A DNA stretch of 64,000 bases from an uncultured Planctomycetota bacterium. Its GTDB lineage: Bacteria; Planctomycetota; PLA2; JAEUHO01. The translations under genes and the position numbers were made by a program. The notes beneath the pieces are model-generated. The model did no database searches and had not been told where the DNA came from. It saw only the letters and a list, made by a program, of their open reading frames with translations. Below, piece after piece: positions 1 through 64,000 of the stretch (positions within the stretch are counted from its first letter, which is position 1; each line of letters begins with the position of its first letter). The stretch spans positions 224,001 to 288,000 of the forward strand of contig CAVVXN010000001.1 in the NCBI GenBank assembly GCA_963752285.1, given 5' to 3'.

Positions 1-116
1 GTGGGGAGATTTCCCAAGTCACGCGAGGGCAACGACTTGTGTCTCCACATCCCCGGTGGACAAGTGGAGAAGTCGGGTGGAGTGGGACTCGGCCCGCCCA
101 ATCGCGACAAATGGCG

Positions 117-3100
117 TCAGACCCCGGTCCGTCGGCGGTAGACGCGGGCCCGCGCTTCGCCGTGCGCTTCGACCAGCCGGTGGTCTACGAGCCGCCCCAA
201 CTCCCGGTTGACCGTGCGGGGCGAGACGCCGAGCTCGCGGGCGAGAGCGGGGGCGGCGAGCCAGCGCTTCTCGAGCAGCGTGAGGAGACGTTCCGACCGT
301 GGACCGCGCGCCGCGGGTTCGAGCCGCCGGCCGAGCGCCTTTCGGGTGAGGCGGGCCCGCTGCGCGATCGCGTTCTCGACCACGTCGGGCGGGACCGAAG
401 GTCCGTCCGAGAGCAGGGCGGCGGCGCGGAGCACGCTGTCGAGCTCGCGGACGTTGCCGGGCCACGAGTAGGTGGAGAGCGCCGCGAGGGTGTCGGGCTC
501 GAGGATGCGCGGCGGGTCGAGCTTCTCGAGCAGGTACGCGGAGAGGAGCGCGAGGTCTCCGCCGCGTTCGCGGAGCGGAGGCAGGAAGATCGTCACGACG
601 CTGAGTCGATGAAAGAGGTCCTCTCGGAAGCGGCCCGCCGCCACCTCGTCCGCGAGGTCCTGGTGGCTGGCCGAGACGATGCGTACATCGACCTCTCGCG
701 TGCGGGTCCCGCCTACCGGGGTCACGCGCTTCTCCTCGATCACGCGCAGGAGCGCCACCTGCATGGCGGGCGACATGTCCGCGACCTCGTCGAGGAACAA
801 CGTGCCGCGGTGCGCCCGGACGATGACGCCCATGCGGTTCCGGTCCGCGCCGGTGAACGCGCCACGGACGTGTCCGAAGAGCTCCGAGGCCAGCACGTCG
901 GGTGCGACGGCGCCACAGTTCAAGGGTACGAACGGACCTTGTGCCCGGCCGGACGCGGCGTGGAGTGCGTGGGCGATGCGCTCCTTCCCGGTGCCGGTCT
1001 CGCCGCGGAGAACGACCGCGCACCGAGACCTCGCGACGCGCATCACCTGGTCGATGACGCGGCGCCAGGGGCGCGAGCGACCGATCAGCCCCTCGCCCGC
1101 GAGCGCCGGCATCTCGGCGGGGCGGCGCCGCACGGCCTCGAGAGCGGTCCGGCTCGACGGGTCGGCCTTCCGCGTCTCGAAGAACCGGAGGACCGCGCGG
1201 ACGGCGCGGATCTCGCGCCTCGTGAACTTCCGGCGTCGTGCCAGGCACGCCACACCGTCGCCGATCGGCACACAGAGCACGCTGCGCGGCCGTCGCTGTT
1301 CCGGCCGCCAGAACTCGGGCCGCGGCCGGACGCCCCGCGGCCGAAAATGCCGCTCGCGCACGAGACAGTGGATCGTCCACGTCGAGAGCGTGTGCTCGGC
1401 CTGCGGCCGCATGTAGAGGTAGTCGCCGCGCCGGTAGTGGAAGAGCACCCACCCCCCGACCATCCGCGCGAGCTCCCGAGTCAACCGCCGCTCGATCTCG
1501 TCCTCCCGCCCCACACGCCCCGCCGCAATCAGCGCATCCAAGGCATCAATCACCCGCGCTGGGCGTGCGCGTCCACTCGTAACTGCAACCCGCCTAGCCA
1601 GCGCCCTGACACAAACAGGCAAATTCCGCAGCGCTGGGCCGTCGAAGCCGTGTGCCTTCGCCACTCGCTCACAACATGATCTGTAGTCCTCAAGAAGGGG
1701 TATGGATGGTTCCCGCCCAAATCGTCTCGAAAGCCCGGCCAACTTGACGTATGCATCCAGCCCACACGCCAGTGCACCGATGGCCGAAGCCAGGTCGGAT
1801 GCCCAAATGTGCTGGCGTGCCGCCGCGAGCGAGAGGAGAAGGTGTCTGGCCCACGACGGCTCACCGCGCGCCTCGCGGCTGAGGTACTGGCGGTACTTCC
1901 GGGGGACTGGTCGGCCTCTCCACGTGCTGCCGCACAGCCGCAGGAGCAAGCCCTCGCTGACGCTGGGCGCCTCCGGGCTTGCGAGTACCGGTGCCGCGGA
2001 GGACCTTGCTTCGCGGTACTGCGCCAGAAGAGGCGCCGGACTCGCCATCGCGTGCTCCGTGCCGGGAGAGTTCCGCAATCCGGGTGGGAGTACTCCAAGC
2101 GAGTGCAAATGCAGGGCGACGCGGCTCTCATCAGGCAACGACGCGGCCTTGCGCGCCAGACCCGTGAACCGGTTCTTGTCTAGTGCTTCGAGTACGCTGA
2201 GGTGGATTCGCAGTTCCGGTGTCATCGGGATGCGCGTCGAGCCAAACCGATGGGATTTGTCCAGAAGCTTGGCGCGCGTGGGATGAAGGCGATAGCCCTG
2301 ACCCGCTCGCTCCATGACGTCCACAATCAAGGACGCTCGAGAGCGTGAAAGGTGCCCGGCTCGGTGCTCCGAAACCGCGCAGTCCGTCGTGGCGTTCCAC
2401 GCGGACGATCTGATGCCAGCGAGTAATACTGTGCGCAAACCACGGTGGACAACACGAGTAATCTGCGTGCGTTCGAACTGCCACGCCATGCGTCTTCGAA
2501 ACGAGCGGGCCAGAGCTGCCATCTTCTTCAGGCCGGCGGCGCGGCAACGCACTTCCGCCCGCATTGCAAGTCGATGGCGATATGTCACCGGATGAGCCGA
2601 ATACGAGGCGGCGACCGCGAGCCCGTAGGCGGCGAAGGCTCGCATAATGAGCGCCGCGCCTGGCGGCGCCGAGCGCAGGTGTGTCCGGATGCCCGCGATC
2701 GTCGGCCGGTCTCGCTGCAGGATCGCCGCCAGAATCGCCTGCGCGTATGGAGATAGGCCACTCAAGTGGCGGTGAAGCTTGCCCGCTATCAATTTGTAGA
2801 CACTGCGCGCGATGCGACGCTGTCCATCTGTCTTAGGCAACATGACGACCAAGTGTTCAGCGATCTGCAGCAGTCGTAATTGTGAATCCGAACGCCGCGC
2901 GAGCCAGCGCAATTTGGCGAGGTACCCCTCGTGCTCTGCGTTCTGCCGCAGAAGGAATGAAGATGCGCTCCGGGATCTGCGTCGTCGCGGACGGTCCAGG
3001 AACAGCGTGCGCACAAACCGCAGGGTGGCCGGTGTGGGGTCGCAGTAGGTCAGCAGCATCGCGAGAGCCAAGGAGTGGGCCGGAACAGCAGAATTGATGC

Positions 3101-3302
3101 TGATCGCGATGACCGTGGGGGCGGGCCGGCCTCGCGCCCGCCTTCTCGACAGCTCCAGCGCGAGGGCCATGGCGCCGTCAGTCGCCTCCGGACGCGGGAT
3201 CACAACTCTGCGCCCGACGCGCCGGTTCGCCCCCGTTCCCTTATGGGGACCCCTCGGCCTACTCCCCGAAACCGCAACTAACAAGGGGCGAACATACATC
3301 AC
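117..3302 (-). CDS. Sigma54-dependent transcriptional activator (bEBP) with long divergent N-terminal region, degenerate GAF-like segment, AAA+ domain and C-terminal winged HTH
   Basis: 1061-aa ORF with Walker A GETGTGKE, ELFGHVRGAFTGA (GAFTGA at 846-863), Walker B LFLDEV, FREDLFHRL and WPGNVREL. SVLCVPI is GAF-like. The exact start codon is uncertain and the N-terminal ~590 aa have atypical codon usage. Confidence 0.88.
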   Translation of the reverse strand: MMYVRPLLVAVSGSRPRGPHKGTGANRRVGRRVVIPRPEATDGAMALALELSRRRARGRPAPTVIAISINSAVPAHSLALAMLLTYCDPTPATLRFVRTLFLDRPRRRRSRSASSFLLRQNAEHEGYLAKLRWLARRSDSQLRLLQIAEHLVVMLPKTDGQRRIARSVYKLIAGKLHRHLSGLSPYAQAILAAILQRDRPTIAGIRTHLRSAPPGAALIMRAFAAYGLAVAASYSAHPVTYRHRLAMRAEVRCRAAGLKKMAALARSFRRRMAWQFERTQITRVVHRGLRTVLLAGIRSSAWNATTDCAVSEHRAGHLSRSRASLIVDVMERAGQGYRLHPTRAKLLDKSHRFGSTRIPMTPELRIHLSVLEALDKNRFTGLARKAASLPDESRVALHLHSLGVLPPGLRNSPGTEHAMASPAPLLAQYREARSSAAPVLASPEAPSVSEGLLLRLCGSTWRGRPVPRKYRQYLSREARGEPSWARHLLLSLAAARQHIWASDLASAIGALACGLDAYVKLAGLSRRFGREPSIPLLEDYRSCCERVAKAHGFDGPALRNLPVCVRALARRVAVTSGRARPARVIDALDALIAAGRVGREDEIERRLTRELARMVGGWVLFHYRRGDYLYMRPQAEHTLSTWTIHCLVRERHFRPRGVRPRPEFWRPEQRRPRSVLCVPIGDGVACLARRRKFTRREIRAVRAVLRFFETRKADPSSRTALEAVRRRPAEMPALAGEGLIGRSRPWRRVIDQVMRVARSRCAVVLRGETGTGKERIAHALHAASGRAQGPFVPLNCGAVAPDVLASELFGHVRGAFTGADRNRMGVIVRAHRGTLFLDEVADMSPAMQVALLRVIEEKRVTPVGGTRTREVDVRIVSASHQDLADEVAAGRFREDLFHRLSVVTIFLPPLRERGGDLALLSAYLLEKLDPPRILEPDTLAALSTYSWPGNVRELDSVLRAAALLSDGPSVPPDVVENAIAQRARLTRKALGRRLEPAARGPRSERLLTLLEKRWLAAPALARELGVSPRTVNRELGRLVDHRLVEAHGEARARVYRRRTGV

Positions 3303-3389
3303 TCCGGATCATCCACTACCCGCGGAGTGCCGTGCAAGGCCTAAAACTACGGGCCCCACCCGCCAGAGGACATCTGGGTCCGGTGTTCA

Positions 3390-3437
3390 GAAATCTAAAC
3401 GCCCAAAGTTGAGATTTCGCGCGGCGTGTCCTATTCT
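3390..3437 (+). promoter_or_regulatory. Sigma70-type promoter TTGAGA-N17-TATTCT overlapped by an 11-bp inverted repeat (putative operator)
   Basis: -35 at 3409-3414 and -10 at 3432-3437. The inverted repeat GAAATCTAAAC (3390-3400) / GTTGAGATTTC (3408-3418) matches at 10/11 positions with a 7-bp spacer. Confidence 0.6.
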
Positions 3438-3494
3438 CTCACCACCTCGATGGGCGCTCGGTGCGTCGAGGAGTAGCACGTGGAGGGTGGCTCG

Positions 3495-3830
3495 ATGCGA
3501 AAGCTCGTGGCGCTCACGTTAGTGGTCGCCGTAGCCATAGCGCTGACGGCATCGGCGAAGGCTGGCCCGAGCCCGATGGGCGTGCGGTATCAGCACGACG
3601 GCTTCCTCGGGACTCTGAGTTTCGCCGAAGCGCAGGGGCATCTCTATATCGCGGAAGATTCGCATGGTCTCCCGGTCGGCACCGGGCCCATCCCCCTTCC
3701 GCTGTGGAGCGTGCCGACGCCCAACTGTGGGCCGGACAAGAACGGGACGATCCTACGGGTGCACATCCTCCCGGAGGACATCCTTGTCACCATCTCGGAC
3801 AACGACGAAGACTGGCGCTGGCTGCGCTAG
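3495..3830 (+). CDS. Small secreted protein (111 aa) of unknown function
   Basis: GGAGGG RBS at 3482-3487. MRKLVALTLVVAVAIALTASAKA is a classic Sec signal peptide with an AxA site. A promoter lies upstream and a hairpin downstream. Confidence 0.8.
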   Translation: MRKLVALTLVVAVAIALTASAKAGPSPMGVRYQHDGFLGTLSFAEAQGHLYIAEDSHGLPVGTGPIPLPLWSVPTPNCGPDKNGTILRVHILPEDILVTISDNDEDWRWLR

Positions 3831-3868
3831 CCACGATCCAAGTTCGAGATCCGCTTGGGCAACACTCG

Positions 3869-3892
3869 GGGCCGGCTCGGAAGAGCCGGCCC
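3869..3892. terminator. Hairpin between convergent genes
   Basis: GGGCCGGCTC-GGAA-GAGCCGGCCC, a perfect 10-bp stem with a GNRA loop, abutting the stop codon at 3893-3895. No U-tract. Confidence 0.55.
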
Positions 3893-6022
3893 TTACTCTG
3901 CGCCCGCCGATACGAAGCGCGCGAGTAGTTGGCTTGCCCGCTCCATGGGGAAGGGTTTCGCCAGAACCTCAGCAGCGCCCGCGGCTAGTGCCCTATTCGG
4001 ATCCACATCGCTTGCCCACCCGCTCATGAGAACCACCGGAAGGTTGGGGTGCAAAGCGCGCAACTGGCTGCACAGTTCAATGCCACTCATCCCCGGCATG
4101 CCAACGTCAGAAAGGACTACATCTGGCCTCTCCGCCCGAGCAATGCGAAGCGCCTCCTCGCCGCTCGTGGCCCGAATGACCCGAAAATTGCGGCGTTCTA
4201 GATAGGAGCACACCGGGTCAAGGACGGATGCATCGTCATCTACTACGAGCACCGTCCCTGATCCGGGGCGATCCTTCCGGGGCGCAGGCACATCATCGCC
4301 CCGGCCGGCCGTGGCGCGCTGAGCGGCCGGAAGGGAGAAGGTCACTACAGTTCCCTTTCCGGGTGGGCAGGCGAGGGAAATCCTGCCGCCGTGCTTCTCC
4401 ACGATTTGCTGGCATAGGCAAAGCCCGAGCCCTGTCCCGCGCTCACCCTTCGTTGTAAAGAATGGATCGAACACTCGCTCCCTAAGTTGCACCGCGATCC
4501 CACAGCCGTTGTCGCGCACGGTGACTTGAACCCGGCCGCCTCGCCGTGCCGCGGTAACGCCGATGCGGCCACCGACTTCGATCGCCTCAAGAGCATTTTT
4601 CAACAGGTTTGTCATCACCTCGCGGAGTTCCGTGGGGTCGCCTCGCACTTGAAGTTGGGTTTCACACCGAAGTTGGACAACGGCTGTCTGCTCGCTGCCG
4701 CCGCGCCCGCCGCGCCAAAGAGGGCGCAGAAGATCGATCGCGTCGCGACACACGTCCTCCATATTCAGCACACGGAAGTCATGTTGCCTTTGATTCCTGC
4801 TGAACGTCTGTAGCCTGCGCACAACCTCTGCCGCGTCGAGAGCGGCACGCTCTATTAGCGCCAAATCTGCTTGCGCCTGGCCTGCGAGTGAGCCAAGGCT
4901 CATCATCTGTACGCGCGCCAGTATGGACGTGAGAAGATTATTGAACTCATGCGCGACGCCACTACTGATTTCTCCAATGACGCGTAGACGTTCGCCCCTA
5001 ACAAGCCGGTCCTGGAGCGTCTTCAGTTCCAAGAACGACGCCTGGATGTTCTCGAGTAGCCTCGTGGACTCCAGAGCCGCAGCCGCTTGCTCGGCGAACA
5101 GTGAGAGGACTTCCAGGTCGATACGGTCGAATGCGATGGCCCGGTCGGTGTCCACATACAACACTCCGTACATGACATCATTGCGAAGCATTGGCACACA
5201 GAGGATCGATTGCCGAAGAAGCATAATGCTGTGAGCGCCGGCAAGTTCGTTCGGAGATAGTCCCTGTACCGAAGAGGAGTCCAGGCCGTCAGATGCAGGG
5301 CTAAGATTGACAGGGCGCCTGGTCGACCGGACCTTCTCGATCACCGTGTGGCTGAGGTCGCTTAGGCTGACCTGCTCGCCCGCCGAAGCGGCCCAGCTAC
5401 TGGCGCCAAGAGCGAGGGATTGAGATTCGTCGACCAGAACGACGCAGGCCCGCTGGGCCCCCATGATCTCGGTCATGTGGCCAGTCAGGCCGTCCAGTAG
5501 TTGTTTCAAGCCCCCGCCGGAGCGCATGGCGGCAGAGGCCTCAAGCACGCGCCGAAGCGCGAGGGCGAGACGCTGGTCCGGAACAACGGTGGACCCCTGG
5601 TCCACCAGTGCCTTGTGCGCAACCGCATGAAGGTCTAAGAGGCCTAGTTTCCTTGGAAGCGGCAAGCCGGACGCGGCAGAGAGGTCCTGGGCGGCTAGCC
5701 GAACTTCATCTGAGAGTCCGGTGCGCGTTCCTGCATGTTGAATACCAATGCGGTCCAGGGTGGAGACCGCGCTCGAGAACAAACTGGCGCGCACGCGAGC
5801 CGAATGGGGAGGGGTGGCTGCGCACATTGCGGCAAGAACTCTTGCGGCTAGCGAACGCAGATTCGAGGCACGCGCGAAAGCATCCAAAACAGGAAACAGA
5901 GCGCGGCGCACGCCGTCGGACCCGGACGCGTGCAGTGCGCAAGCAGTATTCGGCTGCAAGGCGCCCGTCCTGGCCCGCGGGTATTGCGGGGGCGGGGGGC
6001 CGACGCGCCGAGGAGGAATCAT
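3893..6022 (-). CDS. GAF-histidine kinase-receiver hybrid; C-terminal part of a frameshifted giant signalling gene (3893-9484)
   Basis: GAF SILCVPM...GVLYVD; H-box GVAHEFNNLL; N-box NLLKNALEA; G1 DNGCGI; F/G2 FDPFFTTK..GTGLGL; receiver VLVVDDD, LSDVGMPGMSG, MSGW, KPF. The annotated start is probably not real. Confidence 0.88.
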   Translation of the reverse strand: MIPPRRVGPPPPQYPRARTGALQPNTACALHASGSDGVRRALFPVLDAFARASNLRSLAARVLAAMCAATPPHSARVRASLFSSAVSTLDRIGIQHAGTRTGLSDEVRLAAQDLSAASGLPLPRKLGLLDLHAVAHKALVDQGSTVVPDQRLALALRRVLEASAAMRSGGGLKQLLDGLTGHMTEIMGAQRACVVLVDESQSLALGASSWAASAGEQVSLSDLSHTVIEKVRSTRRPVNLSPASDGLDSSSVQGLSPNELAGAHSIMLLRQSILCVPMLRNDVMYGVLYVDTDRAIAFDRIDLEVLSLFAEQAAAALESTRLLENIQASFLELKTLQDRLVRGERLRVIGEISSGVAHEFNNLLTSILARVQMMSLGSLAGQAQADLALIERAALDAAEVVRRLQTFSRNQRQHDFRVLNMEDVCRDAIDLLRPLWRGGRGGSEQTAVVQLRCETQLQVRGDPTELREVMTNLLKNALEAIEVGGRIGVTAARRGGRVQVTVRDNGCGIAVQLRERVFDPFFTTKGERGTGLGLCLCQQIVEKHGGRISLACPPGKGTVVTFSLPAAQRATAGRGDDVPAPRKDRPGSGTVLVVDDDASVLDPVCSYLERRNFRVIRATSGEEALRIARAERPDVVLSDVGMPGMSGIELCSQLRALHPNLPVVLMSGWASDVDPNRALAAGAAEVLAKPFPMERASQLLARFVSAGAE

Positions 6023-6512
6023 CGAGATGCTCTCTCAAGCGGGTGCGTCGGGCCCATAGCATCGCGCGATAGAGTGCGCGATACTGTGTATGCAGGGCGG
6101 GCCGTCGAGCTTGGGGAGTAGCAGAGAGCGTCACCGTGCCGCCCGCACCGGCCTCAGAAAGGTGCGAGAGGTAGTCGAGTCCGTCACGCTCGTTTTGGAG
6201 AAGTGCGTCTCGGTATCGGGACGCGCGTGAGAGGGACACTGTGTGCCGTTGACTGAGGCCTGCGTGCAGGTGTGCAAGTGCTGCGCTGTAGTAGTGCATC
6301 CCTCTGACATATAGGGGTGTGTTCTCGGCTGGGACGCCGCTAGAAAGCGGCGCCTCACGCGCTGCCGTTGCAGTCGTACGCAGCACTTCCACGTAGACCG
6401 ACATAGCTCCAAGAGCGGCGGCGAGTGGCGCGAGTTCGCGTGCGACCGCCGGTGCTTGATCGAACCTGGAAAACCGTTTCGCTACATGCCATGCTCGCAT
6501 GTACGCAGTCAT
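5706..6512 (-). CDS. Middle, TPR-like helical fragment of the frameshifted giant signalling gene
   Basis: This frame is open upstream to about 6650, reading ELVHAVLFASDCVGIAQRHGLTDTLIRALRELADAYDRQYRPDLAMTAY, which continues the TPR pattern of the upstream ORF. Confidence 0.55.
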   Translation of the reverse strand: MTAYMRAWHVAKRFSRFDQAPAVARELAPLAAALGAMSVYVEVLRTTATAAREAPLSSGVPAENTPLYVRGMHYYSAALAHLHAGLSQRHTVSLSRASRYRDALLQNERDGLDYLSHLSEAGAGGTVTLSATPQARRPALHTQYRALYRAMLWARRTRLREHLDDSSSARRPPAPAIPAGQDGRLAAEYCLRTARVRVRRRAPRSVSCFGCFRACLESAFASRKSSCRNVRSHPSPFGSRARQFVLERGLHPGPHWYSTCRNAHRTLR

Positions 6513-6583
6513 GGCGAGGTCAGGTCTGTACTGGCGGTCGTACGCGTCGGCAAGTTCTCTAAGAGCGCGAATGAGGGTGTCGG

Positions 6584-9484
6584 TTAGCCCGTGCCTCTGG
6601 GCAATGCCAACGCAATCGGAGGCGAAGAGTACGGCATGGACGAGTTCCCCCTCTTGGCGTGGATGCGGGCCATGTTGAGCGTGGTGAACGCAGCTCCGCG
6701 CACGTCTCCTAGTCGCTTGGCAAAGCGCGCAGCGCGGGCGAAGCTCCGCGTCGCCTCCCGACCGCGCTGCATTTGGGCCAGCGCAATACCTTGATTGTTA
6801 AGGATGCGGCTCTGCATTGAGCGGTCGCGTATGAGGCGGGCGTACTGCTGGGCCAGACGGAGGCAGCGAAGGGCCTGGGATGATCTGCGAAGCAGGAACT
6901 TGGAACGTGCGACTGCAGTCAGGTACTCGGCGCGCATGCGCAGAAAGGCGTGGTTAACGGGCGCCTGCACGCGAAGAGAGCGTCGGCACTCCCTCAGAAA
7001 GGATCGGGCCTCATCGATGCTACGTCGATCAAACGCGAGTGAGGCTCGTGCGATGAAGTACTTGGCAGCCAAGATCGCGTCGGTCGTAGTCGATGGATAC
7101 CAAGCCTCGAGTAGCGTCTCCGCGAGCGCCGGCTCCTCCGCGTCCTCCATGATGCGCGCTAGGCGGAGCGCTGAGTCCGGAGTGTCTGCGTCTGGGGTGA
7201 GGTGCGCAGCGAGGATCCGGGCTGGACCTAGGCCCTCGTGGCTTGAGGGGATGAGGGCGCACAGCACTCTGCGCGCCTCTGGGGATGCGAGAAGTGCAGC
7301 GTTCTGTGAGACGGCCGATACCAGCCGGGGCTGGAGGCGGGAGAGAGCTTTCGGATCTAAGGGCGGTTCATGTTGGGCGATCAGTTGAATGGCGTCGAAA
7401 TGGCGCCCGAGCGCAAAGAGGAGGATCGCGCGCTCAAGGCGATTCGAGATTGTGGGTGCCGACTCATAGGCGGAGAGGAGGGACTGGCGGGAGGCCTCCA
7501 GATCAAAGGCAGGGACCTCCGATCGAAGGGCGTCACGCAAGGCGGCGTCGGCGAGGGCACAACAGGGGCCTTGGTCGGTAGGAACGACAGAGAGAAGGGG
7601 CGTGGAGAAGACAAGGTGGCGAATCGGCGCATTGAGGAATACGCGCTCGAGAACCTGCATGGGCACACTGCCCTCAGCGGCGAGGAGCACCGTCAAAACG
7701 CTGCGGAGTAAAGGGCCCGCGTCAGCGACTGCGTTGCGCATGGAGGGTGCGAGGCGGGCTGGGACGTCATATTCTGGCAGGCACGACGTTTCCCAAATCC
7801 AATTCCCGTATCCTCCAGAGAGGTCGCCGCGTCTTGCTGCCGCTGCGGCGTAGTCGACGATCCGACCGGACTTGTGTTGTGTGAGTTGTGCAAGAGCTTC
7901 CCTGGGCGCCGGTCCCGCATGCTGGGGACCCAGCCGCGTCTCGATCAGTTGCCAGGCTTCCTGAGCTGACAAGGCGCCAATGTGGCATAGGACGTCTCCT
8001 GGAGACGATGTGTCATGAATAATTAGTGATTGCGTGTCTAGACCGCCGGCGTCCAGAGCAAGGACCAAGGGCGGCGGGGGCTCGGAGAGCAGGTGCTCCG
8101 TGCGCGAGAGCATTTCGCGCGACAGGGCGGCCAAGGCGTCCCGGGCTAGTTTTGGCAAGTCGGAGTAGTCGTCCACGAGGATCGCATATGCACCCTGGGC
8201 CGACGCCTGGATGGCCCTACGCACAAAGTACTCAATCGCGTGTCCAGCGGGCCAGGATGCAAGAGACCGCGCCCGTTGCTGTGCCAGTTCGGAGGGCTGT
8301 ACGCGCGATGCTAGGGTGTCGATAGAATCCAGCAGCGCGGCGATCGGGGACTCTTCACTCGGCCAATCGCGTCGACCAGAGAGATAGACAGTGGCACACT
8401 CGAGCAGGCGGGCTTGGTGGAGGAACTCGCGCACGAGGCGGGTCGCGCCGGAGCGTGGGGGCGCGGTGAGTATCAGTACGGAGTCTGCTCCGCGGCGGGC
8501 GCTGAGTCCAGCGACGCCCGTCGCTTGGCGGCGGAGGAGGGTGACCATCTTGCGGAAGCGGGTCAGGGCTTCCTCTTGGCCGATCAGCGGGCCGCTCTCG
8601 ATCCGGGCGTAGATCTCGGCGGGGCGGACTTCGGGAACCTCCCAAGACACGTGCTGGGCGAGCTGGAGCAGGATGGCTCGACCGTCCGAGGGGCGCTGGT
8701 TCGGGTCGCGGGCGAGTAGGGCGAGGATCAGGTCTTCGAGGGCGGTAGGGATGTCGTTTCGGAGCGCACTGGGACGGGGAGGAAGCTCCTCGCGCCGGCG
8801 GCGGAGCATGTCGGCCGCGCCGTCGTCGGGCATCGGGATCGCGTCCTGTCCCGTGACGAGGCGGTACGCGATCAGTCCGAGGGAGTAGAGGTCTACGCGG
8901 TGGTCGTGGCCCTGGTCCTCGGTGACCTCGGGAGCCATGTACAGCGGCGTGCCGCGCGCGACGCCCTCGACGGGCCCGACGCTCGCCAGGGCGCCGTCCG
9001 TGAGGATGAAGCGCGGGCCGTCCTTCGTCTCCTCGAGGATCCAGTTGGACGGCGTCACGTCGTAGTGGATGACGCCGAGGTCGTGCACCGCGCGGAGTAC
9101 GCGGGCGCCGTCCTCGAGGAATCGCCACACGAACTCGAACGGCTGGGGGCCGTCGAGGTGATCGAGGCTCTCGCCGTCCACGTAGCGCTGGGCCTGGAAC
9201 CAGGACTCGACCGTGGGCCCCCCTGCGGTCGTGTCGGCGGGAACCACCCCGGCATCGAGGACCTGGGCCCAGTTGGGGTGACGGAACCAGTGGAGGACGC
9301 GGGCCGCCTCCTCCATGAAGGCGTAGCCCTCGCGGGACGACTGGGTCAGCTTGAGGGCGACCTGCTCGCCCCCGCGCGCGAGGTCCTCGGCGAGGTAGAC
9401 CGTGCTGTGGGCGCCCTGACCGATGACCCGGCCGAGGCGATACCGACCGACCAGGATCTGGGTGAGGTCGGGATCGTTCGCCAT
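6584..9484 (-). CDS. Ser/Thr protein kinase-like domain + degenerate STAND/AAA ATPase + TPR; N-terminal part of the frameshifted giant gene
   Basis: YRLGRVIGQGAHSTVYLA, VALK, HYDVTPSN, GTPLYMAPE, DLYSLG; PLIGQEE; APPRSGATRL (Walker A-like); ILVDD; TPR-like SRILNNQGIALAQMQRGREATRSFARA. Confidence 0.85.
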   Translation of the reverse strand: MANDPDLTQILVGRYRLGRVIGQGAHSTVYLAEDLARGGEQVALKLTQSSREGYAFMEEAARVLHWFRHPNWAQVLDAGVVPADTTAGGPTVESWFQAQRYVDGESLDHLDGPQPFEFVWRFLEDGARVLRAVHDLGVIHYDVTPSNWILEETKDGPRFILTDGALASVGPVEGVARGTPLYMAPEVTEDQGHDHRVDLYSLGLIAYRLVTGQDAIPMPDDGAADMLRRRREELPPRPSALRNDIPTALEDLILALLARDPNQRPSDGRAILLQLAQHVSWEVPEVRPAEIYARIESGPLIGQEEALTRFRKMVTLLRRQATGVAGLSARRGADSVLILTAPPRSGATRLVREFLHQARLLECATVYLSGRRDWPSEESPIAALLDSIDTLASRVQPSELAQQRARSLASWPAGHAIEYFVRRAIQASAQGAYAILVDDYSDLPKLARDALAALSREMLSRTEHLLSEPPPPLVLALDAGGLDTQSLIIHDTSSPGDVLCHIGALSAQEAWQLIETRLGPQHAGPAPREALAQLTQHKSGRIVDYAAAAARRGDLSGGYGNWIWETSCLPEYDVPARLAPSMRNAVADAGPLLRSVLTVLLAAEGSVPMQVLERVFLNAPIRHLVFSTPLLSVVPTDQGPCCALADAALRDALRSEVPAFDLEASRQSLLSAYESAPTISNRLERAILLFALGRHFDAIQLIAQHEPPLDPKALSRLQPRLVSAVSQNAALLASPEARRVLCALIPSSHEGLGPARILAAHLTPDADTPDSALRLARIMEDAEEPALAETLLEAWYPSTTTDAILAAKYFIARASLAFDRRSIDEARSFLRECRRSLRVQAPVNHAFLRMRAEYLTAVARSKFLLRRSSQALRCLRLAQQYARLIRDRSMQSRILNNQGIALAQMQRGREATRSFARAARFAKRLGDVRGAAFTTLNMARIHAKRGNSSMPYSSPPIALALPRGTG

Positions 9485-9530
9485 CTGTAGCCCCGAGGTC
9501 TGAGCGGGCCTGCCCTGGACGCGCGGTTCC

Positions 9531-9558
9531 CTATCGGCCTCCTCTTAGCCGGGCCTGA
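9531..9558 (-). promoter_or_regulatory. Sigma28 (FliA/WhiG)-like promoter TCAG-N16-GCCGATAG upstream of the kinase gene
   Basis: Near-consensus -10 element GCCGATAG 47 nt upstream of the ATG at 9484. Confidence 0.45.
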
Positions 9559-10298
9559 ACGGATGACGGTCCGGCTCTCGAGGCGACGCGTGCTCCCTCG
9601 ATCCTAGGACCGGGCGCGGCCCGGCGCACGCGTCGAGCTGGTCGGGTGCCAGCCGCGAGCGCACGCGCCCGGGCCGCCTGGATGGCCTCCATGATCCGCT
9701 CGACGTACGCCGTCTCCGCCTCGCGGTTGCCCGCGACGTCGGCGGGCGGAGGCGCCAGCGGCGCCCCGAAGGCCAGGCGGACGTGCGCGCGGCGGAACCA
9801 GCGGGCGCCCCGCGGCCACGTCTCGAAGTTCCCGGCGAGCCCCACCGGGACCACGGGGGCCCGCCCCTTGCGCGCGAGGATCGCCACCCCGCGCCGCCCG
9901 CGCCCGATCTTGCCGTCGCGGCTGAGCCTCCCCTCGGGGAAGATCGCGACGGGCTGACCCTCGCGGAGCAGAGCCACGGCGCGCCCGATCCCCGCTCGGG
10001 CCAGGCCGCCGCTCCCGACGGGGATGGCGCCGACGAGCTTGAAGAACCACCGGCCGGCCCAACGCCGGTAGAAGTCGTCGGTCATCATGAAGACGACCCG
10101 GCGGCGGATCACCAGCTGGAGGAACGCCGGGTCGAGATAGCTCGCGTGATTCGCGCAGACGATCGACGCTCCGCGCGGGAGGCGGGGCCGCGGGCCGATC
10201 GTGCGAACGAGGAAGAGTGGGCGGGCGAAGAAGAGGACGACCGCGCGGAGCGCCCCGTAGCCGAACTCGTAGACCGGGTTCCAGATGCGCCCCCACAT
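9531..10298 (-). CDS. plsC: Lysophospholipid (1-acyl-sn-glycerol-3-phosphate) acyltransferase family protein
   Basis: NHASYLD (HX4D), IFPEGRLS and APVVPV motifs. The start is chosen at MWGRIW; an alternative GTG lies at 10331. Confidence 0.85.
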   Translation of the reverse strand: MWGRIWNPVYEFGYGALRAVVLFFARPLFLVRTIGPRPRLPRGASIVCANHASYLDPAFLQLVIRRRVVFMMTDDFYRRWAGRWFFKLVGAIPVGSGGLARAGIGRAVALLREGQPVAIFPEGRLSRDGKIGRGRRGVAILARKGRAPVVPVGLAGNFETWPRGARWFRRAHVRLAFGAPLAPPPADVAGNREAETAYVERIMEAIQAARARALAAGTRPARRVRRAAPGPRIEGARVASRAGPSSVQARLRGGR

Positions 10299-10360
10299 GT
10301 CCGGGGGGCCCGGCAGACCGGGGGCGATCACCTGGGGTGCACGCGGACCGACGCGCTCCG

Positions 10361-11647
10361 CTAGTTCCCGTCGGTGGTGCTGGGAGCAGAGGTCGTGCCC
10401 GCCTCGGGCGAGCACCCCTCGTCGATGCGCTGCTTGAGGGCGAGGCCTTCCTTGATGAGGAGTCGCTTCTCTTCGCCGGACTCCAACATGTCCACCGCGC
10501 GCCGATAGAACTCGTACGCCCGGTGCGCGAGGTCACAGTCCTTCTCGCCCGTCAGCTTGAAGACGGTGTTGAACACGCGAGCCACCCCTCGCGTGGCGCC
10601 GAACAGATCGCGCTGTTGTGCGAAGTCCTTGTAGAGGAGGGTCACGCGCAGGTAGTGCAGCGCGGCCTGGTCGAGGAGCTCCCGCACCTTCTCGTGCGCG
10701 GTCTTCGAGCCCGCGGCGTTCGCCTGGAGCTGAGAAGCCTCGGTGAAGGCCAGGTCGCCGAGGCCGGTGTACACGCCCGCGAGCACGCCCTTGTCGGTCG
10801 CGGTCGAGGCCTCGTCGAGGATCTGCTCGTATTGCTTCTTCGCCTCGTCGGCCTTGTTCTGGTTCCGGAGGGCCTCGCCGAGCGACATGAGGATGCGGAA
10901 CCGCGGCACCTCGGCGAGCTCGTGGTGCGGAGCCCTGACGAGGTCGGTGAGGAGCGAGCGGTAGGCGTCCTCGGCGGCCGCCCACTTCTTGGGGCTGTCC
11001 GCGCCGAGGCTCTTGCTCAGGAGGGTCGCGAGGTACATCGCGCTGAAGTTGTCCCGCACGTTCATGTTCTGGATGTCACTGACGAGCTTCAGCGCCGCGA
11101 GCGCGTCGGCCAGCTTGCCCCGGAGCGCGAAGATGCGCGCACGGGTTTCCTGGGCCGGCCCGAAGTAGTACGTCTTCGGGTTGGCGGCGAGGAGGTCGTC
11201 GGCCGCCTTCAGGGTCGCGGCCTGGTCGCCGGTGTTCGCGAGGGAGAGCATCCGCTTGTAGAGCGCCTGCTCCTTGGCGAGACCCTGGAGCTCCTCCGAA
11301 GCGGCTCCGAACGCCTGCGCGGCCTCCGGCCAGAATGCGTTCTGGCCGTTCCGCTCGCCCTCGTTGAAGCGCTGGTTCGCGATCGTGTCGGTGAGCCAGA
11401 ACGCGGCCACGGCGGCAGCGTCGCCCGACGCGCCCGAGAGCTTGTACGAGTCGTAGCTCAGGTCGAGGTTCCGCTTCCCGCTGTCCTGGAGCTCCTGGTC
11501 GCTCGGCGGCGTGCCCCAAGGCGACTTGACGCTCTTCGGAAGGCGCGTCTTCCCGTCGCTGAGGTCGAGGATGTCGGCTCGCGCGATGGGCGCGAGGATC
11601 CCACCGAGGAGCGCCGCGAGGGCGGCGCCGAAGATGGCGGTGCGCAT
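10361..11647 (-). CDS. Secreted TPR-like helical repeat protein
   Basis: Signal peptide ending IARA; TPR-like LGEALRNQNKADEAKKQYEQIL and AALHYLRV; strong host codon bias. Confidence 0.75.
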   Translation of the reverse strand: MRTAIFGAALAALLGGILAPIARADILDLSDGKTRLPKSVKSPWGTPPSDQELQDSGKRNLDLSYDSYKLSGASGDAAAVAAFWLTDTIANQRFNEGERNGQNAFWPEAAQAFGAASEELQGLAKEQALYKRMLSLANTGDQAATLKAADDLLAANPKTYYFGPAQETRARIFALRGKLADALAALKLVSDIQNMNVRDNFSAMYLATLLSKSLGADSPKKWAAAEDAYRSLLTDLVRAPHHELAEVPRFRILMSLGEALRNQNKADEAKKQYEQILDEASTATDKGVLAGVYTGLGDLAFTEASQLQANAAGSKTAHEKVRELLDQAALHYLRVTLLYKDFAQQRDLFGATRGVARVFNTVFKLTGEKDCDLAHRAYEFYRRAVDMLESGEEKRLLIKEGLALKQRIDEGCSPEAGTTSAPSTTDGN

Positions 11648-11692
11648 GACGTTCGAAACCCCCTGGGAACGGGACGTGCGGGGCGAATCCGG

Positions 11693-11721
11693 AGGGTACA
11701 GGCCGTGGGATCGGCGGTCAA
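11693..11721 (-). promoter_or_regulatory. Sigma70-type promoter TTGACC-N17-TACCCT
   Basis: Correct 17-bp spacing, about 45 nt upstream of the ATG at 11647. Confidence 0.45.
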
Positions 11722-11842
11722 CCGCACCCGAGGCGGTTCGGGGCGGGTGGACCTCGGCGGGTCCCCGCCGCCGTCACCGGTGGTTCGAGGGCGTCTTCGG
11801 GGCGTCCGGACCGCCCGCGCGCCGGGCCGGCCGCGACCCGGG

Positions 11843-12682
11843 TCAGAGGCTGCCCACCTGGTGGAGCGCGAGGAGGTCCATGCTGAGGGCGACGCCGTAG
11901 TGGAGGAACCACCCGTAGAGGATCGTCTCGGTCCGCCACGAGAGGAGACCGAGCACGAGCCCCGCGCCGATCGCGCCCATCGCCTCGGGGAAGGGCTTGT
12001 AGTAGTGGATCATGCAGTAGGGCGCGATCATCACGAGCACGCTCGCCACGCCGATCCGACGCTTCAGGCCGAGCACGATGAAGCCGCGGAAGAAGAACTC
12101 GATCGCGAAGAACTGCAGGCAGTACACCGCCTCGAAGAGGAGGAAGTCCGCACCGAGGTGCCCGGGCATCGGCTTGTAGAAGGGATACGTCTTCTGGAAG
12201 TCCGCGCGCTGGCTCACGAGCCAGATCACGGGGAAGAACACGACGAAGAGTGTGAGATAGGTCCACGCGTCGCGCCCCGTACCCTTCAAGCGGATGCCGA
12301 GTCGGCGCGGCGAGAGACCGCTCGCGGCGCCGACGCACATCGGGATCAGCACCAGCAGGACGATCACCGAGAGGCCCCACCAGAGGTACGGCTGGAGCGT
12401 CTCCCATCGCGCGTCCGTGAGACCCGCGGGCCGCGGGAACCGGATGCCCATCATCCAGGTGATGCCCGGCGGAGGCGGGTTGGAGGTGATCTGCGCCTCC
12501 CGGAGGTGCCACCGCGTGTAGTGCCACGGCAGCCCGAAGAACTCGAGCAGCGTCAACACCACGGGAACCGTGACCAGGATCGCCACCGCGACGCGGTCGA
12601 GGGCCAGCAGGTCCCGTACGAGGCGGAGCGGGCTCGCGTGCCCCGGCGGCGGGGCCGGCGGCGGCCCGGGTCGATCGTTCAT
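11843..12682 (-). CDS. CPBP (Abi/CAAX) family intramembrane glutamic protease
   Basis: Multiple TM segments; [17 protein letters not shown] and GWFLH motifs; ATGA overlap with the upstream gene. Confidence 0.85.
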
Positions 12683-13554
12683 TCCACGGGCTCCGCCGGG
12701 TCGTGCACCGCGCGCGGGCGCGTCGAGGCCGCCTTCTTCAGGGTCTCGTCGTCGAGGCGCTTCCGACGCAACCCGTCGAGACATCCGCGCCGGTGCGCGA
12801 CGAGCTCCGCGACCACCGCCACGGCGATCTCGCCGTGCGTCTGCGCTCCCAGGTCGAGCCCGATGGGCGCGTGGAGGCGCGCGAGGTCCACGCCCCCGAG
12901 CCGGCCCGCGTCGCGGAGGCGGCCGAGGAGCGCGCGGACCTTCACGCGACTCCCGATGAGCCCGACGTACGACGCGGTCGTATGCAGGGCGAAGTCCGTG
13001 CACTCGAGGTCCATCGCGTGCCCACGCGTCACGACGACGCACGACGTCGAGGGCGTGACCCTGAGCTCGCGGAAGGCTTCCTCGAACGTGGGGCGCGCCA
13101 CGACCCTCCGGGCGCTCGGAAACCGTTCGACGTTCGCGAACGCCTCGCGGTCGTCCACGACCGTCACGGCAAAGCCCGCGCGTGCTGCGATGTCGGCGAG
13201 GTCGCGGCTCACGTGTCCCGCGCCGAAGACGACCACCGCGGGCACCGCGATCGGCTCGATGAAGACCTCGATCTCGCCGCCGCAGAGCAGCCCCGCCGTC
13301 CCGGTGGCGGACTCGGTCAGGCGGAGTCGGACCCGGCGGGGACGGTCCTCCTCGATGACCTCGCGGGCCGCGTCCACCACCTCGGCCTCGACGCAGCCGC
13401 CGCCGACCGTCCCGAGGAAGCCACCCGACTCCCGGACGAGCAGACGCATCGTCTCCCGTCCGGGCGTGCTCCCCCGGGTCGAGATGACAGTGGCGAGGGC
13501 GCCGCGCTCTCCCTCGGCCCGCATGCGGGCGACTTCCTCGAAGATGTCCAGCAT
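12679..13554 (-). CDS. xdhC: XdhC/CoxI family molybdoenzyme accessory protein
   Basis: [45 protein letters not shown] and APIGLDLGA motifs. Confidence 0.9.
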
Positions 13555-13628
13555 CGTCGGACCGGATGCTAGCCGACCGCCTGCCCCCGGGGCCAACGCG
13601 GCCCCGGCCCGACCGTATGTTCCGCGGA

Positions 13629-15020
13629 ATGCCGCCCCCGACTCCCACCCACGTTCCGGGTCTCCGTCACGCCCTCTACGCCGCGCTCGCGCTGGCGGCG
13701 GTCGCGCTCGGATCGACGGCCCGGGCCGGCGACGAGCCCGACGGGGCGGCACTGCGGCGGAGCCCCGTCGTCCGCGCGGTCGAGAAGGCGCGGCGCGCGG
13801 TCGTCCCGATCCACACGACGCGGATCATCCACCGGGCCTGGTTCCCGGCGGCCGTGGACCTCCCGCAGGAAGGGAAGGGCGTCGGATCCGGCGTGATCTT
13901 CCACCCGGGCGGCTACGTGATCACCAACGCGCATGTCGTCGCGCGCGCCAGCGAGATCTTCGTGGACGTGCTCCGGGACGACGGCACGGCCGACACGCAC
14001 GAGGCGCACATCTTCGCCGTGGACCTCGCGAACGACCTCGCGATCGTGAAGCTCGCGCCCGAGGGCGGCGGCCCGTACCCCCACCTCGGGATCGGAACGT
14101 CGGACGACCTCATGCTCGGCGAGACCGTCATCGCGATCGGGAACCCCTTCGGCATCGGCCTCACGGTCACCACCGGGGTCATCGGCGGGCTCGGACGTCG
14201 CCTCGAGGTCGGCGACGCGAGTCGCGTGTTCGACGACTTCGTGCAGGTGGATGCGGCCGTGAACCCCGGCAACTCCGGCGGCGCGCTGCTGGACGTGACG
14301 GGGCGCTGGATCGGCGTGACGACCGCGATCGTGAACCACCAGTCGGGCGCGGAGGGGATCGGATTCGCCATTCCGGCCAAACGAATCCGCACGCTCGTCG
14401 CCCGCGCCTTCAAGCGCCGTCTCCTCCAGGGCGACTGGCTCGGGATCGAGCTCGAGTCGGGCCCGGGCGAGGCGGCCCGCGTCGCGAACGTGTTCCCCGG
14501 AGGGCCGGCCGCGCTCGCCGGGGTAGAGCGGGGCGACGTGATGACCTCGCTCGACGGGCAGCCCACGCCCACGCTCTTCGACCTGCGGTGGCGGATGTCC
14601 TTCGTACCCCGCGGCGCGCCGCTCCGGCTCGGGATCCAGCGCGACGGCCGCACGCTGCCCGATGCGATCACGGTTCGCCTGGTGCCGCTCCCCACCGACG
14701 ACCTCTCCCGCGCGAGGCTGGGCTTCACCGCGAAGGACGTCGGGGAGAAGGAGAACCTCGAGCGGCAGATCGCGTTCGACGCGGGCGTGATGGTGGACGA
14801 GGTCCGTGCGGGCGGGCCGGCGGACCGAATCGGTCTCCGGTCGGGCGACCTCGTGGTGGGGCTCGGGAACTACCGGATCCGCCACTCCGACGACCTCCTT
14901 CTCTTCCTCCAGTACGTGCAGGCCGGTGACGTCGTGCAGGTGAAGGCGATTCGGTTCGTGGACCTCCCCAACGGGCGGGCCTTCCGACAGGGCCGGGAGG
15001 GTCGGCTCATCGCCGAGTAG
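13629..15020 (+). CDS. HtrA/DegP-like secreted serine protease with two PDZ domains
   Basis: Signal peptide; GSGVI, TNAHVV, DLAIVKL and VNPGNSGG; two PDZ-like repeats. An alternative start lies at 13617. Confidence 0.9.
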   Translation: MPPPTPTHVPGLRHALYAALALAAVALGSTARAGDEPDGAALRRSPVVRAVEKARRAVVPIHTTRIIHRAWFPAAVDLPQEGKGVGSGVIFHPGGYVITNAHVVARASEIFVDVLRDDGTADTHEAHIFAVDLANDLAIVKLAPEGGGPYPHLGIGTSDDLMLGETVIAIGNPFGIGLTVTTGVIGGLGRRLEVGDASRVFDDFVQVDAAVNPGNSGGALLDVTGRWIGVTTAIVNHQSGAEGIGFAIPAKRIRTLVARAFKRRLLQGDWLGIELESGPGEAARVANVFPGGPAALAGVERGDVMTSLDGQPTPTLFDLRWRMSFVPRGAPLRLGIQRDGRTLPDAITVRLVPLPTDDLSRARLGFTAKDVGEKENLERQIAFDAGVMVDEVRAGGPADRIGLRSGDLVVGLGNYRIRHSDDLLLFLQYVQAGDVVQVKAIRFVDLPNGRAFRQGREGRLIAE

Positions 15021-15097
15021 GGACCGCGCGGGTCCCCGCCGGGCCGGGCGCGAGCGCGGACCGGGTGCCCGACGCGGCGATCCCCGCGTGCCGCGCG

Positions 15098-15763
15098 CTA
15101 CGTGATCACCACGCGCTTCGTGCCGAGGATGTCGGCCACCTGCTCGTCGATGGAGCCGATGCGGAGCACGTGCTCGATCACGATGGGCGCGGACTCCCGC
15201 GGCGTCGTGAGGATCATGCGCCCCGAGCCGGCGAGGATCCGCTCGAGCACGTCCGGGATCTCCTTGAACCACCGCAGGTCCTCGGTGCTGTAGCGCTTGA
15301 TGTCGGCGAACATCCCGCGGCGGTGGATCACCTCGTTGTACCGGAACTCCCAGTAGTCGAAGCGGGTCTTCACGAACACCACCGCGAAGAAGATCGTGAA
15401 GAGGCCGAACATCGTGAAGTAGAAGCTCCGGCTCATGGCGAGCTGCAGGTCCCGGAACCAATCGCCGACGAAGCCGAGGAAACCCCAGTGGAGGCCCGCG
15501 ATCAGGATCGCCGCCACGATCGCCAGCAGCATCACCGACACGACCTCGTTGAAGTCGAACGAGATCACGAGGAGGTTGAAGGCGAAGACGCACATCCAGA
15601 CCGTGCCGAGGTGCTGCCCGCCGCCGATGACCCCCGCGACGAGGGACATCAGCCAGGTCAGCCAGAAGAAGATGACCTTCGGGTAGGACCGGACGATCAC
15701 CCGCGGCATCTCGTGGGCGGGCGTCGGGGTGGGGGACGGCGAGGACGGAGTCGGCTCGGCCAC
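15098..15763 (-). CDS. Hypothetical membrane protein (about 4 TM) with soluble beta-rich C-terminus
   Basis: GTG start with GGAG RBS, hydrophobic segments and strong codon bias. Confidence 0.7.
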   Translation of the reverse strand: MAEPTPSSPSPTPTPAHEMPRVIVRSYPKVIFFWLTWLMSLVAGVIGGGQHLGTVWMCVFAFNLLVISFDFNEVVSVMLLAIVAAILIAGLHWGFLGFVGDWFRDLQLAMSRSFYFTMFGLFTIFFAVVFVKTRFDYWEFRYNEVIHRRGMFADIKRYSTEDLRWFKEIPDVLERILAGSGRMILTTPRESAPIVIEHVLRIGSIDEQVADILGTKRVVIT

Positions 15764-15923
15764 GGCTTCTCTCCTGCTCGGGTTCGGGGATCCGACGCGC
15801 GGGCCGCAGCCGGGCCGACGGGGCCCGCGGGCCCGGTGGCGCCTGCGCGACCTCGCCTCGACGGCGGCCGAACCGCTCGGAGGCATGATCCTACGGGGAG
15901 GGGGACCGGCCGGGAACGCGGGT

Positions 15924-16520
15924 TCAGGGCTCCGTCGTTCCACCACGGGCCGCGACGCCGCACGCGACCTGGCGCGCACGGCCGGCCTCGGGACCCTCGG
16001 GCTCCGAGAGCTCGAGCCCGGCGGAGAGGGACCGGACCCGGGACCGAAGCGGCGAGTCCGCGGCGCCGGCGTCGGGCGGGGCGGTCGCCGCGAGCCAGCG
16101 GCGCAGGGCCCCGGCGCCCGGCGTCATGACGCGCACGGGGAGGTCCCGGCGCCGGAGGCCGGCGAGGACGCGGGCGAGGGCCTCGGCGGCCGCGGGCTCC
16201 TCGCCCGTCGGCCCCAGCCGGAAGGCGAGCTCGCGGCGCCGGTCGCGCCAGACGAGGACCGCGCCGACCGCGCGATCGCCCTCGAGGCCCGCGGGCTCGA
16301 CGTGGAGCCAGATGCGGATCGGGTCGGCCCCGGCGGGAACGCGCTGCTCCTCGCCCCCGACCGGACCGAGGTCCTCGGGCCGGACGCTGTAGGTCCGTGC
16401 GTCGTCGGGCCGGTACCTCAGGCTCGCGAGCCCGCGCTCGTCGAGCCGCGGGGACCCCGCGCGGTCCACGAGTACCCAGGCCTTCTGTTCGCGATAGCGC
16501 CGGCGCGCCCAGCTCTCCAC
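15924..16520 (-). CDS. RNase HI-fold protein lacking catalytic carboxylates, with small N-terminal domain
   Basis: The pattern IRIWLHV...AVGAVLVWRDRRRELAFRLG...AAAEALARVLAGLRRRDLPVRVMTPG follows the RNase HI strand/helix order. Recognised from memory, not searched. Confidence 0.5.
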   Translation of the reverse strand: MESWARRRYREQKAWVLVDRAGSPRLDERGLASLRYRPDDARTYSVRPEDLGPVGGEEQRVPAGADPIRIWLHVEPAGLEGDRAVGAVLVWRDRRRELAFRLGPTGEEPAAAEALARVLAGLRRRDLPVRVMTPGAGALRRWLAATAPPDAGAADSPLRSRVRSLSAGLELSEPEGPEAGRARQVACGVAARGGTTEP

Positions 16521-16701
16521 GCGCGCGATCCTATCCGGGACGCGACCGCGGCGCCCGAGCGGTGCCTTCCCCCTTCGGCGGGGCTCGCGAAGCCGGTATC
16601 CTCCCCCGGCGCTGCCGCGAGGAAGGCCCGGGACGGGGCCGAGCGGCCCGGGGTGAGGCTTCCCGGCCGTCAGCCTCGACGGAGAGTGCCGGGTCCTCGC
16701 C

Positions 16702-19700
16702 ATGCCGCGCCGCGACGACATCCATCGGATCTTGATCCTCGGCTCCGGGCCGATCGTGATCGGACAGGCGGCGGAGTTCGACTACTCCGGGACCCAGGCG
16801 CTCAAGGCCCTCCGGGAGGAGGGCTACGAGGTCGTCCTCGTCAACAGCAACCCCGCCACGATCATGACCGACCCGGAGATGGCCGACCGGACGTACATCG
16901 AGCCGGTCACCGCCGAGATGGTCGAGAAGGTGATCGCGCGGGAGCGACCGGACGCGCTCCTGCCGACCATGGGGGGGCAGACGGGTCTCAACGTCTCGAT
17001 CGAGCTCCACGACCAGGGGGTCCTCGACCGGTACGGCGTGCAGATGCTCGCGGCGAGCCCGCAGGTGATCCGCAAGGCGGAGAACCGCGAGGAGTTCCGC
17101 CGGGCCATGCTCGAGATCGGGCTCGACCTGCCGCGGAGCCGGACGGTTCGCACCATCCAGGACGCGATGGAGGCGCGGGACGAGATCGGGCTGCCGTGCG
17201 TGATCCGCCCCTCGTTCACGCTCGGCGGGACGGGCGGCGGGCTGGCCTGGAACGTGGACGAGTTCGCCGACATCAGCCGGCGGGGGCTCGAGCTCTCCCC
17301 CGTGAGCGAGATCCTCGTCGAGGAGAGCGTCGCCGGCTGGAAGGAGTTCGAGCTCGAGGTGATGCGCGACCGCGCGGACAACGTCGTCGTCATCTGCAGC
17401 ATCGAGAACATCGACCCGATGGGCGTCCACACCGGCGACTCCGTCACCGTGGCCCCCGCCCAGACCCTGACCGACCGCGAGTACCAGGCCATGCGCGACG
17501 CCGCGATCCGTGTGATCCGCGAGATCGGCGTCGAGACCGGCGGGAGCAACATCCAGTTCGCGGTGGACCCCGCGACCGGGCGTCTCGTGGTCATCGAGAT
17601 GAATCCGCGGGTGTCGCGCTCGTCCGCGCTGGCGAGCAAGGCGACGGGCTTCCCCATCGCGAGGATCGCCGCGAAGCTCGCGGTCGGCTACACGCTCGAC
17701 GAGCTCCAGAACGACATCACGAAGAAGACCCTGGCCTGTTTCGAGCCCACGATCGACTACGTGGTGACGAAGGTACCGCGCTTCAACTTCGAGAAGTTCC
17801 CGGAGGCCGAGGCGGTCCTCACGACACAGATGCGCAGCGTGGGCGAGGCCATGGCCATCGGCCGCACGTTCCGCGAGAGCTTCCAGAAGGCGCTGCGCAG
17901 CCTCGAGATCGGGCGCTACGGGTTCGGCGCGGACCGGAAGGACGCGGAGGACCGCCGGATCAGCGACGAGGACCTGAAGCGGCGACTCCAGCGACCGGGG
18001 CCCAACCGGGTCTTCCGCATCCGGGAGGCATTGCGCCGCGGCTGGACGCTCGAGACGGTCGCGGACCTGACGCACTTCGACCCCTGGTTCCTCGAGCAGA
18101 TGCGCCTCCTCCTGGACCGCGAGGCCGAGGTCCGGGCCGTCGGAACGCTCGCGAAGCTCCCGGACCCCTTGCTGCGGGCCGCGAAGCGGGACGGGTTCTC
18201 GGACCACCAGCTGGGCACGATCCTCGGCGCGTCCGAGACCGAGGTCCGCGCGGAGCGCACCCGGCGCGGCGTCCTGCCCGTCTACAAGGTCGTGGACACG
18301 TGCGCGGCCGAGTTCGAGGCCGCGACGCCGTACTACTACTCGTCCTACGACGAAGAGGACGAGCTGCGGCCGGCCGTGAAGGACCGCATCGTGATCCTCG
18401 GCGGCGGCCCGAACCGCATCGGGCAGGGCGTGGAGTTCGACTACTGCTGCGTCCAGGCGGCCTTCGCGCTCCGCGAGGCGGGGTACGAGACCGTCATGGT
18501 CAACTCGAACCCCGAGACCGTCTCCACCGACTACGACACCAGCGACGTGCTCTTCTTCGAGCCCCTGACCACGGAGCACGTGCTCGACGTGATCCAGCGG
18601 ACGGGCGCGAAAGGCGTGATCGTCCAGCTGGGCGGGCAGACGCCCCTGAACCTCGCGCGCGACCTCGAGAGGGCCGGCGCGCCGATCATCGGCACCTCCC
18701 CCGACTCGATCGACCTGGCCGGGGACCGCGGCCTGTTCAAGGGCCTGCTCGAGTCGCTGGGTCTCCGCCAGCCGACGAACGGCACGGCGACCGAGTTCGA
18801 GGGCGCGCTCGCGGTCGCGCGGCGGATCGGGTATCCCGTCCTCGTGCGACCGTCGTTCGTGCTCGGCGGACGGGCGATGGAAATCGTCTACGACGACGAG
18901 TCGCTGCGACGCTACATGCGGGAGGCTGTCGAGGCTTCGCCCGAGCGGCCGATCCTGATCGACAAGTTCCTCGAGGACGCGATCGAGATCGACGTCGATG
19001 CCGTGGCCGACGGCACGCGATGCGTCATCGGCGCGATCATGGAGCACATCGAGGAGGCCGGGATCCACTCGGGCGACTCGTGCTGCACGCTGCCGACGTT
19101 CAGCCTGAAACCCCGGGTCCTCGACGAGATCCGCGAGGCGACGCATCGGCTCGCCTCGGCGCTCGCGGTGAAGGGGCTCATCAACGTCCAGTTCGCCGTC
19201 AAGGACGACGTCGTGTACGTCCTCGAGGCGAATCCGCGCGCGAGCCGCACCGTGCCCTTCGTGAGCAAGGCGACCGGCGTACCCCTCGCGCGGTTCGGCG
19301 CCCGGATCATGGCCGGCGAGATGATCGACGTGCTCGGCATGCCCGACGAGGTGATCCCGCCCTACTTCGCCGTGAAGGAGCCGGTGTTCCCCTTCAACCG
19401 CTTCCAGGGGACCGACATCATCCTCGGGCCCGAGATGCGGAGCACCGGCGAGGTGATGGGTATCGACCCGGCGCTGCCGACGGCCTTCGCAAAGGCGAAG
19501 CTCGGCGCGACGCTCTCCCTCCCGAAGAAGGGGGCGATCTTCCTCAGCGTGAAGGACGCCGACAAGCGCCTCGTGATCCCGATCGCCCGGCGCCTGGTGG
19601 CCCTCGGGTACGACCTCGTGTCCACGGAGGGCACGTGGCGGCTCCTCACCCGGTCCGGGGTCCCATGCCGCAAGGTGCACAAGATCGCCGACGGCGCGCG

Positions 19701-19944
19701 CCCGAACGTGCTCGACATCGTCAAGAACCGCGAGGTCCGGCTCATCGTGAACACGCCGAACGGTCGGGGGGCACGCACCGACGAGGGCCACATCCGTGGC
19801 GCGGCGGCGGTCCTGAACATCCCGTGCATCACGACGATGAGCGGCGCCGAGGCGCTCGTCCGCGCGCTCGAGGCGTACGATCGGGAGCCCTTCCAGGTAC
19901 GCTCGCTCCAGGAGTACCAGTCCCTGGCGCTCGCGCGGACGTGA
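16702..19944 (+). CDS. carB: Carbamoyl-phosphate synthase large subunit
   Basis: [50 protein letters not shown] and [18 protein letters not shown]-terminal MGS-like domain; 1080 aa. Confidence 0.98.
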
Positions 19945-19965
19945 CGGCTCGCGCGTCGCGCCGCG

Positions 19966-20598
19966 CTACTGGAGCGTCGGAACGCGGAGCGAGACCTGGA
20001 TCTGGGGCTTCTTGATCCGGTCGAAGGGCGGGGAGGGGTTGTCCGTCGGCTCCGCCGCCTGCCACATGATCTCGCTCACCCGATAGCGACCCGTCGCCTC
20101 GATGTTCCACACGAGGTTCAGGAGCTGGGCCAGGCGGGGCAGGGCGTCGCCCTCGCTCAAGTAGTCGTACCGCTGCGTGATGGTCTCGTAGCGGCCCCCG
20201 CCCCCCGTGATCGGCCGCTCCGCGGAGCTGTACTTCTGGACGAGGTGCGCGTTCAGGGCGAGGCGGTCCATCATCTCGCTCGGGATCCCGCGCTCGAGCC
20301 CGCCGCCGCCCGACGCCTGTTGGTATGCGTTCGACAGCGACTCGACCTCCCACGCCAGGTCGGGGATCGTGCTCGGCGGCCGGTCGTCGGACCGCGCGGG
20401 GCCCTGGAAGGACATCATCCGCTCGAGCGACTTGTTCGCCTCCGCGTACTCGTTGCGTGTGCCGTTGATCATGAAGTAGAGGACGGCGATCACGACGACC
20501 AGCAAGGCCATCACGACCGTGAAGAGCTTGAGGGGGTCGCCCTCCTTGCCCTTCGCTGCGCTGCCCTTCGCCGCGCTGGCCTTCTCCTTGCGCGCCAT
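19966..20598 (-). CDS. Bitopic membrane protein, PilO/GspM-like by position and topology
   Basis: Single N-terminal TM, coiled segment and alpha/beta C-terminus; TGATG coupling to pilM. Confidence 0.6.
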   Translation of the reverse strand: MARKEKASAAKGSAAKGKEGDPLKLFTVVMALLVVVIAVLYFMINGTRNEYAEANKSLERMMSFQGPARSDDRPPSTIPDLAWEVESLSNAYQQASGGGGLERGIPSEMMDRLALNAHLVQKYSSAERPITGGGGRYETITQRYDYLSEGDALPRLAQLLNLVWNIEATGRYRVSEIMWQAAEPTDNPSPPFDRIKKPQIQVSLRVPTLQ

Positions 20599-22373
20599 CA
20601 GTCTTCCTCCTTGAACCGGAGGTTGAAGTCGCGCTGCTGCCGTCCGCCCTGGTTCTGGGTGGCCCCGGGCTCGATCACGCGGCTGGTCTTGGAGCGTTCC
20701 TTGAAGTAGGGGCTGTCCTCGATCTGCTGTCGCACCTTGTCGAAGGTCGCCGGGTCCTCCACCTCGACGCGGATCGTGGTGGTGTGCGCCTTGATGTCCA
20801 TGCGCAGGATCTTGAGGTAGCCGTACTCCGCCCGTGGCCTCCGGTTGAGCGCGCGAACCAGCTCGAGCCACACCTGCAGGGCGCTCTGTACCTGGGGGAT
20901 GTCGCGGCGCAGCCCCAGGTTGCTCTGGAGCGTATTGAAACGGTCGAGCAGGCGGGACCGAAGCCACGTGGCCATCCGGTAGTCCGGCGGCGCGTTGCGC
21001 ACCGCCTCGTCGATGCGCGCGCTCGCGTCCGCGGCGGTCTTCGCCTCCACCTTCTGGAGGTAGGCCAGCTCCGCGGTCCGGTAGAACGAGATCGCCTTTC
21101 CCACGACGTTGCTGAACCGCCCCCGCTCCGCGTCGCGGCGGGTCATGGCCACGAGGGCGAGGGCGAGGAGCACGAAGAAGAGCAGCGTCACGCCCGTCGC
21201 GAGGGCGTGCTTCAGCACGTCGAAGCGGTTCGTCGGCGCCAGCTCGTCCTGGAGCAGCTCCACGCCGAGCGGGTCGTAGCCGAGCACGCGGAGCGCGCCG
21301 CCGATCGCGGCCGGCGCGACGGCCTGGGTCAGCTCCGTGTCCTGCCCGCGGTCGCGCCACTCGACGCGCTGGGCGAGGTCCACGCGCTCGACCGGGAGGC
21401 GGAACCGCTCCTCGAGGGCCTGGGAGAGACCGGGGAGCAGGGAGCCCCCGCCGAGGAGCAGGATGCGGTCCGGCGCGCTCTCGTTCTGTACGGCGGCCAG
21501 CGACCGGATCGACTCGCGATGGAGCTTCCGAACGAACTCGAGTCGCTGGTCCGCGACGGCCTCGCCCTCGATCCGGGAGAGCGACTTCTCGGTCTCGTCC
21601 GCGGGGGGATCGAGCTCGCTCATCGGGACGAGGAGGTCGTCACTGCGCGGTCCCTCGGGCAGGCGGACCCGACGACGCGCCTCGGCGGGCGCCACCTGGA
21701 GCTCCCGGCTCGTGTGCTCGACCACCAGGTCCGTGCCGAGGCGGAACGAACGCATGGTGAGGGGGCGGCCGTTCGCCACCAGGAGCAGCGAGCTGCTGTG
21801 CGCCCCGATGTCGATGATCACGACGTTCGGGTGGTCGCGGAACACGCCCGCGGCCTCGTACGCCGTGAACACCGCGGAGCCGTCGAGGTCCACGGAGGCC
21901 GGCTCGATCCCGGCGGCCCGCATCGTCGCGAGACGCTCGACGAGCAGGTCCTTGGGCGACGCGAAGATCGTCAGGCGGCTGCCGTCGCGGTTCTCGCCGG
22001 TCTTGATCCAGTTGACGACGACGTCCTCGATGGAGTGGCTGTGGAGGTGGTTCTCCGCCTCGAACCGGACCACCTTGCGGATCTGGTCCTCGTCCGTGAA
22101 GGGGACCGTGATCTCGCGGAAGATCGTGTCGCCCGAGGGGAAGGTCGCGCACACCTCGGTTCGCGGGAGCTTCAGCGAGTCGAAGACGTCGCGGAGGATC
22201 CCGCTGACCGGGCCGCCCGGGCTGGCCGCCTCCTGACCCTCCTCGGGCTCGGCGGGGGTGTCCGGAATCTCCCGGATCACCACGCGCTGCACCTTGAACG
22301 CCTTCGCGCTCCCGGTCAGCTCGACGATCTTGATCGTCCGACTTCCGATGTCGAGGCCGAGGGCCCGTGCCAT
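20598..22373 (-). CDS. pilM: Type IV pilus/T2SS assembly protein, PilM (actin-like) fused to TM and PilN-like periplasmic part
   Basis: LGLDIGSRTIKIVEL, IIDIGAHSS, ILLLGGGSLLPGL and AIGGALR, followed by a TM helix and a periplasmic domain. Confidence 0.85.
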   Translation of the reverse strand: MARALGLDIGSRTIKIVELTGSAKAFKVQRVVIREIPDTPAEPEEGQEAASPGGPVSGILRDVFDSLKLPRTEVCATFPSGDTIFREITVPFTDEDQIRKVVRFEAENHLHSHSIEDVVVNWIKTGENRDGSRLTIFASPKDLLVERLATMRAAGIEPASVDLDGSAVFTAYEAAGVFRDHPNVVIIDIGAHSSSLLLVANGRPLTMRSFRLGTDLVVEHTSRELQVAPAEARRRVRLPEGPRSDDLLVPMSELDPPADETEKSLSRIEGEAVADQRLEFVRKLHRESIRSLAAVQNESAPDRILLLGGGSLLPGLSQALEERFRLPVERVDLAQRVEWRDRGQDTELTQAVAPAAIGGALRVLGYDPLGVELLQDELAPTNRFDVLKHALATGVTLLFFVLLALALVAMTRRDAERGRFSNVVGKAISFYRTAELAYLQKVEAKTAADASARIDEAVRNAPPDYRMATWLRSRLLDRFNTLQSNLGLRRDIPQVQSALQVWLELVRALNRRPRAEYGYLKILRMDIKAHTTTIRVEVEDPATFDKVRQQIEDSPYFKERSKTSRVIEPGATQNQGGRQQRDFNLRFKEED

Positions 22374-22477
22374 GCAGGCAGTCGCTCCTTCGTGCGATTT
22401 CCACGCCGCCGCGAGGCGGGATTATAGGCCCTGTCCGGAGGCGGGCCGTCCGCCTTTCGGGGGTTCCGCCCCCGTTC

Positions 22478-22816
22478 CTACTTGGGCTCGAGGACCTCTC
22501 CGATCCGGCGCGACGCCTCGTCGAACAGGCCCCGGAACTTGTCGGCATTCTGCTGCCTGAGCTCCCAGATCAGCGCGCCCACCTTCTGGTCGAATCGCTG
22601 GAGCTCCTGCCGGACCTGATCGGTCCGGGTGTCGTCCAGGTGGTACTCGCGGCGGTAGAGGTCCACGAGCATCTCGATCTTCGGGTTCGGGTCGCGCGCC
22701 GGGCCGGTCAAGAGGTCGCCGGGGCCCATGGCGCGCAGCGCGCGGGCCGTGAACACCCCGAGGGCGATGCCCGCGAGGAGCATGAGGATGGAGACGGTGC
22801 GCAGGCTGGGCGTCAT
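22478..22816 (-). CDS. Small exported helical protein (Spy/CpxP-like by context)
   Basis: N-terminal hydrophobic anchor and LDDTRTDQVRQEL helical pattern; third gene of the ECF operon. Confidence 0.6.
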   Translation of the reverse strand: MTPSLRTVSILMLLAGIALGVFTARALRAMGPGDLLTGPARDPNPKIEMLVDLYRREYHLDDTRTDQVRQELQRFDQKVGALIWELRQQNADKFRGLFDEASRRIGEVLEPK

Positions 22817-22818
22817 GG

Positions 22819-23274
22819 TCAGCGTCCCTTCATCGCGGCGAACTGCGTCATGTCCCACTCGACGCGGCCCTGGTGCGCGAGGCGCTCGCTCTCGAGAACG
22901 CGGATGGCGGCGCCGGTCTCGAGGAGGGAGGCGGTCCCGGGGCGCGGGCCGAGCACGGAGGCGCCCGTCACGCCGAGGCCGAGGAGGACCAGCGCGGCCG
23001 CGGCGTAGCGCCACGCGATCCGCGTGTCCGAGGACGACGAGCGCTCCGCCCGGGCGAGGACGCGCTCGGCGAGGAGGCCCGGGTCGATGTCCGCGACCGC
23101 GCGCCGGACGTCGTCCCGCCACAGGTCGGCGTTCTCGCGCCAGCGCTGGATGCGGCGCTGGAGCGCGGGGTCCCCGGCGAGACGGGTCTCGAAGCGCCGG
23201 CGCGCCTCGGGGGAAAGCTCGCCGTCGAGGTAGAGAGACTCCTCGCGGGCGGGCTCGGGTTCGAACGAGGTCAC
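22819..23274 (-). CDS. Putative membrane-bound anti-sigma factor
   Basis: YLDGELSPEARRRFETRL anti-sigma-domain-like start without the ZAS cysteines; one TM; GTGA overlap with the sigma gene. Confidence 0.75.
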   Translation of the reverse strand: MTSFEPEPAREESLYLDGELSPEARRRFETRLAGDPALQRRIQRWRENADLWRDDVRRAVADIDPGLLAERVLARAERSSSSDTRIAWRYAAAALVLLGLGVTGASVLGPRPGTASLLETGAAIRVLESERLAHQGRVEWDMTQFAAMKGR

Positions 23275-23918
23275 GATCCTTCTCCTTCGTCGAGCGCGCC
23301 CGAGTGCGGCGTCTCGCCGCGCCGGCGCGCCAGCCGCCCCTCCAGGCGCCGTCGCGCTCGGAAGAGGCGGGACTCGACCGTGCCGAGCGAGAGGCTCAGC
23401 ACCTCGGCGATCTCCTGGTAGGTCATCCCCTCGAGCTCGCGGAGCGCGAGAACGGTCCGGTAGCGCTCGGGGAGGGCGGCGATGGCCGCCCGGACCGCGA
23501 GCCGGCGCTCGCGACGCTCGAGGTCCTCGAGCACCGGCGGGCCCCCGGCGGGGATCCGGGCCGACATCGCGTCGTCCAGCGGCGTGAGCGGGCGCCGGCG
23601 CCGGCTCTTCACGTAGTCCTTCGCGGCGTTCACCGCCACGCGGTAGAGCCACGTGTAGAGCCCCGAGTCGCCGTGGAACGACTCGATGCGGAACCAGGCC
23701 TTGGTGAAGGTCGCCTGCACGACGTCGTCCACGGCGTCCCGGTCCCGGAGGATCCCCGCCACAACGCTCGCCAGGCGCTCGCCGAAGGCCACGACGACCT
23801 CCCCGAGCGCCGTCTCGTCCCGCGCCCGGAGCCGCTCGACCCAGTCCGCCTGCCGGCCCGCGTCGGGGCTGGCCGGGCGCCGGGTGGGGGAGGCCGCGGC
23901 GAGGGGCGTGGCGGACAT
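23271..23918 (-). CDS. ECF RNA polymerase sigma factor
   Basis: DDVVQATFTKAW, TWLYRVAVN, LRELEGMTYQEIAEVL and GTVESRLFRAR motifs; GGAGGA RBS. Confidence 0.93.
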   Translation of the reverse strand: MSATPLAAASPTRRPASPDAGRQADWVERLRARDETALGEVVVAFGERLASVVAGILRDRDAVDDVVQATFTKAWFRIESFHGDSGLYTWLYRVAVNAAKDYVKSRRRRPLTPLDDAMSARIPAGGPPVLEDLERRERRLAVRAAIAALPERYRTVLALRELEGMTYQEIAEVLSLSLGTVESRLFRARRRLEGRLARRRGETPHSGALDEGEGS

Positions 23919-23967
23919 GGGGTCCTCCGACGACGAGGGCGACGCGCCGTGCGCCGCCCTCTCCTTG

Positions 23968-23992
23968 GACGACCTCTCCTCCGCCGGCTTCC
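23968..23992 (-). promoter_or_regulatory. Possible ECF-type autoregulatory promoter GGAAG-N16-CGTC
   Basis: Resembles the GGAAC..CGTC ECF consensus, about 50 nt upstream of the sigma ATG. Confidence 0.3.
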
Positions 23993-24028
23993 CCCGGTCC
24001 GCGGGCGGTCGGGGCGGCTCCGGCGGGC

Positions 24029-27000
24029 TCACGGGGCGCCGAGCCGCCGGTCGAGGTGTCGGGCCACCTCCTCGTAGACGGAGAGGAGGTGCCGGATCAC
24101 GTCCTGGTGGCCGCCGGGGTACCAGGCGACCCGCGCGCCGCCCCACGCCTTCGCCAGGGCCTCTACCCCACTCTGGGGCGCCACGGGGTCGCTGTCCCCC
24201 GCCACGAGCAGCACGCGGTCCGCGAGGTCGGGCCGCGCGAGGGCCGCGGGATCGATGGGGCCGAGGAGGTCCCGGGCCTCCTCGGGGCCGACCCCGCGGC
24301 GCAGGAGCTCCCTCGTGATCCGGTCGGTCACCCCGTTCGGCCGAAAGAGGGCGCCCCCGGGGTGGCTCGACGCGAGGAGGAAGACGCCGGCGGCGAATCG
24401 GTCGGGGTACGCCCCGAGCGCGAGCGAGGCGACGTGCCCGCCGAGGCTGATCCCGAGAATCGCCTGCCGGTCGGGCGGGAACCCCCGGGCCGACTCGAGC
24501 CATAGACTCGCGCGCTTCGCGTCCGCGGCGCCCTGGAAGGCCGCCTCACGCGTGCGCGCTAGGTCACGGGAGAGGGTCAGCGCGCCCGAGCCGACGCCCT
24601 CCGGGGCCCGGTCGTACTGCCACGGCAGTGGGAGGAGCATCACGGCGTAGCCGTGCCGTGCGAACGCGAGGGCCAGCAGCCGTTCTCCCGGCGCCGAGCG
24701 GGCCTCCTTCCAGTGGGGGAGCTGGATCACCGCGCCGCGCGGCGCCCGCGGTGTGAAGAGGTCGGCCTCGAAGTGGTCGTTCCCCGGGTCGCCCGAGCGG
24801 ACCGGCGAGTCGAGCTCCACCCGCTCGACCCTGACGCCCGCGAAGTCGTCGAGCACCACGCGCGTCGTGACGTCGCCGGGCCCCGTCACGGTCCAGGGGG
24901 GCGCGTACCGCGCGGCCACGTCGGGGGGCAGCAGGTCGGCGAGGTCGTAGTCGGCGAACGTGAGGCCCCGGCCCGCCCCCCGGGGGCGGACGCCCGCGTC
25001 CCGCGCGACGTGGAAGCGTCCGAGCTCGGGCTCGAAGACGACCGCCAGGAGCGTCCCGTCGTTCAGGACGCCGCCGTCCTCGAGCGCGAGGGCCGACTCG
25101 ACGTCGGCGAGACGGATCTTCGTCGAGCGGTCCTCGAGGACGCGACGGACGGCGGGGTAGCGGCGGCGGGACGACCCGTCGCTCGTCGGGATCGTGGGAT
25201 CGGGCGGGCCCTCGAACGCCTGGGGGGGCGCGCCGGGGTCCACGCCGAGGAGGAGGCCTCCGACGGGCCGACGGACCTCGGCGTGGCGGGCCGTCACCTC
25301 GACCACGCGGGCGTCGAGCGCGCGCCCGTCCGAGATCGTGATCTTGTAGCCACAGGTCCCCGGCCCCTCCCGCGCCCTACGGACGGCGTCGCCGAGCGAC
25401 CCCGCGTGTTGGACGACGTCGCGGATCAGAAGATTCACGGGGATCCCGTCGCGGGTCGTGTCGTCCGGGGCGGCGCACGACTCCTCGGTCACCGCGATGC
25501 CCTGTGCGCCCATCGCGCGGAGCGCCCCGACCATCCCCGGCCAGGTGACGCTCACGAACGGATGTCCCTCGGCCGGCACGAGCACCTCGGTCACGACACG
25601 GGGCTTCAGCACCTCGCCGAGCCCCCAGTCGAGGGTCGAGCCGTGGAGGAGCTGGCCCATGCTGGTCGCGTCGCCGAGGGCCACGACGTTCGTGCACCGC
25701 GCCGGGAGCGACAGGTACGAGGTCTTGTCGGGCTGCTCCGCGAGCGTCAGGAACAGGTTCTCGAGCAGGATCGCGTCGTACGGGACGCCGGCGCCGCGCG
25801 CAATCCCCTCCATCTCGGCCAGGTAGGCCGGCGGGACGTGTCGCTGGAGACGACGCGCGTGGAGCACGAGCAGGGGGAGCACGAGGTCGCGGGGCCTGAG
25901 CCCGGTGGCGACGAAGGCGGGGAGGAGGGCCAGGCCTCCGCCGTGCCCGAGCACCTCGTCCACGATCTCTCCGCCCGCGGCCCGGAGCAGGTCGCGGACC
26001 TGGGGCCGGAGCCGGCGGCCCTGGGCGAGGCCGAGGGCGAGGCCGGGAGGGTCGTCGGGGACGTCCGCGCCGGCGCGGATGAGGACGGGGGCCCCGGGGA
26101 CCGCGGCCGGGGCCCCGGCGCCTCCCGGGCCGCCTCCCGTCGGGTCGGCCTCCGCGTCTTCGCCCGCCGCGGCGGCGGCGAGGCGGTCGGCGGCGTCGGG
26201 CCCGAAGAGGGAGAGGTCGGCCTCGTACCCGCCGCGGTAGAAGCCCGCGCGGCTGACGAAGTAGCCGAGGTGGTCGCCGGCACAGGCGAGGACCCACGTG
26301 GACCGGCCCTGCCCCAGGCGCCGGCCCACGGCGAACGTCGGCTCGCCGGGCACCGTCACGAGGTGGAGGCCGGCGATCTCGAGCCGGGAGACGGGGAGCG
26401 CGAAGGTGGCGGACGGTGCGAGCGGGTCCTCGTCCGAGCCCAACAGGCGCGACGCGACCGTCGGGGCGTGGACCTCGCGCGTGCCGAGCACGCGGAGGGC
26501 GCCTCCTCGGGTCGCGCCGGACCCGGCGCTCGGGGCGGGGCGGTCCGCCGGGGCCCCGAGCGCCCGGAGCGCGACGTCGGCCACGGTGCGGCCGAACGCC
26601 TCGGCGCGGTCGAAGGGGTCTCGCCCGGCGTCGTCCGGCGCGACCGGCGACACGTCGCCCATCGCGCCGTTCCAGAAGATCGCGACGGTTCCCGGTCGGC
26701 GACGCTCGATCTCGCGCCGGAGCGCCCCGGGCCAGCCCGCGGAGAGCGCCGTCACGTCGGAGCCGAGGATCGTCGGGTGGGCCGCCGCGTGCACGACGAC
26801 GGCGCGAAGCGCCCCGCCCGGCGACTCGATCGCCAGGACGCCGACGGTCGGGTCCACGGGCCCGTCCGGAAACGCGCGATTCCGTACCGGGAGTCCTTCG
26901 GTGCGCGTCCACGAGACGCGGGCCGGCGCGAGGTCCGCGTACGCCCTGCGGACCGCGCTCTCCACGCGCGCGGCGGTGCGCCGGAACAGCGCCGGGTCGA

Positions 27001-27427
27001 ACCGGCCCATGGCGGGGCGCCAGAGGGGCACTTCGGAGAGGGCGCCGGGACCCGCGTGCGTGTGCGTGGCGAGGATCACGACGTCGCCGAGGCCGAGGTC
27101 CGAGACGCGCTCGCGCACCAGGTCCACCAGGGAACGGCTCACGCCCACGAGGTCGAGCGCGACGATCGCCACCGACGCCCCGCCCTCGCGCAGCACGAGG
27201 GCGCGCGCTTCGATCGGGTCGTGGACGCCGGTGCTCGGCCTGCCGTGTCGCGCGGCGTAGCCGCCGAGGGGAACGGGACCCTCCGGGGTCAGGTCCACGA
27301 CCGCGAGCCCCGCCTCGAGGCCGCCCGGCTCGGGGTCGGCCGGAGCGGACGTCCCGAACGCCGCCGCGAGCGCGAGGAGGAGGACGATGGTCGGGAGGAG
27401 CCGGGCCGCCGGGCGCGCTCGGGGCAT
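24029..27427 (-). CDS. Secreted triple fusion: neutral/alkaline ceramidase-like + C45 Ntn-hydrolase + alpha/beta hydrolase
   Basis: Signal peptide. Ceramidase motifs: GVHDPIEARALV, ATHTHAGP, AAHPT, GAMGDVSP, VPGEP. C45 motifs: EMEGIARGAG, AR/CT, LLHGSTLDW, GMVGA. Alpha/beta hydrolase motifs: GISLGG, DPV, GGH. Confidence 0.85.
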   Translation of the reverse strand: MPRARPAARLLPTIVLLLALAAAFGTSAPADPEPGGLEAGLAVVDLTPEGPVPLGGYAARHGRPSTGVHDPIEARALVLREGGASVAIVALDLVGVSRSLVDLVRERVSDLGLGDVVILATHTHAGPGALSEVPLWRPAMGRFDPALFRRTAARVESAVRRAYADLAPARVSWTRTEGLPVRNRAFPDGPVDPTVGVLAIESPGGALRAVVVHAAAHPTILGSDVTALSAGWPGALRREIERRRPGTVAIFWNGAMGDVSPVAPDDAGRDPFDRAEAFGRTVADVALRALGAPADRPAPSAGSGATRGGALRVLGTREVHAPTVASRLLGSDEDPLAPSATFALPVSRLEIAGLHLVTVPGEPTFAVGRRLGQGRSTWVLACAGDHLGYFVSRAGFYRGGYEADLSLFGPDAADRLAAAAAGEDAEADPTGGGPGGAGAPAAVPGAPVLIRAGADVPDDPPGLALGLAQGRRLRPQVRDLLRAAGGEIVDEVLGHGGGLALLPAFVATGLRPRDLVLPLLVLHARRLQRHVPPAYLAEMEGIARGAGVPYDAILLENLFLTLAEQPDKTSYLSLPARCTNVVALGDATSMGQLLHGSTLDWGLGEVLKPRVVTEVLVPAEGHPFVSVTWPGMVGALRAMGAQGIAVTEESCAAPDDTTRDGIPVNLLIRDVVQHAGSLGDAVRRAREGPGTCGYKITISDGRALDARVVEVTARHAEVRRPVGGLLLGVDPGAPPQAFEGPPDPTIPTSDGSSRRRYPAVRRVLEDRSTKIRLADVESALALEDGGVLNDGTLLAVVFEPELGRFHVARDAGVRPRGAGRGLTFADYDLADLLPPDVAARYAPPWTVTGPGDVTTRVVLDDFAGVRVERVELDSPVRSGDPGNDHFEADLFTPRAPRGAVIQLPHWKEARSAPGERLLALAFARHGYAVMLLPLPWQYDRAPEGVGSGALTLSRDLARTREAAFQGAADAKRASLWLESARGFPPDRQAILGISLGGHVASLALGAYPDRFAAGVFLLASSHPGGALFRPNGVTDRITRELLRRGVGPEEARDLLGPIDPAALARPDLADRVLLVAGDSDPVAPQSGVEALAKAWGGARVAWYPGGHQDVIRHLLSVYEEVARHLDRRLGAP

Positions 27428-27436
27428 TCCCCGATC

Positions 27437-27868
27437 CTACGGCGTCGGCCCGCGGAGCGCGTCCACCCCGGACGCGCACCAGCCGAGCGGGAGCCAGGGG
27501 CAGGTGGTGCAGATCGTGGGGAGGTCCGCGCCCCGGACCCGCTCGGTCACGTGACCGAGCACCTCGCGCCAGGGGAGCCGCCGTCCCTCTTCCAGGCCGA
27601 GGCGTCGGAGGACCTCGCGGTCCTGGGCGCGCATGTGGGCCTCGTGGTCGGGCCCCGAGAGCGTGCAGCCCCCCCGGTGGTGGGGGCACGCGTCGCAGAG
27701 GACGTCGGGGCGGACGAGCAGCAGGACCTCGCGGTCGGGGTCGAGTCGGAGGGCCTCGGCGACCACGGTCATGCGACGGACGAAGCCCTCGGAGTACCCC
27801 TTCCCCCGGTAGCCGAGGAGGCAGAGGAGGTTGTGCGCGCGAAGGGGGATCGGAGACGCGAGGTCCAC
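27437..27868 (-). CDS. DUF1284 family Cys-rich putative metal/Fe-S protein
   Basis: LRAHNLLCLLGYRGKGYS, PDVLCDACP and ICTTCPW motifs. Confidence 0.8.
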   Translation of the reverse strand: MDLASPIPLRAHNLLCLLGYRGKGYSEGFVRRMTVVAEALRLDPDREVLLLVRPDVLCDACPHHRGGCTLSGPDHEAHMRAQDREVLRRLGLEEGRRLPWREVLGHVTERVRGADLPTICTTCPWLPLGWCASGVDALRGPTP

Positions 27869-28061
27869 GGGACCGGAGTCTACGCTCCGGCCGAAAGCGT
27901 CCCTTCCGGCTGTCCTCGGCCGGGGACAGGACCATGGGCCAGGGCGTCGCCCGACGATCGCAACCCCATACGAGGAACCGGGTTATGGTCTTCCAAACGA
28001 CGAGGCCCCGGTCCGGCACGGGGCGTGAGGATCCACCCCCGACACCTTGAGGAGCACTTCG

Positions 28062-28502
28062 ATGAACGCCTCCCGCATCTCCCTCGGTTTCGCCCTCGCG
28101 CTGGGCCTGGTCTTCCTGGGGACCTCCGCCGCCGAGGCGGCGCCCGTCACGGGGCTCGTCCCCGCGCCGGCCGCGATCCACGCGGGCGGCTTCGGCGTCG
28201 GGATCGCCGTCGGCGTGCCGATCCGCGTGGCGCCGCCGCCGCGCCGGGTCGTCGTGGCCCCCTCCGGATACTGGACGTGGCGGACCGAGTCGGTCTGGGT
28301 GCCCGGTCAGGTGATCGGCTACGACGGCTGGGGACGGGCGATCCAGACGCAGGGCTACTGGACCGAACGCCAGGTCCGAATCTGGGTGAGCACCCCGGCG
28401 CCCGTGACCGTGTACCGTCGCGCGCCCGTGGTCGTGGCGCCGAGGCCCCGCGTGACGATCGGTCTGGGCTTCGGCTTCGGCTTCGGCCACCACGGGCACT
28501 AG
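28062..28502 (+). CDS. Small secreted Pro/Val-rich protein with YXWGXW-like GYW/VWVPG repeats
   Basis: GAGGAG RBS, signal peptide ending AEA, and SGYWTW..VWVPG..GYW..VRIWV. Confidence 0.75.
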   Translation: MNASRISLGFALALGLVFLGTSAAEAAPVTGLVPAPAAIHAGGFGVGIAVGVPIRVAPPPRRVVVAPSGYWTWRTESVWVPGQVIGYDGWGRAIQTQGYWTERQVRIWVSTPAPVTVYRRAPVVVAPRPRVTIGLGFGFGFGHHGH

Positions 28503-28526
28503 CCCCACGCTCCCATGGACCGGCGG

Positions 28527-28558
28527 ACGGCCCTGGACCCCTCGGGGTCCGGGGCCGT
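28527..28558. terminator. Long hairpin between convergent genes
   Basis: ACGGCCCTGGACCC-CTCG-GGGTCCGGGGCCGT, a 14-bp stem with one G-U pair. Confidence 0.55.
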
Positions 28559-28565
28559 TCGCGTT

Positions 28566-29564
28566 TCAGGCCCTCACGCGGAGCACGGCGGAGCCGCGGA
28601 CGCGGTCCTCCTCGATCGCGAGGAGCCCCGCGTTCACGTCCTCGAAGTCGTACGACGTCACCTCGGTCCGGATCGCGCCCTCGCCGGCGATCTCCAGGAG
28701 CTCGCGGCCGTCCTCGCGCGTGTTCGCCGTCGTGCTGCGAAGCGTCCGCTCGCCGAAGAGCACCGCGTCGTAGTCGATCGGCGGGATCTCGCTCATGTGG
28801 ATCGCGGCGGACGAGACCGTGCCGCCCCACCGGACCGCCCCGAGCGCCTCCAGCACGACCTCGCCCGCGGGGGCGAAGACGACCGCGCGATCGAGGGGCT
28901 CGGGGGGCTTCTCGCCCGGCCCTCCGACCCACTCGGCGCCCATCTGCCGGGCGTGCTCCTGGTGCGCTTCGCCGCGCGTGACGACGTGGACCCGGCACCC
29001 CATGTGGTGCGCGATCTGGAGCGCGATGTGCGCGGACGATCCGAACCCGTAGAGGCCGACCGTCTCCCCCTCCTCCACGTCGGCCTGCTTGAGGGCGCGG
29101 TACCCGATGATGCCGGCGCACAGCAGCGGCGCCGCCTGGAGGTCGTCGATTCCCTCCGGCAGCAGGTACGCGTACGCCTCGGGGACCTTCACGTACTCCG
29201 CGAAGCCGCCGTTCTCCGTGTAGCCGGTGTACCGGGCGTTTCGGCAGAGGTTCTCGTCGCCGCGGAAGCAGTCCGCGCACGCGTCGCAGGTCTCGTGGAG
29301 CCACGCCACGCCGACGCGTTGCCCCGGCTCGAAGCGCTGCCCGCCGCCGACGACGCGGCCGACCACCTGGTGTCCGGGGATCAGCGGCAGACGGGGCAGG
29401 GGGATCTCGCCCTGGACGACGTGGATGTCCGTGCGGCACAGGCCGCAGACCGAGACCTCGACCAGGACCTCGCCGTTCTCCGGCGTGGGGTCCTCGACCT
29501 CGTCGAGCACCAGCGGCCCCGTCCGGGACAGGGGCCCGGGCTTCTCGAGGATCCAGGCCTTCAT
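28566..29564 (-). CDS. Zinc-dependent alcohol dehydrogenase family protein
   Basis: CGLCRTDIH, PGHQVVG, CDACADC...C, PLLCAG and GLYGFG motifs. Confidence 0.92.
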   Translation of the reverse strand: MKAWILEKPGPLSRTGPLVLDEVEDPTPENGEVLVEVSVCGLCRTDIHVVQGEIPLPRLPLIPGHQVVGRVVGGGQRFEPGQRVGVAWLHETCDACADCFRGDENLCRNARYTGYTENGGFAEYVKVPEAYAYLLPEGIDDLQAAPLLCAGIIGYRALKQADVEEGETVGLYGFGSSAHIALQIAHHMGCRVHVVTRGEAHQEHARQMGAEWVGGPGEKPPEPLDRAVVFAPAGEVVLEALGAVRWGGTVSSAAIHMSEIPPIDYDAVLFGERTLRSTTANTREDGRELLEIAGEGAIRTEVTSYDFEDVNAGLLAIEEDRVRGSAVLRVRA

Positions 29565-29673
29565 GCGCGCACCCTCCGCCGGGATTCTCCCAGGTCGGGG
29601 CGCGCGGGGGAACGGGCCAATGTCCCCCCCCGGGGGGCGTCAGGGACGCGTGGGGAGCGGCGTGGCCGCTCGA

Positions 29674-32361
29674 TCAGACGTCGAGGGGGTCGAGCTTCTC
29701 GGGGTCGATCTCGAGCGTCTCGATCGCCGCAGCCACCTCGGCGGGCTCCGCGAGGCCGTCCCGGGCGAGCGCGGTGAGCGCGGCCAACGCGATGTGTGCG
29801 GCGTCCACCTCGAAGTGCCGGCGGAGCATCTCGCGCGTGTCGCTCATCCCGAAACCGTCGGTGCCGAGGGTCACGTACGTCGCGTCCACCCACGGCGCGA
29901 TCTGGTCCGCGACGAGCTTGAGGAAGTCGCTGGCCGCGACGATCGGGCCCTCGACGTTCTCGAGCGTCCTTCGGAGGAACGACACCTTCGGCTCCGCCTC
30001 CGGGTGGAGGCGGTTCCAGCGGTCCGCGCGGAGCGCGTCGCGTCGCAGCTGCTGGTAGCTCGTCGCGCTCCACACGTCGGACGACACGTCGAAGGTCTCG
30101 GCAAGCAGCTCCTGCGCCTCGAGCGCGCGCTCGAGGATCGCGCCGCTCCCAAAGAGGTTCACGTGACGGCGTCCCCGCGCGGGCGCGGACTGGTAGCGGT
30201 AGAGGCCGTGGAGCACGCCCTCACGGATCTCGCCGAGCGGGCCCGGGAGCCGAGGCTGCGGGTAGTTCTCGTTGTGGATGGTGAGGTAGTAGAAGACGTC
30301 CTCTTCGCGCTCGATCATGCGTTCGAGCCCGTCCTCCACGATCATCGCGATCTCGTACGCCCACGCCGGGTCGTAGGACCGGAGGTTCGGGATCACCGTG
30401 GCGAGGAGCTGGCTGTGGCCGTCCTCGTGCTGCAGGCCCTCGCCGTTCAGCGTCGTGCGTCCCGCGGTGGCGCCCATGAGGAAGCCGCGGCCGCGCGCGT
30501 CGCCGAACGCCCACATCAGGTCGCCCGTCCGCTGGAATCCGAACATGGAGTAGAAGATGTAGAAGGGGACCATCGGCTGGCCGTGCGTGGCGTACGACGT
30601 CCCCGCGGCCGTGAACGAGGCCATGGACCCGGCTTCGGTGATGCCCTCCTCGAGCACCTGGCCGTCCTTCGTCTCTCGGTAGTAGAGGAGCTGCTCCTTG
30701 TCCACGGGCTCGTACAGCTGACCGTGCGCGGCGTAGATCCCCACCTGGCGGAAGAGCGGCTCCATCCCGAACGTGCGCGCCTCGTCGGGGATGATCGGTA
30801 CGACGCGGCGACCGAGCTGCGGGTGCTTGATGAGCTTCGTCATGAGACGAACGAACGCCATCGTGGTGGACACGCCGCCGGGATTGGACGTTCCCTCGTG
30901 GAACTCCTCGTAGAGCGTCGCCTCGGGGAGCTCGAGTCGGACGATCGTCTTCGACGAACGTTCGGGCACCACGCCGCCGAGCTCCCGTCGCCGCTCCGCG
31001 AGGTACTCGACCTCCGGGCTCCGGGGCCCCGGGTGGTAGTAGGGCGCCTCGTGCAGCCGCTCGTCGGCGATGGGGAGGTCGAGGCGGTCGCGGAAGGCCC
31101 GGAGCTGGTCGTCGTTGAGCTTCTTCATCTGGTGCGTGACGTTCCTCCCCTCGAAGCCCTCGCCGAGCGCGAACCCCTTGACCGTCTGGGCGAGCACCAC
31201 GGTGGGGCGCCCCTGGTGGACGACGGCCATGTGGTACCCCGCGTAGATCTTGCGGATGTCGTGGCCGCCGCGCCGCAGGTCCTTGATCTGCGCGTCGGTG
31301 AGGTGCGAGACCAGCGCGAGGAGCTCGGGGGACGTGCCGAAGAAGTGCTTCCGGATGTAGCCGCCCGTCTCCGCGCGGAACTTCTGGAGGTGCCCGTCGA
31401 GCACCTCGTTCATGCGCCGGTGGAGGAGCCCGTGCTGGTCGCGCGCGAGCAGGTCGTCCCAGTCTCGCGACCACAGGACCTTGATGACGTTCCACCCCGC
31501 GCCCCGGAAGATCGTCTCGAGCTCTTGGACGATCTTCCCGTTCCCGCGCACGGGCCCGTCGAGCCGCTGCAGGTTGCAGTTGACGACCCACGTCAGGTTG
31601 TCGAGACCCTCGCGCGCCGCGACCGAGATCGCGCCGAGCGTCTCGGGCTCGTCGGACTCGCCGTCCCCCACGAAGGCCCACACGCGCGGCTCGGGGCCCT
31701 CGAGGATCCCCCGCGCGGCGAGGTAGCGGTTGAAGCGCGCCTGGTAGATCGAGTTGATGGGACCGAGGCCCATGGAGACGGTCGGGAACTGCCAGAAGTC
31801 GGGCATCAGGCGCGGGTGGGGGTACGAGGACAGGCCCTTTCCGCGCTCGACCTCGCGCCGGAAGCGGTCGAGGTGGTCCACCGTGAGACGGCCCTCGAGG
31901 TACGCGCGCGCGTAGATGCCCGGCGCGCCGTGGCCCTGGAAGAACACCTGGTCGGCCGAGCGGTGGTCCCCGGGGCCCCGGAAGAAGTGGTGGAAGCCGA
32001 CGTCGTAGAGCTCGGCGGACGACGCGTACGTGGACAGGTGCCCGCCGAGACCCGAGAACCGCACGTTCGCCCGGCTCACCATCACGGCGGCGTTCCACCG
32101 GATGATGTCGCCGATGCGCGTCTCCATCGCCTCGTCGCCCGGGAAGGCCGGCTCCTTCTCGGGGGAGATCGTGTTGACGTAGTCGGTCGCGAGGAGGCCC
32201 TCGGGCAGGCAGCCGATGCGCCGTGCGCGGTCCAGGAGGCGGGAGAGGACGTACCGCGCCCGGTTCGGACCCGCCGCGTCGAACACGTCGTCGAGGGACG
32301 CGAGCCACTCCTGCGTCTCGACGGGGTCGCTGTCGTGCTGGATGGTCTGGTAGAGCGTCAT
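29674..32361 (-). CDS. aceE: Pyruvate dehydrogenase E1, homodimeric type
   Basis: DPVETQEW, SSYPHPRLMPDFWQFPTVSMGLGP, GDGESDEPE and GRTTLNGEGLQHEDG; 895 aa. Confidence 0.97.
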   Translation of the reverse strand: MTLYQTIQHDSDPVETQEWLASLDDVFDAAGPNRARYVLSRLLDRARRIGCLPEGLLATDYVNTISPEKEPAFPGDEAMETRIGDIIRWNAAVMVSRANVRFSGLGGHLSTYASSAELYDVGFHHFFRGPGDHRSADQVFFQGHGAPGIYARAYLEGRLTVDHLDRFRREVERGKGLSSYPHPRLMPDFWQFPTVSMGLGPINSIYQARFNRYLAARGILEGPEPRVWAFVGDGESDEPETLGAISVAAREGLDNLTWVVNCNLQRLDGPVRGNGKIVQELETIFRGAGWNVIKVLWSRDWDDLLARDQHGLLHRRMNEVLDGHLQKFRAETGGYIRKHFFGTSPELLALVSHLTDAQIKDLRRGGHDIRKIYAGYHMAVVHQGRPTVVLAQTVKGFALGEGFEGRNVTHQMKKLNDDQLRAFRDRLDLPIADERLHEAPYYHPGPRSPEVEYLAERRRELGGVVPERSSKTIVRLELPEATLYEEFHEGTSNPGGVSTTMAFVRLMTKLIKHPQLGRRVVPIIPDEARTFGMEPLFRQVGIYAAHGQLYEPVDKEQLLYYRETKDGQVLEEGITEAGSMASFTAAGTSYATHGQPMVPFYIFYSMFGFQRTGDLMWAFGDARGRGFLMGATAGRTTLNGEGLQHEDGHSQLLATVIPNLRSYDPAWAYEIAMIVEDGLERMIEREEDVFYYLTIHNENYPQPRLPGPLGEIREGVLHGLYRYQSAPARGRRHVNLFGSGAILERALEAQELLAETFDVSSDVWSATSYQQLRRDALRADRWNRLHPEAEPKVSFLRRTLENVEGPIVAASDFLKLVADQIAPWVDATYVTLGTDGFGMSDTREMLRRHFEVDAAHIALAALTALARDGLAEPAEVAAAIETLEIDPEKLDPLDV

Positions 32362-32409
32362 CTCGGGCTCCGGCCCGCCCGGTCGGGCGGGCGCGACGAG
32401 CCCTGAACT

Positions 32410-33957
32410 CTACTGGCCGTCGCGGGTGCCGGCCGCGTCCGCCGCGGCGACGGCGAGGCTCGACGACGCCGCGCGCAGGCGGCACGCGGCGAGGCCCCCT
32501 TGCGGGACCGAGGGTGCGGCGCCCGACGTCCCCGCGACGCGTCCCGGACCGGGCAGCGCACCCTGGAGCCGCGCGCGCTGCGCGTCGAGGAAGCGATACG
32601 ACTCCCACGGGTCGAACGTGACGCCGCTGTTCATGATCGAGCCATCCACGGTGTCGCTGTGGCCGAGGCCCAGCGCGTGTCCGATCTCGTGCGCGATCAC
32701 CGCGGCGAGCGAGCCGGCGAACCCGTCCGCGATCCGTCGGATCCGGGTGGCGCGCTCCCCCTCGGTCGCGCCGCCGTAGAGCATCGCCTCGAGCGTCGGG
32801 ACGTCGCCCGCGTTCACCGGGTCGGAGGGCAGCGCCTCGTTCTGCCAGCCCGCGTTGAAGAAGAGCGCGACCTGGTTCGAGAACACCCCGAGGTCGCCGA
32901 TCGACGGCGTCGTGCTGTCGTTCTCGAGGAGGTCGTTCGTGGCGCCGTCCACGAAGCCCATGCCCACGACGCCCGCGGCCCGTCCGCAAAGGACCGCGAT
33001 CACGTTGTAGCGATCGGGCGTCGGCGCGAGCCACGATCCAGCCGCCGGCGCCGTGTGCCCCGCGCCCGGGCGGTCGAAGGGGAACGAGATCGCGAGGCCG
33101 TTGCCGAAGTAGCGCGCGAGGGCGTGCAGCACGGCGATCCTCGTGTAGCGTTCGGCGAGCTGGTCCGCCTGCGTCGGCGCGCGCGAAGTCGAACGGAGAC
33201 CCACCGCGTGGAGCGTCGCGTCCCAGTCGGTCGCGTAGCCGTGGTTGCCGAGCTTGCGGCCGAAGTCCACGTACCAGACGTCCGACGCGCCGTGGGCGGC
33301 GCGGAGGTCCGCGGCCGGGTTGGGGACCACGGGCAGGGCGACGGTCGTGGTCTTCCCCGTGGTGACGTCGGTCGCCACGACCACGTCCTCGGAGCGTTCG
33401 GACGACGGGCCGGGAATCCACACCGCCTCGCCGCGCGCCTCGTCCACGAGGTCGAAGGCGCCGCCGCTCCCGTGGACCGACGCCTCGAAGCGCACCTGGC
33501 CCGTCGGACCGAGCGCGACGAGGCGGACCGGGCGTCCTGCCCAGGCGTCGCCGAGGAAGAGCCCCTCGACCTGGAGCGCGAACGTGTCCACCGCGAGCGC
33601 GAGGTCGGCCGCGTCGGTCTCGACCCCGTCCGACGCCTGGACGGTGAACGGGAAGAGGCCCTCTTCCGCGGGCCGCCCCTCGAGCATGCCGCCCGAGGTC
33701 ATCCGCATGCCGGCCGGGAGGCGTCCGTCGAGCACGCTCCACGAGACCGGCGCGGCCGCGCCCGCGGCCGAGAGCTGGGTCGGCTCGTAGTCGGCGTCGC
33801 GCTGCGCGGCCGGAAGCCGCGTCGTCTGGATCTGGAGGTACGCCGTCGGCTTGGACGACGTCGTGGAGACGAACGACCCGGCCCCGCAGCCGGCGAGGAG
33901 GAGCGAGACCCCGAGGAGGAGGCCGAGCGTCGCGTGTCGAAGGGTCGGTCGGGCCAT
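32410..33957 (-). CDS. Lipoprotein with putative Ig (He_PIG-like) domain and metzincin/matrixin metalloprotease domain
   Basis: Lipobox LLAGC; WSVLDGRLPAGM..G.LEG.P...FTVQASDG; HEIGHALGLGH followed by an SIM Met-turn. Confidence 0.85.
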   Translation of the reverse strand: MARPTLRHATLGLLLGVSLLLAGCGAGSFVSTTSSKPTAYLQIQTTRLPAAQRDADYEPTQLSAAGAAAPVSWSVLDGRLPAGMRMTSGGMLEGRPAEEGLFPFTVQASDGVETDAADLALAVDTFALQVEGLFLGDAWAGRPVRLVALGPTGQVRFEASVHGSGGAFDLVDEARGEAVWIPGPSSERSEDVVVATDVTTGKTTTVALPVVPNPAADLRAAHGASDVWYVDFGRKLGNHGYATDWDATLHAVGLRSTSRAPTQADQLAERYTRIAVLHALARYFGNGLAISFPFDRPGAGHTAPAAGSWLAPTPDRYNVIAVLCGRAAGVVGMGFVDGATNDLLENDSTTPSIGDLGVFSNQVALFFNAGWQNEALPSDPVNAGDVPTLEAMLYGGATEGERATRIRRIADGFAGSLAAVIAHEIGHALGLGHSDTVDGSIMNSGVTFDPWESYRFLDAQRARLQGALPGPGRVAGTSGAAPSVPQGGLAACRLRAASSSLAVAAADAAGTRDGQ

Positions 33958-34047
33958 CGCGAGGCCCTATCGACCGGGCTCCGGGTCCCGACTTGAGGCG
34001 CTCTGCGCCCTACCCGAACGTCGCGCAAACGAGCGGAGGCGCCGCGC

Positions 34048-35487
34048 TCAGACGCTCAGGTCCGCCGGCGCGCCCAGGCGATCTCGGTACGGCGCCAGCG
34101 CCGGCGCGACCTCTTCCTCGAGGAAGCGGTCCACCTGGCTCGTCGCGAGGCCCGTGTATCGCGCGGGCTGAAGCAGGTCCTCCGCGCCGTCGAGCACCTT
34201 CGAGAACGCCTCGTCCTTCGCGAGGCGGTCGAGGAGGTCGTTTCGGTCGGCGCCGCCGAGCAGCGCCTCCTTCGCCGCCACGCTGTGACGACGGATCCGC
34301 TCGTGGAGGTCCTGCCGGTCGCCGCCCCGTCGCGTGCCGCGCATCAGGAGCTCCTCGGTCACGAGGAACGGGATCTCGCGCTCGAGGCGCGCGCGGACCA
34401 CGGCCTCGTTCACGCGGAGGCCCCGGGCCACGTTCGTGGCGATCCCGAGGATCGCGTCGGCGGCGAGGAACGACTCGGGGATGAACATGCGCCGTCCCGC
34501 CGAGTCGTCGAGCGTCCGCTCGAGCCACTGCCCCGCCGCCATGCTCGCGGCCTCGGGCACCGAGGCGAGCAGGTGACGTGCAAGCGACGTCATGCGCTCG
34601 GAGCGCATGGGGTTTCGCTTGTACGCCATCGCGCTCGAGCCGATCTGCTCCGACGCGAAGGGCTCGGAGACCTCGCCGAGGTTCGACAGCAGGCGGACGT
34701 CGTTCGCCATCCGGGTGGCGCTCACGGCGACGCCGCCGAGCGTCGCGAGGAGCGCGAAGTCCGCCTTGCGCGGGTACGTCTGGCCCGACACGGGGACGGC
34801 GCGCGCGAAGCCCTGGCTCTCCGCCACCATCCGGTCGAGGCGCCGGACCTTCTCCTCGTCGCCGTCGAAGAGCGCCAGGAACGAGGCCTGCGTGCCCGTC
34901 GTCCCCTTCGAGCCCAGGAACGGGACCTCGTCCCGGGCGCGCTCGACGGCGCGGAGGTCGAGGAGGAGGTCCTGGATCCACAGACAGACGCGTTTGCCCA
35001 TCGTCGTGGGCTGTGCGGGCTGGAAGTGGGTGTACGCGAGGCAGGCCGTGGCGCGGTGGCGCCTCGCCGTCCCGGCGAGCGCGTCGATCGCGTTCGCGAG
35101 GCCCGTCCCGACGAAACCGAGGGCCTCGCGGCAGAGGATCGCGTCGGCGTTGTCGGTCACGTAGCACGACGTCGCCCCGAGGTGGATCACGCCCCGCGCC
35201 TCGGGCGCGACGTCGCCGAACGCGTGCACGTGCGCCATCACGTCGTGGCGGAACCGCGCCTCGTACGAGGCCGCGCGTTCGAAGTCGATGTCGTCGGCCG
35301 CGGCCTCGAGCGCCTCGACCTGCGCCGCGGTCACGCCGAGGCCGAGCTCGTGCTCGGCGCGCGCGAGGGCGATCCAGAGCGCGCGCCACGTGCGCACGCG
35401 CCGTCGCTCGGAGAAGAGCCGGCGCATCTCGATGCCGGCGTAGCGCGTCGAGAGCGGGCTCTGGTACTCGTCGCGGCCGGAGCTCAC
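34048..35487 (-). CDS. purB: Adenylosuccinate lyase
   Basis: YQSPLSTRY, RHDVMAH, IHLGATS, THFQPAQ and SSAMAYKRNP; GTG start overlapping the upstream stop. Confidence 0.96.
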   Translation of the reverse strand: MSSGRDEYQSPLSTRYAGIEMRRLFSERRRVRTWRALWIALARAEHELGLGVTAAQVEALEAAADDIDFERAASYEARFRHDVMAHVHAFGDVAPEARGVIHLGATSCYVTDNADAILCREALGFVGTGLANAIDALAGTARRHRATACLAYTHFQPAQPTTMGKRVCLWIQDLLLDLRAVERARDEVPFLGSKGTTGTQASFLALFDGDEEKVRRLDRMVAESQGFARAVPVSGQTYPRKADFALLATLGGVAVSATRMANDVRLLSNLGEVSEPFASEQIGSSAMAYKRNPMRSERMTSLARHLLASVPEAASMAAGQWLERTLDDSAGRRMFIPESFLAADAILGIATNVARGLRVNEAVVRARLEREIPFLVTEELLMRGTRRGGDRQDLHERIRRHSVAAKEALLGGADRNDLLDRLAKDEAFSKVLDGAEDLLQPARYTGLATSQVDRFLEEEVAPALAPYRDRLGAPADLSV

Positions 35488-36035
35488 GTGACGGCCCCCT
35501 CGACCCGGAGGAGGACGAGGTCGCCGCTCTGGTCCTCCTTGGGCGCGACCTGCCACCGGCCCGGGCTCGCGCGGGGGTAGGCGGGGTCGGACAGCCGTTC
35601 GTCCAGGTACTGGGCGAAGTAGAAGATTGCCCGCTCGATCGTGGCCCGGATGTAGCGCGTGCCGGGGTTCAGCCCCGCGGCTTCCGTCGTGACCTGGAGC
35701 GTCTCGAGACGTCCGCCGAGGTCCGCCTTCGCGCGGCCCGCGGCGAGCACCTCGCCGAGGCTCTGCCACGGGTGGAGGTGGAGCTTCAGGCCCTCGAGCC
35801 CGGCGTTCAGGCTCGGCCAGTCGAGCGCCTCGCCGGCCTCGACCCGCCGCCAGCTCTCGCGGATCAGCTCGAGGTTGTTGAGGAGGTACACGAGCGCGCG
35901 GCGCCGCGGCCACTCGGCGGTGGAGACGAAATCGCGGTACTTGGGCGGCAGGAAGCCGAGGGCCGCGTCGTCGTCCGACCACGTCCGCTGCAGGTTGAGC
36001 AGCGAGACCCAATAGCGTTGCTGTTCGGGGTACAT
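35484..36035 (-). CDS. Hypothetical protein (183 aa)
   Basis: Host codon bias; tightly packed between the DUF2520 gene and purB. Confidence 0.7.
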   Translation of the reverse strand: MYPEQQRYWVSLLNLQRTWSDDDAALGFLPPKYRDFVSTAEWPRRRALVYLLNNLELIRESWRRVEAGEALDWPSLNAGLEGLKLHLHPWQSLGEVLAAGRAKADLGGRLETLQVTTEAAGLNPGTRYIRATIERAIFYFAQYLDERLSDPAYPRASPGRWQVAPKEDQSGDLVLLRVEGAVT

Positions 36036-36037
36036 CG

Positions 36038-36982
36038 TCACGCCCCCGCGAAGTCGGCGTCGGGCAGGTCGGTGGGGCCGGGGGGCTCCGGTCGCTCCTC
36101 GGGCAGGCTGACCTCGCCCTCCGCCAGGACGTCGAGCATCTGGTCCGCGCGCTCCTTCGAGAGGGTCCCCTTGCCGAGGGCCACCTGTACGGTGCGCCGG
36201 CCGAGCTCGCGGTAGAGGCGCACGGCGTTGCCGGGGATCCCCTTCAGGCTCTGCAGGTGGCTCCGTACCGTTCCGAGGTCGCCCCGCGAGATCGGTCCGG
36301 TGAGCGCCTGCGGCAGTCCGACCGCCTCCAGGTTCGCGAGCGTTCCCCGGACGAGCGGGAGGAGCGCGGGGAGGGCGACGTCGGGGGGCACCCCGGCCTG
36401 CACCAGGAGGCCCCGCGCGAACTCGACGAGGCTCACGAGGAAGTTGGACGCCGCGCTCGCGCCCGCGTGATAGAGCGCCTTCTTCGAACCCTCGATCTCG
36501 ACCGGGCGCCCCTCGAGGGCGATCACCACGCTCCGGAGGATCTCGACCGCCTCGGGGTCGCCTTCCAGGAAGAAGAACGAGTCGGGGATCATCCGCACCG
36601 CCGTGTCCACGTCTGCGAACGTCTGGAGCGGGTGCAGGGAGCCCCGGAAGGCGCCGGCGGCCGCCACGCCGGCGAGGACCCGCGCCGGGAGGCCGCCGGC
36701 GAGGTGCGTCACCACCGCTCCGCGGCGCAGTGCGCCGCCCGAGGCGACCTGGATCGACACGGCCGGGATGGCTCGGTCGGGCACCGCGAGGACCACGACG
36801 TCGGCCCCCATGGCGGCGAGCCCGGGGTCGCCCACCACCTCGCCCTGCCCGATCCAGTCCCGCGCGACGGTGGCGTTCCGGTGGTGGCGGCTCGAGACCG
36901 CGACGATCGTGAACCCCGCCTTCTTGAGCAGGATGCCGAGGGAGGTGCCGAGCACGCCCGCCCCGATGATCGCGACCTTCAC
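36038..36982 (-). CDS. Rossmann-like + DUF2520 oxidoreductase (PanG-like ketopantoate reductase family)
   Basis: IIGAGVLG, LAVPDRAI, LHPLQTF, KALYHAGA and ALTGPISRGD motifs. Confidence 0.88.
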   Translation of the reverse strand: MKVAIIGAGVLGTSLGILLKKAGFTIVAVSSRHHRNATVARDWIGQGEVVGDPGLAAMGADVVVLAVPDRAIPAVSIQVASGGALRRGAVVTHLAGGLPARVLAGVAAAGAFRGSLHPLQTFADVDTAVRMIPDSFFFLEGDPEAVEILRSVVIALEGRPVEIEGSKKALYHAGASAASNFLVSLVEFARGLLVQAGVPPDVALPALLPLVRGTLANLEAVGLPQALTGPISRGDLGTVRSHLQSLKGIPGNAVRLYRELGRRTVQVALGKGTLSKERADQMLDVLAEGEVSLPEERPEPPGPTDLPDADFAGA

Positions 36983-37089
36983 CTCGGGCCCGCCTCCCGC
37001 CCGGATTCCTGCCGGGGAGCGAAGCGTACCGACGCCCGGACCGCTCCGAAAGCCCGGGCCCGGCGCCCCGGAGGGCCGAGGAGCCCCGG

Positions 37090-37875
37090 TCAGGCCGGGA
37101 CGGCGTGGTCGAGGTGGCCGTCCCCGCGCCGCGCCGCGCCCTCGAGCGCTCGGTGGACGTAGGCCTTCGCACCGGTGGCCGCTTCCACGAGGGGCGTGCC
37201 CCGCGCGAGGCGCGCGGCGAGCGAGGCGGCGAACGCGCAGCCCGTGCCGTGGGCGCCGCCGCCCGGGAGCCGGGGGAGGTCGAGTCGAACGACCCCGGAG
37301 CGGGTGGCGAGGACGTCCACCGCGCGCGGCCCCCCGCCGTGCCCGCCCTTCAAGAGGACCGCGCGGGCGCCCGTCTCGAGGAGCGCCCGCGCGACGTCCT
37401 CCATCTCGTCCTCGGGGACCGACGGGCGACCGAGGAGGCGGGCGGCCTCGGGGAGGTTCGGCGTCACGACGGTGGCGAGGGGGAGGAGCACGTCGCGAAC
37501 GACCTCGGCGGCCCCGGGCCGGGCGAGCGCGCCGCCCGCCGTCGCCTCGAGGACCGGGTCCACCACCAGCGTCGCGCCCCGGGGCAGCGCGCCGGCGACG
37601 GCGCGGACGATCGGGCCGTCGTAGAGCATGCCGGTCTTCCACGCGCGCGGGCGGACCTCGTCCCGTACGACCACGACTTGCTCGGCCACGACGTCGGCCG
37701 GCATCGCCTCCACCCGGGACACGCCGCCGCGGCCCTCGACCGTGACCGCCGTGACGACGGCCGTGCCGTCCACTCCGTGCGCGGCGAAGGTCTTGAGGTC
37801 ACCCTGGAGGCCTGCCCCGCCCGTGGGGTCGGAACCCGCGATCGTGCACAAGGGGATGTAGTCGGCACGCGGCAT
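37090..37875 (-). CDS. thiD: Hydroxymethylpyrimidine/phosphomethylpyrimidine kinase
   Basis: [38 protein letters not shown] and HGTGC motifs. Confidence 0.95.
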
Positions 37876-37955
37876 CGGGGTAGACTCGGAGGCTCTGGGG
37901 CGCGCGGGCCGCGCCCGTCGGTCGGACCGGCGTCGAGGCCGGGGAGGAGGATCGC

Positions 37956-38834
37956 ATGCGGAGCGCGCAGCGGGGCACGGGGACGAAGACGGCTCTCGGG
38001 GCGGGACTGCTCCTCGGCGCGACCCTCCTGGCCGCGGGCTGCCGCAGCCGGCCGATCGTGGCGAGCGGGACCGAGCTGGGGACGGCGGACGTGCTCCACG
38101 GGAGGCTCGTCGGGCAGCACCCCACGCAGGCGTTCACGTTCGAGGGCGTCGAGTCCTCTCTCCTCGACTTCGACCTCGTCTCCGATCGCGGCGACATGGC
38201 CGCGCCCGCCGCGCGTCTCTACGACCCGGAGGGGAAGGAGATCGACCTCGCGGCCGCCACCCGCACCGCGCAGGGCGCCGCCACCGTCGCCGTGCGCGAC
38301 GTGGTCCTGCTCCGCTCCGGCACGTACCAGGTGCAAGTGACGCCCACGGTCCCGGGCCCCGTCTACTACCGCTTCGACTACGGGCTGCGTTTCCCCCCCG
38401 TGCGCGACATGCGGGTGGACCTGAAGGCGAACGATCCCTATCCCCTGAGCGTCGCGGCGCCGCGCGGCGGTCAGGTCACGGTCCAGATCACGCCGCTCCA
38501 GGGCTCGACCACCCTCGTCCGCGTGGACGGCGTGGAGGACCCGTGGGGCGGTCGCGCGCTCGACCCCACGCAGCGTCTGCCGAACGCGCCGCCGCCGATG
38601 ATCCACCACGGCGACGACGGTTCCTACTACCTCAACTTCAACGCGCCGATCCCCGGGCGGTACACCATCCTCGCAGCCGCGAGGCCGGGTCACGACGGGC
38701 CGGCGCTCGTCCGGGTGGACGTTCGCGCCCCGCGATCCGCGGCGCGAGAGGTGATGCACCCGAACCACCCGCCCGTCGGGTACGGCGTGCCGGCCTCCAC
38801 GATGGTCTCGGGGTCCGCCTCCGACGCCCGGTAG
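37956..38834 (+). CDS. Hypothetical lipoprotein with two PPC-like beta-sandwich domains
   Basis: Lipobox LAAGC; LYDPEG...SGTYQVQV and a second PGRYTILA repeat. Confidence 0.7.
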   Translation: MRSAQRGTGTKTALGAGLLLGATLLAAGCRSRPIVASGTELGTADVLHGRLVGQHPTQAFTFEGVESSLLDFDLVSDRGDMAAPAARLYDPEGKEIDLAAATRTAQGAATVAVRDVVLLRSGTYQVQVTPTVPGPVYYRFDYGLRFPPVRDMRVDLKANDPYPLSVAAPRGGQVTVQITPLQGSTTLVRVDGVEDPWGGRALDPTQRLPNAPPPMIHHGDDGSYYLNFNAPIPGRYTILAAARPGHDGPALVRVDVRAPRSAAREVMHPNHPPVGYGVPASTMVSGSASDAR

Positions 38835-38954
38835 CCCCGGCGGTCCCCCTCGGACGGGTCTCGGCGCGCGCGCCCCGGTCGGATGACCCCCGGGGGCGCC
38901 CGGGGCGGTACACCGGTCGTTTCGGCCGGGGATCCGGCCCCGGGAGACGCCCCG

Positions 38955-40988
38955 ATGAAGCGACGCGCCTTCGTGTTCCTCGCCCTCCTGGCGGGGGTGT
39001 TGCCCCTCGCCCGCGCGGCCGACGGGCCGGAGGACCCGCTCGCGCGCGCCGTGCTCGCGGCGCGGGACCGCGTGTACCCGGCGCTCGTCAACATCCAGGT
39101 GATCATGCAGGAGTTCGTCGGCGGCCGCGCGATCCACGTGCCGGCGGCGGGCAGCGGCGTGATCGTGAGCCCCGCCGGGCACGTGCTCACGAACTTCCAC
39201 GTGGCCGAGAGCTCGATTCGGCTCGTGTGCAACCTGCCGAGCGGCGAGTCGATCCCCGCGGACGTGGTGACGCACGACCCGCTGACCGACCTCTCGGTGC
39301 TGAAGCTCCGCATGCGGGAGCGGACCGACCCGATGCGCCCGCTCGCGTTCGCGTCGTTCGGCGACTCGGACAAGCTCCAGATCGGGCAGCGCGTGCTCGC
39401 GCTCGGGAACCCCCGCGGTCTCGACTCGTCCCTCACGCTGGGCGTGGTCGCGAACGTCAATCGTGTCTTCAAGTCGTTCACGGGCTCCTCGATCGAGAAC
39501 CTCGAACTCTCCGAGGGCCAGCCGACCGGCCTCTTCACGCGCTACATCCAGCACGACGCGCTGATCCAGCCGGGCAACAGCGGCGGTCCGCTCGTCAACC
39601 TCGATGGCGAGGTGGTCGGCATCAACGAGCTCGGCGGCGGGGGCATGGGCTTCGCCATCCCGTCGAACCTTGCCAAGGAGGTGCTGAACCGCGCGCTGGC
39701 GTTCGGGAAGATCGAGCGGGGCTGGCTCGGCGTGACGGTCCTCCCGACGAGGCCGATCGACCGCGACTCCGGCGCGCTCGTCGCGTTCGCGCTGCCCGGC
39801 CACCCCGCGGCGAACGTGGGCATCCAGCCCGGCGACGTCCTCCTCTCGATCGACGAGCACCAGGTCGCGATCCGGCGCTTCGAGGACGTGCCGCCCTTCT
39901 ACGCCTGGGCGTCGAACCTCCCGATCGGGAGCCGTCACGAGGTGACGTGGCTCCGCGGCGCCGAGCGCATGACGGGCACCATCGAGGTGGGGAAGATGGA
40001 GCCGGCGCTCGGCGACGAGCGGGCCTTCCCGCACTGGGGCGTCTCGGCCATGTCGATCACGGGCCCGATGGCGTTCGCCCGGGGCTACCCGGACACGCGC
40101 GGCGTCGTCCTGACGAGCATCCGTCCGGGCAAGCCGCCCGAGGTCGCGCGCCCCTCGCTCGCGCGCGGCGACGTCGTCCTGGCGATCGGCGGCGACCCCG
40201 TGGACGGCCTCGACGGCCTCGCGGCGCTCTACGACCAGCACCACACCGAGAAGGACCTCCTCGTGCACTTCCGTCGCGGACGGAGCGACATGGTGACCGC
40301 GCTCGACATGACGCGCGAGGCGCCGCGACGCCGGGGCACCGAGCTCGCGAAGGCGTGGCTCGGGGTCGAGACGCAGGTGCTCACGCCCGAGGTCTCGCGC
40401 GCCCTCGGTCTCGACGGCAAGAAGGGCTTCCGCGTGACACGCGTGTTCCCCGCGACGGAGGCCGAGAAGGCCGGGCTCCGGTCCGGCGACGTGCTCGTCG
40501 CGATCGACGGCGACGCGCTCGACGCCTGGCGTCTGCAGGACGCCGAGATCCTGCGCCGCCGCATCGAGGAGCTCGACATCGGGTCGAGCGTGAAGCTCGA
40601 CGTCCTGCGCGACGGGAAGCCCGCTTCGATCGAGGTCGTGCTCCAGGAGTCGCCGGAGGCCGCGGCGGACGTCAAGTCGGCGAGCGACGACGTGCTCGAG
40701 TACAAGGTCCGCGACCTGACCTACCGCGACAAGGTGGACAACGAGTGGCCGCTCGACACGAAGGGCGTGCTCGTCGTCGAGGCCGAGAGCGGGGGGTGGG
40801 CGAGCGTCGCGGGTCTCGAGTCCGGCGACCTCGTGATCGAGATCGAGGGCACGCCGATCCCCGACGTGAAGGCCTTCGAGGCAGTCGTGGCCCGGCTCGA
40901 CAAGGAGCGGCCGAAGCGCGTCCGGATGTTCGTCCGGCGCGACCGCACGACGACCTTCGTCTTCCCCGAGCCCGACTGGCCCAAGTGA
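38955..40988 (+). CDS. HtrA-like secreted serine protease with four PDZ-like domains
   Basis: Signal peptide; GSGVIV, TNFHV, DLSVLKL and IQPGNSGGP; four GD(V/L) PDZ-type repeats. Confidence 0.9.
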   Translation: MKRRAFVFLALLAGVLPLARAADGPEDPLARAVLAARDRVYPALVNIQVIMQEFVGGRAIHVPAAGSGVIVSPAGHVLTNFHVAESSIRLVCNLPSGESIPADVVTHDPLTDLSVLKLRMRERTDPMRPLAFASFGDSDKLQIGQRVLALGNPRGLDSSLTLGVVANVNRVFKSFTGSSIENLELSEGQPTGLFTRYIQHDALIQPGNSGGPLVNLDGEVVGINELGGGGMGFAIPSNLAKEVLNRALAFGKIERGWLGVTVLPTRPIDRDSGALVAFALPGHPAANVGIQPGDVLLSIDEHQVAIRRFEDVPPFYAWASNLPIGSRHEVTWLRGAERMTGTIEVGKMEPALGDERAFPHWGVSAMSITGPMAFARGYPDTRGVVLTSIRPGKPPEVARPSLARGDVVLAIGGDPVDGLDGLAALYDQHHTEKDLLVHFRRGRSDMVTALDMTREAPRRRGTELAKAWLGVETQVLTPEVSRALGLDGKKGFRVTRVFPATEAEKAGLRSGDVLVAIDGDALDAWRLQDAEILRRRIEELDIGSSVKLDVLRDGKPASIEVVLQESPEAAADVKSASDDVLEYKVRDLTYRDKVDNEWPLDTKGVLVVEAESGGWASVAGLESGDLVIEIEGTPIPDVKAFEAVVARLDKERPKRVRMFVRRDRTTTFVFPEPDWPK

Positions 40989-41081
40989 GGGCCGGGCCCT
41001 TGGGTCGGGATGCCCTGGCCGGGACGGCCGGGACTGGCGGAGAATGACCCGACGGCCTTGCGGCCGGGAACAGGAGATCCC

Positions 41082-42002
41082 ATGACGTCTCGTTCGATCG
41101 CCACCGGGATCGCGGCCGCGATCCTCCTCTGGGCCGCGCCCGCGCGCGCCGACGAGCACTTCGCTTCCTTGATCGAGTCGAAGTCCGACTCGGTCGTGTC
41201 GGTGAAGTACGTGCTGAACCTCCAGATCACCATGGGGGGGCAGACGCAGAACCGCGAGTACTCGGGTGAGGGAGCGGGCGTCCTCCTGAGCGAGGACGGG
41301 CTCATCGTGATGCCCGGCATGGCCATGAACCCGCACCCGCGCGGACGCATGGGGCGCAATTTCGACGTGAAGGCCACGCCCACGAGCCTCCGCGTCGTGT
41401 TTCCGGGCGACCCGAAGGAGTACGAGGCGGTGCTCGGCGCCACGGACAGCCGGTTGGACCTTGCCTTCCTCAAGGTGAAGGACCTCGAGGGGAAGAAGAT
41501 CCGCCCCGTGGACCTCGCGACGGCCGCCGACGTGAAGCTCGGCGACACCCTGTACGGCGTGTCCCGTCTCGGCCAGAGCTTCGACTACGCGCCCTGGTGC
41601 GACACGGTCACGATCGTCGGGCAGGTCACGAAGCCGCGGAAGATGTGGGCGCTGCGCGGCTCCTTTCGCGAGGAGGGGAACCCCCTCTACGACGCGAGCG
41701 GGGCGCTCGTCGGGTTCGTGATCCAGCAGGAGGGGGTGGGCGGAGGCGACTCCGAGCCCTTCCTCGTCCCCCTGCCGGTCGTGAAGAGCACGATCGAGCG
41801 CGCCGGCAAGGAGGCCGACCGCGTGCTCGAGGAGTCGAAGAACGCCAAGGAGGGCGCGGCCGGCGAGAAGCCGGGCGAGGGCGACGAGGGGAAGGGCGCG
41901 AAGGCCGGCGAGGGCGACAAGGACGAGGGCGGCGACTCCGCCCCCGAGGGGAAGGGGCCCTCCGCCCCGCCGCCGCCGCCGGACGACTCCGGTTCTCGCT
42001 GA
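41082..42002 (+). CDS. Secreted trypsin-fold pseudo-protease with acidic low-complexity tail
   Basis: GAGVLLSEDGLIV, DSRLDLAFLKV and GNPLYDASGALVG align with the HtrA scaffold, but the His and Ser motifs are absent. Confidence 0.75.
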   Translation: MTSRSIATGIAAAILLWAAPARADEHFASLIESKSDSVVSVKYVLNLQITMGGQTQNREYSGEGAGVLLSEDGLIVMPGMAMNPHPRGRMGRNFDVKATPTSLRVVFPGDPKEYEAVLGATDSRLDLAFLKVKDLEGKKIRPVDLATAADVKLGDTLYGVSRLGQSFDYAPWCDTVTIVGQVTKPRKMWALRGSFREEGNPLYDASGALVGFVIQQEGVGGGDSEPFLVPLPVVKSTIERAGKEADRVLEESKNAKEGAAGEKPGEGDEGKGAKAGEGDKDEGGDSAPEGKGPSAPPPPPDDSGSR

Positions 42003-42146
42003 ACCCGGTACCTTTTCGCGCGACCCGAGCGGTATCATCGGGTTCGCGCCGCGCGGAATGGGGAGGGTTCGGCCGGCGACGGCCGTCTCTCCGCCGACCG
42101 AACGGACTCGGCCCGCCCGCCCCCGGGGCCCGAATGGAGAACGACC

Positions 42147-42899
42147 ATGCAACGCCTCGCGCTCTGGATCTCGGCGATCGTCCTCTTCTCGCTCGCCGTC
42201 CCGCGGGCCGCCTCGGCAGCCGACCCGCAAGAGGCGCTCGATCTCGCCGCGAAGATCGACGCGATCCAGAAGGGGGGCGAGGGGAACCTCGCCGAGGAGG
42301 TCGGGAAGGTCCCCGAGGTCTACAAGGGCGTCGAGGACAAGTCCGCGCGGGGGAAGCTCGTGGACGCGCTGGGCTCCGTCGCGAAGGACAAGGACGCGGC
42401 GGCGGACGCGCGCCTCGCCGCGGTGAACGCGCTGGTGGCGATCGAGGACCCGGACCCGGCGTGGCGGGAGATCTCCCGGCTGATGCCCAACGTCAAGGTC
42501 GAGGAGGCCACGGACCTCGACGTCGCGGTCGTGAAGGCCGCCGGCGACCTCGCGCAGTCGCACGCGATCAAGCCGCTCGAGGACCTGCTCGGCAAGGCGA
42601 AGGACAACAAGCTCTCGCACGAAGCCGCCGTCGCGCTGGGCGGGTTCGGCGCCGACAAGAAGAACCGGGTGAAGATCCTCGAGGACATGGTGGACCTCGG
42701 ACGGCGCATCCGGCCCGGCACCTCCACGACGAAGAGCGTCAGCAAGGAGGCCATGGACCGGTGGACGGCCGTCGGCGGCGGGATCGTCGAGGGCCTGAAC
42801 CGCTTGACCGGGGACAAGCTCGCGACCTTCGAGGACTGGGAAGCGAAGGTCAAGGAGCACAAGAAGAAGCTCCAGGACCTGTTCCCGAAGGAGAGCTGA
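42147..42899 (+). CDS. Secreted HEAT-repeat-like protein
   Basis: GGAG RBS, signal peptide, and ARLAAVNAL / AIKPLEDLL / EAAVALG helical repeats. Confidence 0.7.
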   Translation: MQRLALWISAIVLFSLAVPRAASAADPQEALDLAAKIDAIQKGGEGNLAEEVGKVPEVYKGVEDKSARGKLVDALGSVAKDKDAAADARLAAVNALVAIEDPDPAWREISRLMPNVKVEEATDLDVAVVKAAGDLAQSHAIKPLEDLLGKAKDNKLSHEAAVALGGFGADKKNRVKILEDMVDLGRRIRPGTSTTKSVSKEAMDRWTAVGGGIVEGLNRLTGDKLATFEDWEAKVKEHKKKLQDLFPKES

Positions 42900-42962
42900 T
42901 CGGGCTCGTTCGGACCGCGGGGCGCCGTCCTCGCTCCGGCCGCGTCCCCGGCCCTCCGCCCG

Positions 42963-42981
42963 CTCTTTACCGCCTCTTTAC
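42963..42981 (+). promoter_or_regulatory. Direct repeat CTCTTTAC x2 with 11-bp period (OmpR/PhoB-type site candidate)
   Basis: Copies at 42963-42970 and 42974-42981, AT-rich against the background, about 50 nt upstream of the ATG at 43033. Confidence 0.4.
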
Positions 42982-43032
42982 GGAGCCGCGTCTCCGCGCG
43001 AGGATCCTCGCGTCCTTCGACGAGAGGAGCGG

Positions 43033-44217
43033 ATGGCCAAGTCCGTCGTGACCGTACGGGGCGGCGAGGCGGGGGAGGTGCCCTTCCTCCGCGGGATCCT
43101 CACGCGCTCTCTCCAGGAGGCGGGCCTCTCGTTCGACGACTCCTACCGGGTCGCCTCCGAGGTGAGGGACGAGCTCCGCGACGTGGACTCGGTCACGACG
43201 GACGAGCTCCGTCATCGCGTCCTCGACCACCTCGCGGCGTTCGGCGACGGCGCGGTCCGCCGCTACCGGGCGAAGCGGCAACCCGTCGCGCAGGTCCTCG
43301 TCCGGTTCTCGGATGGCCAGGCCATCCCCTTCTCGCGCGGGCGGCTGCGTCTCGAGCTCGCGCGGTGCGGGCTCTCGGTCTCGGTGTCCTCCTCCGTGGC
43401 CGAGGACCTCTACGCCGAGCTCGTGAGGCGGGCCGTCGGCGAGATCGCCCACCCGGAGCTCGTGGGCCTCCTCTACCGGCGGCTCGGCGAGGTCGCGGGC
43501 TCGGTCGCCGCGCACCGCTATCTCGTGTGGGAGGAGTTCCACAAGAGCGACCGCCCCCTCGTGATCCTGATCGGCGGCACGGCGGGCACGGGCAAGAGCA
43601 CGCTGTCGGCGCTGCTGGCGCACGAGCTCGAGATCGTCCGCACGCAGTCCACCGACATGTTGCGCGAGGTGATGCGGATGATGGTCCCGGAGCGCCTGCT
43701 CCCGGTCCTGCACACGTCCTCGTTCCTCGCGTGGGAGGTCCTGCCGTTCCGGGAGTCCTCCGGCGCCACCTCCGCCGACCGGGTGGTCGAGGGCTACCTC
43801 ACCCAGTGCGAGCTCCTCTCGGTCGCCGCGGAGGCGGTGATCCAGCGGGCGACCGCGGAGCGCGTGTCCCTGATCCTCGAGGGCGTCCATGTGCTGCCCT
43901 CGTTCGCGACGCGCGTCCCTCCGGACGCGGACGCGATCGTGGTCCAGGCCATGATCGGCGTGCTCCACCCCGAGGAGCTGCGGCGCCGGATCCAGGGTCG
44001 CGGGCGGAAGGTCGCCGGCCGTCGCGCCCGACGGTACCTCAAGCACTTCGACGAGATCTGGCAGCTCCAATCGTTCCTCCTCTCGGAGGCGGACCGCGCG
44101 CACGTGCCGATCGTGGCGAACGACGACGTGGACCGCGCGCTGCCGGATCTGTCTCGCATCGTCGTGGACGAGCTCGCCCGGCACTTCTCGGGCACCCTCG
44201 AGGGCGCCGCGGGCTGA
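43033..44217 (+). CDS. 2-phosphoglycerate kinase-like P-loop kinase with two ATP-cone domains
   Basis: PFLRGILTRSL and PFSRGRL cones; ILIGGTAGTGKST; STDMLREVMR; LHTSSF; ILEGVH. Confidence 0.85.
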   Translation: MAKSVVTVRGGEAGEVPFLRGILTRSLQEAGLSFDDSYRVASEVRDELRDVDSVTTDELRHRVLDHLAAFGDGAVRRYRAKRQPVAQVLVRFSDGQAIPFSRGRLRLELARCGLSVSVSSSVAEDLYAELVRRAVGEIAHPELVGLLYRRLGEVAGSVAAHRYLVWEEFHKSDRPLVILIGGTAGTGKSTLSALLAHELEIVRTQSTDMLREVMRMMVPERLLPVLHTSSFLAWEVLPFRESSGATSADRVVEGYLTQCELLSVAAEAVIQRATAERVSLILEGVHVLPSFATRVPPDADAIVVQAMIGVLHPEELRRRIQGRGRKVAGRRARRYLKHFDEIWQLQSFLLSEADRAHVPIVANDDVDRALPDLSRIVVDELARHFSGTLEGAAG

Positions 44218-44282
44218 GACCCGTCCGGGGGCGCGGCGCGGGGCGGTATCCTCCCCCTCCGGATCCGCGAGGCGGGGTGGAC

Positions 44283-45161
44283 GTGACGACCGAGGCGAAG
44301 CCGACCGAACCGACCGAGCCGAGCGAGCCGAGCGAGCCGGAGGTGGCGCTCGACCAGCCGCCCCCGATCGAGGGCGACGGGATCGGCGGGCACGTGACCG
44401 ACTTCGACGGCGTCCCGCTGGTCGGGGTCCGGGTCGAGGTCGCGTCCGCGTCGGCCGGCGCGCTCGGCCGGCTGCCGGTCATGACGGACGGCGAGGGTCG
44501 GTTCCTGCTCGAGGGGCTCGAGGACGGGCGCTACGACCTCGCGTTCCGGCTCGGGACCGTACGAGGCCGCGCGCTCGGGGTCCCCGCCGGGAAGCTCGAC
44601 CTCGCGGTCCGGCTGGCGCGCCCCCAGGGGATCCTGGTCGTGGTGAAGACGGAGACGGGGTCCGACGCGCCCGCGATCGTCCACGTCGTCCTCGAGCGCG
44701 AGGCGGAGGGCGGGAGGAAGCGCGAGTACGTGGGCCGCCATCTCGAGGCACGGCTCCTCCTCTGGAGCCTCCGGCCCGGGACGTGGCGCGTGACGGTCTG
44801 GGGCGGCCCGTACCTCCCCGTCACGGCCACGGGGATCCGCGTCTACGACGGTCGTCCGGCGCCCGAGGTGGAGCTGCTCCTCGGCGCGCGCGGCGGCGCG
44901 GTCCACGGGCGCGTCGTCGATGCGACGGGCGCATCCGTCCCCGCGGCGTGGGTCGCGTGGCGGCGCCGGGACGGAGACGATCCCTGGCCGCGGCACCTCG
45001 CGAACGCCCAGGTGGACGACGAGGGCCGCTTCCTCGCGCAGGGGCTCCCCGCGGGCGCGTGGCGCTTCCTCGCGGGGACGCCGGCCGGTCCCCTCGGCGA
45101 GACGCTCGCCGAGGTGCCCGAGGGCGAGACGGTGGAGGTGGAGGTCCGCCTCCCGGCGTGA
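44283..45161 (+). CDS. Carboxypeptidase-regulatory-like (prealbumin-fold) repeat protein
   Basis: GHVTDFDGVPLVGVRV..TDGEGRF..GL..GRY and GRVVDATGASVPAA..DDEGRF..GLPAGAW repeats. Confidence 0.75.
   Translation: MTTEAKPTEPTEPSEPSEPEVALDQPPPIEGDGIGGHVTDFDGVPLVGVRVEVASASAGALGRLPVMTDGEGRFLLEGLEDGRYDLAFRLGTVRGRALGVPAGKLDLAVRLARPQGILVVVKTETGSDAPAIVHVVLEREAEGGRKREYVGRHLEARLLLWSLRPGTWRVTVWGGPYLPVTATGIRVYDGRPAPEVELLLGARGGAVHGRVVDATGASVPAAWVAWRRRDGDDPWPRHLANAQVDDEGRFLAQGLPAGAWRFLAGTPAGPLGETLAEVPEGETVEVEVRLPA
44301..44339 (+). repeat. Short 9-nt imperfect tandem repeat encoding PTE-PTE-PSE-PSE
   Basis: CCGACCGAA CCGACCGAG CCGAGCGAG CCGAGCGAG CCG. Confidence 0.6.
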
Positions 45162-45167
45162 TCCGCC

Positions 45168-45992
45168 TCAGGACGCGAGGCGTCCGACCGACTGGCGCGC
45201 GAGGAGACGAGCGCCCGCCGCCGGCGCGTCGAGCCGGCCACCCGCGGCGCCGACGACGAGGACGAAGGCCGAGCCCAGCTCGAACCAGCCGGCTTCCTCT
45301 CCGCGCCGCGCCCGGTGGTCCAGCTCGTACGTGCGCACGCGGGCCGTGCCGCCGCGGTTCGTGACGAGCGGGAGGAACGCGAGGCGGATCGAGCCCACGT
45401 CGAACGCACCCACCGCCACCCACGCGAACGGCGCGCCGGAGGGCAGACGACCGGACACGACGACGCGTTCGTTTCGGCAGAAGAGCCGAGGGATGGTTCG
45501 GGCGGCGCGCGGATGGACCGGCCAGAGGTCGCCGGGCACGTGACGGACGACGAGGACGTCGGCGTCGAAGGGCCAGTGGAATCGGTGGTAGTCGCCCGGC
45601 GCGAGGTACGTCGCGAGGTACGTCCCGCCCTGGAGGCGTCCCGCGAGGTCCGCGTCGCCGAGCAGGTCGGGGAGCGCGTAGGGGACGCCCTTCGTCTGGA
45701 GGACGAGCCCGTGTTCGACGCGGCCGGCCGCGTGCACCGACCCGTCGGCGGGCGCGGCGATCGCGGCAGGGTCCGCGGGGAGCGGCCGGGCGCCCGCCCT
45801 CAGGCGACGGGAGAAGAACGACACGAACGAGCCGTAGGGCGCGCCCTCGGCCTCGGCGAGGTCGCAGCCGTACGCCCGCGCGTACAGATGCACGGCGGCG
45901 CCCACGAGCGGGCGCGGCAGCTCGGCGCGGGCGAGCACGCCGACGAGGCGTGACACGGCGCGGCGCGGGAGCGCGCGGACGAGGGCGTCCAT
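45168..45992 (-). CDS. psd: Phosphatidylserine decarboxylase proenzyme
   Basis: FFSRRLRAGARP, APADG, YLAPGDYHRFHWP, NERVV, VGAFDVGSI and the FELGS self-cleavage site. An alternative GTG start lies at 46001. Confidence 0.92.
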   Translation of the reverse strand: MDALVRALPRRAVSRLVGVLARAELPRPLVGAAVHLYARAYGCDLAEAEGAPYGSFVSFFSRRLRAGARPLPADPAAIAAPADGSVHAAGRVEHGLVLQTKGVPYALPDLLGDADLAGRLQGGTYLATYLAPGDYHRFHWPFDADVLVVRHVPGDLWPVHPRAARTIPRLFCRNERVVVSGRLPSGAPFAWVAVGAFDVGSIRLAFLPLVTNRGGTARVRTYELDHRARRGEEAGWFELGSAFVLVVGAAGGRLDAPAAGARLLARQSVGRLAS

Positions 45993-45997
45993 GGCGG

Positions 45998-46858
45998 TCA
46001 CGCGCGGGTTCGCGCCTCGATCCGCTCGCGGAGTCGGAGCCAGGTCGCCTCGCGCACGTCGATCGTGCCGTCGCCGACCCCGAGGGCCACGTCGGGCTTG
46101 TGGGCGCCATGGAAGTCGCTGCCGCCGGTCGGCACGAGGTCGAAGGCCTCCGCCAAGCGCGCGTACATCCGCCGGTGGTACGGCGTGTGGCTCGGGTGGT
46201 CCACCTCCAGCGCGTCGAGCCCCGCATCGACCAACCGGCGGAGGAGCGGCTCGTGGCCCGCGCGGTCGCCGAGCCGGAGCTGGCGCGGGTGCGCGAGGCC
46301 CGCCGCGCCCCCCGCGGCGACGATCGCGCGGATCGCCTCCTCGGGCCCGGGCATCTCGCCCACGACGTACGCGGGACGGTCGTCGCCGATCCAGCGGTCG
46401 AACGCCTCCTGCATCGTGGCGACGTAGCCTCGCGCGAGGAGCGCCGCGGCGAAGTGCGGCCGCGCGACGATCCGACCCCGCGCCTGGCGTTCGACCTCGG
46501 CCGCTTCGATGGGCATCCCGAGGTCGCCGAGGCGCGCCAGGATCCGTCTGTTTCGCGAAGTGCGGCCGCTCCGGATGCGATCGAAGAGCGCTTCGAGGCG
46601 CGGGTCTCCCTCGCGAAACCCCCAGCCGAGGACGTGGAGGCTCTTCCCGTCGAACGTGGTGCTGACCTCGGCGCCGGTCAGGATCTCGAGGTCGGACGAT
46701 CCCGCCGCGGCCCGCGCCTCGGCGAGGCCCTCCGTGGTGTCGTGGTCGGTGATCGCGAGGAGCACGAGGCCGGCCGCGCGCGCGCGGGCCACCACCTCGT
46801 CCGGCGTCTCCGTGCCGTCCGAGCGGCACGTGTGCACGTGGAGGTCGATTCGTCGCAT
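45998..46858 (-). CDS. PHP-domain phosphoesterase (TrpH/YciV-like)
   Basis: DLHVHTCRSDG, AITDHDT, LAHP and TGGSDFHG motifs. Confidence 0.92.
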   Translation of the reverse strand: MRRIDLHVHTCRSDGTETPDEVVARARAAGLVLLAITDHDTTEGLAEARAAAGSSDLEILTGAEVSTTFDGKSLHVLGWGFREGDPRLEALFDRIRSGRTSRNRRILARLGDLGMPIEAAEVERQARGRIVARPHFAAALLARGYVATMQEAFDRWIGDDRPAYVVGEMPGPEEAIRAIVAAGGAAGLAHPRQLRLGDRAGHEPLLRRLVDAGLDALEVDHPSHTPYHRRMYARLAEAFDLVPTGGSDFHGAHKPDVALGVGDGTIDVREATWLRLRERIEARTRA

Positions 46859-46889
46859 CGAGGCCGCGAGACTACCCGGACCCTCGACC

Positions 46890-48599
46890 TCACCCGCTCC
46901 CGCGCACGAAGAACACGACGCGGATCCCCCACGGGAAGGGGATCGGGCCGATCTGCTGGAACCGCGAGATGCCCTCCTCGAACCAGAGCCGGGTCAGGGC
47001 CGAGCGGAGCGTCCCGATCCAGTGGTCCGGGTCCGGGTGGGTCTCCTCGTGCGCCAGGACCAGGACCACCCGGTCGCGGTGGGCGAGCGTCTCGCGGAAC
47101 CGCGACAGCGTCTCGGCGGCGTCCAGCGCGTCGCCCGGGAGGGGAAGGACGTCGCGCGGACCTTCCGGGCCGGCGTCCCGACGCGCGTAGTAGTCCCAGA
47201 CCAGGTCGAGGTACCAGGCGTGGAGCGCCACGAGGTCGCCCGGCCGCGTTCGCGCGCGCACCAGCTCGTGCACCCCGCGCCACGGCTCGCGACCGTAGGG
47301 GTGCCCGTCCGTCCACGCCGTGATCTCCGCGTCCGGGTCGGCGACGTACCGCGCCGGGACCGGACGACCGTCGAGGGTCCCCGCCCGGCCCTCGGGCACG
47401 AGCACGGCGGTCGCGCCGACGTAGAAGACGGCGCTCGCCGCCGCGACCACGGCGAGTCCCGCGTGGCCCGCGAACGAGAGGAGGCGGGGAAGGGACGAGA
47501 CGCCGAGGACCGCGAGGAGCACGACCCAGGGCGCGACGAAGCCGAAGTAGCGCTCGTGGACCAGCGGGAAGAAGGGATACGCGAGGAGCACGCCGCCGAC
47601 CGGGACGCCGAGGGTCGCGCCCACGAACGAGGAAAGGCCCGGCCGGCGAAGCACCGCGACCACCCCGAGCGCCACGGGGAGGAGCCAGAGGACCACGCCG
47701 AAGGCCACGAAGGGCCAGGTCTCGGAGAGGAGGGCGCCGAGGCCCGCCGCGGCGCGCGCCGGGTCGGCCACGACGATCCCGGGGCCCACGCCGATGCGCC
47801 ACGCGACGTAGACGAGCGTCGAGAACGGCTCCCCCCGCAGATGTGCGATGCCGCCGAAGTGGCCGAGGAGGTACACGAACCACGGGACGAAGAGCACGCC
47901 CGAGAGCGCGACGGCCGCGAGGAACGGGCGCGCGTCGAGCCGGGATCCCGTCCGCCGCGCCCGGCGCGAGGCCAGGAGGGCGTGCAGCGCGTGCGCCCCG
48001 AGGATCCACACGGCGAAGTAGTGCGTGTAGAGGGCGAGGGTCGCGAGCGCGACGTACCCCACCAGCGCGCGGCGCCGCCCGCCGTCGAGCCACGCGAGGT
48101 AGAGCAGCGCGAGGCCCAACGCCTCCACGAGGAGGAGCGGGTACATCCGCGCCTCCTGCCCGTACTCGATGAACGAGCCGAGCACCGCCACGAGACCGGT
48201 GGTCCACGCCGCGACGCGTCGGCCCCGGCCGCCGTCCGGCGCGTCGGAGAAGCCGCCCCGGGCGGGGACGCGCCCGGGATCGAGCACCCGGAGCGTCACG
48301 CACCAGACCAGCCAGATCGCGAGGATCGAGAGCAGGGCGGCGGGGAACCGGAGGCTCGACTCCGAGTCCCCGAACGCGCGGACCCAGGCGCGTGTCACCA
48401 ACCACCAGACGGGCGGGTGGCTCGCCTCCGCCGTCACGGTGAGGCCCCACGTGGCCTTCGTGGCGTCGCTCCACGTCGCGCCCTCGTCGAGCCAGAGGGA
48501 CCACGCCCCGAGACCCGCCAGCCGGAGAAACGCGCCGGCCACGAACAGGTTCACCAGGAACCGCGGGGGCCGCAGGCCGGCGAGGGACGGCGATCGCAC
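46890..48599 (-). CDS. GT-C fold membrane glycosyltransferase (GT39/PMT/ArnT-like)
   Basis: SLWLDE, HPP, SLRFP, QEARMY, LYTHYF and ERY motifs with many TM segments. Start uncertain. Confidence 0.85.
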   Translation of the reverse strand: MRSPSLAGLRPPRFLVNLFVAGAFLRLAGLGAWSLWLDEGATWSDATKATWGLTVTAEASHPPVWWLVTRAWVRAFGDSESSLRFPAALLSILAIWLVWCVTLRVLDPGRVPARGGFSDAPDGGRGRRVAAWTTGLVAVLGSFIEYGQEARMYPLLLVEALGLALLYLAWLDGGRRRALVGYVALATLALYTHYFAVWILGAHALHALLASRRARRTGSRLDARPFLAAVALSGVLFVPWFVYLLGHFGGIAHLRGEPFSTLVYVAWRIGVGPGIVVADPARAAAGLGALLSETWPFVAFGVVLWLLPVALGVVAVLRRPGLSSFVGATLGVPVGGVLLAYPFFPLVHERYFGFVAPWVVLLAVLGVSSLPRLLSFAGHAGLAVVAAASAVFYVGATAVLVPEGRAGTLDGRPVPARYVADPDAEITAWTDGHPYGREPWRGVHELVRARTRPGDLVALHAWYLDLVWDYYARRDAGPEGPRDVLPLPGDALDAAETLSRFRETLAHRDRVVLVLAHEETHPDPDHWIGTLRSALTRLWFEEGISRFQQIGPIPFPWGIRVVFFVRGSG

Positions 48600-48789
48600 G
48601 GCGCGGATGGAACCACCTCCCCCTCTCCGTGTCCAAACCGGCCTGCCCCCGACCCGGCCCGCGTGGGCTTCGTTCCCTCGTTCGCTCCGCGAGGCCGCGG
48701 CGCGGCGCGCGTACGCTGGACCTCGCGCGGACCGGAGGACCCCTCGGGGGGACCCCTCGACTCGGACCGCCTCGACCCGGGAGTGGACC

Positions 48790-51700
48790 ATGCTGAGCTT
48801 CGCGTCCCGCCGTTCGATCCTCTTCCTCGCCCTCCTCGTGGCTCTCGGCGCGGCGATCCCGGCCGCGGCCGACGAGCCCGCCCAGCGGAAGGAGGAGCTC
48901 CGCCGCGCGGAGGAGCCGCTCCGCGCGCGGCAGTGGGGCGACGCGGTCGAGGCCCTCGACGCCTTCCGGAAGGCGCACCCCGACTCGGAGGAGGCGGTCG
49001 AGGCCTGGGTGCTCGAGGCGCGCGCGCTCCTCGAGGCGGGCGCCGCCCAGAAGGCCCTCGACGAGACGAGCGGCTTCCTGGCCGCGCACGGGGAGGTCGC
49101 GTGGGCGGGGCGCATGCGGTCCACCGCGGCGGACGCGTACGCGCGGCTGAAGCGGCCGAAGGAGTCGGCCGAGACGCTTCGCGAGCGCGTGGAGGCCACG
49201 ACGTCGGAGGAGGCGCGCGCGAAGATCGGCGCGCTCCACCTGGAGCTCGCCGACCACGACTACGACGGCGTCGAGACGACGGACGACCTCGGCCAGAAGG
49301 TCGTGAAGAAGGACCTGGCGCGGGCCCTCGTGTCGTACCGGCACGCGATCGAGGTCGGGCTTCCCGCCGATCAGGCGCTCCGCGCGCGGGAACGCATCGC
49401 GCTCTGCCTCGAGGGGACGGGGCACGCGGACCAGGCGGTAGCGGTCTGGGACGGGCTCCTCGACGAGGCCGAGAAGGGGACGATCCAGGCCTCGCCCGAG
49501 ACGCGCGAGCGCTGGCTCGTCGGGCGCGGCCGGGCCCGCCTCGGCGCCGGTGACCTCGATGGCGCGCGGAAGGACCTCCGCGAGGCGCTCGACGCGGGGT
49601 CGGGGAAGCTCGACCCGAAGAGCGGCCTCCACATGGAGATCCTCCTGCTCCTCGGGCAGGAGCGGTTGAAGTCGGCCGCGGCGCACGGCGACGACGTCGC
49701 GTTCGAGGAGGGCGTCACGTGGCTCCGCCGCGCGATCCTCGAGCACAAGGACGATCCGCGCGCGGCGGGCGCGCAGAAGGACCTCGCCCAGTCGTACGAG
49801 TCGCGCGGTCAGTCCGAGAAGTCCGCCGCCGAGTGGGCGGCGTTCGTCGAGCGCTTCCCGAACGACCCCTTCGTGCCCGAGGCGCGCGACCGGCAGGCCC
49901 AGGCGTTGCTCCAGGCCGGGCGTTTCGACGAGGCGATCGCGGCCTGGGAGCGTTTCCTCTCGGCGCACCCGAACCACCCCCTCTGGCCCGCGGTGCGCGA
50001 GAAGATCGTGACGGCCGCGTTCCAGAAGGGCCAGGGGCTCCAGGCGAGCGGCGACGTGGACGGCGCGACCGCCGCGTACTCGGGCTTCGCGGAGAAGTAC
50101 CCGACCGACGCGCGCGCCCCGGTGGCCCTGCTCCTCGCGGGCGACCTCCTGCGGGGCAAGAAGGACGTGGACGCGGCGCTCCAGGCCTGGCGCCAGGTCG
50201 TCGGTCGGTACGGACAGACGCCGCAGGCCGCCGACGCGAGGCTCCGGATCGCGCTCGCCCTCGAAGACGACCTCGCCCGGCTCGACGAGGCCGTGAAGGC
50301 GTACGAGGAGGTGGTGGCGAAGCACCCGAACTCGCAACAGGCCGTGCAGGCCCAGGCGCGTCTCGCCCGTCTCAAGGCGAAGTCCCTCGAGCTCCGCATG
50401 GAGCGCGTCGTCGGGACGAAGGAGAAGCCGGTCCTCCGCGTCACGACCCGCAACATCGCGTCGCTCGACGTGCGCGTGTACCGACTCGACATGGAGGAGT
50501 ACTTCCGCCGCAAGGGCACGGTCCTCGGCGTGGAGGGGCTCCAGCTCGAGGTCGTCAAGCCCGACGTGACCGCCGCGTGGGGTGTCGAGGGCTACCACCC
50601 GTTCTCGCTCTACCAGGCCGACCGCGAGGTCCCGGTGAAGGAGGCCGGGGCGTACGTGGTGGTCGCCGGCGACGCCGACCTGACCGCGACGGTCCTCTTC
50701 GTCGTGAGCGACATCGAGATCGTCGCGAAGCGCGCGGCCGGGAGCGACCTGCTCGTGTGGGCGTTCGACCGGCAGGACCAGGCGCCGGTGACGAAGGCCC
50801 GCGTGCTCGTGGCGCAGGACGGCAAGGTCATCGAGGCCGGGACGACCGGAGAGGACGGCGTCTACCACGGATCGCGCGGGGACCGCGCCTCGCACGTCCT
50901 CGTGCTGTCGGACCACGGTCTGGCCGCCACGGGCCTCGACGACGGTCCGGCCGTGGCCGCGGGGTTCCAGAGCAAGGCGTACGTCTACACCGACCGACCC
51001 ATCTACCGGCCGGGTCAGCACGTCGATTGGCGCGCGGTGTTCCTGGAGGCGGGGGGGGGCGCCTACGCGCCGCCGAGGGCGCGGAAGGGCCAGGTCTCGG
51101 TGCGCGACGCGCGCGGGCAGACGCTCTTCGAGGACGAGGTCACCTCGAGCGCGTTCGGGGCGTTCGCCGGCGGTTTCGACCTCGACGAGGCGTCGCCGCT
51201 GGGCACCTGGCACGTCCAGATCCAGGTCCCGAACCAGGGCGCGTGGGACGGGGCGTTCGAGGTGCAGTCGTTCCGCAAGCCGGAGCTCACCGTCTCGCTC
51301 CATCCCAAGCGCGCGGTCGTGCTGACCGGCGAGAAGGTCGAAGCGGTGGCGGAGGTGCGCTACGCGTTCGGCGGTCCGGTCGCCGACGCGCCGTTGCGCT
51401 ACGAGGCGTTCCGGCAGCCCCAGGACTTCCAGCCCTCCGCCGCCGAGGACTACGGGTGGTACTTCCAGGACGACCGCCATCCGGAGGAGACACGGCGCGG
51501 GGCGGGCGGGGGCACCCTGATCGCGCGCGGCGAGGTCCGGACCGACGCCGACGGCAACGCCCTGCTCTCGTTCGACACGGCCGAGCGCGACGAGGACGCG
51601 ATGGTCGTGATCCGGGTCGCCGTGCAGGACGTCACGCGGCGCTGGATCGCCGACGAGGGCCGCATCCCGGTCACGCGGCGCGACCACATGGCCGTCGTGA

Positions 51701-53091
51701 AACTCGATCGGAGCGTCGTCCGCCCGCGCCAGGAGCTCCGCGCGGAGGTCCGCACCATGGACGCGCTCGAGCGCCCGGTGCCGAGGAGTGGGACGCTCCT
51801 CCTCCTCGAGGTGCGGCGTCGCCCCCTCCCGCCCCGCGGGATCGACCGGGGCGCGCGCGCGGTGCCGGTCGCCGAGGAGGAGGTCGAGCACGCGGCCTAC
51901 CCGGTCACGACCGGACGCGACGGCTCCGGCGAGGTCCGCCTCCAGGTGCCTTCGGCCGGACACTGGCGGCTCCGGTGGAAGGCGACGGACGGCCGCGGCG
52001 CGCTCGTGACGGCCGCCGCCGACGTCGAGGTCGCGGGCGAGGCCGAAGACCTCTCGAAGGACGCGCGTCTCGTCGCGTCTCGTCGCGTCGTGACCGAGGG
52101 CGACGAAGCCGAGGTGCTCCTCCAGAGCCCGGTCACCGGCGTCACCGCGCTCCTCACGTACGAGGCGGAGAAGGTGCTGTCGTACCAGTTCGTCCGCATC
52201 GAGGGCCGCAGCACGCTCCTCTCGCTGCCCGTCGGAGCCGAGCTCGCCCCGAACGTCTACTTCGAGGTGGCGATCCCCGCGTCCGGGCGGCTCCTCCAGG
52301 CCGACACCGAGGTGGTCGTATTGCGGTACCTCGACGTGGACGTGAGCCTGCCCGAGAAGGGCCAGCCCGGCGAGAAGGTGTCCGTGACCCTCCACACGAA
52401 GGACGCCCGCGGCCGGCCCGTCGCGGCCGAGGTCGGCGTCGCGTTGATCGACGAGACGCTCTACGCGCTCGCGCCGGACCGCGCGGGGGCCATCCGCCCG
52501 TACTTCTACGACCGCCGCCGGCAGAACGCGGTGCGGACGGCCTCCTCGCTCGGGTTCGAGGCCGCCGGCACGACGCGCGAGACGAACAAGGACCTGCTCG
52601 CCGACACCGCGGTACGCGAGGGCGGCGGCGGGCCCGCGCTCGCCGAGGCCGCGCTCACGGGGGCCCGCGAGGCGCTCGCGCGCGGCGACGGGGAGACCGC
52701 GGTCCTCCTGGCGCTCCGAGCCGTGGACGCCGACCCCTCGTCCATCGAGGCCCGCCGGTTCGCCGCCGGGCTCGACGCGCACGAGGAGATACGGGAGCTC
52801 GCGAAACGCTCGAAGGAGGTGGCCGATCAGCTCGCTCGCCTGGAGAGCCAGCAGCAGGCGTTGCTCGTCGTCGCCGAGCACGCGTTGACCGCGAGCCCGC
52901 CCGGTGAGCGGGCCCCGATGGACCCGAGCGCGCCGAAGCCCGAGGCGGCCCGGAAGGGCGAGCGAGCGCGACTCAGCGTGCGTGAGGCCGGTGAGATGGA
53001 CGCCCGGGACGCCGAGAGCGACGACGACGCGGCTGGCGAGGAATCGCTCGTCGCGGAGGGTCGTTCTCGGGGCCGGCCAACAACGGGCTGA
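48790..53091 (+). CDS. Alpha-2-macroglobulin family protein, N-terminal part (signal peptide, TPRs, MG domains); frameshifted near 53062
   Basis: YTDRPIYRPGQ, FRKPE, YAFGGPV, PNVYF and VALIDE motifs; N-terminal YbgF/BamD-like TPRs. Confidence 0.88.
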   Translation: MLSFASRRSILFLALLVALGAAIPAAADEPAQRKEELRRAEEPLRARQWGDAVEALDAFRKAHPDSEEAVEAWVLEARALLEAGAAQKALDETSGFLAAHGEVAWAGRMRSTAADAYARLKRPKESAETLRERVEATTSEEARAKIGALHLELADHDYDGVETTDDLGQKVVKKDLARALVSYRHAIEVGLPADQALRARERIALCLEGTGHADQAVAVWDGLLDEAEKGTIQASPETRERWLVGRGRARLGAGDLDGARKDLREALDAGSGKLDPKSGLHMEILLLLGQERLKSAAAHGDDVAFEEGVTWLRRAILEHKDDPRAAGAQKDLAQSYESRGQSEKSAAEWAAFVERFPNDPFVPEARDRQAQALLQAGRFDEAIAAWERFLSAHPNHPLWPAVREKIVTAAFQKGQGLQASGDVDGATAAYSGFAEKYPTDARAPVALLLAGDLLRGKKDVDAALQAWRQVVGRYGQTPQAADARLRIALALEDDLARLDEAVKAYEEVVAKHPNSQQAVQAQARLARLKAKSLELRMERVVGTKEKPVLRVTTRNIASLDVRVYRLDMEEYFRRKGTVLGVEGLQLEVVKPDVTAAWGVEGYHPFSLYQADREVPVKEAGAYVVVAGDADLTATVLFVVSDIEIVAKRAAGSDLLVWAFDRQDQAPVTKARVLVAQDGKVIEAGTTGEDGVYHGSRGDRASHVLVLSDHGLAATGLDDGPAVAAGFQSKAYVYTDRPIYRPGQHVDWRAVFLEAGGGAYAPPRARKGQVSVRDARGQTLFEDEVTSSAFGAFAGGFDLDEASPLGTWHVQIQVPNQGAWDGAFEVQSFRKPELTVSLHPKRAVVLTGEKVEAVAEVRYAFGGPVADAPLRYEAFRQPQDFQPSAAEDYGWYFQDDRHPEETRRGAGGGTLIARGEVRTDADGNALLSFDTAERDEDAMVVIRVAVQDVTRRWIADEGRIPVTRRDHMAVVKLDRSVVRPRQELRAEVRTMDALERPVPRSGTLLLLEVRRRPLPPRGIDRGARAVPVAEEEVEHAAYPVTTGRDGSGEVRLQVPSAGHWRLRWKATDGRGALVTAAADVEVAGEAEDLSKDARLVASRRVVTEGDEAEVLLQSPVTGVTALLTYEAEKVLSYQFVRIEGRSTLLSLPVGAELAPNVYFEVAIPASGRLLQADTEVVVLRYLDVDVSLPEKGQPGEKVSVTLHTKDARGRPVAAEVGVALIDETLYALAPDRAGAIRPYFYDRRRQNAVRTASSLGFEAAGTTRETNKDLLADTAVREGGGGPALAEAALTGAREALARGDGETAVLLALRAVDADPSSIEARRFAAGLDAHEEIRELAKRSKEVADQLARLESQQQALLVVAEHALTASPPGERAPMDPSAPKPEAARKGERARLSVREAGEMDARDAESDDDAAGEESLVAEGRSRGRPTTG

Positions 53092-53171
53092 TCGGCCTCG
53101 GCGGCGGCGCCGGCGGCGCGTTCCGCGGGCGGTCCGGCGGACGTATCGCCCTCCGGAGCCAAGGCGGCGGC

Positions 53172-56100
53172 ATGGTCGCGGGACGGCCCGTGGCGAACGT
53201 GCAGGCGAACGAGCCCGCCTGGGGCGCGGAGGGCTACCTCCTCGCCGACAAGAAGACGAACCTCGACCAGCAGCAGGCGTTCGGCTTCGGGAGCGCGATC
53301 GACGTGGCGCTCCGCCAGAAGTTCCTCGACACCGCGTTCTGGGCGCCCCACGTCGCGACCGACGACCAGGGGGAGGCGACCGTCGAGGTGACGCTGCCCG
53401 ACAACCTGACCACGTGGCGTGCTGTCGTGCGCGGCGTGAGCAGGGCGGCCCTCGTGGGCGAGGGGCGCGGCCGACTCCGCGCCGAGAAGAAGCTCCTCGT
53501 GCGCGTGGACGCCCCGCGCTTCCTCGTGACGACCGACCAGGTGACCGTGCCCGTCGCCGTGCACAACGCCACGGGCCGGCCGCAGGAGGTCCGGGTCGCG
53601 CTCGGCGCGAAGGGCGTCACGCTCGCGGGCGACGACGCGACCCTCACGGTGCCCGACGGGGGTCGCGCGGTCTCGGACCGCGACGCGACGACGCCGGGAC
53701 CGGGCGAGGTGCGCCTTACGGCCACGGCCACGGCGGCGGACGCCGCCGACCGGGTCGAGGCCGTGTTCCCGGCCCTTCCCCGCGGCATCAAGGTGGTCGA
53801 GGGGCGGACGGGCGTGGCGAAGACCGCGGGGGGCGACCTCCAAGAGACGTTCCTCGACGTGCCCGACGGCGCGATCCCGGGCGCGACGCGGCTCGCGGTC
53901 GTGATGTACCCCGGGCTCGACTCGGCGATCCTCGACGCGCTCCTCTCGCTCGATCTCTACCCGTACGGATGCATCGAGCAGACCGTGCACCGCTTCCTGC
54001 CCGCGATCGCGGCGCGCGAGGCGCTGCTCCAGGCGGGGAGCCCCGCGGCGACGCGACTCGATCGCCTCGACGAGGCGATCCGGCGCGGCGCGCTCCGGCT
54101 CCGGAACCTGCAGAACCAGGACGGCTCGTTCGGCTGGTTCCGCGGCGGTACCGGCGACATCGCCATGACCGCGTACGCGCTCCGCGGTCTTACGGGCGCG
54201 CGGAAGGCGGGCGTGGCCGACCTCGACGGGCCGATCGCGAACGCGGTCCAGGCCCTGGCTCGGGCGCTCGGCCAGGCCCCCGACGAGGACGTGCGCGCGC
54301 TCGCGCACCTCGCGCTCGCGACCGCGGGCGCGGTGGTCGAGGACCAGTGGGCGAGCACGTTCCGCCGCCGGGACGACGACCTCTCGGTCGCCGGGCTCGC
54401 GTGGATGGCCCTCGCCGCGCACGAGGTCGGTCGCAGCTACGACGCCGACGAGCTCGTCCGCCTGATCCTCCGCCGCAAGGTCGAGGCCGGCGAGTCCACA
54501 CACTGGAAGGGTCGCGCGACCGACTGCTTCACGGGCAGCGACCGCGAGGCGACCGGGCTCGCCGTCCAGGCGCTGCTGATCGGCGCCGAGCACCGCGACG
54601 ATGCCGAGCGGGGCATCCGCTGGCTGCTCGAGAACCGCACCGACGGCGGGTTCGGGACGACGAAGGACGTGGCGGCGTTCGTGGGCGCGGCTTCGGCCTG
54701 GGTTCGTGCGAACGGCGCCTCCGCGTTCGGCGGGACGGTAGACGTCCAGCTCGACCGCCAGAGCGTGCGCACCATCGAGGTCGGCGTGAAGGGGCTGGCC
54801 GCGAAGGACCGGCGGTTCCTCGTCGATGCGGCCGCGGCCCTCTCGCCCGGTCGTCACACGCTCGGGTTCCGTCTCTCGGGCCAGGGCGACCTGTCGTGGG
54901 CCGTGCGGCTCGAGGCGGTCGTGAAGAGCGACGATCTCCCCGCCGAGGAGCAGGGCATCGCGGTGCGCCGCCAGGTGCTCCGACCGGAGGAGGCGCCCGT
55001 CGAGGGCCAGCCCCCGCCGGTGAAGGCCGGCTACGAGGTGCTGCGTCCGGCCGCGCGTCCGCGCGTGGAGGCGCGCATGCTCGAGCGGGTGGTCGCAGGC
55101 GAGCGCGTGCTCGTCCGCATCGAGCTCGAGGCCCCGCGCGACCTCGACTACGTGCTCGTCGAGGACCCGCTCCCCGCGGGCTTCGAGGTGCTCGAGGACA
55201 CGGCCCAGGGCCCGTTCGCGTGGCAGGAGCGCCGGGACGATCGGCAGGTCTTCTTCGTGACGAGGCTCCCGAAGGGGACGACGGTCCTGACGTACGTGCT
55301 CCAGGCGACCTTCTGGGGACGCTTCACCGCGCTCGGTACCACGGCGGCCCCGATGTACCTGCCCGAGGTGCACGGCCGCGCGGCCGGCTACCGACTCGAG
55401 GTGACGCGGGAGGCCGGCCGCGGGACCGACGCCGAGACGGCGCCGACGCCCGACGAGGTGTGGGCGCGCGCGGTCCGGCTCTTCGACCACGGCGGCCGCG
55501 ACGAGGCCGTCCGTCTCCTGAGGGAGCTCCGCGACCAGCAGCCGCTCCGCGACGAGATCGTCGAGCAGCTCGAGGGGTACCTCCTCCGCGCGGCGATCGA
55601 CGCGAAGGACGCCAAGGAGATCGTGCGCGCGAGAGAGGCGCTCGTCCGGCGGAACCCTGCCGCGATCCCGAGCGACTGGGAGACACAGCGCCGGATCGCG
55701 TTCGCGTACCACGACATCGGCGAGTACGAGGTCGCGGCCACGCTCGATCGCGAGCTGGTGGCACGCGCGTTCGGCCTCCGCGTCGATTGGATGAAGACGC
55801 TGGCCGGTCGCGACCGCGAGGTGGAGGGTCTCGACGACCTGGGCCTGGCGCTCCGCTCGTTCCCGATCTCGAACGCCACGGCCGACGCGGCGCTCCGCCG
55901 CGCCGTGCGATACCGCGAGCTCGCGCGGCCGAAGGGCCGCGAGGGCAAGCCGGGTGCGCCGATGGACGCGGAGTCCGTCGCGGCCCTGTGGGACTTCACC
56001 GCGCACTTTGCGGGGACGCCCCTCGCCGACGTCGGTGCGTACGCCTTGATCAGCGCGCTGCGCCAGTCGGGTGACCTCGACGGGGCCGAGCACGCCGCCG

Positions 56101-56978
56101 AGGACTTCCTGGGCCGGTACCCGGGAAGCGTGTGGCAGGACGACGCGCGGTTCTTCCTCGCGGAGACGCGCGAGCGCCGGTTCGAGTCGTCTCCGTCGCC
56201 GGAGGGCGCGAAGGCGGTGACGGAGGCCGCGACGCCCCTCGTGGACCAGAAGTTCCCGGACGCCCAGGGGCGGAAGACGTGGAGCGAATACCGGGCCCGC
56301 GCCCAGTACCTCCTGGCCCGCGTCGCGCACGTTCTCGGGGACCTCGACCGCGCCGTGAAGCTCTACCGCGAGGCGTGGGAGATCGAGGACGCCCGAGAGG
56401 CGTACGCGTTCCTGACCGAGGAGCGCCTCTCCCTCCCGGTCCTCCACACGGTGGACCTCGACGGGGGCGCGTCGATCCCGCTCGAGTACCAGAACGTCGC
56501 GGAGGTGTCGCTCAAGGCCTACCCGGTGGACCTGCCCGTGCTCTTCGCGGTCCGCCGCACGCTCGAGGGGCTCCACGACGTGGACCTCTCCGGCATCGTG
56601 GCGAAGGACACGTGGGCGCTGAAGCCGCCCGACGGCCGGGACCACCGGCCGCACCAGACGGCGGTCGTCCTGCCGGTCGAGACGGGCAAGGCCGGGGCCT
56701 GGCTCGTCGTGGCGAAGGCCGGCGACCACGAGGCGAAGGCGCTGGTGATCAAGACGGACCTCCACGTCGAGATCCAGCACCTCGGCGACAAGGCGCGCGT
56801 CTACGTGACCGACCCCGCGGGCGCGGCCGTGCGCGAGGCCTACGTCGTCGTCTCGGACGGCCAGCGGATCCGCGCGCGGGGCATGACGGACGGGCGGGGC
56901 GCGTTCGAGGCGCCCGGCGTGGGCCCGAACGCGCTGGTGGTCGTCTCGAAGGACGGGCGCTACGCCGTGGCGCGCTAG
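53172..56978 (+). CDS. Alpha-2-macroglobulin family protein, C-terminal part with thioester motif and extra TPR/MG extension
   Basis: FLDTAFWAP, LPDNLTTW, PRFL, PYGCIEQT (CIEQ at 53970-53981), QNQDGSFGW, VEDPLPAGFE and PMYLPE. This frame is open upstream to about 53064. Confidence 0.9.
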   Translation: MVAGRPVANVQANEPAWGAEGYLLADKKTNLDQQQAFGFGSAIDVALRQKFLDTAFWAPHVATDDQGEATVEVTLPDNLTTWRAVVRGVSRAALVGEGRGRLRAEKKLLVRVDAPRFLVTTDQVTVPVAVHNATGRPQEVRVALGAKGVTLAGDDATLTVPDGGRAVSDRDATTPGPGEVRLTATATAADAADRVEAVFPALPRGIKVVEGRTGVAKTAGGDLQETFLDVPDGAIPGATRLAVVMYPGLDSAILDALLSLDLYPYGCIEQTVHRFLPAIAAREALLQAGSPAATRLDRLDEAIRRGALRLRNLQNQDGSFGWFRGGTGDIAMTAYALRGLTGARKAGVADLDGPIANAVQALARALGQAPDEDVRALAHLALATAGAVVEDQWASTFRRRDDDLSVAGLAWMALAAHEVGRSYDADELVRLILRRKVEAGESTHWKGRATDCFTGSDREATGLAVQALLIGAEHRDDAERGIRWLLENRTDGGFGTTKDVAAFVGAASAWVRANGASAFGGTVDVQLDRQSVRTIEVGVKGLAAKDRRFLVDAAAALSPGRHTLGFRLSGQGDLSWAVRLEAVVKSDDLPAEEQGIAVRRQVLRPEEAPVEGQPPPVKAGYEVLRPAARPRVEARMLERVVAGERVLVRIELEAPRDLDYVLVEDPLPAGFEVLEDTAQGPFAWQERRDDRQVFFVTRLPKGTTVLTYVLQATFWGRFTALGTTAAPMYLPEVHGRAAGYRLEVTREAGRGTDAETAPTPDEVWARAVRLFDHGGRDEAVRLLRELRDQQPLRDEIVEQLEGYLLRAAIDAKDAKEIVRAREALVRRNPAAIPSDWETQRRIAFAYHDIGEYEVAATLDRELVARAFGLRVDWMKTLAGRDREVEGLDDLGLALRSFPISNATADAALRRAVRYRELARPKGREGKPGAPMDAESVAALWDFTAHFAGTPLADVGAYALISALRQSGDLDGAEHAAEDFLGRYPGSVWQDDARFFLAETRERRFESSPSPEGAKAVTEAATPLVDQKFPDAQGRKTWSEYRARAQYLLARVAHVLGDLDRAVKLYREAWEIEDAREAYAFLTEERLSLPVLHTVDLDGGASIPLEYQNVAEVSLKAYPVDLPVLFAVRRTLEGLHDVDLSGIVAKDTWALKPPDGRDHRPHQTAVVLPVETGKAGAWLVVAKAGDHEAKALVIKTDLHVEIQHLGDKARVYVTDPAGAAVREAYVVVSDGQRIRARGMTDGRGAFEAPGVGPNALVVVSKDGRYAVAR

Positions 56979-57156
56979 CGCGCGTACTCTGGGCCGGCGA
57001 GCCGGTCTTTGCCGCGGGCGATCCGGGTCGATCGTCCGCGGCACGTCGCCCCTCCGCGGAGGTGGACGACCGCGTCTCGACTCAAGCGGGACCCGGGTCC
57101 CATACGATGAAGGGTGAGAGTGGCCTCGCCTCCGGCGAGCCGCTCGCGGTCAACCC

Positions 57157-58080
57157 ATGGTCCTGCAGTTCCTAGAAGCCATCTTCCGTGACGCGAACGA
57201 CCCGGTCGTCCTGCTCGCGCAGGACGGGACCGTCGCGACCGCCAACCCCGCGTTCCGCGCGCTCGTCCAGCGGGGGCGGAACGGGGCCCCGTTCATGGAG
57301 CTCGTGAGCTTCCACGCGCGCGACCGCGTGGCGCGCGACCTGGTCCGGGCCGCGGCCGGCGACACGGTGCTGATCGAGGTGCCGCACCCCCGGGAGCCCG
57401 AGGGCGACACCGTCGTCGAGTACCGGTTCTTCCCCGTCGATGACGGGATGACCGCCGGCATCGGCCGCATCCGCGACGCCGAGCGCGCGCTCGGCGACGA
57501 GCTGGGGCGGACGCAGGCCGAGCTCCGGCAGAAGCAGAGGATCCTCGACGAGATCCAGATCGAGCTCACCCAGGTGCCCTTCATCGACCCGGCGACCGGG
57601 GTCTGGAACCGGTTGCAGGTGATCGAACGGCTCGCGGGGGAGTGGAGCCGCAGCGAGCGGTGGGGCAGCCCGATCGCGTGCCTCATGGTCGAGGTGGACG
57701 ACCTGGAGGACCTGAGGCGTCGCGAGGGGAACGCGCTCGCCGACGAGGTCCTCAAGTCGATCGCCCGCCGGATCAAGACCGTCGTCCGCGACCACGACGT
57801 CGTGGGTCGGTTCGGCGGCGGGTGCTTCGTCGTGCTCGCCGTGCACTGCCCGATCGAGGGCGCCCGCCACCTCGCGTCGCGGATCGGCGACTGCGTCGCG
57901 CACGAGCCCGTGAGCGTCATCGGCCGGACGGTCTGGACGAAGGTCCGGATCGGGTGCTGCACCAACCAGTCCGAGGGCGTCGAGATCATGGAGGACCTCT
58001 TCTCCGTGGCCCAGGAGGCGCTCGCCGAGGCCCGCACGCGCGAGGTCGCGGTCCACTGCGCGGACGACGCGACCGCCTGA
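57157..58080 (+). CDS. PAS-like + degenerate GGDEF domain protein
   Basis: DPATGVWNR; RDHD I-site; GRFGGGCF in place of GG(D/E)EF. Confidence 0.85.
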   Translation: MVLQFLEAIFRDANDPVVLLAQDGTVATANPAFRALVQRGRNGAPFMELVSFHARDRVARDLVRAAAGDTVLIEVPHPREPEGDTVVEYRFFPVDDGMTAGIGRIRDAERALGDELGRTQAELRQKQRILDEIQIELTQVPFIDPATGVWNRLQVIERLAGEWSRSERWGSPIACLMVEVDDLEDLRRREGNALADEVLKSIARRIKTVVRDHDVVGRFGGGCFVVLAVHCPIEGARHLASRIGDCVAHEPVSVIGRTVWTKVRIGCCTNQSEGVEIMEDLFSVAQEALAEARTREVAVHCADDATA

Positions 58081-58208
58081 CGGCCGGTCGGACCCTCGGC
58101 TCTCCTGCCGCCGGGCCCCGTCCCGCGGGCCGGGCACGGACCCCTGTCACGCCCGCGGGGGGGCCTTGGCGGGGGGCGTATGATGCCCCGCCCTCCCGGA
58201 GTCCCCCC

Positions 58209-59207
58209 ATGCGCCGTCTTCCCCTCGTTCTCGCCCTCCTCTTCGCGTTCTCCCCCCTCGTGGCCCGGGCCGACGACCCCCCGAAGGAGGAGCCGCCGGC
58301 GCCCGACGCGCAGCCCGCCGCGCCCGACACGACGCCGGCCGACGAGGGCATCGCCTGGTCGCACGACCTCGACGAGGCGAAGAAGCAGGCGAAGGACGAG
58401 GGGAAGGCGCTCTTCGTGTACTTGACCCCGTCCTGGTTCGAGTGCCCCTTCTGCAAGAAGCTCCAGAAGGAGGGGTTCGGGGACGCCGACGTCCAGAAGT
58501 ACGTGAGCGACAACTTCGTCCCCGTGTGGATCGAGGACGCGCGGGAAGACCCCACCGCGAAGAAGCTCGGGCTCTCCCAGGAGGGCTACCCGAACGTCGC
58601 CGTGTACGCGAAGGGCGGCGAGTTCGTGGGACGCCTGGTCGGCTTCGGCGGGTTGAAGGCCTGGTTCGGCGACCTGAAGGACGTGACCGCTCGCGGAGAC
58701 GGGCTGGCGGCCGCCGAGGACGCCGCGGCGAAGGACCCGACCCGGTGGATCGAGGCGGCGAGGCTCCTCCTCGACGTGCCCGAGCCCTCGGCGGAGGCGG
58801 AGGTGATCCGGGACCGCGTGGAGGGCATCGCGACCCTGTTCGACAAGGCGCCCGCGGCCGCGCGCGACTCGAAGGACGGGAAGGCCGTCCAGACGGCCCT
58901 GGACGCGCGCAAGGCGTGGGTAGAGGTCGAGTCCCAGATCCACGAGCTGATGCAGGGTGTCCACACGAAGGACGTGGCCGCCGAGAAGGCGCCGCAGGCC
59001 CTCGAGAAGCTGGACGCCTTCCTGAAGGACCACGCGGGCGACGATGCGCGGTCCGAGGCGAGCGTTCTCGCGAAGAAGGGCTTCTTCCTCCTGATCTCGG
59101 ACAAGCAGGCGGAAGCCGTCGAGGTCGCCAAGCACCTGCTCGAGGCGTTCCCCGAGAGCGAGCAGGCGAAACAGGTCGTCGGCGCCCTCCTCAACCAGCG
59201 GATGTAG
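58209..59207 (+). CDS. Secreted thioredoxin-fold (CPFC) protein with helical C-terminal domain
   Basis: Signal peptide; IAWSHDLDEAKKQAK..GK; ECPFCKKL; GYP cis-Pro loop. Confidence 0.85.
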   Translation: MRRLPLVLALLFAFSPLVARADDPPKEEPPAPDAQPAAPDTTPADEGIAWSHDLDEAKKQAKDEGKALFVYLTPSWFECPFCKKLQKEGFGDADVQKYVSDNFVPVWIEDAREDPTAKKLGLSQEGYPNVAVYAKGGEFVGRLVGFGGLKAWFGDLKDVTARGDGLAAAEDAAAKDPTRWIEAARLLLDVPEPSAEAEVIRDRVEGIATLFDKAPAAARDSKDGKAVQTALDARKAWVEVESQIHELMQGVHTKDVAAEKAPQALEKLDAFLKDHAGDDARSEASVLAKKGFFLLISDKQAEAVEVAKHLLEAFPESEQAKQVVGALLNQRM

Positions 59208-59253
59208 CCGACTCCCTGCGCTCCCCTCCGGCCGGGGAGATCGTCGTTCGGCC

Positions 59254-59967
59254 GTGTGCTTCCTCGTGCTCCAGCACCGCGTGCGGGCGGACCACCCGGT
59301 GGTCCTCCTCCACAACCGCGACGAGGCCTACGATCGCCCCTTCGTGCCGCCGCGCCTCCTCGACGTGAAGCGGGGCGTCGTCGCGCCGCGGGACCTGGAG
59401 GCGGGCGGATCCTGGATCGGGATGAACCGCGCCGGGCTCGTCGTGGCGATCTCGAACCGCCGGGGCGAGAGCGCCTCCGGGGGCACGCGCAGCCGCGGCC
59501 TCGTCGTTCTGGACGCGCTCCGCCAACCCTCCGCCCAGGCGGCGCTCCTCTGGGTGCGCGCGCACCTGGAGCGCATCGCGTACGCGGGCTTCAACCTCCT
59601 GCTGGCCGACGCGATGCAGGCGTTCGTGGTGCGGCACCGTGGCGCGCCCGAGCCGGGTCCGCTGCCCGGCCAGGACACGTTCGAGCTCTTCCCCGGCGTG
59701 TACGTGCTGACCCACGTCCACGAGCCGGGCACCGTCCCTCCGCCCGCGGCGGCGCGGCCGCGCGAGGGCGAGACGATCGACGAGGCGATCGCCCGCCTCG
59801 AGGCCCTCGCCGGGGACACGAGCGTGCGGCTCCCCGGCGACGAACCGACGCTTCGGAGGGGCGAGCGGCGGGGCACCGTGGCCAGCGCCGTCGTGGTCCC
59901 GCCCCGGTTCCGCTTCGCGTCCGGCCCCCCCGACCGGACCCCGTTCGAGGACGTGCACCTCGCCTGA
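59254..59967 (+). CDS. NRDE/TANGO2 family protein
   Basis: N-terminal MC, NRDE, GGSWIGMN, SRG and GFNL motifs. Confidence 0.9.
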   Translation: MCFLVLQHRVRADHPVVLLHNRDEAYDRPFVPPRLLDVKRGVVAPRDLEAGGSWIGMNRAGLVVAISNRRGESASGGTRSRGLVVLDALRQPSAQAALLWVRAHLERIAYAGFNLLLADAMQAFVVRHRGAPEPGPLPGQDTFELFPGVYVLTHVHEPGTVPPPAAARPREGETIDEAIARLEALAGDTSVRLPGDEPTLRRGERRGTVASAVVVPPRFRFASGPPDRTPFEDVHLA

Positions 59968-60031
59968 GCGGGGCCTCCCCTCCCCGGGGATAGGATCTCG
60001 CCTGCGTCGTGGGAGTGCCGAGGTGCACGTC

Positions 60032-61375
60032 ATGAGGCGCGCGTGCCTTTCTGCGGTGCTCGTGGTGGCGTTCGCCCTCCCCGCCCGGGCGGGTGCGGCC
60101 GAGGTCTCGGAAGGCGTGGCCCGGTTCACGCTGCCGGCCGGCTGGTCGCGCGCGGCCCACGGTCCCGCGGGGTCGTTCGCGACCGCCGACGGGACGGGGA
60201 CGCTCGAGATCGGGAGGTCGAAGCCGCTCACGACGGTGGAGGCCGCTCTCGACGAGCTGGCGGGCGCCGCCGCGAAGCGACCCGGGTACCGCGAGGAGTC
60301 GAAGCGCACGGGTGGCCAGCACCTGGCCAGCGGCGGGCGGTGGACGAGCTACGCCTACACGTACGCCGACGCCGCGCGCCCGGACCGGTTCGAGTACGTG
60401 TGGGCGGTCGTGGTGGGCGCGGGCGGCCGTGCCGTGGCGATCACCGCCACCTTCGCCGACGCCGCGGCGTTCAATCGCTACCTCCCCGAGCTCGGCCGCA
60501 TGGTGGACCGGCTCCGGCTGACGAGCGCGATCGTCCTCGAGAAGGGCGACCCCCCGCTGACGCAGTTCACGCTCGACGAGACGATCGACTTCCTGGAGTG
60601 GCTGATCGGTTCGCCGCTGACCGACGCCGAGCGCCAGACCGTCGAGACCGAGGTCCGGGGCTCCTGGAAGAAGGGCGATCGGGCGGAGATCGACGGGACG
60701 CAGAAGCTGTTGGAGCTCCGAGAGCAGCTCGCCGCGCTTTTGCCCGAGAAGCGCGAGCTGACGCGGGAGGCGGTCCTACCCGCCGCCATCGCGGAGTGGC
60801 GCAAGGACGAGAGCAGCGCCAGCAGCCGGATGATGGTCCAGATCTACGACGCGGCCCACGAGCCGATCGCCGAGGGCTCGCCCCCTCTGACCCGCCAGGG
60901 CGTGGATGCGTTCTCCGAGCTCCTCTGCTTCGCCGCCGGTCAGACCGTCGGCCTCACGTTCACGCCGTCCGAGGACCTGAAGAAGAAGCTCTCCGCGGCC
61001 GTGGCCGGGAAGTACGCCTCGCTGGCCCACGACCAGCAGCAGCTCGTCGCCTCCATGCCGTTGACCTGGGCCGCGCTCCGCGCGGCGTGGCCCGAGCTCG
61101 GGGAGGCCGACAGGCGCCGTCTCGTCGACGGGTGGAAGCAGGATCCGTCGCTGGTGGCCCTCGGCCATGCGATCCAGGGAGGCGGCGCGCCGAACCCCTC
61201 GTCCACGCCCGCGTCCTCCGGGGGATCGTCCCCCCTCTCCACGCTCCAGGACGCGCGGCGGCAGGCGCTCATGTACCAGACCATGTCGAACGTGATGATG
61301 ATGCAGTACGAGACGAATCGGGCGATCATCTCCAACATGGTCGGCGGGTATCGCTACGAGTACCGCTGGCGCTGA
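60032..61375 (+). CDS. Secreted hypothetical protein (beta-rich N-domain, helical repeats, Met/Gln-rich tail)
   Basis: Signal peptide ending AGA, FTLPAGW motif and host codon bias. Confidence 0.72.
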   Translation: MRRACLSAVLVVAFALPARAGAAEVSEGVARFTLPAGWSRAAHGPAGSFATADGTGTLEIGRSKPLTTVEAALDELAGAAAKRPGYREESKRTGGQHLASGGRWTSYAYTYADAARPDRFEYVWAVVVGAGGRAVAITATFADAAAFNRYLPELGRMVDRLRLTSAIVLEKGDPPLTQFTLDETIDFLEWLIGSPLTDAERQTVETEVRGSWKKGDRAEIDGTQKLLELREQLAALLPEKRELTREAVLPAAIAEWRKDESSASSRMMVQIYDAAHEPIAEGSPPLTRQGVDAFSELLCFAAGQTVGLTFTPSEDLKKKLSAAVAGKYASLAHDQQQLVASMPLTWAALRAAWPELGEADRRRLVDGWKQDPSLVALGHAIQGGGAPNPSSTPASSGGSSPLSTLQDARRQALMYQTMSNVMMMQYETNRAIISNMVGGYRYEYRWR

Positions 61376-61411
61376 CCTGCTTCGCGCCCGCTACGTCCCC
61401 TCGCTCCGCCG

Positions 61412-64000
61412 CTACCCGATCGGGATCGTCCGGACCGCGTGCGCGTCGAGGGTCAAGGCTCCGTGGTCCTGGCGCACGACCCCGGTCACGAGATAGGGGC
61501 CCGCGCCCTGGAGGCGGTGTCCGAAGCGGGCGTACGCGCGGGGGAAGAGCGTCACCTCGACCGAGCCGTGGAGGTCCTCGAGCATCAGGAACTTCATGTA
61601 CCTTCCCGCCGGAGCGCCCGGCCCCGGCTCGCGGGCCTTCACGCGCACGCGCCGCTCGGTCACGACCCAGCCCGCCACGCGGACCCGCTTCCCCACGTGC
61701 CGGTGGAGGAGCGTCGTCGCGACGGCGCCCGCCTCCGCCGCCGCCTCCGCGATCAGCTCGGAGGGGTGGAAGGACGCCGTGAGCCCCAGGGTCTCGACCT
61801 CCATCTCGAGGAGGCGCTCCGGAGCGTACGCGACGGGGACCGGGATCGTGCGGGCGCGCGGCAGGAGCGCGGTCGGGCCGAAGAGCGCGGCCTTGACGTG
61901 CGACTCCTCGCGGGCGGCTTGGTAGCGGTCGAAGTCGAGCGAGAGCGTCCAGAGCGCCTCGCCGCGCGGCCGGTCGAACACGTCGAGGGCGCCGGCGAGC
62001 GCGAGGCGCTCGGCCTCGTGCTTCTCGAGCGTCGTGCGGAGCATCAGGTCGGTGAGGGAGAGGAAGGGGCCGGTCGCCTGGCGGATCCGGACGAGCGCCT
62101 CGGGCGTCTCGCGGCGGAGCCCCTTCACCTGCCCGAGGCCGAGGCGGAGCACGCCACGGCGTCCCGTCGCGCCTACGCCCGAGCGGTTCACGCAGGGCAG
62201 CTCGATCCGGACGCCCAGGCGGCGCGCCTCCTCCACGTAGACGCGGGGCGCGTAGAAGCCGCCCTCGTTCCGAAGCACCGCGGAGAGGAACTCGGCGGGG
62301 TAGCGCGCCTTGAGCCACAGCTCTTCCCAGGAGATGCGCCCGTAGGTCGCGGCGTGCGCCTTGTTGTACGCGTAGGCCGCGAAGCGCTGGATCGAGCGCC
62401 AGACCTCCTCGATCACGGGCGCGGGGAGACCTCGATCCGCGGCCTGCCTCCGGAACGCCGCCTCCATCTCGGGGAGATCCTCCGGCTCGCGCTTCTTCGA
62501 GAGGGCGCGTCGCAGCCGGTCGGCCTGCTCGAGCGAGAAGCCCGCCACCGCCGCGGCGACGCGGAGCGTGTCCTCCTGGTAGAGCATCACCCCGTACGTC
62601 TTCGAAAAGAGCGGGTCCACGAGCGGGTGCACGGAAGGCGTCTCCTCCTCCCGTCGTCGCCGCCGCACGTACGCGTCCTTCATGCCCGAGCCGGCCGGCC
62701 CCGGCCGGATCAGGGAGAGGGCGATCATGGCGTCCTCCTGCGTTTCGGCCTCCATGCGCACGACGAGGTTCCGCATGCCCGGCGACTCGACCTGGAAGCA
62801 GCCGAGCGTGTGGCCGCCCGCGAGGAGCGCGCCGGCCCGCTCGTCCTCCTCGGGAATCCGATCGAGGTCGATCTCCTCGCCGTACGCGACCCGCGCCTCC
62901 TCGACGACGTCCGCGACGACGGCGAGCGCGCGGTTCCCGAGCAGGTCGATCTTCACGAGGCCGGTCGCCTCGACACCGTGCATGTCGTACTGCGTGACGA
63001 CGCGGCCCTTCGCGGAACGCTGGAGGGGGAGGCTGTCCGAGAGCGCGGGCGCGCGCTCTCCCTTCGCGCCTCCGTCGCCGATCACGATGCCGCCGGGGTG
63101 GGTCGAGACGTAGTGCGGCAGCCCGTCCAGCGCGAGCGCGGCGCGGATCGCCGTGCGCCACGGCGGCCGGTCGAGGTCCACGCCCCGGAGCTCGGGGACG
63201 CGCGCCCCGGGCGCGAGCGCGCCGGAGAGGCGCCAGGGGAGGTGACGCACGACGCGGTCGATCTCGGCGGGCGCGATGCCGAAGGTCTTCGCGGCCTCGC
63301 GGATCGCCCCGCGCGCCTGGTAGGTCACGTGGGTCGCGATCATCGCGACCCGGTCCTCGCCGTACGTGTCGTACGCGTGCTCGATCACCGCGTCGCGGCC
63401 GCGCCAGTCGATGTCGAGGTCGATGTCCGGGCAGTCGGCCCGGGCCGGCGAGAGGAACCGCTCGAACGGCAGCTCGTGGCGGAGCGGGTCCACCGACGTG
63501 ATGTCGAGCGTGTACGCGACGATCGAGTTCGCCGCCGAGCCCCGTCCGACGCAGGGGATCCGCCGGCCGCGCGCGAAGCGGACGAGCTCGTGGACGATCA
63601 GGAAGTAGTCGCAGAAGCCGCGGCCGCGGATCACGCGGAGCTCCCGCTCGAGACGCGCGAGGACGTCGGGCCGGAGGAGGCCGTAGCGTCGCGTCGCGCC
63701 CTCCATGGCGAACGCCGCGAGGCGGCCGTACGCGAGGTCCGCGTCGTCTCCCGCCGCCCCGCCGGTCTCGTCGCCGAGGTGCCGGTCGTCGAGCGCGGGA
63801 AGCCGCGGCCGCACGGCGCGTTCGAGGCGGAACGCGCAACGCTCGCCGATCTCGACCGTGGCCGCGGCCGCCGCCGGCAGGTCGCGAAAGGCCCGTGCCG
63901 CCTCGGCGGGCGGGCAGAGCCACGCCGAGGCCGGGAGCAGGTCGAGGGGGTGTCCGTCGCGACCCGTCGCGCCCGGGACGACCTCGCGGAGCCGCAGGAG
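61412..64000 (-). CDS. dnaE2: DNA polymerase III alpha subunit, error-prone DnaE2-like (5' end outside window)
   Basis: GRGSAANS, FERFLS, PDIDLD, HPGG, KIDLLG, FQVESP and a C-terminal OB fold. The frame is open to the window edge. Confidence 0.88.
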   Translation of the reverse strand, partial: LLRLREVVPGATGRDGHPLDLLPASAWLCPPAEAARAFRDLPAAAAATVEIGERCAFRLERAVRPRLPALDDRHLGDETGGAAGDDADLAYGRLAAFAMEGATRRYGLLRPDVLARLERELRVIRGRGFCDYFLIVHELVRFARGRRIPCVGRGSAANSIVAYTLDITSVDPLRHELPFERFLSPARADCPDIDLDIDWRGRDAVIEHAYDTYGEDRVAMIATHVTYQARGAIREAAKTFGIAPAEIDRVVRHLPWRLSGALAPGARVPELRGVDLDRPPWRTAIRAALALDGLPHYVSTHPGGIVIGDGGAKGERAPALSDSLPLQRSAKGRVVTQYDMHGVEATGLVKIDLLGNRALAVVADVVEEARVAYGEEIDLDRIPEEDERAGALLAGGHTLGCFQVESPGMRNLVVRMEAETQEDAMIALSLIRPGPAGSGMKDAYVRRRRREEETPSVHPLVDPLFSKTYGVMLYQEDTLRVAAAVAGFSLEQADRLRRALSKKREPEDLPEMEAAFRRQAADRGLPAPVIEEVWRSIQRFAAYAYNKAHAATYGRISWEELWLKARYPAEFLSAVLRNEGGFYAPRVYVEEARRLGVRIELPCVNRSGVGATGRRGVLRLGLGQVKGLRRETPEALVRIRQATGPFLSLTDLMLRTTLEKHEAERLALAGALDVFDRPRGEALWTLSLDFDRYQAAREESHVKAALFGPTALLPRARTIPVPVAYAPERLLEMEVETLGLTASFHPSELIAEAAAEAGAVATTLLHRHVGKRVRVAGWVVTERRVRVKAREPGPGAPAGRYMKFLMLEDLHGSVEVTLFPRAYARFGHRLQGAGPYLVTGVVRQDHGALTLDAHAVRTIPIG

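Follow-up and report, generated by a model that had tools for sequence, protein, structure and literature searches.

Conserved partnership of an enlarged dual kinase and a receiver-less sigma-54 activator beside a new family of small secreted proteins in Planctomycetota

The genes of the locus

The locus comprises two very large cytoplasmic sensors which lie on either side of a gene for a small Sec-exported protein. It was analysed within a window of 64,000 nucleotides, the whole stretch of DNA under study. The genes and features of the locus and its adjoining flank are as follows.

117 to 3302, minus strand: sigma-54 enhancer-binding protein of 1061 aa (PF00158, E 9.1e-63 over the full model; AAA_lid_14, E 2e-13)
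1593 to 3185, minus strand: helical N-terminal sensor region of this activator (aa 40-570), poorly conserved and low in third-codon GC (GC3)
3390 to 3437, plus strand: putative regulatory region in front of the small gene, in which the inverted repeat GAAATCTAAAC/GTTGAGATTTC (3390-3400 / 3408-3418) overlaps a sigma-70-like promoter
3495 to 3830, plus strand: small secreted protein of 111 aa with a signal peptide (aa 1-23), an Ig-like beta-sandwich of 88 aa and a C-terminal DWRW tail
3893 to 6022, minus strand: dual kinase, piece 3, with GAF (aa 172-318), HisKA (351-411), HATPase_c (461-567) and receiver (591-696) by Pfam
5988 to 5999, minus strand: frameshift site 2, two C runs on the coding strand
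6003 to 6647, minus strand: dual kinase, piece 2, in the other frame, continuing the TPR array over 215 codons without a stop
6647 to 6651, minus strand: frameshift site 1, a G5 run on the coding strand
6584 to 9484, minus strand: dual kinase, piece 1, with a Hanks-type kinase domain (aa 15-266; PF00069, E 3.8e-21) and TPR_12
9531 to 10415, minus strand: PlsC-type acyltransferase (PF01553, E 5.5e-21) of the conserved flank, GC3 about 0.9
10361 to 11647, minus strand: secreted TPR-like protein, a gene of the conserved flank

The initial annotation had described the gene at 3495-3830 as divergent from a sigma-54 activator and convergent with a kinase gene. Both orientations are confirmed, the frame which the small gene faces being the one with the GAF-HisKA-HATPase-REC series at 3893-6022.

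The small gene is real as well. Its product has a hydrophobic N-terminus (Kyte-Doolittle 19-residue mean 2.17) with a cleavage-type site AKA/GP, and a homologue is found in the same place and the same orientation in a related locus from a Planctomycetota MAG, L001. The family comprises 53 representatives at E<=1e-3, which are nearly all 89-123 aa long and are matched over most of their length. The mature protein is modelled by AF2 as an eight-strand beta-sandwich with a mean pLDDT of 94.1 and no segment below 50. Pfam and NCBIfam gave no family for the window protein. A Foldseek search against the PDB gave no match at E<=0.001, the top ones being Ig-like domains of GH2 glucuronidases with TM 0.40-0.47, and the best score in the ESM Atlas was 0.85, which is under the meaningful level. 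This family of small proteins is new and unnamed. In 43 aligned members the C-terminal DWxW[D/E] tail is conserved with W107 and W109 nearly invariant, and conservation covers the whole domain, not the tail alone. Six of these 43 proteins weakly match DUF6383 (best E 9.5e-5). Upstream of the gene one promoter-like site, the sigma-70-like TTGAGA-17-TATTCT at 3409-3437, is found where 0.1 are expected, and the small gene is probably transcribed from its own sigma-70-type promoter.

The convergent gene had been described as a single kinase-STAND-TPR-GAF-HK-REC gene. The domain series could be verified, with the STAND part being STAND-like only, whereas the single ORF could not, as two frameshifts split it in three pieces. 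On the minus strand the reading path runs from 6584-9484 to 6003-6647 and on to 3893-6022, changing frame at the G5 run and then back at the C runs. Both L001 and a relative of 1864 aa, P0072, stay in frame across the position homologous to the first site. The second site lies between the last aligned residue of frame B (about 6044) and the first of frame A (about 5974). The pieces are colinear on P0072 (residues 1-955, 962-1160 and 1188-1859) and belong to one gene. Among 72 kinase matches at E<=1e-10, the best 46 are single-ORF proteins of 1,787-1,878 aa which carry Pkinase, GAF, HATPase_c and receiver domains, and most of them TPR and HisKA as well.

The kinase domain of piece 1 shows K45, HYD142, N147, D163-G and APE. 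The HYD and DGG motifs are atypical and are invariant in the family (42-sequence alignment). Behind the kinase domain follow a STAND-like region, whose lysine-less P-loop GSGATR lies at aa ~341-349, and then the TPR array. A Walker A motif GxxxxGK[ST] is absent; the window reads PPRSGATR, and the same 42-sequence alignment shows G346, T348 and R349 to be conserved, without a lysine. PF13191 is absent from the window kinase at E<=0.01 and precomputed in some relatives only. The region may thus be called STAND-like by its position and its Walker B context only. Piece 3 matches GAF_2 (E 7.6e-14), HisKA (E 4.6e-5) and HATPase_c (E 1.3e-28). With a 19-residue hydropathy window no membrane segment reaching 1.6 could be identified in the kinase pieces or in the activator, the maxima being 1.53 and 1.56. 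Homopolymer runs are a classic site of consensus errors, and the two kinase frameshifts are most likely of that kind.

The activator has the architecture of a sigma-54 enhancer-binding protein (EBP), with a full-model AAA+ domain and GAFTGA in the translation. An all-helical part (aa ~40-570) is followed by a GAF-like domain (~600-715) with the family signature RPRPEFWRPEQRRP, the AAA+ domain (739-905) including GAFTGA, the lid and a C-terminal HTH; a receiver is absent. HTH models stay under the Pfam cut-off, and the C-terminal segment is conserved in 17 homologues. To these the identity is 20-36% over aa 40-570 and 50-66% over aa 570-1061. The AF2 model (mean pLDDT 63.7) shows helices from 40 to 568, followed by an alpha/beta domain (600-715) whose pLDDT is 85-92. 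For the N-terminus, a low-confidence model, Foldseek gave no PDB match at E<=0.001 and only generic alpha-solenoid or TPR-like ones, and the ESM Atlas gave no usable match. All named NCBIfam equivalogs are far under their cut-off, and this receiver-less activator represents a new subfamily. Its targets could not be read from promoter elements: a GG-N10-GC element is absent from both strands of the intergenic region 3303-3494, matches to the sigma-54 consensus occur window-wide at chance (120 observed, 121 expected), and the candidates in L001 are weak, with 5-6 of 11 specified positions matched.

Conservation of the trio and comparison with known systems

Scanning the genome collection revealed one related locus, L001, with 37-54% protein identity. 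carB, an htrA-like gene, the genes for a CPBP protease and the TPR protein, plsC, the kinase gene, the small gene and the activator gene follow in the same order in the window and in L001. Identities to L001 amount to 41% for the small protein, 37-51% for the kinase pieces, 42% for the activator, 52% for the adjacent plsC product and 54% for the syntenic TPR protein. At closer distance the small proteins are 76-82% identical and the kinases 67-77%. The best protein relatives of the window proteins are 35-45% identical. In both loci for which DNA is available (window and L001) the small gene is found beside the other two genes. Four of the 17 activator homologues match a kinase homologue in source and in exact contig size (13,764; 37,969; 95,297 and 262,388 bp), so that their co-location is deduced from equal sizes and not from sequence. 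Counted with the window and L001, the two genes are found together on six contigs, and activator and kinase belong together. The initial annotation had called the module strain-specific. That label could not be upheld, as at the depth that can be examined the locus lies among the same housekeeping genes in a genome whose proteins are about 50% identical.

In the ORFs examined over 1-13.7 kb the Pfam domains are limited to kinase, TPR, GAF, HK, REC, AAA+, acyltransferase, Rce1-like and XdhC. The Rce1-like/CPBP protease lies 8 kb off, beyond plsC, and is part of the conserved housekeeping flank. As stated before, no integrase or transposase domain is found among the ORFs scanned in this region, and tRNA and Rfam scans of 1-14 kb yielded zero genes or families. 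Marks of a genomic island (integrase, transposase, tRNA) are thus absent from these scans, and the L001 locus lies in the same chromosomal neighbourhood. Against the anti-phage defence proteins of PADLOC no full-length match was obtained; the matches are confined to the generic part of the kinase (domain at aa 8-280) and to the activator's AAA+ domain.

PMC2176072 describes a class of dual kinases which have an STK domain at the N-terminus, GAF, and a histidine kinase at the C-terminus. The HstK-type dual kinases treated there (cyanobacterial cbSTKIII; Anabaena Alr2258/HstK, Pkn40/Pkn41) resemble the present kinase in being one cytoplasmic polypeptide. Their definition in that text, i.e. STK, at least one GAF, HisKA and HATPase in one protein, applies to the present kinase, which is a single polypeptide in 46 relatives; the window gene is frameshifted twice in this assembly. 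In contrast to the HstK type, the kinase described here is about 1,860 aa long, adds a STAND-like region, TPRs over about 600 aa and a receiver at the C-terminus, shows the HYD/DGG motifs, occurs in Planctomycetota MAGs and has a sigma-54 activator as partner. The activator shares with receiver-less EBPs of the NifA/FhlA/NorR type the GAFTGA AAA+ domain, the C-terminal HTH and a GAF-like fold just upstream of AAA+, but differs from them in that the GAF-like domain is preceded by helical repeats which belong to no known family and span about 570 aa. A description of the trio of kinase, activator and small protein was not found in the literature, in agreement with the term undescribed used earlier. 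The partnership of an enlarged HstK-like dual kinase with a receiver-less sigma-54 activator is conserved, and no description of it was found in the literature either.

Third-codon GC across the locus

A switch in codon usage within two ORFs had been reported and is confirmed: a block of low GC3 extends from about 1514 to about 8400-8800, and the reading frame is intact at both switches. The borders were placed by maximum-likelihood change points.

1475 to 1544 (support), best 1514, no strand: left border of the block, within the activator ORF at codon 596 (log-likelihood gain 30.9)
8398 to 8806 (support), best 8785, no strand: right border of the block, within the kinase ORF at codon 233

At the left border the GC3 of the activator changes from 0.70 towards the N-terminus to 0.90 towards the C-terminus. 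At the right border it falls from 0.94 before to 0.71 after, stepwise and more gradually than at the left one. The in-frame values for GC1/GC2/GC3 are 0.69/0.52/0.69 in the block (2,233 codons), 0.76/0.50/0.90 in the arms (795 codons) and 0.74/0.49/0.95 in 16 other genes (11,154 codons). The outer modules are host-like, as had been claimed, and in the block synonymous positions only are shifted AT-ward, GC1 and GC2, which determine the amino acids, being host-like. In a count by 300-bp bins, from which the two at the borders (1201 and 8401) are excluded, all 23 bins with starts at 1501-8101 show a highest-phase GC under 0.80, compared with 5 of the 188 outside the block. The claim that the variable halves of the two sensors share one low-GC block is correct as to the block; it does not hold that only variable halves are included, as the conserved GAF, histidine-kinase and receiver domains also lie inside. 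We considered whether low GC3 is a mere trait of poorly conserved parts and rejected this, since the histidine-kinase core is conserved yet low in GC3.

The same depression is found in L001, where GC3 amounts to 0.69-0.78 in all six locus segments and to 0.81-0.91 in all seven flank genes. The low-GC3 block is a property of the locus, and the homologous locus of a distant genome is also depressed. Low expression alone is unlikely as the cause, because just 5 of the 188 bins outside the block are under 0.80. According to PMC11879095, mutation is AT-biased and recombination rate is positively related to genic GC in 119 of 146 species. As for what lowers GC3 here, our leading guess is that recombination is reduced or that alleles were replaced. 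Sub-genome GC at one chromosomal site in more than one lineage is also known from enterobacterial O-antigen clusters. Here, however, synonymous positions only are affected, and the genes are orthologous and colinear instead of being replaced by unrelated genes. A search of the literature on comQXP or pherotype loci and GC content gave nothing useful.

A proposed regulatory module and its rival readings

To the reading we prefer we give about an even chance: the trio would be a regulatory module of long standing which a Planctomycetota-like lineage has inherited vertically, neither strain-specific nor a mobile cassette. Its first part is the cytoplasmic dual kinase, about 1,860 aa in length, which is related to the cyanobacterial HstK type but larger. 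It is composed of an atypical Ser/Thr kinase, the STAND-like region without a P-loop lysine, the long array of TPRs, and GAF, HisKA-HATPase and receiver domains. The second would be a dedicated sigma-54 activator. As this protein has no receiver domain, its control must pass through its own helical and GAF-like N-terminus, and the neighbouring dual kinase may exert it by Ser/Thr phosphorylation or by TPR-mediated binding. The third part, the small Sec-exported Ig-like protein, may serve as an extracytoplasmic product or accessory of the module and not as a diffusible pheromone. As the most probable cause of the low GC3, the force which keeps GC3 high elsewhere, recombination-linked selection or biased gene conversion, would act weakly here. 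Recombination tracts entering the window genome's locus from either flank would have got no further than the two conserved outer domains. The trio offers a concrete entry into the signalling of Planctomycetota, a phylum with poorly known regulatory circuits, and in both readable loci the gene between kinase and activator belongs to a new family of small secreted Ig-like proteins. The drop of GC at synonymous positions only, with its intragenic borders and orthologous recurrence, may be the more general point. Since it recurs at a distant orthologous locus, it is a natural case in which to test whether GC-rich bacteria maintain their high GC3 by recombination-linked selection or gene conversion, or by mutation, and loci that are recombination-cold or allelically diverse could be flagged in one genome by their GC3 depression.

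The initial annotation had proposed a pherotype-like module for quorum sensing or kin recognition, i.e. a hypervariable signal-plus-receptor cassette which is exchanged or diversified among strains between conserved arms. The signal would be the small protein or a peptide of its DWxW[D/E] tail, and the sensor the TPR array and/or the helical region of the activator. Several observations speak for such a cassette: the low-GC3 block is single and contiguous with both borders intragenic, a conserved small exported protein lies between two sensors in both loci, and its C-terminal tail is conserved in the 43 aligned members. TPR arrays are the peptide-binding modules of RRNPP receptors, and hypervariable loci, O-antigen clusters for instance, are known to have a persistently low GC. 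The enrichment of frameshifts in two independent assemblies could, in addition, mean mixed alleles in populations. Bacillus comQXP, Staphylococcus agrBDCA and the RRNPP systems likewise have a gene for a small exported product beside sensors, compositional borders within genes or a TPR array. The locus differs from them in its product, which is a folded Ig-like domain, in having no processing gene, in its non-membrane sensors and in the lack of an RRNPP architecture. Three of the four defining features of the pherotype reading fail. In place of the short unstructured precursor of comQXP and agr a pre-protein of 111 aa is found, whose mature form is a confidently folded 88-aa beta-sandwich. The ORFs examined over 1-13.7 kb contain no dedicated maturation or modification enzyme of the ComQ or AgrB type; among 34 ORFs Pfam revealed neither a gene for maturation, modification or export nor an importer of the Opp type, and an Opp-type transporter is also absent from 26 other window ORFs scanned. 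Where a membrane-embedded receptor histidine kinase would be expected, the hydropathy maxima of the sensors remain at 1.56 and 1.53 compared with 2.17 for the signal peptide; without a predicted membrane segment neither sensor can meet the secreted folded protein directly. An RRNPP system would combine a TPR receptor carrying an HTH or phosphatase domain with a pro-peptide and an importer, whereas the TPRs here are inside a kinase-STAND-GAF-HK-REC protein. The small protein, moreover, does not diverge faster than its neighbours at either of two evolutionary distances, conserved GAF, histidine-kinase and receiver output modules lie inside the block, and the locus is syntenic between genomes just about 50% identical. 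Co-folding of the small protein (aa 24-111) with the activator (aa 40-570) and the kinase TPRs (aa 600-941), in which each of the three chains was given its own alignment, gave a score of 0.01 and a mark of 0.32, without controls, and counts neither as support for binding nor as evidence to the contrary. The GC3 pattern as such is compatible with diversification or exchange between conserved arms; the cassette as proposed is nevertheless quite unlikely. A modified form, in which a trio widespread in Planctomycetota would be a recombination-cold, allelically diversified cassette for kin or self recognition, with the folded, Sec-exported Ig-like mini-protein and its conserved DWxW[D/E] tail as extracellular cue or co-factor and a protein in place of a peptide as signal, would account for persistently low GC3 in two distant lineages and for the intragenic borders, and it appears very unlikely to us.

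Other readings concern the origin of the block alone. The middle 7 kb could have been acquired from a related lineage of lower GC3 by homologous recombination, with crossovers located within the conserved kinase domain and the GAF/AAA+ region and with no signalling specificity implied. This lateral replacement of alleles, which we regard as rather unlikely, agrees with the sharp left border (70-bp support interval) inside a conserved stretch and with the reading frame and domain order being kept over both borders; and as GC3 is 0.69-0.78 throughout the L001 locus, low-GC3 donor alleles do exist. Yet a donor-like sequence was not found, and the block proteins have best relatives of only 35-40% identity, no closer than those of the arms; the right border is gradual, and GC1 and GC2 of the block are those of a high-GC host. 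The latter also argues against a chimeric assembly, in which the block would stem from another organism of the same sample with lower GC3, joined at conserved kinase and AAA+ sequences. The recovered relatives are MAG or metagenome records and the window is assumed to be possibly likewise, the left border is sharp, and the frameshifts are concentrated in the block, all of which would fit a mis-join. Both joins, however, keep the frame and the exact domain order of one gene family, an independently assembled genome is lowered in GC3 over the same locus, and organisms 0.25 apart in GC3 would presumably lack the long near-identical DNA for a mis-join. A chimera appears very improbable to us.

The module might finally be decaying in both lineages, with relaxed selection and pseudogene formation letting GC3 drift to an AT-biased mutational equilibrium. 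GC3 is indeed low at both loci, and frame changes are numerous: two are found in the locus of about 7 kb compared with 1-2 unverified candidates in about 55 kb elsewhere in the window, and at least five in the 9.5 kb of the L001 locus compared with none seen in the L001 flank genes. In the window, homopolymers are rarer in the locus (1.58 versus 2.59 per kb), and this frameshift enrichment in both assemblies despite fewer homopolymers is not predicted by plain random consensus error. Against decay, to which we attach a low probability, stands the complete lack of in-frame stops in the 2,233 block codons, where about 60 would be expected for random sequence of the same base frequencies. The window also keeps the family invariants K45, HYD, N147, DG and APE as well as GAFTGA, its histidine-kinase core is 60-72% identical to relatives, and both of its frameshifts fall in homopolymer runs. 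The L001 genes, too, have intact relatives, P0019 and P0072, which are 67-82% identical to the L001 versions.

Genes of the locus and their relatives

The locus comprises a sigma-54 activator, a small secreted protein and a dual kinase. The ORFs in the first 10.5 kb are as follows.

117-3302, minus strand: sigma-54 activator of 1061 aa; Pfam sigma-54 AAA+ domain (E 9e-63), lid and weak HTH matches
3495-3830, plus strand: small protein gene (111 aa), an ORF without Pfam or NCBIfam family
3893-6022, minus strand: kinase ORF; Pfam GAF, HisKA, HATPase_c and receiver
5706-6512, minus strand: ORF, one of three minus-strand ORFs beyond the small gene
6584-9484, minus strand: kinase ORF of 966 aa; Pfam protein kinase domain (E 3.8e-21) and TPR
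9531-10415: plsC-type acyltransferase

The 966-aa kinase ORF encodes out-of-frame residues after ...NMARIHAKRG. From a G5 run (6647-6651) onwards the TPR sequence is read in a second frame, up to two C runs (5988-5999) where the first frame is regained. No stop codon interrupts the three pieces, which align colinearly with residues 1-955, 962-1160 and 1188-1859 of P0072, a relative of 1864 aa. A kinase search limited to longer proteins gave 72 matches at E<=1e-10. The best 46 of these, 1,787-1,878 aa long, contain kinase, GAF, HATPase_c and receiver domains; TPR and HisKA are present in most of them and AAA_16 in some. Several are labelled as Planctomycetota MAG proteins. The long single-protein relatives and the colinear tiling therefore indicate that the normal state is one gene of ~1,860 aa, and the two homopolymer frameshifts are most simply read as consensus errors. 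The kinase-STAND-TPR-GAF-HK-REC gene of the initial annotation is thus not a single ORF in this assembly but lies in three pieces separated by two frameshifts.

In an alignment of the window kinase with 41 relatives, K45, H140-Y141-D142, N147, D163-G164 and A184-P185-E186 are invariant; the kinase core is atypical but conserved. HYD replaces HRD and DGG replaces DFG (window aa 140-164) family-wide. The P-loop of the 'STAND' segment reads GSGxTR without lysine in the window (aa 341-349) and the 41 relatives, so that this segment lacks the Walker A motif expected of a STAND NTPase. The invariance of these three motifs suggests that they are functional despite their departures from the canonical form. 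No membrane helix is predicted in any kinase piece. The closest described class are the cyanobacterial dual kinases HstK and cbSTKIII, which, according to PMC2176072, combine an N-terminal Ser/Thr kinase, GAF and a C-terminal histidine kinase. The window family is a new, larger variant of that class, extended by a receiver, a STAND-like region and ~600 aa of TPR array.

The activator contains GAFTGA and no receiver, and is therefore not a classical response regulator. Its N-terminal 700 residues retrieved 17 homologues. These are 20-36% identical to it in aa 1-570 and 50-66% identical in aa 570-1061. The AF2 model built from the 18-sequence alignment (mean pLDDT 63.7) consists of helices at aa 40-568 followed by a better-defined alpha/beta GAF-like domain at aa 600-715; Foldseek gave no significant match and the ESM Atlas none. 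The activator represents a new subfamily. Its GAF-like domain (window 1158-1505) carries a near-invariant RPRPEFWRPEQRRP, found in 18 of the 18 aligned members, which is possibly a ligand-binding or partner-binding signature. Four of the 17 homologues share their source and an identical contig size with a dual-kinase homologue (13,764; 37,969; 95,297; 262,388 bp), which we take to mean that both lie on the same contig; the 13.8-kb contig implies near-adjacency.

A word-based search with the small protein returned only itself. A homologue could be identified by tblastn in L001, a related locus of a Planctomycetota MAG, at the same position and in the same orientation (41% identity over 71 aa). 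The profile of these two sequences, run against 1.84 billion representatives, revealed 53 relatives at E<=0.001, of which 13 reach E<=1e-10. Their length is 89-123 aa in nearly all cases, and the match spans most of it. Forty-two of them were aligned with the window protein, leaving out 11 fragments, longer or giant proteins. Every sequence of the alignment carries a signal peptide and follows the pattern GVxY..G.L..NA.G..F.A.D..G..V..G...P..N.GPD..G..L.V.V...D.DWxW[D/E] up to the C-terminal end. The small secreted gene of the initial annotation is thus real, and its product represents a new family whose C-terminal tail is distinctive. AF2 predicts an eight-strand beta-sandwich (pLDDT 94.1) without significant match in the PDB, where Ig-like domains come nearest (TM 0.40-0.47), and the two giant proteins among the profile matches contain Ig-type repeats. 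By this model the product is a folded exported domain and not a peptide-pheromone precursor.

Conservation and codon composition

The genome scan returned one related locus, L001, with the complete arrangement. Identities between L001 and the window are 54% for the TPR protein, 52% for plsC, 37% and 39% for the first and middle kinase pieces, 51% for GAF-HK-REC, 41% for the small gene and 42% for the activator. The CPBP/Rce1-like protease, the HtrA-like protease and carB follow in the same order in both. The neighbourhood of the locus is therefore a conserved one of housekeeping genes, and vertical inheritance is most likely. Domain scans agree with the initial annotation in that integrase and transposase are absent from the locus, and no tRNA was found there.

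Within this neighbourhood the CPBP/Rce1-like intramembrane protease (window 11843-12799, minus; L001 6863-7717, plus) is syntenic and adjoins the gene of the secreted TPR protein. Identity between the two genomes is otherwise ~50% but reaches 87% over the C-terminal 47 residues of this protease. The window has three HtrA/trypsin-PDZ-type protease genes in 64 kb (13566-15020, 38883-40988 and 41010-42002), two of them in tandem.

A switch in composition within the activator and kinase ORFs had been noticed in the initial annotation, and it is confirmed here. GC is very high in the window, 0.68-0.80 per kb, except for one clearly lower stretch of 0.61-0.65, in the following called the block. Best-phase GC is below 0.80 in all 23 bins of 300 bp within 1501-8400 and in 5 of 188 elsewhere, two border bins being left out. 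In-frame GC1/GC2/GC3 is 0.69/0.52/0.69 in the block (2,233 codons), 0.76/0.50/0.90 in the two outer arms of the activator and kinase ORFs (795 codons) and 0.74/0.49/0.95 in sixteen other genes (11,154 codons). All codons ending in A or T are more frequent in the block, by factors of several to more than ten. Composition changes sharply at the left border, at activator codon 596 (coordinate 1514, support 1475-1544), and in steps at the right one, whose best estimate is 8785 (support 8398-8806). Both keep the reading frame. The switch is genuine, and the window has no other of its kind. In L001 the six locus segments have a GC3 of 0.69-0.78 versus 0.81-0.91 in seven flank genes; there the arms are low as well, and the borders are the ends of the three-gene locus. 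The most unusual feature of the locus is this locus-specific GC depression at synonymous sites only, which has borders inside genes and is found again in a distant genome.

Origin of the low GC3 and of the frame changes

In its GC1 and GC2 the block resembles a high-GC organism, and the shift is confined to synonymous positions. Muto and Osawa reportedly related genome GC to the GC of the three codon positions. By that relation a donor with a GC3 of 0.69 would be expected to have much lower GC1 and GC2, which makes import from a low-GC organism unlikely. Neutral decay is also unlikely, because no stop occurs in 2,233 codons and the catalytic motifs are retained. GC3 does not simply follow protein conservation, since the histidine-kinase core is 60-72% identical to its relatives yet lies inside the block, and low expression alone is an improbable cause given that 183 of 188 bins outside the block exceed 0.80. 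Because GC3 is low at this site in both lineages, which share its chromosomal context, we favour a locus-specific weakening of whatever maintains high GC3.

In most bacteria, according to PMC11879095, higher recombination rates go along with higher genic GC and mutation is AT-biased; its authors put the relation between recombination and GC down to selection, not gene conversion. If the middle segment of the locus seldom recombines, the observed pattern would result, and in the window lineage recombination tracts from the flanks would reach only the conserved outer domains. As the main alternative, a related lineage may have supplied a low-GC3 allele that replaced the middle. Both readings are compatible with allelic diversity in the population.

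In both assemblies frame changes cluster in the locus, even though it has fewer runs of at least 5 identical bases per kb than the rest (1.58 vs 2.59 in the window, 1.58 vs 2.54 in L001). The L001 locus (10001-19515) has at least five, at positions other than those of the window: in the kinase (frames 2 to 1 to 3), the small gene and the activator (1 to 3 to 1). Its flank genes read through (carB, 1168 aa; htrA-like, 692 aa; TPR; plsC). Intact relatives of the L001 proteins exist for the small protein (P0019, 76-82% identical) and the kinase (P0072, 67-77%). Mixed alleles or lower depth could have lowered the consensus quality of the locus, which would fit a cassette exchanged between conserved arms; real decay would fit relaxed selection.

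Outside the block, one or two frameshift candidates were found in ~55 kb. An alpha-2-macroglobulin-like giant protein is split at ~53.1 kb (48169-53091 and 53172-56978, plus), with the bait-region domain in the first ORF, A2M/TED/MG10 in the second and an overlap of ~97 nt between the stop-to-stop frames. It is probably another frameshift, otherwise a genuine two-gene arrangement. A further one is possible at ~46 kb, where two high-GC3 PHP-domain ORFs overlap (44821-46227 and 45998-46858, minus), the upstream one with the first 66 PHP positions only.

Proposed signalling role and control regions

The initial annotation regarded the locus as a pherotype-style module of a small secreted signal and two giant sensors. 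Three of the four features that define comQXP- or agr-type cassettes have no counterpart here: these cassettes have a short peptide precursor, whereas the product here is a predicted folded domain; no maturation enzyme lies beside the small gene, and no membrane helix is predicted in the sensor kinase. The fourth feature is hypervariability among close strains; at the two evolutionary distances covered, conservation of the small protein equals or exceeds that of its neighbours. The sensors are cytoplasmic, a folded secreted protein of 9-10 kDa cannot reach them without an importer, and none was found nearby among the window ORFs scanned. We consider the pherotype reading very improbable.

The trio is conserved, with dual kinase and activator co-located on six contigs. 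In our working model, the dual kinase would integrate cytoplasmic cues via its TPR and GAF parts, control the receiver-less activator by its Ser/Thr kinase domain or by direct binding, and run a separate His-Asp branch via its own receiver. The small exported Ig-like protein would be inherited together with the two regulators as an extracytoplasmic product or accessory, with a sigma-70-type promoter of its own. We give this model as a whole roughly even chances. No description of such a trio was found in the literature; the anatomy of the locus is solid and partly new, while its more exciting interpretation is unsupported.

The 192-bp divergent intergenic region contains a sigma-70-like site, TTGAGA-17-TATTCT, at 3409-3437 (1 found, 0.1 expected), overlapped by an 11-nt inverted repeat. 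GG-N10-GC is absent from both strands of this region, and sigma-54 consensus matches across the window occur at chance; the small gene is therefore probably not the target of the activator. Between the convergent ends of the small and kinase genes a GC-rich hairpin, GGGCCGGCTC...GAGCCGGCCC, was seen by eye at 3864-3893; the terminator scan did not call it, the T run being absent. In both genomes (window 3390-3437, L001 ~16100-16140) GAAATCT/AGATTTC-type half-sites occur where the divergent promoter region is richest in AT; their arrangement differs, and they form a candidate operator.
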